Shown piece by piece: positions 1 to 32,000 of a DNA stretch of 32,000 nt. A program made the translations under genes and the position numbers. The stretch is from Wolbachia endosymbiont of Cimex lectularius. GTDB lineage: Bacteria > Pseudomonadota > Alphaproteobacteria > Rickettsiales > Anaplasmataceae. Where the stretch lies: assembly GCF_000829315.1 (NCBI RefSeq), contig NZ_AP013028.1, forward strand, positions 90,001-122,000, given 5' to 3'. How positions within the stretch are numbered: position 1 is the stretch's first letter; the number at the start of each line of letters is the position of its first letter. The notes beneath the pieces are model-generated. The model was not told the DNA's origin. It made no database searches and saw nothing but the letters and a program-made list of their open reading frames with translations.

Positions 1-159
1 AATGGTAGCTAAAAATTCAACGTCCTGAATTGTAGCTAAGCCAGTAAAGCCTAAAATATCATTTAAGAAATGAATAAGAATATCTTTATTCTTTTCAGTA
101 CCAAATATTCTTTTAAAGGCATAATCATTGCACGCGTCAAGAAATTTTGAAAAAGCCAT
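1..159 (-). CDS. Rpn-family (YhgA-like, PD-(D/E)XK) recombination-promoting nuclease / putative transposase; 5' end only, gene runs off the left edge
   Basis: A reverse-strand ATG at 159-157 opens a frame that stays open to position 1: MAFSKFLDACNDYAFKRIFGTEKNKDILIHFLNDILGFTGLATIQDVEFLATI. The AFKRIFG..NKDILI.FLN.IL N-terminus is typical of this family. It is absent from the ORF track because the window truncates it. Confidence 0.5.
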   Translation of the reverse strand, partial: MAFSKFLDACNDYAFKRIFGTEKNKDILIHFLNDILGFTGLATIQDVEFLATI

Positions 160-232
160 AAGAAAAACCTTAAAAAGCATTAAAATTATACACTATTTCT
201 TACAAATATTCAATCTTTTTATTTCGGATATA

Positions 233-450
233 TTGGCCTACGAACCCAAGCCTCATCTTGAATTGCAATTATATTAAAAAATTTACCAAGCGAGAAAAAA
301 AGCAAAAGAAGCCCCGAGTGGCGAATTTTGAGTCAAAAATACTCTTGCTACCATAATAATGAAATTGTTGGAATTTGTCAAGTAGTTTTTTTTGTTTCTA
401 TTGGATAACGCTATGGCTTTTTTCCATTTTCGTCTGTCCGCTTTCTGTGT
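233..450 (-). repeat. Copy E (short form) of the modular P-box/T-box intergenic repeat
   Basis: Read on the - strand it has an upstream arm (..acagaaagcggacagacgaaaatggaaaaaagccatagcg.., matching 11880-11950), a P-box promoter, a ~60 nt body, the T-box cggggcttcttttgcttttttt and the tail ggtaaattttttaatat. Nucleotide matches to copies A-D are seen directly. Confidence 0.75.
353..381 (-). promoter_or_regulatory. P-box promoter of repeat copy E (TTGACA-17-TATTAT)
   Basis: On the - strand: aaaaaaaactacTTGACAaattccaacaatttcatTATTAT. The spacer was counted as 17 nt, and an A-tract lies upstream of the -35. Confidence 0.5.
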
Positions 451-556
451 AGCGAGGATTGGTATTAGTTCAAGAACTATGTAAAAAGTCCAATATAATT
501 ACCGTAATAGTAAAAGTATGAATAAGAGTGTGCCAGTAAACTCCGCTTGAGAGAAA

Positions 557-1363
557 TTATTTTCTAGATTTGTGAGTTGCTTTGAAAGGTGACTTTTTGC
601 GCTGCCTTGGGTAAGATGAACGATGATGGATTAAACGTAAGAATAGTGTAGAAATAACAGGTTTGATGAGTGGCTTTATATTATCATTAAAAATCCATAT
701 CCATACGCTAAATGCAGAACTTAGAAGCCCAGTTAGTATAGATACCGTGTTTGGCTCTTTGGTCAACATCCAAAACAGCCAAATAATGGATAAAGATACA
801 GAGAAGAGAGGGAAATGCTTCAATGCTGCCGTCCACTCACCAGGTTTTGGTAAAAATTCAAGTGTGTTAGGAAAAAATGATACAATGAAGTATGGAAGTG
901 CAATGCCTAAGCCAAGAAATAAGAAAATGCTAATAGAAATAAGTATTGATGACTGAGTAAGAGCAAAACCTATGGCAGGTGCCATAAAAGGTGTGATACA
1001 GGGAATTATAGCCAATGTTAAAAACATTCCACCGAAAAAACTGCTATTAGCTTTATCTGAACGAGAAAATATGAGAGAAATATCAGACAAGCTACAAAGA
1101 AAACATAAGCCTATTACAAACATTACATATAGTAATATTAGTACCAAAACAAGAGACTGTATATGAAAACCCAAGTCCATTGCATAACCTATGTTACGTA
1201 ATGCTAATAGCATTAAGGACAATATCAACATGCTAGTCAATACTCCAAGAGTGTAGGCTATGCCATTTAACTTCAGTTTAAATGAGTTACTAGGGCCATT
1301 GATTATTGCTGCTGCTTTTAAAGAAAGAACAGGAAAAACACAAGGCATAAAGTTAAGTACCAC
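557..1363 (-). CDS. DsbD/CcdA-family thiol:disulfide electron-transfer membrane protein (transmembrane domain only; N-terminus uncertain)
   Basis: It carries the motifs (AFIGG)VVLNFMPCVFPVLSLK and IIPCITPFMAPAIGFAL, the two conserved Cys-containing TM motifs of the DsbD beta-domain/CcdA, in a multi-TM protein. The first canonical start is a GTG only 5 codons before the first Cys motif. The hydrophobic frame stays open ~30 codons further upstream without ATG/GTG/TTG. Confidence 0.55.
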   Translation of the reverse strand: MVLNFMPCVFPVLSLKAAAIINGPSNSFKLKLNGIAYTLGVLTSMLILSLMLLALRNIGYAMDLGFHIQSLVLVLILLYVMFVIGLCFLCSLSDISLIFSRSDKANSSFFGGMFLTLAIIPCITPFMAPAIGFALTQSSILISISIFLFLGLGIALPYFIVSFFPNTLEFLPKPGEWTAALKHFPLFSVSLSIIWLFWMLTKEPNTVSILTGLLSSAFSVWIWIFNDNIKPLIKPVISTLFLRLIHHRSSYPRQRKKSPFKATHKSRK

Positions 1364-1509
1364 ACCACCGATAAACGCGTATGCTGAATTTATTAGAAAC
1401 CCTACGATTTTACATATAATTAAAACTATAATACAGTTTGAAGTAAAAGAATCTACTTAAATAGTCAATTGACTTTTTGTGCTGGTATGTTAGAAATTTT
1501 ATACTTTGT

Positions 1510-1574
1510 GGGCGTAGCTCAGTTGGTAGAGTGTCAGTTTGTGGTCGCCAATTTGATCCTGGTCACTTGTTCCA
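1510..1574 (+). pseudogene. tRNA-like remnant (D-arm and T-arm recognisable; anticodon arm partly deleted; acceptor stem does not pair)
   Basis: GGGCGTAGCTCAGTTGGTAGAGT has a canonical D-arm and GGTCGCCAATTTGATCCTGGT resembles a T-arm. Only ~12 nt lie between them, and GGGCGTA has no complementary 3' strand, so no cloverleaf can be drawn. Confidence 0.35.
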
Positions 1575-1816
1575 CTAAAATTTTTAGCCCTACAGAAATA
1601 TAAGCGTGAGCATGCTTTATACATACTCACTTAGTGTATCTGTTTAGGGGGCATGGCTAATGTACAAATATTGAAGCTAAAGTGGCGTCATGTAAGTAGC
1701 TGACACTGGAACTTAGTTTTTCTTATGATTTCATCAAAACATTATATTTTAGCATAAAATGGCCTCTTATGCCTACCGGAACTCATTCTTTGGTATGCTT
1801 TTCTGCTTTACTAATA

Positions 1817-1864
1817 GGATATTTTCGGATATAATTGGATATAATTAGATAAAAATACGGATAT
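1817..1864 (+). promoter_or_regulatory. Phased GGATAT repeats and tandem TATAAT boxes immediately upstream of fic
   Basis: GGATAT occurs at 1817, 1827, 1837 (exact 10-bp phasing) and 1859, the last overlapping the ATG at 1863. GGATATAATT is tandemly duplicated at 1827-1846. Confidence 0.3.
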
Positions 1865-2912
1865 GTTTGACATTTCAAAAATTGTAATAACATCTGAAAT
1901 GCTGAAATTAGTTGCTGAAATTGATGAATTTAAAGGAGCATGGCAATTATTTGGTAGTTTAGCTCCAGAGCGTTTACAAATGCTCAAGAAAATTGCAACA
2001 ATTGAAAGTATCGGCTCTTCTACTCGTATTGAAGGAGCAAAACTATCAGATCGTGAAGTTGAACAATTATTATCCAAACTTGATACACAATCATTTCGTT
2101 CTCGGGATGAACAAGAAATAGCTGGATATGCGTATGTGTGTGAAGGGGTATTTCAAAACTTTGAAAATATGCCATTTACAGAAAACGTTATAAAACAGCT
2201 TCATATCTGGCTTTTACAATTTTCACATAAAGATCAAAGGCACATGGGAGAATATAAGAAATTTCCCAATCATGTTGAAGCGTTTGATGAATCTGGAAAA
2301 AGCTTAGGCATAATTTTTGAAACATCTTCTCCATTCGAAACAGTGACACAGATGCAAGAACTTATCTATTGGAGTGGCCAGCAATTAGAAGCGAAATCAT
2401 CGCATCCTCTATTAATTATCGGCATCTTTATAGTTACTTTTTTAGCTATACATCCCTTTCAAGATGGAAATGGAAGGTTATCACGTATTCTTACAACTTT
2501 CTTGTTGCTAAAGTTAGGGTATGCCTACGTACCTTACAGTTCTCTTGAAAGTATAATTGAAAGTAACAAGGAAAGTTATTACTTAGCTTTGCGTCGCACT
2601 CAACAGTCTTTAAAGACTGGCAACTATGACTTTAGTCCATGGCTTATGTTCTTTTTCAGATCACTACAAAAGCAAAAGTCTCATCTTGAGGAAAAGGTGT
2701 CACATGAAAAAATGTTGAATCTTTATTTGCCACCACTTTCGGCTAAAATAGTAGTTTTACTTAGCAAACATGGACGTCTTACAATTAAGGATTTAGAAAA
2801 TATCACTAAAGCAAACCGAAGTACCTTAAAGAAGCATGTATCTAATCTTGTAAAGGGTAATCACATCACTCAGCATGGAAAAGGCAAAGCAACTTGCTAT
2901 GTAGCTCAATAA
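1863..2912 (+). CDS. fic: Fic-family protein (AMPylase-type) with N-terminal inhibitory motif and C-terminal winged-helix-like domain
   Basis: The canonical Fic motif HPFQDGNGRLSR lies at DNA 2451-2486. An upstream S-x-x-x-E-G motif (STRIEG, DNA 2019-2036) is present. The C-terminal ~70 aa look HTH-like (TIKDLENITKANRSTLKKHVSNLV). Confidence 0.85.
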   Translation: MFDISKIVITSEMLKLVAEIDEFKGAWQLFGSLAPERLQMLKKIATIESIGSSTRIEGAKLSDREVEQLLSKLDTQSFRSRDEQEIAGYAYVCEGVFQNFENMPFTENVIKQLHIWLLQFSHKDQRHMGEYKKFPNHVEAFDESGKSLGIIFETSSPFETVTQMQELIYWSGQQLEAKSSHPLLIIGIFIVTFLAIHPFQDGNGRLSRILTTFLLLKLGYAYVPYSSLESIIESNKESYYLALRRTQQSLKTGNYDFSPWLMFFFRSLQKQKSHLEEKVSHEKMLNLYLPPLSAKIVVLLSKHGRLTIKDLENITKANRSTLKKHVSNLVKGNHITQHGKGKATCYVAQ

Positions 2913-3006
2913 GATATATATTCATTTTGAATTATAGGGAGGTCTAAGCTATGCTTACAAGGATGACAAAGTTTCAAAAAAAGCCTAATATAACTTAAAA
3001 AGCTTT

Positions 3007-3795
3007 ATGAAAATCAGAGTTGGAGTAATAGGCTGTTTAGGCAGAATGGGCAAAAAAATACTCAGTGAATTGACCACAAATACCAAAGTAGAGATAGCAG
3101 GTGCTGTTGCCCGTGCAGATAGTAAATACGTAGGCTTAGATATAGGGCCAATTATAGGCCACAGCTTCAATTTAGGAATCAAAGTTACAAGTTCTATTAG
3201 TGACGTATTTAAGTCATCTGACGTTGTAATAGATTTTACAACTAAAGAATGTATGTTAGACTGCCTTAAGGCGGCTGTGAAATTTAAAAAACCGCTAGTT
3301 AGTGGTACAACTGGAATAGAAAGTATCGATTTAAAAAAGTATGCTGCTGAGGTTCCGATATTATGGTCGGTAAATATGAGCGTTGGAGTTAATGTATTGT
3401 TAAAACTGGTAAAAAAAGCTGCTGAGCTTTTAGGTAGCGAATACGACGCTGAAATTTGGGAAATGCACCATAGCTTTAAAAAAGATTCGCCATCTGGAAC
3501 AGCTATAGAACTTGGTAAAGCAATTGCTAGCGCTTCAAAAAGAGATTTTCAACAGTATTGTCATAGTTATCTAAAAATAAGAGAAAAGGGAGAAATAGGT
3601 TTTGCAGTATCTCGTGGAGGTGGAGTGATAGGAGACCATAGTGTAATGTTTGTTAATTCTGATGAACGGATAGAATTAAATCACAAAGCAATCAATCGCA
3701 CAACATTTGCTAAAGGTGCTGTTCAAGCAGCAATATGGCTGCATGAGAACAAAAGAGGAACACCAAGACTCTATTCAATGCAGGACGTGATATGA
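3007..3795 (+). CDS. dapB: 4-hydroxy-tetrahydrodipicolinate reductase
   Basis: It has the N-terminal Rossmann motif [14 protein letters not shown] and the [15 protein letters not shown] motif. Length is 262 aa. Confidence 0.9.
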
Positions 3796-4550
3796 ACGAT
3801 ACACGTGCCTCTGTTGAAAATTTAAATCTCTGGTATGGCTCTAAGCAAGTTTTATTCGATATAAATTTGGATATTTATAAAAGAAAAGTTACTACTTTTA
3901 TCGGGCCATCTGGGTGTGGTAAATCAACCTTTTTGCGCTGTTTTAATCGCATGAATGATTATGTACCAGGGTGCAAAGCTGTTGGTGAGTTGGTTATCAA
4001 CGGGCTAGGTAATATATATTCACGTGATATGGATGTTGTGCTACTTAGAGCAAAAGTTGGCATGGTATTTCAAAAGCCCAATCCTTTTCCAAAGTCAATA
4101 TATGATAACGTTGCTTATGGACCCAAATTGCATGGCATGGTGAAGAATAAGCAAAAATTAGACGAAATGGTGGAAAATGGTTTAACTAAGGTCGGTTTAT
4201 GGGAAGAGCTGAAAGATAGATTGCAGGATAGCGCATTGGATTTATCTGGTGGCCAACAACAGAGATTGTGCATTGCCCGTGCAATTGCAGTGAAGCCAAC
4301 TATTTTATTAATGGATGAACCATGTTCCGCTCTTGATCCAATGGCAACCAATGCAATCGAAAACCTTATACAAGAGCTGAAATTAAGGTTTACCATAATT
4401 ATGGTGACTCATTCGATGAAACAAGCTAAAAAGCTGTCTGATAGCGTAATCTTCTTTTGTAATGGCAAGATTGTTGAATCTGGAAGTGTTCAAGAAATAT
4501 TCGAAGATGCTCAATCTCCCTTAACGAAAGAGTATATTCTGGATCATTAA
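3792..4550 (+). CDS. pstB: Phosphate ABC transporter ATP-binding protein
   Basis: [19 protein letters not shown] (Walker A in PstB context), [16 protein letters not shown] and [12 protein letters not shown] are present. The start overlaps the dapB stop (ATGA). Confidence 0.9.
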
Positions 4551-5725
4551 ATTCCGCTATGCACAAGAACTTTACTCTCAATAGCCTCGCTGGCAATAAC
4601 ACGGCTTTCAAAATCAATATTGATTATGTCGGATAGTGAATTAACATCAGCGTAACCATCAAAACTTTCTACCGTTGACTTCACCACCTTTACTATCTCT
4701 AAAAAGCCGATTTGTGACTTCAAAAATTTATTAACGGCTATTTCGTTTGCAGCATTGAGAACAATACTATTTGTTTGTGGAGCAGAAGAATTCAGCACTT
4801 CCATGCTGAGCTTTAGCGCGGGAAAGCGCCTATGATCAGGTTCTTGAAAGGTCAATTTTTTTTGCTTTGTTAAATCTAATTTATAACTCAAAGCTGACCT
4901 TTCTGGCCAAGACAGAGCATATGAGATGAGAATTGCCATGTCAGTCTCTGCGAGCACAGCAAAGTTAAAACCATCCTTGTAAACTACAACTCCATGTATT
5001 ATCGATTCAGGGTGCACTACTGCTTCAATTTTATTTGGGCTAATGTTAAACAAATTATGTGCTTCTATTATCTCTAGCGCTTTATTCATCATTGTTGCAC
5101 TATCAACCGAGATTTTCTTTCCCATATTCCAAGTAGGGTGACTTAGTGCCTGATTTGCCACAACATTTCTTAATTGCTCAAGGCTACAATTTAGAAATGG
5201 TCCACCAGAAGCAGTGAGTATAATCTTTTCTACGCATCTATCGTCACTTTGCAAAACTTGAAAAATTGCGTTGTGTTCAGAGTCAATAGGAATTATCTGT
5301 ACGCTTTTCTCTTTAGCTTTCTTAAATAGTAATTTCCCACCACAAACAATACTTTCTTTGTTTGCTAGTGCAATGATTTTGGTACCACTCTCCATAACCT
5401 GCATAACTGGCTCAAGGCCTGCAATGCCAACTATTGCAACAACTGAGAGATCGACGGGCAAAGAAGCAACATTTGCTAAACCTTTAGCGCCAACTTCTAT
5501 TTTGATGTTTGTACCAAGTAGACTTTCTTTTAAATCTTTATAAAACCTTTTATCAGAGATAGCAACATATCTCGCATTTAGCAGTTTTGCTTGATATGCC
5601 AGTAGAGCAAAATTCGAGTGGGCACTAAGTGCTTCTACCTGGTATTCTTCTTTTCTCTTCAGTAGTAAGTCTACAGTCTTTTTTCCAATACTTCCTGTTG
5701 ATCCTAAAACTGAAACCTTTTTCAC
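4547..5725 (-). CDS. dxr: 1-deoxy-D-xylulose-5-phosphate reductoisomerase
   Basis: [15 protein letters not shown]-terminus, ..[11 protein letters not shown].. and ..[23 protein letters not shown].. are present. Length is 392 aa. Confidence 0.92.
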
Positions 5726-5784
5726 TAAAACGAACTCACGTTAATTAAACGAGCTAAACCTATTCTCACCAGCAGTTTCTGGAC

Positions 5785-6288
5785 TTAACCACCAAGCTCA
5801 TGTCCGTGGTTATCGCCAACAGATGGTGAAGGACCGGGCGAAAAAGATTGACCATGATGATCACCTGCATCATGCATGTCATGTAAACCTTCAGCATCGT
5901 GAGCCATTTCGTTGCTAGCGTGGGGATAATCGTCCGGGTAAGGTACCCCATCACCGTGACCTGTATCCATTCCTTCCGATGGCATATCTTCCCCACCTCC
6001 ACCACCTGAAAAATGTTCTGCAAGACTTTCAAGAAACTTTATGCCAAACATATTACCTGATTTTCCAAACAATGTTACTAAGCTACTACCATTTACCAAA
6101 CCTTCGAACACATTGCAGTAAGCAGGAATTGCTCCTTCATGGAAGTTGAACAACCATTTCATTCCATCCACAATTGTTGCAACAGAGTCACTATGACCAA
6201 GACCAAAGCCACTCTTTTCTCCTTGGTTTTCTTGGTGTTGTTGTTGAGCTTGCCACTCTGCAATATTTGGACCTTGAGCTTCAGCCAT
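5785..6288 (-). CDS. Hypothetical protein with Gln-rich N-terminus and His/Asp/Gly-rich acidic C-terminal tail
   Basis: This 167-aa ORF is visibly more GC-rich than its flanks. The tail reads GGGGGEDMPSEGMDTGHGDGVPYPDDYPHASNEMAHDAEGLHDMHDAGDHHGQSFSPGPSPSVGDNHGHELGG. I recognise no family motif. Confidence 0.5.
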   Translation of the reverse strand: MAEAQGPNIAEWQAQQQHQENQGEKSGFGLGHSDSVATIVDGMKWLFNFHEGAIPAYCNVFEGLVNGSSLVTLFGKSGNMFGIKFLESLAEHFSGGGGGEDMPSEGMDTGHGDGVPYPDDYPHASNEMAHDAEGLHDMHDAGDHHGQSFSPGPSPSVGDNHGHELGG

Positions 6289-6398
6289 AAACTTTTGTTC
6301 TAAACCTTAGATTACTATTTTACCACAAATATTGAAAAATATTAATAGGGCTACCATTTTCTGAACGACAACATGCTTTTAAGCACTTATTGATGAGA

Positions 6399-6830
6399 CT
6401 AGCGAAACGGTTTTACGATAACCGCAATAATTATAATTATTATCAATACTGTAACAACTTCATTTACAATACGGAAATAAACATGATTTTTCCTATTTAA
6501 GCCCATTGCAAAGTTTTTCCTGTGCCTTGCAAGTAGTCCATGAACAGCAAATATAAAGAATAATGCTAGTGCTTTTATGTGGAACCACCCTTCGCGGTAT
6601 GCCTCTCTCATAACCATTAATGTGATGCCAAAACCAAGCGAAAAGAGCATTGCAGGGTTTATGATAAATCTTAGAAGTCTTTTCTCCATTATTTGGAGTA
6701 AGCTATCGTTTTCCGATCCTGGCTTTACGGTTGCATGGTAGACGTAAAGCCTCGGTAAATAGAGCATACCTGCCATCCACATAATGACGGAGATAACGTG
6801 AAAAGCTTCGAGCCAGTGGTAATAATCCAT
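6399..6830 (-). CDS. hemJ: HemJ-type protoporphyrinogen IX oxidase (UPF0093 membrane protein)
   Basis: WLEAFHVISVIMWMAGMLYLPRLYVYH is the characteristic HemJ N-terminal motif. The protein is 143 aa with 4 predicted TM segments. Confidence 0.7.
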   Translation of the reverse strand: MDYYHWLEAFHVISVIMWMAGMLYLPRLYVYHATVKPGSENDSLLQIMEKRLLRFIINPAMLFSLGFGITLMVMREAYREGWFHIKALALFFIFAVHGLLARHRKNFAMGLNRKNHVYFRIVNEVVTVLIIIIIIAVIVKPFR

Positions 6831-6884
6831 TACAAAACGTTGAAATTTCTGATATCATCTGAGTTTAACGAAAAAGAAATAGAT

Positions 6885-7868
6885 ATGAAAGCGGAAAATT
6901 TCACTAAAGAACAGGTGATTGGATTCTACAGGAAAATGCTACTCATACGCAGATTTGAGGAAAAAGCAGGACAATTGTATGGAATGGGCTTAATAGGCGG
7001 ATTCTGTCACCTATCGATAGGACAAGAGGCAGTTGCAGTTGGAACGCAAGCTGCGTCAAAGTCCGGTGATGCTTTGATCACAAGTTATAGAGACCACGGT
7101 TTAATGCTGGCATGTGGCTCTGATCCAAACGTTGTGATGGCAGAACTGACCGGTAAAGAGACGGGATGCTCAAAAGGCAAAGGTGGTTCAATGCATATAT
7201 TTGATATTGAAAAAAAATTCTTCGGTGGACATGGAATAGTGGGTGCACAGGTTCCAATTGGCACAGGAATAGCATTTGCTAATAGATATAAGAAAAAAGA
7301 CAACGTGGTATTCACGTATTTTGGCGATGGTGCTGCAAACCAAGGGCAAGTGTATGAATCATTCAATATGGCAGCTTTATGGAAGTTACCTGTGGTTTAT
7401 ATTATAGAGAATAATGGATACGCAATGGGAACCTCCGTGCAAAGATCAACTTTAGTAACTGAGTTATATAGGAGAGGAGAGGGTTTTGGCATTCCTGGAA
7501 AGCAAGTTGATGGAATGGATTTTTTCTCTGTTTATGAGGAGGCAAGTGAGGCAGCTAAGTACGTGCGTAATGGAAAAGGGCCTATTCTGCTTGAAGTGAA
7601 GACATACCGATATCGCGGCCATTCGATGTCAGACCCTGCAACTTATCGTTCAAAAGAAGAAGTTGAAGATATGAAGCAAAACCATGATCCTATAAGCACT
7701 TTGAAGAAGTACATGGTAGATAATAAGATTGCTGCAGAGGAAGAATGCAAAGCAATTGACAAAGAAGTGCGCGATTTAGTGAAAAAATCAGAAGATTTTG
7801 CCAAAAAGAGTAAAGAACCAAGCGTTGATGAGCTGTATACTGATGTTTACAAATCTGTCAACCGTTAA
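6885..7868 (+). CDS. pdhA: Pyruvate dehydrogenase E1 component, alpha subunit
   Basis: It has YRDHG and the TPP-binding block FGDGAANQGQVYESFNMAALWKLPVVYIIENNGYAMGT. I prefer the ATG at 6885 (MKAENFTKEQ..) over the track start at 6798, which overlaps hemJ. Confidence 0.9.
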   Translation: MKAENFTKEQVIGFYRKMLLIRRFEEKAGQLYGMGLIGGFCHLSIGQEAVAVGTQAASKSGDALITSYRDHGLMLACGSDPNVVMAELTGKETGCSKGKGGSMHIFDIEKKFFGGHGIVGAQVPIGTGIAFANRYKKKDNVVFTYFGDGAANQGQVYESFNMAALWKLPVVYIIENNGYAMGTSVQRSTLVTELYRRGEGFGIPGKQVDGMDFFSVYEEASEAAKYVRNGKGPILLEVKTYRYRGHSMSDPATYRSKEEVEDMKQNHDPISTLKKYMVDNKIAAEEECKAIDKEVRDLVKKSEDFAKKSKEPSVDELYTDVYKSVNR

Positions 7869-7883
7869 CTGTAAAAAAACTAC

Positions 7884-7912
7884 TTGACAACCTTCGCCAG
7901 TCTCCTTACAAT
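7884..7912 (+). promoter_or_regulatory. P-box promoter A1 (TTGACA-17-TACAAT)
   Basis: aaaaaaactacTTGACAaccttcgccagtctcctTACAAT. The spacer was counted as 17 nt. It begins 10 nt after the pdhA stop. Confidence 0.5.
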
Positions 7913-8202
7913 AGAGTTGTAGGTGTTTTAGGCCTAAAATTTATCTTTAATCTTGTATTAAGTGACAAAAGCACAGTATAAAACAAGGCGTGTTATGTTT
8001 AATTTTTGCAGCATGGACACTGCATGTCTTTATAATTTTTTGTCTACATTAGCTGAGCCTCGCTTATTAAGCGGTGTAAGAGAGAATCGGACGCCAAGTT
8101 TTTGAGAGAACAGTAAACAACTCACATTACGGGGTTTCTTTTGTCTTTTTTTTAAATTAGTTAAAATTTTAACCAATCTAATTTTTTTCACAAAAAAATT
8201 GC

Positions 8203-8231
8203 TTGACAAGTTTTTACATTTCCCTTATCAT
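8203..8231 (+). promoter_or_regulatory. P-box promoter A2 (TTGACA-17-TATCAT)
   Basis: aaaaaaattgcTTGACAagtttttacatttcccTTATCAT. The spacer was counted as 17 nt. Confidence 0.45.
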
Positions 8232-8391
8232 AAAATTGTGGGTATTTACAACCCCAAGGTCAGCTACTTGTCAAGCGTATAGAGCATTAACGCCAAGTTA
8301 TTAAAATAGATGTTGACCGGGGCTTCTTTTGCTTTTTTTCTTATCTGGTAAATTTCTTAATATTTATTGCTAATTGTAATTCATGAATTGG

Positions 8392-8463
8392 GTAGGAGGG
8401 TGTCATGCCAGTGCTTGACACTGGCATCCGGGAATTTTACTAAGTTGGTGAGTATAAAAGTAT
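8392..8463. repeat. WPE-like palindromic element plus shared tail module
   Basis: The hairpin ATGCCAGTG-cttga-CACTGGCAT lies at 8405-8427. It is followed by tactaagttggtgagtataaaag, which recurs at 18890-18913. Confidence 0.7.
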
Positions 8464-8472
8464 CTGTTCAGC

Positions 8473-8633
8473 CAATGGCGTCAACTTAAGAAAAAATGTC
8501 AGTGATCGTGTATAAAATTTCTCTCTAAAATTTTTACCATTAAATTATCCACAAGCTGCAATAAGCAGCACTTTTGTTTCTATTTTATTCCAACAAAGAA
8601 GTTTACAAGGAGGCTCTTAAGTTGACGCCATTG
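8473..8633. repeat. Perfect 19-bp inverted repeat pair flanking a 123-bp AT-rich core (MITE-like or long hairpin)
   Basis: caatggcgtcaacttaaga (8473-8491) is the exact reverse complement of tcttaagttgacgccattg (8615-8633). The direct repeat cctgaatggatac follows at 8634-8646 and 8677-8689. Confidence 0.6.
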
Positions 8634-8710
8634 CCTGAATGGATACCCTCTTATCTATCGTTTCTTAAACTGCTCCCCTGAATGGATACTATCAGGCCAA
8701 TACCCCCAAC

Positions 8711-10138
8711 TTATAACTCAGTTCCGCCTACCGTAATTGCATCAACTTTGAGTGTTGGTTGACCAACTCCAACAGGCACGTTTTGTCCGTCTTTCGAACA
8801 TGTGCCAATACCGGGATCTAGCTTTAAGTCGTTGCCAACCATGGATACTTTTTTTAGTACTGTTGGCCCGTCACCAATTAACGTCGCTCCTTTGACTGGC
8901 TGAGTAACTTTGCCGTTTTCTATCAAATAAGCTTCTGAAGATGAGAAAACAAATTTTCCTGATGTTATATCAACCTGCCCACCACCAAAATTTACTGCAT
9001 ATAGACCTTTCTTCACGCTAGATATTATTTCTTCGGGTGTATGTTTTCCTGGCAACATATAGGTGTTTGTCATGCGCGGCATAGTAACTTCCTTATAACT
9101 TTCCCTTCTACCATTACCAGTTGGGTTTACCCCCATGAGTTTAGCATTCATATGATCCTGCATATATCCTTTGAGGATTCCATCTTCTATCAACACATTA
9201 TAACCAGAAGGAGTACCTTCATCATCTATGCTAATAGAACCACGCAAATTAGACAGAGTTCCATCATCAACTACTGTGATGCCACTAGCTGCTACTTGTT
9301 TACCAATAGAATTTGAAAATGCTGATACTCCTTTACGATTAAAATCGCCTTCGAGTCCATGACCTACAGCTTCGTGTAACAACACTCCTGGCCAGCCCGA
9401 ACCTAGAACAACTGTCATCTCTCCGGCCGGAGTTGGAACTGCTTCAAGATTTACTAATGCTTGTTCTAAAGCCTGGTTTGCAACTTCCTTCCACTTTTTC
9501 CCAGAAATAAACTTACTATAAGAATCCCGTCCACCGTGTCCTGCAGAACCTCTTTCGGTGCGACCATCTTTCTCTACGATAACCAGCACATTAAAACGTA
9601 CTAAAGGCCTAATATCGCTTAATCTGTGATCACCTTTTATTATTTGTACGACTTGCCATTCTCCACTTAGAGTTATTTTTACTTGCTTCACGCAGTTATT
9701 TTTGGATCTTACATACTCATTAACCTCGTTGAGCAGTTTAATTTTTGAGCTTAGATCTATTTCATTTATGGGGTTAGTTTTCGAATATAGGTTTTTTGTC
9801 TCTTTGCTTAAGCTTATTGAATTTGTTTTGTTCAAAGACACTGAGCTTTTAACTATAGAAGCAGCGTTACTAATTTCTTTTTCGCTAATCTCAGAAGAAC
9901 AAACAAAAGATGTGCTGTCCTCGCAAAAAGACCTCAGGCCAAATCCCCTTCTGGTATTCAAATCCATGTGTTTCAATATGTTATCATTGAAAACCAGAGA
10001 CTCTGACTGACAAAACTCTAAAAATAGCTCACCGCCATCGCTATTGCTCAAAGCATGGTTGACTATTTTATATACGTTATTAATATTAACATTGTTTTGA
10101 GCAAAAAATATTTGATCTAAGTTTAAATTGTCCGACAT
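8711..10138 (-). CDS. tldD: Metalloprotease TldD
   Basis: The 475-aa protein has the HEAVGHGLEGD zinc motif and the TldD/PmbA C-terminal G-rich blocks (GGGQVDITSGKFVF). Confidence 0.9.
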   Translation of the reverse strand: MSDNLNLDQIFFAQNNVNINNVYKIVNHALSNSDGGELFLEFCQSESLVFNDNILKHMDLNTRRGFGLRSFCEDSTSFVCSSEISEKEISNAASIVKSSVSLNKTNSISLSKETKNLYSKTNPINEIDLSSKIKLLNEVNEYVRSKNNCVKQVKITLSGEWQVVQIIKGDHRLSDIRPLVRFNVLVIVEKDGRTERGSAGHGGRDSYSKFISGKKWKEVANQALEQALVNLEAVPTPAGEMTVVLGSGWPGVLLHEAVGHGLEGDFNRKGVSAFSNSIGKQVAASGITVVDDGTLSNLRGSISIDDEGTPSGYNVLIEDGILKGYMQDHMNAKLMGVNPTGNGRRESYKEVTMPRMTNTYMLPGKHTPEEIISSVKKGLYAVNFGGGQVDITSGKFVFSSSEAYLIENGKVTQPVKGATLIGDGPTVLKKVSMVGNDLKLDPGIGTCSKDGQNVPVGVGQPTLKVDAITVGGTEL

Positions 10139-10200
10139 TACCTTTGAACTAAAAATTGCTCAAGTATATTATTTAACTTTAACATAGTAAACTACAAAAA

Positions 10201-10284
10201 GCCCGGGTGGCGGAATTGGTAGACGCGCTAGCTTCAGGTGCTAGTAACTTTTCAGTTGTGGAAGTTCAAGTCTTCTCTCGGGCA
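10201..10284 (+). tRNA. tRNA-Leu (anticodon CAG), class II with long variable arm
   Basis: Acceptor GCCCGGG/CTCGGGC, D-arm GCGGAATTGGTAGACGC, anticodon stem CTAGC/GCTAG with loop TTCAGGT, a long variable arm, and T-arm GGAAGTTCAAGTCTTCT are all present. No CCA is encoded. Confidence 0.9.
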
Positions 10285-10337
10285 CTCTTAACTTACATAT
10301 TGTTTTTTGAACGAATTAATGCTATAATGTATTAATT

Positions 10338-10835
10338 ATGCTTAAGTTTATGAGTCGTGAGAAAGAGGAACTTGCCAACAGGAAAAAAATAAGAACTTAC
10401 TCAAAACGTCTAGTTACCACGCTATCCATTGCTTCTTTTATTGGGTATATAGCATCACTAGTTTTTGATGTTCCTAGCTTAAATTTGCACTCTGCTGCTT
10501 TGAGTATTGTACTGAGTATAGTTTCACTCGGTTTGAATATGTGGTCATATATTGATTACTTTCGAAAACGCAATCTTAATAATCAGCTTGGCATAGAAAA
10601 CACTCCAGGACAAGAAAAGCTAACAGAGATCCATATTAATATTGCATCTAGCGCCTCATTTTTAATAGGGGGAATTATACCTGTATTACCTTTTGAATCT
10701 CCTATTATTCCTTTTGTTTCTATTACTTTTTCCATTTTGGGTTATGCTGCTATGGTAGCCAATATCGTCTGGACTATGATCAGCGAGCCAAAGGTAAAAG
10801 AATTGAGCAAAGGGGAAAATCTCCAAGTGGTGTGA
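10338..10835 (+). CDS. Hypothetical small membrane protein (about 4 TM segments)
   Basis: The 165-aa ORF has a basic N-terminus (RKKIRTYSKR) followed by hydrophobic helices. I recognise no family motif. An alternative start is M5. Confidence 0.45.
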   Translation: MLKFMSREKEELANRKKIRTYSKRLVTTLSIASFIGYIASLVFDVPSLNLHSAALSIVLSIVSLGLNMWSYIDYFRKRNLNNQLGIENTPGQEKLTEIHINIASSASFLIGGIIPVLPFESPIIPFVSITFSILGYAAMVANIVWTMISEPKVKELSKGENLQVV

Positions 10836-10877
10836 TAGCTGGAGCCTGATCACCAAAATACTAATAAATTAACTTGC

Positions 10878-10906
10878 TTGACTTATACAGGAATATCAGT
10901 TATCAT
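10878..10906 (+). promoter_or_regulatory. Candidate sigma70 promoter (TTGACT-17-TATCAT) upstream of the interrupted ORF at 10938
   Basis: cttgcTTGACTtatacaggaatatcagtTATCAT. The spacer was counted as 17 nt. It lies ~32 nt upstream of the ATG at 10938. Confidence 0.4.
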
Positions 10907-10937
10907 ATTAATAGTTTGATAACAAAAGGCGAATATT

Positions 10938-11318
10938 ATGACAGACTTTATAAATTTTTCCGATGACTATTCAGGATTTTTCTAGGATAATGCTTATTAT
11001 GTAGTATCTGAATATAATAATGATAGTCCAGATCTTAGCACATATATAGTAGAACGTGATGAACATGAGAACTTGGTATTTAAGAACCTATATGAATATA
11101 TATGTCCGGATGGGAACATACATAAAGGCATTGTCCTTGATCTCAGATCTTTACAGATAGAAGAAAGAATAGAGAACAGCAGCGGTTGTCATGTGAATAA
11201 TTATAGGGTAGATAATGGAACTTTGTCTTCAGATGGAAAAGAACTAATATTTAATATAACTCCAACCGAAGGGAACCATTCAAGAGAGTTCAACATAATT
11301 AGTATTACAAAAGTATAA
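10938..11318 (+). pseudogene. Hypothetical ORF interrupted by one in-frame TAG (codon 16); the track ORF 11073..11318 is its 3' part
   Basis: The ATG at 10938 gives MTDFINFSDDYSGFF, then TAG at 10983-10985. The same frame then continues open: DNAYYVVSEYNNDSPDLSTYIVERDEHENLVFKNLYEY...ITKV. Confidence 0.4.
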
Positions 11319-11333
11319 GCCACAACTGTAAGG

Positions 11334-11425
11334 ACATTGTGATTTGAGCCTGCCAGGAGGATGCATCCAAGTAGCCCCTTTTTTGTCATCCCAGTGCTCG
11401 ACACTGGGATCCAGGATACTACTTT
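11334..11425. repeat. Composite WPE-like palindromic element
   Basis: acattgtgatttgagc..tgcatccaagtagcc matches 18826-18868, and the hairpin ATCCCAGTG-ctcga-CACTGGGAT lies at 11388-11410. Confidence 0.7.
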
Positions 11426-11431
11426 GATAAT

Positions 11432-11955
11432 AAATATTTAAGAAATTTCCAAATGAGAAAAAAAGACAAAAGAAGCCCCATGGCGGCTAATTATTTGCTT
11501 TTGTGTCGAAATATCGGCGTTTTTTTTATTCTAAACGCTTGATGAATGCGACTTAGCTGCTTTTTAATGCAACTAACCTTAGCTGCAAACGTTTAAAAAA
11601 TTTACTAAACAGAAAAAACAGCAAAAGAAACCCCGGTAGCTAGTTATTTACTATCTATCCTATAATATTGGCGTTTTTTTATGTTTTAAACGACCTACAA
11701 GCGCGTTTGAGCTTGAAAACCAGAAGTTTTAAAAAGACGTGAGGTGCACATAGTGCAAAAAATTAAACATGGTACGCCAGATATACTAAGTTTTTTTGTC
11801 GTTTAATCTGCACAGACTGAAGATAAATAATAGCTCCAATACTATGATAAGGGTAACGGCAAAGATTGTCAAGTAGTTTTTTTCGTCTCTATCGTATGAC
11901 GTTATGACTTTTTTCCACTTTCATCTATCGGCTTTCTGTATAGTGGTTAGGTACG
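11432..11955 (-). repeat. Copy C of the modular P-box/T-box repeat (full length, two T-boxes)
   Basis: The reverse complement aligns along its length with copy B (16398-16815) and copy D. The T-boxes lie at 11591-11640 and 11432-11489 (+ coordinates). Confidence 0.8.
11844..11872 (-). promoter_or_regulatory. P-box promoter C (TTGACA-17-TATCAT)
   Basis: On the - strand: aaaaaaactacTTGACAatctttgccgttacccTTATCAT. The spacer was counted as 17 nt. Confidence 0.5.
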
Positions 11956-12147
11956 CGAGAAGCCTAATGTAGCTTCTTCTATTCTTGACTCGCTAAGCTT
12001 GTTCTGTTGTTCTAGCTCTTTTATAGCGTTAACAAGACTTAATTCCTTACCGCCAAGTTTGATTTTAACATCTGTGTTTTTCTCTAAGTCCTAATGATTT
12101 GGCTTACTTCCTACTATTTTAATATTGCCATTACTATCAGAGCTTTA

Positions 12148-13638
12148 TTAAAGTATAAACTTAGATAAATCCAACTGTATTGAAATCGATTCGAGCTTAT
12201 CTTTCACATACTTGCCATCTATAACAAATTTTTCACCATTCTTCTCAGTAGCAATAAAACTTATTTCATCTAAAAGTTTCTCCATGATAGTGTGGAGCCT
12301 TCTTGCACCTATATTTTCCACTTGCCTATTAACTGTAAACGCTATTTCAGCTATAGTTTCGATGCCATCATCGGTGAATTCAAGTATTACATTTTCTGTT
12401 TTCATTAAAGCTATGTACTGCTTCAATAAACTAGACTCAGGTTCCTTTAATATTCTTATTAAATCCTCTTGAGTAAGTGCCTTAAGCTCTACTCTAATAG
12501 GTAATCTACCCTGCAATTCTGGCAAAAGGTCAGACGGTTTAGATAAATGAAAAGCACCAGATGCAATAAATAATATATGGTCTGTCTTCACATGGCCATA
12601 CTTAGTTGAAACAGTTGTTCCTTCAAGCAGTGGTAATAAATCACGTTGTACTCCTTCTCTATTGATTTCACCTTTTACTTCTGTACGTGCTGCAATTTTA
12701 TCTATTTCATCCAAAAATACTATGCCTTCATTGCTAACAAGATCAATCGCTTCTTTGATTATCTTGTCTTCATCCATTAACTTCTCACTTTCTTCGTTAA
12801 TCAATATTTCTCGAGCTTCTTTTACCTTAACTGTAATAGTTTTTGTTTTTTTGCCCCCATTAAACATCTTGCCCACTAGTTCTGTGACGTTCACCACGCC
12901 AACTTGCCCACCTGGCATGCCTGGTATATCAAAAGCTGGTAGCATACTCTTACTTTCTCTGACGTTAATGGAAACTTCCCCATCTTCAAACTCTTTATTT
13001 CTCAGTTTTTCTCTGAAAACCCTTTTACTCTCTTCGGTTGCATCTTCACCAACCATAGAATTAACTATTATCCTCTCAACTAAATTCAAAGCTTTTTTAG
13101 CTAAAGCTTTGCGAGCTTTCTCTTTAACTAAAACTATTGCTGCATCAACTAAATCACGTATTATCGAGTCAACATCACGCCCGACATATCCTATTTCGGT
13201 GAATTTCGTTGCTTCAACTTTTATGAACGGCGCACCCGCAAGCTTCGCTAAGCGGCGAGCTATTTCTGTTTTACCAATCCCTGTATGACCAATCATCAGT
13301 ATATTTTTAGGTATAATTTCATCACGTAAAGGAAGAAAAACTTTATTGCGACGCCAACGGTTCCTGAGTGCAATAGCGACAGCACGTTTTGCATCATTCT
13401 GTCCAATTATGAACCTATCCAACTCCTTAACTATCTTTTGTGGCGGCAGATCGTCCAATAAGACTTGTGTACTGTTATTAATTTGGGCATTGTTGTTATT
13501 TGAATCACAGCCATTTTTAGTGTCTTCACAGAGGTCATTTTTCTCATTGTAGGTATCACTACCATAAAACTGCCCTTCTGAAAGCCTCACAAGCTGATTG
13601 GAGAAATTAGTGCATAAAATTTTTTGTTCAGAAGACAT
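12148..13638 (-). CDS. hslU: ATP-dependent protease ATPase subunit HslU (with ~60-codon N-terminal extension if the ATG at 13638 is used)
   Basis: It has [12 protein letters not shown], the Walker A motif [15 protein letters not shown], the Walker B motif VFLDEIDKI, and the C-terminal [13 protein letters not shown]. The ATG lies 1 nt after the hslV stop. An alternative TTG at 13458 would give an E. coli-like N-terminus. Confidence 0.9.
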
Positions 13639-13639
13639 A

Positions 13640-14194
13640 CTATCCCTCTATCTTTTCAATAACTACATTATGATTTGTATAAACACATATATCAGCTGCT
13701 ATTTTCATAGCTCTTTTCGCTATCTCCTCTATTGATATTCCTTTTACATCAATTAAAGCTCTTGCTGCGGATAGAGCAAAATTTCCTCCAGAACCAATAG
13801 CTGCGACCCCATCTTCAGGTTCAAGAACGTCACCTGTTCCTGTAATCACTAACGAAATAGATTTATCTGCAACAATCATCATAGCTTCCAATTTTCTCAA
13901 GTATTTATCCATTCTCCAATCTTTTGCAAGTTCAACACATGCTCTCATTAATTGTCCTGGGTGCCTATCAAGTTTAGATTCCAGTCTTTCAAAGAGAGTA
14001 AATGCATCGGCTGTTGCCCCTGCAAAACCAGCAATTACAGAATCACCAGAAAGGCGCCTGACTTTTTTTGCTCCGGATTTTATAACAGTGTGGCCCAGTG
14101 AAACCTGTCCATCACCTATTACTACTACACTTTTGTCTCTTCTAATTGACAGTATGGTAGTTCCATACATTTTACTGCTATCATGTTGAATCAT
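13640..14194 (-). CDS. hslV: ATP-dependent protease subunit HslV
   Basis: It has GTTILSIRR (catalytic Thr region), [14 protein letters not shown] and a short leader of the alphaproteobacterial type. Length is 184 aa. Confidence 0.92.
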
Positions 14195-14309
14195 TTTTCT
14201 ATCACTTCAAATGGCAATTTCATTATACTTTAATCTTTAATCAAATGTGCTAGATATGTTTAATTATAGCTCATAATATAATACTTTCCTTATAACATTA
14301 AAAGCGTAG

Positions 14310-15470
14310 ATGCAAAATATAATTCATCCAAAATTAAAAAAAAGTTTAAATAGTTGGTTTGAGGAGAAGTTTGATGGCCTCACATTGCCATTTTATAGCT
14401 CCATAGACCTAAGAAACTCTGGTTACAAAATTGCCCCTATAGACACTAATTTGTTTCCTGCAGGGTTCAACAACCTAAGTGAGGTATCAAAAGCAACAGC
14501 AGCAGAGCTAATGAAGAGCTACTTTAAAGAAAAACAACATAAAAAAATTCTCATAATACCGGAGAATTACACGCGAAATAAAATGTATATAGAGAACGTA
14601 TTTGCCATAGAAAAAATACTCCAACTCGCAGGTTTTGAGACTAGAATGGGCCTCTTTCACAACGAAGCATACAATTTAATAGAACCATATGAAACTGTCG
14701 TGAAGGAAAACTCCCTCCTGAAGACAACTTCAGGATTTGTGCCTGATGTTGTTGTACTGAACCGGGATATGACAAGCCACATTCCAGACACGCTGGAAAA
14801 TGTAAAACAAGAGATAGTGCCAAGTCCATTATATGGTTGGCACAGCAGGCAGAAATTTCAATATTTTGAAATCTATCAAAAACTAGCGTCCGAACTTTGT
14901 AGCGAATTTCAAATAGACCCGTGGCTTATTTCTACACCTACAGAAAGTTGCAGTAGTGTTAATTTCAATGACGATTCATCGCTAGAAATGGTGGCAGCTA
15001 AAGTTGATCAAGTGCTGTCCTTAGTGCAAAAAAAATATGAAGAATATAAAATAGAAACCCAACCTTATGTTTTCATCAAGGCAAGCAATGGAACATACGG
15101 AATGGGCATTATAACAGCAACAAGTGGAGAGGAAGTACTAAGCCTCAATAAAAAAAAGCGCAATAGAATGAAAAAGATAAAAGAAGGAATAGAAGTGAGC
15201 AGCGTTATTATACAAGAAGGTGTACCAACCATCGATGTATTTGAACATAGCCCTGCAGAGCCGCTGATATATTATATAGGAAGTACGCCAACCTGCTACT
15301 TATACCGGTGCAACAGTAGAAAAGATATATATTCTAGCTTAAATTCCACTGACTGTAAATTCCATGATGTCAGCCAGGCTGTGGAAAATAAAACTCTATC
15401 GCTTTGGAATATGGTTAGTAAATTAGCGGTGCTAGCATTGGCAGTAGAAATGAAGTCTTTTCATATCTAA
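14310..15470 (+). CDS. gshA: Probable glutamate--cysteine ligase (short proteobacterial GshA family)
   Basis: The N-terminal block PFYSSIDLRNSGYKIAPIDTNLFPAGFNNL matches my memory of the Acidithiobacillus-type GshA family. The protein is 386 aa. I cannot verify this without a search. Confidence 0.5.
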   Translation: MQNIIHPKLKKSLNSWFEEKFDGLTLPFYSSIDLRNSGYKIAPIDTNLFPAGFNNLSEVSKATAAELMKSYFKEKQHKKILIIPENYTRNKMYIENVFAIEKILQLAGFETRMGLFHNEAYNLIEPYETVVKENSLLKTTSGFVPDVVVLNRDMTSHIPDTLENVKQEIVPSPLYGWHSRQKFQYFEIYQKLASELCSEFQIDPWLISTPTESCSSVNFNDDSSLEMVAAKVDQVLSLVQKKYEEYKIETQPYVFIKASNGTYGMGIITATSGEEVLSLNKKKRNRMKKIKEGIEVSSVIIQEGVPTIDVFEHSPAEPLIYYIGSTPTCYLYRCNSRKDIYSSLNSTDCKFHDVSQAVENKTLSLWNMVSKLAVLALAVEMKSFHI

Positions 15471-15477
15471 TTTCTTA

Positions 15478-16337
15478 GAACCTGTTTAAAATCTTGGAAA
15501 TGTGAGGTAAAGTAAGCATAGATTAATAATGAGGTGTCTATGCAGAAAAGTTATCCAAGTAATATAAGTCAAGAGCAGTTTGAAAAAATCAGGCCAATTT
15601 TGGAGAGTGCAAGCAGAAAACAAAACCAAGAAAACTTGATTTGTATGACGTATTTTGTGGGGTGTTGTACGTCTTAAAAAGTGGTTGTCAGTGGAGGATG
15701 TTACCAAAGGGTTTTCCAAGATGGGAAAGCGTATATTACTATTTTCGAGTGTGGAGTAAAAAGAATGGAGAAGAGCCAAGCTTGTTGGAATTAGTCTTAA
15801 AAAAAATTAGTTGGAGAGGTCCGTATCAGCAATGGTCGGGAAGAGAAAACTAGCTTTTATATAATTGATTCTCAAAGCGTTAAAAACGCAGATACTGCTG
15901 AAAAAAAAAGGCTATGATGCAGGTAAAAAGATTTCAGGGATAAAGCGCCATATTGCAGTTGATACACAAGGTTTGCCACATGCAATTTATGTAACAACGG
16001 CAGAAGCAACTGACCGTAGCAGTGCTGTGAAAATGGTCGAAAATGCTAAAGCAAACCTCTCTGAAGTTAAAAACATACTGGTTGATGCTGGCTACACAGG
16101 AGAAAATTTTGCAACACAAATAAAAGCTATCATTGGTGCGACTGTTGAAGTAATAAAGCGAAGTGAGTTACACACTTTCGTCGTATTGCCAAAAAGATGG
16201 GTTGTTGAACGCTCTTTTGCCTGGTTAGAAAAGTGCAGGCGATTGTGGAAAAATTGCGAGCGGAAGCTCAACACTAGCTTACAGATGATAGTCCTCTCCT
16301 TCATTTCTCTCCTGTTACGAAGATTTTAAACAGGTTC
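15478..16337 (+). mobile_element. IS5-family insertion sequence (860 bp), decayed
   Basis: The terminal inverted repeats are perfect: (a)gaacctgtttaaaatctt at 15477-15495 and aagattttaaacaggttc(t) at 16320-16338. TTA flanks both sides, a candidate 3-bp target duplication. The interior encodes a DDE transposase in several frames. Confidence 0.85.
15540..16329 (+). pseudogene. IS5-family DDE transposase split into four frame segments
   Basis: MQKSYPSNISQEQFEKIRPILESASR | KTKPRKLDLYDVFCGVLYVLKSGCQWRMLP...LVLKK | LVGEVRISNGREEKTSFYIIDSQSVKNADTAEKK | GYDAGKKISGIKRHIAVD...VDAGYTG...VVERSFAWLEKCRRL. The frame changes fall at A-runs 15617-15620, 15799-15806 and 15901-15909. Confidence 0.8.
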
Positions 16338-16397
16338 TTACTTCTAAGCGTAGCCATTGGCTAGACTTCTTGCATAAAAAACAGCTTTTGGCATATG

Positions 16398-16815
16398 CGA
16401 AAAAACTACTTGACAATCTTTGCCGTTACCCTTATAATGACACTGAAGCTATTTGTTTAACTTCCCAATCTGTACAGGTTAAAATGACAAGAAAACTTGT
16501 ATTTGGCGTACTATTGTTTAATTTTTCGCACTATGTGCACTGCATGTCTTTTTAAAACTTCGGGTTTTTGCCCATACAAGCTGAAACGCGCTTATAAGTC
16601 GTTTAAGACATCACTTAACGCCGGATTTTAAAATAGAGAGTGGAATAACTAGCTACCTCGGGGTTTTATTGTCTTTTTTCCCTGTTTGGTAAATTTCTTA
16701 AATATTATAGCTTAGACTAGTTGCGTTTAAAAGCAGCTAAATTGCAGCGTTTAAGGCATAAAAACGCCAATACTAAAAATAAATACCGACCAGGGCTTCT
16801 TTTGTCTTTTTTTCT
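16398..16815 (+). repeat. Copy B of the modular P-box/T-box repeat (full length, two T-boxes)
   Basis: It starts at aaaaaactacttgacaa. T-box 1 lies at 16659-16705 and T-box 2 at 16791-16813. It aligns with the reverse complements of copies C and D. The track ORF 16370..16555 lies inside it. Confidence 0.8.
16410..16438 (+). promoter_or_regulatory. P-box promoter B (perfect consensus TTGACA-17-TATAAT)
   Basis: aaaaaactacTTGACAatctttgccgttacccttTATAAT. The spacer was counted as 17 nt. Confidence 0.55.
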
Positions 16816-16827
16816 GCTTAGTTTAGG

Positions 16828-17304
16828 TTATGCAAAAAGTTTTCTGTCTGATTCATGATGATGATTAACATCACGAAGTTCAGTAGAAGGATCATCATTG
16901 ATTGGTTGATTAAACAGTTTGTCAAGCTGGACTGCTAGGAATACTGCGCTATATATTATGCTGACTGTTACGCTTAAATTAAAATTATAGATTATACCAT
17001 TACCTAAGTTTATCGGTATGGTTGCAATTTCTACCCTTCTTAATACGAAGTTTAACAAACCTAATGACAAAGTTAGTGTGCTGATGAAGAGGCTCTTCTT
17101 GCGTTTAGCAAGCTCAGCTTTACATTTTGTAAATTCATCAGTTTCCTTTTTATCTTGGTATTTTCCACATGCATCTTGATATTCTTTATGTGCCTTTTGA
17201 TATTTTTTGTATGTATAATAATAGCTTATGGGTTCTGAAATGAATAGGAATAGGATTGTTGACGTTAAGTGAACACAACTTATTACGTCTGCATTTCTAG
17301 TCAA
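16828..17304 (-). CDS. Hypothetical membrane protein (TTG start overlapping the upstream stop)
   Basis: The 158-aa ORF has hydrophobic segments, a Lys/Tyr/Gln-rich linker (YKKYQKAHKEYQDACGKYQDKK) and a C-terminal HHHESD. Its only possible start is the TTG at 17304, inside tcTTGActag. Confidence 0.4.
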   Translation of the reverse strand: MTRNADVISCVHLTSTILFLFISEPISYYYTYKKYQKAHKEYQDACGKYQDKKETDEFTKCKAELAKRKKSLFISTLTLSLGLLNFVLRRVEIATIPINLGNGIIYNFNLSVTVSIIYSAVFLAVQLDKLFNQPINDDPSTELRDVNHHHESDRKLFA

Positions 17305-17678
17305 GAGATGGATGACTTCAACATCATTAGCGCTTCTATGGTGCTGCTTGCAAGACTAGCTGACTTGCCCACAATTTTTGCTAATTCTTTTTTACCCTTG
17401 GGGTCTCTGTAATCCTTGACTAGGTCATATAAAGTAAATGCAGAGTAGGCAATATATAGAATAGACGTCGGAAATTTTGCCCACCGAGCGACATTCCGTA
17501 TAAGAAAAATATTGGATCTGTTATTGTCAATAAACTCACAGCAAAATTGTAGCGAAATCTTGCACAGTAGCATTGTTAAACCTGTTGTAATACAGATTAT
17601 CCTCCTGATATCATGGTCGTAAGTGTCATGTACCTTTTGTGCAAACGTGTTTTGTTTCTTTTTTAGTTTATTTGACAT
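17301..17678 (-). CDS. Hypothetical small membrane protein
   Basis: The 125-aa ORF has a basic N-terminus and two hydrophobic segments. Its stop TGA (17303-17301) overlaps the TTG of the next ORF. Confidence 0.4.
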   Translation of the reverse strand: MSNKLKKKQNTFAQKVHDTYDHDIRRIICITTGLTMLLCKISLQFCCEFIDNNRSNIFLIRNVARWAKFPTSILYIAYSAFTLYDLVKDYRDPKGKKELAKIVGKSASLASSTIEALMMLKSSIS

Positions 17679-17755
17679 AAATACTTAATAAAGTAATAGT
17701 TTTTTGTTATTTTATCATATTAAATCCTAAAGGAAAAGTATTATAAGTCAGGATT

Positions 17756-18769
17756 TTAAAGATAATTTATGCACAAATTTACCAAGCATTTTATAAACAA
17801 GAAATCAGTACCGAGAGTTGGTATGCGAAAGTAATGTTCGTCCTTGATCATTGCTTTATATTCTATATCAAGCTCAACAAGCGTCTCTGAATGTTCAGAA
17901 ACAAAAGATATAGGTGATAAAACCACAGGTACACCATCAGCTTTTGCACGCAACAGTTCACTTTCGGTGCTTGGCTCTAACCATTTTATAGGTCCAATCT
18001 TGCTCTGATAACATATTACCCAATCAAGATCTTTAATATCTAATTTTTTTACTATCAATTTTACTGTTTCTTCTATCTGTGAAGCGTAAGGGTCGCCTTT
18101 TTTAACAACACTTAGAGGCAAGCTATGGGCTGAAAATAGGATTCTTGGTTTACCAATTTTGCTGGCTAATTTATAATACTGAGCTGCTAGGTTAGCGTGA
18201 GCTTTAATAAACTCTTGGTTATCATAATAGCGGTTGATTATTTTTGTGTTGCATTTGAGACCATATTTTTTGGCATTTTTTTGCCAATTTTCGATAGATG
18301 ACAGAGTTGTGGTAGTTGAATACTGAGGATATAGCGGCAGCAGAATTGCTTCGTCAGGATCAAACTGCTTCACACTCTTAACAACTTCATCAGCAAATGG
18401 ATGCCAATAGCGCATACAAATGAATACTCTGGCCAGCTCTGGTGTCATTCCAGCGTGTGACCAGTTCTTTTTTCTAGATCCCAGTTCCACGCTACTTGGA
18501 TGACAAAAGACGGATCTATTAAGTTCTTGCTCAAGCGCTTCAGCTTGCATTTTTGTATTCTCTAAAATTGGTGATTTGCCTCCAATTTGCTCATATATTT
18601 TTCGTGCAGTATTTTCTCGTTTTGCGGATATAAACTTTGCTAAAAGAAAACGAAAAGGGTTTGGTAGATTTATTATTCTTCTGTCGTAAAAGAGATTGAA
18701 TAGAAAAGGACGGACCGCATTTGGTGAATCAGGGCCGCCTAGGTTAAGTAAGATAATTGCTTTTTTCAT
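17756..18769 (-). CDS. hemH: Ferrochelatase (carries an in-frame palindromic-element insertion)
   Basis: It has [37 protein letters not shown] and [13 protein letters not shown]. Length is 337 aa. Confidence 0.9.
18441..18504. repeat. WPE-like element inside the hemH reading frame
   Basis: ggtgtcattccagcgtgtgac...agatcccagttccacgctacttggatgac matches intergenic copies at the nucleotide level (for example 19014-19045 and 18851-18880). It is translated as ..[23 protein letters not shown].. Confidence 0.65.
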
Positions 18770-18825
18770 TAGATCTTTTGCAAATAAACTATAAGATTAC
18801 TTTTTACCGTCATTACAGTGCGTAC

Positions 18826-19202
18826 AACATTGTGATTTGAGCACCGAGATGGTGTCATCCAAGTAGCCTGGCACTGGGATCCAGGATTCTACTAAGTTGG
18901 TAAGTATAAAAGCGTTATGTGAAAACAACGTACTCGATGAAATTGTGTGAAAGTGCTGGCCAAGCATTTTAGTGTACGAGCATTGCAATTTGCAGATAAT
19001 TTGAGTAGTAGGTGGTGTCATTCCAGCGCGTGACGCTGGAATCCAGCTTTTTAGTAACTTCACCAAAAATGTTGTATAGTGCACGATCAATTTCGCTGGA
19101 TCCCAGTGTCAAGCACTGGGATGACCCCTTTGTGTTTAAGGTAAAAATGGCTAACACACTGCTCCCGCGTTCGTACCGCTGTGTGTCAAGCGCTGGGATA
19201 AC
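18826..19202. repeat. Cluster of at least four WPE-like palindromic elements filling the hemH-upstream intergenic region
   Basis: The hairpins are ATTCCAGCG-cgtga-CGCTGGAAT (19020-19042) and ATCCCAGTG-tcaag-CACTGGGAT (19100-19122). Half elements lie at 18851-18880 and 19183-19202, and the tail module at 18890-18913. Confidence 0.75.
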
Positions 19203-20011
19203 AAAATAAAACACATTTTGGCTCCGCAACAAGTTGCTCTAGGAGTGCCTATACACTCAGCTACAGGTTTATCAAGTATAGATATAGGCACTAAATTTCT
19301 CACACTGGCATACAATAGGTGGCTAGATCTCTGCAGGTTACTCTTGGTAGATACAAAGCTTCTATCAAAGATCAGATCAGCGCAAAAACTTGGCACTGCT
19401 TCAAGAAGTTCAATAGCAGCTAAAGATAGCATTATACAACTTTGTAGAATCTTTAGAGGGAAAACTAAAAACGCAATGAGAAAGGAGGTGTTACCTGCTT
19501 CACTTACTTGGTTAGGCGAATTATACTCAATATGTTTTCTGTTTTTATCAAAGATAGGAAATTTTATAATATCCTTCTTAAATTCCGCGTCTATTGTTTC
19601 TCTACTGTAGTCAGTAGTTTTTGCCATTAACTTCTCACGCAAGTGAAAAGTTCTCACAACAAAACATGTGGTAATCATCAACGCAGCGCATACAAGTGCA
19701 CATTGCATAAGACTCATACTGCCTACCATAGCTGGCAGTGCAAAACAAACAAATGGCGTTATGATAGCCATTTCAAAAAATGGAATAATGTTTCTTTTCA
19801 TTGCAAAGGCAGCGCCTTCTTTCAATTTTGTATTACGATGTGCGCTATATTCCAAATAACTCAAAAAAGCCAAGCTGAAAGTTAAAAACCCTTTTGTTCC
19901 ACAAAAAATTGATGATTTTAAATTATTAACGAATGTTTTAACTGGTTGTTTAGTAGTAGACTCAGCTTGTTCAGCAGTGTTGCTATTTTTTTTATGGCAA
20001 CATCCACCCAT
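19151..20011 (-). CDS. Hypothetical multi-pass membrane protein starting MGGCCHKK
   Basis: AAGGAGG (20024-20018) lies 6 nt upstream of the ATG at 20011, so I prefer this start to the track TTG at 20050. The protein is 286 aa with several TM segments. The last ~25 codons run into a palindromic half-element. Confidence 0.5.
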   Translation of the reverse strand: MGGCCHKKNSNTAEQAESTTKQPVKTFVNNLKSSIFCGTKGFLTFSLAFLSYLEYSAHRNTKLKEGAAFAMKRNIIPFFEMAIITPFVCFALPAMVGSMSLMQCALVCAALMITTCFVVRTFHLREKLMAKTTDYSRETIDAEFKKDIIKFPIFDKNRKHIEYNSPNQVSEAGNTSFLIAFLVFPLKILQSCIMLSLAAIELLEAVPSFCADLIFDRSFVSTKSNLQRSSHLLYASVRNLVPISILDKPVAECIGTPRATCCGAKMCFILLSQRLTHSGTNAGAVC

Positions 20012-20124
20012 ACAATACCTCCTTGATGGTTTATTCTTAACTATAAACAAAAAATCACTTTGATGAAATAAAAATTCGCAATAGAATGGATCTATAAATA
20101 TACGATCTTATATAAGGAAATAAT

Positions 20125-20550
20125 ATGGCAATTGAGAAAACACTTTCAATATTAAAACCTGACGCAGTGAGAAATAATATTACAGGTAATATAAATTCCT
20201 ACATCGAAAAATCCGGACTAAAAATTATAGCGCAAAAAATGATGTTACTGACAAGAAGACAGGCAGAACTATTTTATGAAACTCACAAAGATAGACCCTT
20301 TTTTGGGGAGTTAGTGGAATTTATGACTTCTGGTTCTGTAATAGTTCAAGTTTTAATCGGTGAAAATGCAGTAAGTAAATACAGACAAATTATGGGAGCG
20401 ACAGATCCAAAGCAGTCAGATAAGGGCACAATCAGAGGTGATTTTGCTGATGACATTAGTGAAAATAGAGTTCATGGCTCAGATAGCTTGGAAAATGCTC
20501 GTAGGGAAATAGCTTTCTTTTTTGCTGAATGCGAGTTAATGCAGCTTTAG
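20125..20550 (+). CDS. ndk: Nucleoside diphosphate kinase
   Basis: It has [15 protein letters not shown] and the active-site region NRVHGSDS. Length is 141 aa. Confidence 0.93.
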
Positions 20551-20583
20551 ATTGACTGAAATAAATGCGTAATTCTATAATCT

Positions 20584-21471
20584 TTACTGAGATCCAATAA
20601 AACAAGATTTGAAATTTTGTGTAATGTCGTTAATTATAGCGAGATATGCATCTTTTCCAGGTTCTATGTCTGACCCAATAGGATCAAGAATTACCATTTT
20701 TGCATCATTAGAGAGGGCTTTAGGTTTTATGCTATCTTCTCGTGAAGGAGAAAATATACATTTAATGTTTTCTTCCTTCATCATCTTTCTTAGTTTCATC
20801 AAACTTCTCATACCTATGTAAGCATCCTCTTCTATAGAAAGAATGGCACTTGGGTGATTTAAGCCAAAATATTTTTCAAAATATTGATAGGCATCGTGGG
20901 TGACTATGTATTTTTTATTTTTGAAGTCATTCAACTCTCTCGTAATTTTTTCTGTTTCTTGGTCTATCTTCTTTATAGCTCTCATTGCGTTTTGGTTATA
21001 CTTATAAGAATTTTCTTTATCTATACGAGACAGCGTTGTACTTATAGAAAGTATCATGTTCTTTGCATTTTCAGGATTAAGCCAAATGTGTAGGTCTTTT
21101 TCGTCTTGAATATGAATGATATGTCTAGAGAATGAATGTGGTCGAGCAGGAAGTAAATTAACTACCTTTGATAATTGCACAAGTTTTTTATTGTTTCTAG
21201 CGAAGGTTTTAACAAATGTTTCTAGATTATCATCAACATAGAATATGACGTCACTTGATTCCAAATTACTTGCATCAGATGGTTTTAACGCATGATCATG
21301 TCCAGATGTTATACAGGTAAGCAAGTGTGGTTTTGAAATTCCATCCGTAACAGAGGCTACAAGAGAATGTATAGGCTTTATTGTAGCTACGATTTTTAAA
21401 TTGGATGAAAAGGCAGTACTGTGATATAGTGTAAACAAAAGTGATAGAAAAGAAGCCAGTAAATGTCTCAT
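20584..21471 (-). CDS. znuA: Periplasmic metal (Zn/Mn)-binding protein of a ZnuA/TroA-type ABC transporter
   Basis: It has a signal peptide (MRHLLASFLSLLFTLYHSTAFS) and the motifs GHDHALKPSD, HIWLNPENA and VTHDAYQYFEKYFGL. Confidence 0.75.
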   Translation of the reverse strand: MRHLLASFLSLLFTLYHSTAFSSNLKIVATIKPIHSLVASVTDGISKPHLLTCITSGHDHALKPSDASNLESSDVIFYVDDNLETFVKTFARNNKKLVQLSKVVNLLPARPHSFSRHIIHIQDEKDLHIWLNPENAKNMILSISTTLSRIDKENSYKYNQNAMRAIKKIDQETEKITRELNDFKNKKYIVTHDAYQYFEKYFGLNHPSAILSIEEDAYIGMRSLMKLRKMMKEENIKCIFSPSREDSIKPKALSNDAKMVILDPIGSDIEPGKDAYLAIINDITQNFKSCFIGSQ

Positions 21472-22203
21472 GAAAACGTTGAGAAAAAATTAAATTTTGT
21501 CAAAAAGTTAAACAATGTCAATAGCAGTATCCTAAAGATAGAAAACCTTGCTCTTGCATATGATAATAAGAAGGTTCTCGATGGTATTAACATATCAATA
21601 GAGAGAGGAGATGTAGTTACTATACTTGGTCCAAATGGTGGAGGTAAAACCTCTTTGGTAAAGGCAGTTGCTGGTATAAATAAGAACTGCACTGGTAGTG
21701 TCATGTTTGCTGACGATATAAAAATCAGTTATATGCCACAAAATTTTAGTATCAGTAATTTGATGCCGATAACAGTTGAATATTTCCTTTTAAACAGCTT
21801 CTCAACAAAATTGAAGAAAGATCAATCAATTGTTACAGAAGCGATAAGATTGGTTGGTATTGGCAATATTTTGAAGAATCAAGTGTCAGAGATTTCTGCA
21901 GGGCAAACACAATTATTGCTGCTTGCACGTTGTTTAATCGCAGAGCCTGACTTAATAATTCTTGATGAGCCAGTTAGTGCAATGGACGTTAGCGCACGGG
22001 CTAAGTTTTATGATATTATCGGTAAGATAGCAAAAAAACGACTGGTTTCGATTCTTATGACATCTCATGATTTAAACTCCATAGTACCATGTTCAGATTA
22101 TATAATTTGCATAAATAATACTATCTATTGCCAAGGTAAGCCTGGTGAAATTATGAAGAATAAAACTCTGAGTGAAATATTTGGCAGTTACGCAGCGAAA
22201 TGA
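21463..22203 (+). CDS. znuC: ZnuC-like metal ABC transporter ATP-binding protein
   Basis: It has Walker A GPNGGGKTS, the signature SAGQTQLLLLARCL and Walker B LIILDEP. It is divergent from znuA, and the two start codons overlap. Confidence 0.75.
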   Translation: MSHENVEKKLNFVKKLNNVNSSILKIENLALAYDNKKVLDGINISIERGDVVTILGPNGGGKTSLVKAVAGINKNCTGSVMFADDIKISYMPQNFSISNLMPITVEYFLLNSFSTKLKKDQSIVTEAIRLVGIGNILKNQVSEISAGQTQLLLLARCLIAEPDLIILDEPVSAMDVSARAKFYDIIGKIAKKRLVSILMTSHDLNSIVPCSDYIICINNTIYCQGKPGEIMKNKTLSEIFGSYAAK

Positions 22204-23630
22204 TTCAAAATATTCTGCGCCTTTTATACATAACCGCAGTGCTGACTCGTTACAACATATTACCTCGCTTGCTTGTTCCTTCAAGAGGGTCAATAAACAA
22301 GATACAAGGTTATAAACTAAAGTGTGCTCTTGAAAAATTAGGTCCAGTGTTTATTAAATTTGGACAATCCATTTCATCACGTACTGATATTTTAAATGAG
22401 GATATAACAAATAACTTATTGTTAATATGTGATAGGCTGCCATCTTTTTCACACAAGATAGCAGTTAAAACTATAGAAAGCGAATTTAATTGTAAGTTAA
22501 GCGACATTTTCTCAAGCTTTTCTGAAGAGCCAATCGCAGCAGCGTCAATTTCTCAAGTGCATAAAGCAACTACAACGGAAGGTAAAGAAGTTGCGGTGAA
22601 GATTTTAAGGCCGAATATTGAGAGAGCCTTTTCAAGGGATATAAAAACACTTTTTTGGCTTGCAGAGGTTACAGAAAGATTTAGCGAGCAATCAAAGAGG
22701 CTAAGACCGATCGAGCTAGTCAAAACTTTCGCTGAAATTTGCAGATTAGAGCTAGACCTACGTTTTGAGGCCTCTCATTCTTCGGAGCTAAAGGAGAACA
22801 CAAAAAACGACAGAGGTTTTTATGTACCTGAAGTGGATTGGAGCAGGACTTCAAAAAAAGTTTTAACGTTGGAATGGATAGAAGCAACACCAATATACGA
22901 GGTTGAGAAACTAAATAATCATAAGCAAATAGCTGTGAATCTTATAGAATCGTTTTGCAATCAAGTATACAGAGACTGTTTCTTTCATGCAGATATGCAC
23001 CCTGGAAACCTCATGGTCGATAGTAACAACAATATTGTCGCCCTCGATTGTGGAATCATGGGCCGAATAGACCGCGAGACGTGCTATTATGTGATAGAGA
23101 TACTGAAAGGTTTTTTAAATCGGGACTATGATCACGTTGCAAAGGTACATTTTAGAGCTGGCTATGTCTCACCACATCACAAAAATTTTGTTACAGCGTG
23201 TAGAGCAATAGGTGAACCTATTATAGGACAGCCTATACAGAAAATTTCTTTTGCTAGTTTACTTGCTCAATTGTTCAAAATAACTAGTGATTTTGATATG
23301 AAAGTTCAAACACAATTGTTATTGCTGCAGAAAACTATGATTTTACTAGAGGGAACATGTAGAAAAATCTACCCAGAAATCAATATGTGGAAAATAGTTG
23401 AAGCATGGACGGAGAATCAACATAAAAATAAAATAGGTTATAGGGAAAGAGTAAAAAGTTCTTATCCCGTAAAGACAATTCAGGAAGTATTCAGCCTTGT
23501 AGAGAAATTAAATCTGATAGCTGATCAGAAACTAGAAAATATTCAAGTTAAGATTAGATCAAATCGAAAGACCTATTCTTTACTGTGGTTTATGGTCATA
23601 GCGCTAATCATTAAACTTTTCATTTTCTAA
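22200..23630 (+). CDS. ubiB: UbiB/ABC1-family ubiquinone biosynthesis kinase-like protein
   Basis: It has GPVFIKFGQSISSRTDIL, PIAAASISQVHKA, FFHADMHPGNL and a C-terminal TM segment. The start overlaps the znuC stop (ATGA). Confidence 0.85.
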   Translation: MIQNILRLLYITAVLTRYNILPRLLVPSRGSINKIQGYKLKCALEKLGPVFIKFGQSISSRTDILNEDITNNLLLICDRLPSFSHKIAVKTIESEFNCKLSDIFSSFSEEPIAAASISQVHKATTTEGKEVAVKILRPNIERAFSRDIKTLFWLAEVTERFSEQSKRLRPIELVKTFAEICRLELDLRFEASHSSELKENTKNDRGFYVPEVDWSRTSKKVLTLEWIEATPIYEVEKLNNHKQIAVNLIESFCNQVYRDCFFHADMHPGNLMVDSNNNIVALDCGIMGRIDRETCYYVIEILKGFLNRDYDHVAKVHFRAGYVSPHHKNFVTACRAIGEPIIGQPIQKISFASLLAQLFKITSDFDMKVQTQLLLLQKTMILLEGTCRKIYPEINMWKIVEAWTENQHKNKIGYRERVKSSYPVKTIQEVFSLVEKLNLIADQKLENIQVKIRSNRKTYSLLWFMVIALIIKLFIF

Positions 23631-23683
23631 TAAGTGTTGCTTTTTAAGTCGCTATAGTTAAAATAAATGAAGTTTACCTCGGT

Positions 23684-23702
23684 CCCGCTACCTGCTAGCG
23701 GG
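23684..23702 (+). other. GC-rich stem-loop (CCCGCTA-cctgc-TAGCGGG) inside a locally GC-rich intergenic patch
   Basis: The stem is a perfect 7 bp with a 5-nt loop, located 54 nt after the ubiB stop. No T-tract follows it. Confidence 0.3.
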
Positions 23703-23862
23703 GTCTATGACGTAGAACTGCACTAGCTATACAGTTAGGGTGACACCGAAGAGTGCATTATCGCCAAACAATTGTGCGAGTTTCTGAATTTAAAGTTTTT
23801 ATTGTCTATAGAGGATAAGCTGCTACAATAAAAAAAATTAAAGATAGAGAACACTTCAAGTT

Positions 23863-25092
23863 ATGCAAGGTGATACTAAAAAAAAAACGACGATAGAAGA
23901 AAAAGGCATATTGGGTTGGATAGAATATAGATTACCTATATTTTCTTTTCTAAAACATATTGCTTCTTACCAAGTGCCAAAAAATCTAAATTATGCTTGG
24001 AACTTTGGTTCTTTGGCTGGCATAGCTCTAATTTTACAAATAATAACGGGCATCTTTCTTGCTATGCATTACACTCCGCATGTTGAACATGCGTTTAACA
24101 GCGTGGAGCGTATCATGCGTGACGTTAACTATGGATGGCTGATACGTTACACTCATGCTGTCGGGGCATCGCTCTTCTTTATGGTGGTTTATGTTCATAT
24201 AATGCGAGGGTTATATTATGGGTCTTATAAAAGGCCACGAGAAATGGTGTGGTTCATTGGCATATTTATGTTCTTTGCAATGATGGCAACAGCTTTTATG
24301 GGATATGTTCTCCCTTGGGGACAGATGAGCTTTTGGGGTGCAACAGTTATAACTAACTTATTTTCAGCTATACCTTTAATTGGTGACAAAATTGTTATAT
24401 GGCTATGGGGCGGTTTCTCTGTTGATAATCCAACGCTCAATCGTTTTTTTGCTCTGCATTACCTTCTGCCTTTCGTCATTGTTGCTTTAGCTATGCTGCA
24501 TGTCATTGCTCTGCATAGATTTGGCTCTGGTAACCCAAGTGGGGCAGAAGTAAAATCAGAAAGCGATACCATTCTGCTCTACCCTTATTATATAGTAAAG
24601 GATTGTATAACTTTTGGTCTGTTTTTTATAGTTTTGTTTGCGTTTGTTTTCTACGCTCCCAATGATTTGGGACACCCTGATAATTATATTGAAGCTGATC
24701 CTATGGTAACTCCGGTTCATATAGTACCAGAGTGGTACTTTTTACCTTTTTATGCAATGCTGCGTTCAATCCCAAATAAGCTTATTGGTGTGCTTACCAT
24801 GTTTGGGTCTATTTTAGTGTGGTTTTTATTACCCTGGCTCGATAAATCAAAAGTTAAAAGTGGTGCTTATCGCCCGTTATTTAAGAAATTTTTCTGGGTC
24901 TTTGTAGTAAATTTTGCATTTCTTACCTGGCTTGGGGGACAAGAAGTTAAAGAACCTTACATTACCCTAAGTAGGCTTTCCACTCTTTATTATTTTACAT
25001 ACTTTGTAATAGTTTTACCACTGCTCAGTAAGTATGAGAAACCGGAGAAACCACCAAAAACCATAAGTGATTCTGTACCGGAGATGAAGTAA
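23863..25092 (+). CDS. petB: Cytochrome b (ubiquinol-cytochrome c reductase)
   Basis: It has WNFGSLAG, the haem-ligand histidine regions ([18 protein letters not shown]), WGATVITN and [18 protein letters not shown]. Length is 409 aa. Confidence 0.93.
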
Positions 25093-26015
25093 TGCTGGTT
25101 AAAAATAGATTTACTGTAAAACATCCTATCATCCCAGAACACCCTTTTGTTATCCAAGTAGCTGACACTGGGATCCAGAAAAAAAACAAATGGATTTCAG
25201 CATCACGTGCCAAAGTGACATCAGGCTATTTTTTACTAAAACAATGGCTAGTTAAGGGACTGAACGTATTTGCAATTTTTTGCATGTTATTCCTATCTGG
25301 TCCTACATCTGCAGAAGAATTTACACCATCACCAAATAAAAAAATGGACTGGAATTTTGATGGAATTACCGGGTCTTTTGATAGGGAATCAATTCAGCGG
25401 GGTTATAAAGTATATAAGGAAGTTTGTGCTGCTTGCCATTCAATGAATAGAGTGGCATTTCGTAATTTGCAAGGTATCGGTTTTTCTGAAGAGGATGTGA
25501 AACAGATTGCAGCTTCTTATCAAGTTAAAGATGGTCCGAACGATTTAGGTGAAATGTTCGATAGACCGGGAATACCTTCGGATTATTTTATCGCACCTTT
25601 TGATTCGAAAGAAGCAGCCACAGCAAGTAATAATGGTGCAGTTCCACCGGACTTGTCACTAATTATTAAAGCGAGGCACGACGGTGCAAATTATGTCTAT
25701 TCACTGCTAACAGGTTATCAAGACGATGAGCACGATGAAAATGATTTATATTTTAATCCGTATTTTCCAACAGGTAAGTTAGCTATGGCACCACCACTTT
25801 CTGAAGGAATGCTGGAGTATAACGGTACAAGGCAGGCTACAGTTGAAAACATGGCATATGATGTGGTGAATTTTTTACAATGGGCAGCAGAGCCAGAACT
25901 AGAGCACCGGCACAAGCTTGGATTTAAAGTAGTAGCATATTTTGTAATTTTAACAGTGTTTTTTGTGTTAACTAACAATAAAATTTGGAGCAAGCTCTAT
26001 AAAAAGAAAAGATAA
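25092..26015 (+). CDS. petC: Cytochrome c1 (start uncertain: ATG 25092 includes a palindromic element; GTG 25215 would exclude it)
   Basis: It has the haem-binding motif CAACHS, PPDLSLI and a C-terminal TM anchor. The ATG overlaps the petB TAA by 1 nt. Confidence 0.85.
   Translation: MLVKNRFTVKHPIIPEHPFVIQVADTGIQKKNKWISASRAKVTSGYFLLKQWLVKGLNVFAIFCMLFLSGPTSAEEFTPSPNKKMDWNFDGITGSFDRESIQRGYKVYKEVCAACHSMNRVAFRNLQGIGFSEEDVKQIAASYQVKDGPNDLGEMFDRPGIPSDYFIAPFDSKEAATASNNGAVPPDLSLIIKARHDGANYVYSLLTGYQDDEHDENDLYFNPYFPTGKLAMAPPLSEGMLEYNGTRQATVENMAYDVVNFLQWAAEPELEHRHKLGFKVVAYFVILTVFFVLTNNKIWSKLYKKKR
25127..25220. repeat. WPE-like element at the petB/petC junction (in frame with the long petC ORF)
   Basis: tcatcccagaac..ttatccaagtagctgacactgggatccagaaaaaaaacaaatggatttcagcatcacgtgccaaagtgaca matches other copies (18851-18880, 30113-30184). 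It is translated as ..IIPEHPFVIQVADTGIQKKNKWISASRAKV.. Confidence 0.65.
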
Positions 26016-26024
26016 AGTTTTTTT

Positions 26025-26053
26025 ATTGACACTCACTTTCATACCTTATTTAT
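26025..26053 (+). promoter_or_regulatory. Candidate promoter upstream of uvrB (TTGACA-17-TTTATA)
   Basis: tttttttaTTGACActcactttcataccttaTTTATAct. It lies ~40 nt upstream of the uvrB ATG. Confidence 0.35.
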
Positions 26054-26093
26054 ACTAACAAGTATATTAATAGTATATGAAAATATAAGAACT

Positions 26094-28043
26094 ATGGAAT
26101 TTCAAATCGTTACACATTTTAAACCAGCCGGAGATCAGTCACAAGCAATCGATAGCTTAGTTGCAGGGCTAAACAGCAACAAAAAAGATCAGGTTTTGCT
26201 TGGAGTTACCGGCTCTGGAAAAACTTTCACTATGGCAAATGTTATTGCAAGAACAAACAGGCCTGCATTAATTATGGCGCACAACAAAACTTTAGCAGCG
26301 CAGCTTTATGAGGAAATGAGAGGATTTTTTCCCCATAATGCTGTTGGATACTTCATTTCTTATTATGATTACTATCAGCCCGAGGCTTATTCGCCACAAA
26401 CTGATACTTATATTGAAAAGGACTCCGTAATTAACGAAAGAATTGACATGCTGCGTTATTCTGCTGTTTGTTCTCTCTTGGAACGCAGGGACACAATTGT
26501 AGTTGCCAGTGTTTCCTGCATATATGGTCTTGGTTCGCCCGAGAGCTATCTCAGCATGATCTTGACTTTAAGTACTGGAGATAAAATTCGTGTTAATGAT
26601 TTCCTGAATAATTTAGCTAATCTCCAGTACAAGCGCTCTGATGTCAGATTTGAAAGAGGATATTTCAGAGTACGCGGCGATATTATCGACATATTTCCTG
26701 CCTACTATGAAAACAAAGCTTGGCGTTTATCGCTAATGGGCGATGAAATAGAAGAAATTTCTGAGATTGATGCTATGACCGGCAATATCATCAAGCGCAT
26801 AGATAAAATCACCATTTTTCCAAACAGCTATCACATTACCTCACGTGAGACTCTATTGCAGGCGGTTCAGCTGATCAAAAAAGAGCTGCATGAACGCTTA
26901 GATTATTACTATTCACAGAACAAAATTGTTGAAGCAAAACGCCTTGAGCAGCGCACCAATTTTGATATTGAAATGATGATAGCAACAGGAGTGTGTAAAG
27001 GTATCGAAAATTATTCGCGTTATCTCTACGGCATGGAAGCTGGAGATGCACCGCCTACTTTGTTTGAATATTTACCTAAAGATGTAATTTTATTTGTCGA
27101 CGAGAGTCATGTTACCGTTCCTCAGGTTGGTGCGATGTATAGCGGTAATGAGGCGCGTAAAAAAAAATTGGTGGACCACGGATTTAGGCTCCCTTCTGCT
27201 TTTGATAACCGTCCATTAAAATTTGAAGAGTGGGAAGCAGTGCGGCCGCAAACTATTTTCATTTCCGCTACTCCCGGAAAATATGAGTTGGCAAAAACCA
27301 ATAATGTATTCATAGAGCAAGTTATTCGTCCAACGGGTCTTACAGATCCAATCTGCATTATAAAGCCAACAGAGACTCAAGTTGATGATGTGATTCATGA
27401 AGCGCAAGTGACGATAAAGAAAGGGTTTTGTGTTCTTATTACCACATTGACAAAAAAAATGGCTGAAAAGCTAGCCGAACATATAAGTGAGCTAAATATG
27501 AAGGTGAGTTACCTGCATTCAGATATTGGTGCACTGGAGAGGATTGACATTATATGCAAACTAAGATCGAAAGAAATCGACGTCCTAGTTGGTGTCAACT
27601 TACTGCGGGAAGGTCTTGATATTCCAGAATGTGGATTGGTTGCAATTTTGGACGCTGATAAGGAAGGATTTTTGCGATCGGAAACTTCGCTCATTCAAAC
27701 AATAGGTCGTGCTGCACGCAATGCCGAAGGTAGGGTAGTTTTATATGCAGATAAAATGACCGGTTCTTTAGACCGTGCGTTGAAAGAAACAGAAAGAAGA
27801 AGAAAGAAACAACAAGAATACAATATACTGCATAATATTACACCAAAAACTATAGTAAAGGCTATATCAAATACTCTACAAGATAATGTAGCAGCCGAGA
27901 GAAAAGTCGATATTAGTAAGGACGATTTAGTCAATTTAGAAAAGCAGATGTTAAAACATGCTGAGAATCTAGAGTTTGAAGACGCAGCAAAAATAAAACG
28001 TATTATCGAAAGATTCGGCAGACTTCCTGCAAACCAAAACTAA
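26094..28043 (+). CDS. uvrB: Excinuclease ABC subunit B
   Basis: It has [13 protein letters not shown], the beta-hairpin region [16 protein letters not shown], helicase motifs ([18 protein letters not shown]) and a C-terminal UVR motif ([10 protein letters not shown]). Length is 649 aa. Confidence 0.95.
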
Positions 28044-28146
28044 GCAGAAAGAAAGCAATTTACTAGCTACGCCATGCCGCCGCAGGTCTCACGTGGCTTC
28101 CGCTTGCAACTAATCTTTAACTATAAACATTAAAAAATTCACTAAA

Positions 28147-28180
28147 TAAAAAAAGACAAAAGAAGCCACGGTCGGTGGCT
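28147..28180 (-). terminator. Canonical intrinsic-terminator shape within T-box D2
   Basis: On the - strand, AGCCAC-cgacc-GTGGCT (a perfect 6-bp stem) is followed by TCTTTTGTCTTTTTTTA. Confidence 0.5.
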
Positions 28181-28531
28181 AATTATTTATATGTACCTCA
28201 AATATCGGCGTTTTTATTCTCAGCGCTACGATTCAGCTACTTTTAAATGCAAGTAATCAAAACTGTAAACATTAAGAAATTTACTAAGCAGGAAAAAAAG
28301 AAAAAAAAACTCTGAGGCAGCTAGTATTCAAATTCTCCCTTGTCTATTTGACGTTCTATACTGTCTTAAACGACTTATAAGCGCGCTTCAGCTTGTATAG
28401 GTAAAAACCAGAAGTTTTAAAAGACGTGAGGTGCACATAGTGCAAAAATTTAAACATGAGACGCCAAATACCCTAAGTTTTTTGTCATTAACCGGCACAG
28501 ATTGCGAAGATAAATAAATAGCTTCAGTATC

Positions 28532-28560
28532 ATTATAAGGGGGTTGGAGGAACTTGTTAA
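28532..28560 (-). promoter_or_regulatory. P-box promoter D (TTAACA-17-TATAAT)
   Basis: On the - strand: aaaaaaaactacTTAACAagttcctccaacccccTTATAAT. The spacer was counted as 17 nt. The -35 has one mismatch. Confidence 0.45.
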
Positions 28561-28607
28561 GTAGTTTTTTTTGTTTCTATTGCTAAAAAATCTGAATTCA
28601 GTCTACC

Positions 28608-29813
28608 TCAAGCTAACAATGGACCATCAGGTATATTACCAATTACGTTGATCTGATTTAGTATCTTATTAGTGGGGTAAAAATAGTTTTTTATAAATTC
28701 CTTATATATAGCTGTCAATTTGTGTATATCGTCCACTGACACGCATTCATTTACCTGATGTGTGGTTTTATTGATCATACCAAATTCAATCACTGGGCAA
28801 ACATCTTTGATAAATGCAGCATCAGATGTTCCGCCGCTTGTGCTCAGCACAGCGTCGATATTGGTAACTTTATTTATTGCATCAAGCATAATATCAGTAT
28901 CCCTATCGGGAGTAGAGAGAAAAGCGTCCCTGCTGCTATACATGGAGAGTTTATAATCGTTAGTCACACTGGAGCATATTTCATCAATTAACTTATATAA
29001 ACCGCCAGGTGTTTGCATATTGTTGTATCGAATGTTGAAACTTGCAGTTACTGAACCAGGTATTAAATTGTCGGTGTCATTTCCAACATCAATAGTAGTA
29101 ATCTCGCAGTTTGAAGGCTGAAAATATCTATTACCATGATCAAAAGTAGTATTTTTCACCTTATTTAATATCGACATCATCTTATATATTGGATTATCCG
29201 CCAAGTCTGGGTAGGCAACGTGCCCTTGTCTTCCATAGCAAACCAATTTGAATGTTGCGGATCCTCTTCTGCCTATTTTTATAGTATCACCTAGTTTCTC
29301 ACTACTGGTTGGCTCAGCAACTATGCAATAATCTATCTTTTTTTGCTTACTTTCCATCCATTCTAAAACTGCCTTTGTTCCATATTCTTCCATGCTCTCT
29401 TCAGAACTGGTAATCAATGCACTTATTGAGCCATTGAACTGAAACTTTTCCTCAATTAAATTTACCATGGCGGTAATAAATGCGGCTACTCCGCTTTTCA
29501 TGTCGGTTGCTCCTCTTCCATACAACATTCCGTTCCTCACTTCCGGCTTAAACGGATCAGACTGCCAATCCTTCAATTGGCCTGGTGGCACAACATCAAT
29601 ATGGCCAGCAAAACATAAGTTTGGCACCCCATTTATATATTTCGCATAAAGATTTTTAACTCTAGTTTCACTATCACCAAACTCTAAAATCCTACAGTCA
29701 AAACCACTTTTCTTGAGAATTGCTGCTATATGCTCTATTGCTCCATTATCCCTTGGTGTTATACTCTTAAAAGAAATCAATTTCTTAGTTAGTTCTGCAG
29801 GGTCAATCTTCAT
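28608..29813 (-). CDS. dapE: Succinyl-diaminopimelate desuccinylase (M20 peptidase)
   Basis: It has LCFAGHIDVVPPG, GRGATDMKSGVAAF, SEES and TSGGTSDA. At 401 aa it has ~20 extra C-terminal residues relative to the typical length. Confidence 0.85.
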   Translation of the reverse strand: MKIDPAELTKKLISFKSITPRDNGAIEHIAAILKKSGFDCRILEFGDSETRVKNLYAKYINGVPNLCFAGHIDVVPPGQLKDWQSDPFKPEVRNGMLYGRGATDMKSGVAAFITAMVNLIEEKFQFNGSISALITSSEESMEEYGTKAVLEWMESKQKKIDYCIVAEPTSSEKLGDTIKIGRRGSATFKLVCYGRQGHVAYPDLADNPIYKMMSILNKVKNTTFDHGNRYFQPSNCEITTIDVGNDTDNLIPGSVTASFNIRYNNMQTPGGLYKLIDEICSSVTNDYKLSMYSSRDAFLSTPDRDTDIMLDAINKVTNIDAVLSTSGGTSDAAFIKDVCPVIEFGMINKTTHQVNECVSVDDIHKLTAIYKEFIKNYFYPTNKILNQINVIGNIPDGPLLA

Positions 29814-29855
29814 ATCAACCTTGAAATACTGATATTACTATATTGTAGACATCTT

Positions 29856-31214
29856 ATGCACTATTTAAAACAAATATTACACCAAGCCAAGCAAACTCTT
29901 ATAAGAGAAGTAATAATAGATCATCACCTCGCTGATAATATCTATGAAATATGTACACAACACGGAAATGATATTTTCTTAGTTGCAGACGAGAATACGG
30001 CAGAGCTTTTGAATAAAAACGTGCTTAATAAAATTTCTCACTTAATTGTTCCTAGTAATATCATTAGGCCTCTCGCAAAATCCTATGTCATCTCGAATAC
30101 TTCCAAAATTTTGTCATCCCAGTGCTTTGACACTGGGATCCAGAAAAAAAAAGTATGGATTCCAGTGTCAAGCACTGGAATGACACCAGGTAGAGAAACG
30201 ATACCGGACAGTGTTGCTTCTCTCGAAACCGTCAATCTAGTGAGAAACAAGGCAAAAGATAGCGACTTAATAGTTGCACTTGGTAGCGGCACTGTTAATG
30301 ATATTTGCAAGTATGCAAGCTACCTCGAGAAAAAAGATTACATATCGTTCCCAACAGCAGCTTCTATGAACGGCTATACCTCTGCAAATGCTTCAATATT
30401 AGTAGATGGGCATAAAAAATCGTTCGCAGCACATCTTCCCAAGGCAGTATACATCGACATCAATATGATCGCCGACGCACCACTGCGCCTTACATTAAGC
30501 GGATTTGCGGATTTTATCTGTCGTTCAACAGTAGAAGCCGATTGGCTATTATCTCATCTGCTACTTGGCACAGAATATAACGAATTACCTTTCGTACTTG
30601 TTCGCGATCTGGAGGAAATTTTGCTTAGAGAGCACCTAGCTCTTGCAAAAAGAAGCAAAAAAGTGGTCTTATTACTTATGGAAGCCTTGCTAATCTCAGG
30701 ACTTGGAATGGCGATATCAGAGGGCAGCCATTCTGCGAGCCAAGGAGAGCATATGATAGCTCATGCAATGGAAATGCTGACAAAAGATTATTCTTCACTA
30801 CATGGCGAAAAAATTGCTGTTACAACGCTTACCATGGCTAATTTGCAGGAAAAGATATTATCAGTACAAAATCCTACCATTAAACCAACCACTTTAGATG
30901 TAAAGCGTATAACTGAGTGTTTTGGTAATACCGAATTTACAAAAATTCTAGAGCAGAAAAAAATTCTGCAGCAAAAAATTGGAGGGATCATTCATAAGGA
31001 ATGGAATAATATTTCCAGCTTAATTAAGCAAAATTTACTACCTGCAAGACACCTGCAGAAAATATTTGAAGATTTGTCAATTCCACACTTACCAGAGCAT
31101 CTAAATTGGAACAAAGAGCAATATTGCAAAGTGGTTAACTTTGCATTTGCAACAAGAGACAGATTCACCTTTCTTGACTTGGCGCACTGCATAGAAGAAA
31201 GTGAAGTTTTGTAG
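29856..31214 (+). CDS. Iron-containing alcohol dehydrogenase / glycerol-1-phosphate dehydrogenase-like oxidoreductase (with an in-frame palindromic insertion)
   Basis: It has the GSGTVNDICKYAS nucleotide-binding motif and His-rich metal motifs (SQGEHMIAHAME, LHGEKIAV). Length is 452 aa. Confidence 0.6.
   Translation: MHYLKQILHQAKQTLIREVIIDHHLADNIYEICTQHGNDIFLVADENTAELLNKNVLNKISHLIVPSNIIRPLAKSYVISNTSKILSSQCFDTGIQKKKVWIPVSSTGMTPGRETIPDSVASLETVNLVRNKAKDSDLIVALGSGTVNDICKYASYLEKKDYISFPTAASMNGYTSANASILVDGHKKSFAAHLPKAVYIDINMIADAPLRLTLSGFADFICRSTVEADWLLSHLLLGTEYNELPFVLVRDLEEILLREHLALAKRSKKVVLLLMEALLISGLGMAISEGSHSASQGEHMIAHAMEMLTKDYSSLHGEKIAVTTLTMANLQEKILSVQNPTIKPTTLDVKRITECFGNTEFTKILEQKKILQQKIGGIIHKEWNNISSLIKQNLLPARHLQKIFEDLSIPHLPEHLNWNKEQYCKVVNFAFATRDRFTFLDLAHCIEESEVL
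30113..30184. repeat. 72-bp double-hairpin WPE-like element inside the dehydrogenase reading frame
   Basis: gtcATCCCAGTGctttgaCACTGGGATccagaaaaaaaaagtatggATTCCAGTGtcaagCACTGGAATgac is 24 codons long. It is translated as SSQCFDTGIQKKKVWIPVSSTGMT. Confidence 0.75.
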
Positions 31215-31237
31215 TGGCTGGTTTGTTGCTAAAAAAA

Positions 31238-32000
31238 TTATAGGTCAACAAAAAAATTTGAATTGTGGGTTGCACATTCTTTGCTTGCATGAGTAACGTT
31301 TACACATTCTAGCTTACTACTACACAACAGGTATCCACCAAGTATAATACCTGCTACAGCTGGAGTAACGCTAACAACTGCACTTTTTTCTGCAATAGCA
31401 ATGATTCCTGTAACAATACAGATAGTGACCAGTGCAACAGCAGTATACTTTTGTGCATTTCGTTTCTCTTCAGAATTTATTTGATTCAAATAATTCTCAA
31501 ATGTTTCCTTAATTTCTTTGTCTTGCATTTTGTTAATTTCGCCACAAAGCTCTTTAAACTTTCTCAGATCTTTGTGTTTCAACCATAATATATCTTCCCT
31601 AACTACTTGATCGTCCAATAAGTAATCAGACACATAACTTCTCTTATCATTTGGCCTTTTGATGCATAGCACACTAGGTATTTCCCTTGTAAGATACACA
31701 CGAATCACTCCATAATTAATTAACATTGCATACAGCACAATATTTAATTTGTTCTGCGGATCACTAGTTATATCTTTACTTTTCAAACACAATACTAGAG
31801 AAGTAGTACTTAAATATTTCATATCATCTGTGATGGAAGAGCGTAAAATGATTTCAACTGCTTTTAAGAAATTTCCATTACCGACAAAATTAAAACCTAC
31901 GCCCTTATTTGCATTTATGAAACAGGTTATGTTTTGCATAACAAGTTGCTTATAAAATCCGCTTAATTTACTTCCATTTACTAGTCTTTTGAATTCTGTT
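31238..32000 (-). CDS. Hypothetical protein with C-terminal TM segments; reading frame stays open to the right window edge
   Basis: The track starts at the ATG at 31939, but the same frame has no stop from 31940 to 31999 (..TEFKRLVNGSKLSGFYKQLV-MQNITCF..). The gene probably begins outside the window. Confidence 0.4.
   Translation of the reverse strand, partial: TEFKRLVNGSKLSGFYKQLVMQNITCFINANKGVGFNFVGNGNFLKAVEIILRSSITDDMKYLSTTSLVLCLKSKDITSDPQNKLNIVLYAMLINYGVIRVYLTREIPSVLCIKRPNDKRSYVSDYLLDDQVVREDILWLKHKDLRKFKELCGEINKMQDKEIKETFENYLNQINSEEKRNAQKYTAVALVTICIVTGIIAIAEKSAVVSVTPAVAGIILGGYLLCSSKLECVNVTHASKECATHNSNFFVDL

Follow-up and report, generated by a model that had tools for sequence, protein, structure and literature searches.

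Sequence comparisons identify five loci within a 32,000-nucleotide window of the genome of wCle, the bedbug Wolbachia (supergroup F), as copies of a single Wolbachia-specific dispersed repeat, the supergroup F counterpart of the element called ARM in wMel. The data are best explained by a transcribed, MITE-like mosaic repeat, a reading to which we assign a probability of about 0.68. Because the repeat already carries the name ARM, the finding is real but mostly already known, and the original prediction, which recognized no named family in the sequence, is not supported in this respect (PMC4029913).

The five loci, A to E, had been proposed from the letters of the window, and pattern counts together with a profile HMM place all of them where they were proposed to lie. 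The P-box pattern AAAAAAYTRCTTRACAA-N15-TTAYNAT gives six exact matches (353-391, -; 7874-7912, +; 8193-8231, +; 11844-11882, -; 16400-16438, +; 28532-28570, -) where 0.00 are expected from shuffled sequence, and the T-box pattern GGGGYTTCTTTTGYYTTTTTT gives seven, allowing at most one mismatch, versus 0.02 expected. These six P-boxes and seven T-boxes are confined to exactly five loci, and the HMM, built from 42 copies in other Wolbachia, recovers the same five and nothing more. The basic unit of ∼300 nt has an A-tract with a near-consensus sigma-70 P-box, and a non-coding body of ∼215 nt separates this from a pyrimidine T-box, after which comes GGTAAATTTCTTAA; P-box and T-box are the best conserved blocks. 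Often the final ∼125 nt of the unit are present as a tandem duplicate. Inverted repeats delimit complete copies, TAGACTTCTTGCATAA at the left end and TTATGCAAGAAGTCTA at the right, with TA as the usual outer dinucleotide. As had been noted, B, C and D align end to end, and the second half of each is a tandem duplicate of the unit's last ∼125 nt, while copy A is composed of two units, A1 and A2, in tandem. A2 and E, earlier regarded as minimal units, are rather derivatives by internal deletion, as nhmmer aligns A2 to HMM positions 1-56 and 191-301 and E to positions 1-60 and 246-301.

Copy B illustrates the complete architecture. Its locus had been located correctly but the proposed limits, 16398-16815, were too narrow; on the basis of terminal inverted repeat (TIR) and nhmmer matches the element extends over 482 nt (16362..16843, +). 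From left to right it comprises the left TIR TAGACTTCTTGCATAA (16362..16377, +); the P-box (16400..16438, +) with its A-tract, a -35 TTGACA at 16410-16415, a 17-nt spacer and a -10 TATAAT at 16433-16438; a transcription start predicted by homology to wMel at the G of GAAGCTATT (16445, +); a degenerate T-box 1, CGGGGTTTTATTGTCTTTTTTC (16659..16680, +), with GGTAAATTTCTTAA after it at 16688-16701; module 2, the tandem duplicate of the unit's 3' ∼125 nt (16702..16815, +), with T-box 2 at 16792-16815; and the right TIR, AAAACTTTTTGCATAAC on the minus strand (16827..16843, -). The two TIR matches (16362-16378, +, 1 mismatch; 16827-16843, -, 3 mismatches) compare with an expectation of 0.12, and the nhmmer matches cover 16400-16703 and 16737-16825, the latter aligning to HMM positions 181-292 in module 2. 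The TAA of the right TIR serves as the stop codon of the convergent ORF 16828-17304. An IS5-family insertion sequence with 45-nt inverted ends and a DDE_Tnp_1 domain (15477..16338, +) separates gshA from copy B; a TTA duplication can be read from the sequence, and the element is a later insertion, outside the repeat family.

The remaining copies show varying degrees of completeness. A1 (7874..8174, +; P-box 7874-7912, T-box 8131-8151) is a full unit without a left TIR that begins 5 nt past the pdhA stop, and A2 (8193..8364, +) is an internally deleted unit with a P-box at 8193-8231, a T-box at 8319-8339 and GGTAAATTTCTTAATATT at 8347-8364; the A1-A2 tandem recurs in L081, L079 and L113. In copy C (11432..11966, -) the P-box (11882-11844), T-box 1 (11634-11614) and T-box 2 (11479-11459) are preceded by a degenerate left TIR (TAGGCTTCTCGCGTAC, 11966-11951) and an upstream module, U2. 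Copy D (28019..28570, -) has a P-box at 28570-28532 with a -35 of TTAACA, a degenerate T-box 1 near 28313-28290 and T-box 2 at 28169-28149. It further includes part of a third module, and its degenerate right TIR (GGTTTGCAGGAAGTCTG, 28035-28019) shares sequence with the final codons of uvrB. Copy E (271..452, -) is reduced to module U2, a P-box (391-353), a 37-nt body remnant, a T-box (315-295) and GGTAAATTTTTTAATAT. A link between the repeat and the Rpn-family nuclease gene downstream of copy E was considered and dropped, there being no other such gene near any copy.

ARM, the "A-supergroup repeat motif", was named by Schneider, Klasson, Lind & Miller 2014 (PMC4029913), who used it solely as a PCR target, reported 0 megablast hits in supergroups B, C and D and described it as limited to supergroup A; promoter, transcript, inverted repeats, modules and mobility are all absent from their description. 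It has also been connected with the VNTR-105/141 loci (Riegler et al. 2012, PMC3287509). The primer ARM-F (TTCGCCAATCTGCAGATTAAA, PMC4029913) has an exact match inside the wMel IGR-1047 5'-RACE product (PMC4349823 S1 File), at +18 to +38 of the RACE-defined transcript, and this transcript aligns to copies B, C and D with 70-71% identity over 267-299 nt (for copy B, 70% over 299 nt, with the alignment starting from 16445). Likewise, the wMel IGR-1021 product aligns to copy D with 81% identity over 181 nt, from 28525, wMel TSS regions match the window copies at 78-84% over ∼150 nt, and two supergroup A copies at locus L124, which bear an ARM-F-like site, share 73-79% identity with B, C and D over 422-476 nt. 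The window copies are thus homologous to ARM in the region between ARM-F and ARM-R, and the two are alike in size (∼440 bp for ARM and 420-480 bp for the wCle repeat) and in being multicopy, intergenic, non-coding and often followed by hairpin-type palindromic repeats; in the window there are six dispersed units at five loci in 32 kb. The restriction to supergroup A does not hold. The window itself is from supergroup F, its hslU being exactly BAO99407.1 of wCle, and copies at 70-87% identity occur in supergroup F (wCle, wMoz, wPaur, wTis and termite-type MAGs) and in 'Ca. W. massiliensis' (supergroup T), a wider occurrence that contradicts the range given for ARM and leaves the homology intact. 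Among the matches listed, related genomes hold at least ∼95 P-boxes in at least 69 loci from six genomes; the contig scan for the family returned at least 120 loci, ∼40% of which are unrelated Firmicutes promoters. An orphan start in wAlbB (402708), a candidate for membership from supergroup B, has a P-box-like promoter and no significant alignment to any family copy compared.

The evidence for transcription is drawn from published wMel data. Sigma-70 matches in 7000-17500 rank highest at the four P-boxes of that region, which score 12/12 (copy B among them) or 11/12 with a 17-nt spacer, and the primary 5' ends mapped downstream of such hexamers come from the wMel homologues, in which 5'-RACE and Cappable-seq starts lie 7 nt past the -10 box. 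By alignment they correspond to 16445 and 28525 in the window, nucleotide 1 of the IGR-1047 product falling on 16445 in copy B. Four Cappable-seq primary starts with a P-box upstream (131390-, 388537-, 713865+ and 1067756+; PMC12558409 Table S1) give transcripts that begin at GAAGCTATT. Since published wMel starts fall 7 nt past the -10 box, the promoter half of the cassette that had been predicted is strongly supported; the P-boxes are active promoters in wMel and, by homology, are likely to be so in wCle. Woolfit et al. 2015 (PMC4349823) described highly transcribed wMel intergenic regions including IG-1021 and IG-1047, discarded most of them for 'repetitive sequence' and named ncrwmel01 and ncrwmel02 as sRNAs instead, and the Cappable-seq study lists orphan or internal wMel TSS (PMC12558409). 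Family motifs are present in the primers of the former study for IG-151, -392, -446, -921, -1035, -1047 and -1049 and in two RACE inserts, and regions of the IG-1021/IG-1047 type belong to the same family as the wCle repeat, which was overlooked as such in both studies. We excluded ncrwmel02 from the family because its amplicon is unrelated in sequence.

The T-box, in contrast to the P-box, does not behave as predicted. It had been described as terminator-like, yet for 69 distinct T-boxes the 58 nt ending 8 nt inside the box show no more stable folding than shuffled sequence (mean z +0.5), a 5-6-bp hairpin is found at T-box 2 of copy D only, and a promoter/terminator scan reported no terminator at the T-boxes. 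The G+C-rich hairpin directly before a U-tract that characterizes intrinsic terminators is therefore missing, and the wMel transcript continues through T-box 1. Nor is there a conserved fold elsewhere in the RNA: RNAalifold applied to 36 copies yields no consensus structure (3 invariant pairs, -1.33 kcal/mol), and a column-pair covariation scan of the same 36 copies detects only 4-5-bp stacks of A/U/G-U pairs and no helix longer than 5 bp. The TGCAC/GTGCA and TGCAG/CTGCA pairings, which had been offered as weak evidence of paired change, are alternative hairpins, because the CTGCA 3' arm of A1 is also present in B, and they involve no compensation. Rfam searches at gathering and permissive thresholds find no family match, the best sub-threshold score being that of InvR (E = 0.15), so that neither covarying structure nor a curated model marks the repeat as a structured RNA of the Rfam type. 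Elsewhere in the window Rfam matches a tRNA and WsnRNA46 (RF02625; 18998-19145, -), the other named Wolbachia non-coding repeat of the window. WsnRNA46, which corresponds to the palindromic repeats GTCATCCCAGTG...CACTGGGATGAC that are frequent flanks of ARM copies, is unrelated in sequence to the wCle repeat and lies outside the P-box/T-box unit. The non-conservation of the small ORFs, in turn, is confirmed; most copies stop after 13 codons at TCTTTTTAA, the ORF of copy D is longer solely because of a 1-nt deletion, the A1 type uses another frame and one wMel copy has no ATG. We rejected the idea of a conserved micro-ORF (MFNFLHYVH...) that might encode a type I toxin, the frame being broken in most subtypes; it is intact in 12 near-identical copies, which are too alike to be informative.

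The case for mobility rests on the ends of the element and on its sites. Within 170 nt upstream of the P-box the inverted repeat is found, with up to 3 mismatches, in sense in 13 of 91 cases and in antisense in 0, and within 180 nt downstream of the last T-box its reverse complement is found in 11 of 46 cases with 0 in sense, versus a background of 0.007 per 170 nt. Matches at element ends (24/44) are in the inward-facing orientation only; just ∼15-25% of ends keep a recognizable repeat, and around copy B both are in place, as TAGACTTCTTGCATAA and its reverse complement. TA is the outer dinucleotide at 16/20 ends, and could be the end of the inverted repeat instead of a target duplication. The two supergroup A copies that were examined have no inverted repeats, so the repeats could be part of a distinct backbone element with which the cassette is simply often found. 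Polymorphism for presence is seen at the gshA junction, where supergroups A, B, C, E and T (L124-L128) have the gshA stop directly next to the convergent gene and the junction is occupied in wCle (by the IS and copy B) and in wPaur; the flanks of this site are too diverged for a target-site duplication to be read. The sole clean filled/empty pair involves a short relative without the P-box/T-box cassette, a 141-nt wFol element with the same inverted repeats (L127, 20602-20743), whose empty site in L104, GGTGAATT-TA-TAAATC, is consistent with a TA duplication. A second candidate pair, L051 versus L104, was discarded as the matching flank is an IS end. No transposase gene between the same inverted repeats, and thus no autonomous partner, was found in ∼0.6 Mb of Wolbachia loci or in IMG/VR; an inverted-repeat search of IMG/VR gave 16 single matches, 0 of them with family sequence.

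Copies also change once in place. The pdhA junction of A1 recurs in wPaur (L085) and Spi319 (L105) with a different body type and synteny with related strains breaks at P-boxes, both of which follow from the exchange of segments between copies. Copy D has an orthologue in wTis (L013), to which its body is 87.6% identical, versus 87.4% for third codon positions of uvrB; this orthologous copy thus changes at a near-neutral pace, about that of synonymous sites. Between supergroups the copies are 73-79% identical to those of A and 87% to those of T, versus 67-75% for synonymous sites, an excess that selection on sequence and recent spread would fit equally.

Of the two readings in the original prediction, the better fit is the one of a non-autonomous mobile element that brings its own transcription signals, with the exception of a hairpin terminator at the T-box. 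In the mosaic-repeat model the P-box would fire 7 nt past its -10 box to produce a non-coding RNA that passes T-box 1 and sometimes enters the neighbouring gene, as it does in wMel and, by homology, should do in wCle. The copies would have inserted between genes or into gene 3' ends, the TAA of the repeat becoming the new stop in the latter case, at sites that would be free of copies in other supergroups, and the window and gshA data bear this out in part. Spread would be in the fashion of MITEs, by a TA-targeting transposase acting in trans, an enzyme that did not emerge from the searches above. Copies then decay through internal deletion and swap segments, as the alignments attest. The element may be mainly selfish or neutral DNA, with antisense read-through into convergent genes and occasional service as a gene promoter as probable side effects of its promoter.

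Near-consensus promoters kept in no fewer than 35 of the 41 copies for which the conserved core supplies an independent anchor, wMel starts of up to 40-201 cpm, some of them temperature-responsive, the strong conservation of P-box and T-box and the excess similarity across supergroups would all be expected of a selected multi-copy family of genes for trans-acting small RNAs, each copy giving a ∼240-370-nt RNA that acts on mRNAs or proteins, for instance by pairing of the T-box with purine-rich ribosome-binding regions, the inverted repeats being incidental. We nevertheless regard such a family as unlikely, and the RNA probably does not act in trans as a selected, structured regulator, because conserved structure, covariation and ORF are lacking in the copies compared, the T-boxes have no terminator hairpins and the divergence of the orthologous copy is about that of synonymous sites. 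The bodies, moreover, are freely exchanged, deleted and duplicated, the 3' end has no terminator, T-box 1 being read through in wMel, and Rfam offers no match. A more far-reaching version, for which the chances seem slim, holds that ARM transcripts are a multi-copy regulatory RNA system kept by selection in at least supergroups A, F and T, in which the invariant pyrimidine T-box, CUUCUUUUGYCUUUUUUU, would be the seed or the protein-binding site common to all. The output of dozens of strong promoters would then jointly titrate one target, such as ribosome-binding regions, protein S1, another RNA-binding protein or even a host factor, and the inverted repeats would be relics of the genes' first spread.

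Domesticated, cis-acting punctuation is rather doubtful as well. Here copies would be kept for insulating or regulating their neighbours, through antisense transcription into convergent genes, downstream promoters, T-tract pause sites or bent A/T-tract DNA, in keeping with the placement of 4 of the 5 window loci between convergent genes and aimed at the 3' end of the next gene, a wMel IGR-1021 transcript that extends to the downstream CDS, a solo P-box in L014 that precedes a gene for an LRR protein by ∼400 nt, and the stop codons that ORF 16828-17304 takes from copy B and that uvrB reaches, across the degenerate right repeat of copy D, as a TAA in the element's terminal sequence. Such effects are, however, equally expected of a selfish element, the sites differ between supergroups and terminator hairpins are absent. 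Co-orientation with the upstream gene, 6/6 in the window, is not sustained across loci, with 52 same and 35 opposite over 92 copies, so that there is no orientation rule. That the copies are merely remnants of a known insertion sequence, prophage WO or a decayed gene, or similar by chance, is very improbable and is largely refuted. IS elements do often adjoin copies, and one record that bears the label Wolbachia phage WO matches weakly (79% over 97 nt), but this match sits between chromosomal ruvA and rnhB, outside phage genes; plasmid matches are nil and IMG/VR contigs contain no family sequence, for which reasons a prophage or plasmid origin was set aside, and there is no conserved frame and the pattern counts are far above chance.

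The mosaic repeat has analogues in other bacteria. Correia repeat-enclosed elements (CREE) of Neisseria are short and non-autonomous, with terminal inverted repeats and TA at their ends; they reside in intergenic DNA and at gene ends, contain functional promoters and influence neighbouring transcripts. The likeness to the wCle repeat is one of architecture only, the sequences being evidently different. In Correia elements the promoters are part of the terminal repeats and face outward, and RNase III cleaves the long hairpin of the RNA, whereas the promoter of the wCle repeat is internal and directed inward through a ∼300-nt body without a long hairpin. E. coli BIMEs, Neisseria NIMEs and Rickettsia palindromic elements (RPEs) are similarly modular intergenic repeats assembled from alternative blocks, but they are built on palindromes (REP, RS and RPE hairpins) and lack a consensus promoter. 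Like RPEs, whose insertions within genes are in frame, the wCle repeat sometimes extends or replaces gene ends in a reduced Rickettsiales genome.

To date ARM has been an anonymous supergroup A PCR target, and its transcribed regions in wMel were shelved as "repetitive". The finding alone does not reveal a new mechanism. Three published data sets and the present window, taken together, establish ARM as a ∼300-nt unit with a validated consensus promoter and inverted-repeat ends, which marks rearrangement breakpoints and whose reach now includes supergroups F and T; ARM PCR is accordingly an unclean test for supergroup A. Many of the orphan starts and candidate sRNAs in Wolbachia transcriptomes may be repeat-borne and hidden by unique-mapping filters, and the P-box provides a compact, native, strong promoter for Wolbachia work.

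The five loci originally put forward for this repeat were all recovered by repeat finding, alignment and pattern searches, far above chance. The P-box, an A-tract followed by a near-consensus sigma-70 promoter, was searched as AAAAAAYTRCTTRACAA-N15-TTAYNAT and has six exact matches in the window, at 7874, 8193 and 16400 on the forward strand and at 353-391, 11844-11882 and 28532-28570 on the reverse strand, with none expected by chance, and the pyrimidine block that we call the T-box, GGGGYTTCTTTTGYYTTTTTT, has seven at one mismatch or fewer versus 0.02 expected. The best sigma-70 matches between 7000 and 17500 are the four P-boxes located there (12/12 or 11/12, 17-nt spacer), and a profile built from 42 copies of other genomes matches the window at exactly the five loci. 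Copy A is flanked by pdhA and tldD and copy D by a dapE-like M20 peptidase gene and uvrB; upstream of C lies hslU, of E a ccdA/DsbD-type gene, and of B gshA together with an IS5-type insertion sequence. The HslU that the window encodes is identical to BAO99407.1 of the Wolbachia endosymbiont of Cimex lectularius, strain wCle. According to the profile the unit is ~302 nt, from the P-box through the T-box plus GGTAAATTTCTTAA. Because profile positions ~176-302 recur in the second halves of B, C and D, these halves are a tandem duplicate of the 3' part of the unit (module 2). The second unit of copy A (A2) matches positions 1-56 and 191-301 and copy E positions 1-60 and 246-301, the match skipping the middle of the unit in each case, and both are therefore internal-deletion derivatives and not the minimal units they had been taken for.

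The repeat had not been recognized as a named family, yet it is the A-supergroup repeat motif (ARM) described by Schneider et al. 2014 (PMC4029913), which is intergenic, 440 bp long, present in wMel in 24 near-identical copies and linked to the VNTR-105 locus. By megablast it was reportedly not found in supergroups B, C and D, and it serves as a sensitive PCR target. This identity follows from an exact match of the ARM forward primer, TTCGCCAATCTGCAGATTAAA, inside the 5'-RACE product of wMel IG-1047 (PMC4349823 S1 File), from the alignment of that product with copy B from 16445 onward, and from the ARM type locus, WD1129-WD1131, being IG-921 of Woolfit et al. 2015, whose primer contains a T-box; ARM has previously been described as a marker only, and we found no discussion of promoter, transcript or mobility in the ARM papers examined.

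Woolfit et al. 2015 chose wMel intergenic regions by high RNA-seq coverage, and family motifs are present in their primers for IG-151, -392, -446, -921, -1035, -1047 and -1049 and likewise in the RACE inserts of IG-1021 and IG-1047 (PMC4349823). The 5' ends of the two RACE products read GAAGCTATT... and GAAGGCATT...; since the primer for the IG-1047 cDNA sat in module 2, the transcript crosses T-box 1, and the 3' end of IG-1021 was scored by the authors as outside the intergenic region. In a 2025 Cappable-seq study in which every primary start is listed with the sequence on either side of it (PMC12558409), four wMel starts (131390 -, 388537 -, 713865 + and 1067756 +; 40-201 cpm) have ...CTTGACA-N17-TATCAT upstream, lie at or adjoin the G of GAAGCTATT and align with C, D and B at 78-84%, and no antisense start was found in the conserved core of the family. 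Since both RACE and Cappable-seq starts lie 7 nt past its -10 box, the P-box is a working promoter in wMel, as had been anticipated, and homology suggests that it works as one in wCle too. The sRNA ncrwmel02, named in those papers, was rejected as a family member, its sequence being unrelated. A highly expressed orphan start of wAlbB (supergroup B), oTSS_+_402708 (758 cpm; PMC12558409 Table S2), has a P-box-like promoter, AAAAAAATACTTGACA-N17-TATTAT, and a 5' end that by eye resembles the E-like subtype, and its region gives no significant BLAST match to the family copies compared.

Two readings had been offered, a small-RNA family and a non-autonomous mobile element with its own transcription signals, and the evidence points against a structured or coding RNA. 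Folded jointly with RNAalifold over the stretch between start site and T-box 1, 36 copies share only three invariant pairs (-1.33 kcal/mol), testing every pair of columns gives nothing beyond 4-5-bp A-U/G-U stacks, and the exchange of a TGCAC/GTGCA hairpin for TGCAG/CTGCA, taken initially as weak evidence for paired change, is not compensatory. The expected lack of a conserved ORF holds, the short ORF being broken in most subtypes. Across 69 distinct T-boxes the 58 nt ending 8 nt into the T-box form no more stable folds than shuffled sequences do (mean z +0.5), which removes the terminator from the proposed cassette; a clear hairpin, GCCAC-CGACC-GTGGC, occurs solely at T-box 2 of copy D. The one same-subtype orthologous pair, copy D and its wTis counterpart (L013), is 87.6% identical in the body and 73% in module 2, and the neighbouring uvrB is 87.4% identical at third codon positions, a roughly neutral divergence. 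Non-orthologous copies across supergroups are 73-87% identical versus 67-75% at third codon positions, an excess that runs counter to the other results and can reflect either constraint or recent spread.

A mobile element with its own promoter is the better of the two readings, its terminator set aside. The sequence TAGACTTCTTGCATAA stands upstream of many P-boxes, with one of a set of alternative modules after it, and many last T-boxes are followed by TCTGCTTAGTTTAGG-TTATGCAAGAAGTCTA, the exact reverse complement of the upstream repeat. Among the loci listed, at three mismatches or fewer, the repeat is found in sense upstream of 13 of 91 P-boxes and never in antisense, and its reverse complement downstream of 11 of 46 last T-boxes and never in sense, with a background of 0.007 per 170 nt; the association is bound strictly to position and direction relative to the element ends. 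At 16 of 20 ends the dinucleotide outside GAC... is TA. Copy B has both inverted-repeat ends (16362-16378 and 16827-16843), and those of C and D are degenerate. At the copy B site, supergroups A, B, C, E and T have the gshA stop abutting or overlapping a convergent gene, and the same site is filled by an IS and B in wCle and, with the same flanks, by an A1+A2-type element in wPaur. In wFol (supergroup E) a 141-nt element inserted at a TA after fumC (L127 20602-20743) has the same terminal inverted repeats without the P-box/T-box cassette; the filled site reads ...GAATA-TA-CCTCTTGCATAA...TTATGCAAGAGG-TA-TAATTT and its clean, empty counterpart in the MAG Spi319 (L104 near nt 355-362) GGTGAATT-TA-TAAATC, and this element may be the backbone MITE ancestral to the repeat-bounded ARM forms. 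The wFol fumC gains the tail IPLA* via the TAA of the repeat, an ORF at 16828-17304 ends at the same TAA within the right inverted repeat of copy B, and copy D, through its degenerate right end, seems to supply the last ~8 codons and stop of uvrB (+, 28019-28043), the repeat TAA being mutated there and translation continuing to the next TAA, in CTTAG. Because no transposase gene bounded by these inverted repeats was found in ~0.6 Mb of Wolbachia loci or in IMG/VR, we can only infer the mechanism, which would be TA-targeting transposition mobilised in trans.

A P-box scan of one genome per species gave at least 120 loci, at least 69 of them Wolbachia-type, the latter coming, among the matches listed, from wMoz, wTis, wPaur and three "Rickettsiales" MAGs; the remaining matches listed are ordinary strong Firmicutes promoters, with similarity ending there. 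In the Wolbachia-type matches listed T-box 1 lies 255-265 nt from the P-box start and T-box 2 another 131-135 nt on. Many MAG contigs among the matches listed terminate 100-180 nt inside an element, a pattern typical of assemblies broken by a high-copy repeat, and three draft assemblies carrying the exact pdhA of the window all break inside copy A. When loci around hslU from other supergroups were compared, L124 (supergroup A) contained two full copies that match B, C and D at 73-79% identity, and L128 ('Ca. W. massiliensis') three, one 87% identical to the first unit of copy A; 21-kb samples around hslU from supergroups B, C and E contained none. Co-orientation with the upstream gene, 6/6 in the window, was rejected as a rule, with 52 same versus 35 opposite across the loci listed. 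Sequence shared with wTis, wPaur and Spi319 extends through pdhA, hslU or uvrB and ends precisely at the P-box (L013:3102, L087:2243-2260, L085:6606-6641 and L105:1620-1644), past which the body subtype differs or the flank changes altogether, and a given gene-element junction has differing body subtypes among strains. Such switches imply that the copies recombine with each other, with P-boxes marking the breakpoints of rearrangements that would be mediated by the repeat.

Other elements accompany these copies. The IS5-family element (15477-16338) separates copy B from the gshA stop. Its inverted ends are imperfect and ~45 nt long, it shows what looks like a TTA duplication, and it is missing from the related wPaur locus L081. 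Whereas one ORF of 197-280 aa lies convergent to gshA in supergroups A, B, C, E and T, this gene is broken in wCle into overlapping ORFs at 16828-17304 and 17301-17678 (-; 158 aa + 125 aa), a split suggestive of a frameshift or pseudogene. Between copy A and tldD a separate ~187-nt element (8460-8646) ends in 32-nt inverted repeats, 91% complementary (GTATCTGTTCAGCCAATGGCGTCAACTTAAGA / TCTTAAGTTGACGCCATTGCCTGAATGGATAC), and a similar end, CCTGAATGGATAC, follows a copy in L106. The Wolbachia Rfam family WsnRNA46 matches at 18998-19145 (-, 101 bits), and a second, palindromic repeat family, GTCATCCCAGTGCTTGACACTGGGATGAC, resembling hairpin units of wMel VNTR loci, is often directly 3' of ARM copies (here after C and A2); WsnRNA46/palindrome sites are also at 8398-8431, 11381-11414, 18465-18508, 18844-18884, 19013-19046, 19097-19128, 25145-25225 and 30103-30190. 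A leucine-rich-repeat protein gene in L014 has, ~400 nt upstream, a solo P-box (- strand; 1579 of the reverse complement) that is preceded by U2, one of the alternative upstream modules, lacks the family body and may be a co-opted promoter. The ORF at 1-159 (-), starting MAFSKFLDACNDYAFKRIFG... ~110 nt downstream of copy E, has an N-terminus that we take to resemble the Rpn/PD-(D/E)XK putative-transposase family, and no similar ORF adjoins any other copy examined.

Our working answer, to which we assign a probability of about 0.68, is that the repeat is selfish and transcribed, with incidental effects on its neighbours. Five points are new: the family is present in supergroup F, to which wCle belongs, and in supergroup T; ARM is tied to published start sites; the make-up of the unit and of its deletion derivatives is described; the ends are inverted repeats; and the family is associated with breakpoints.
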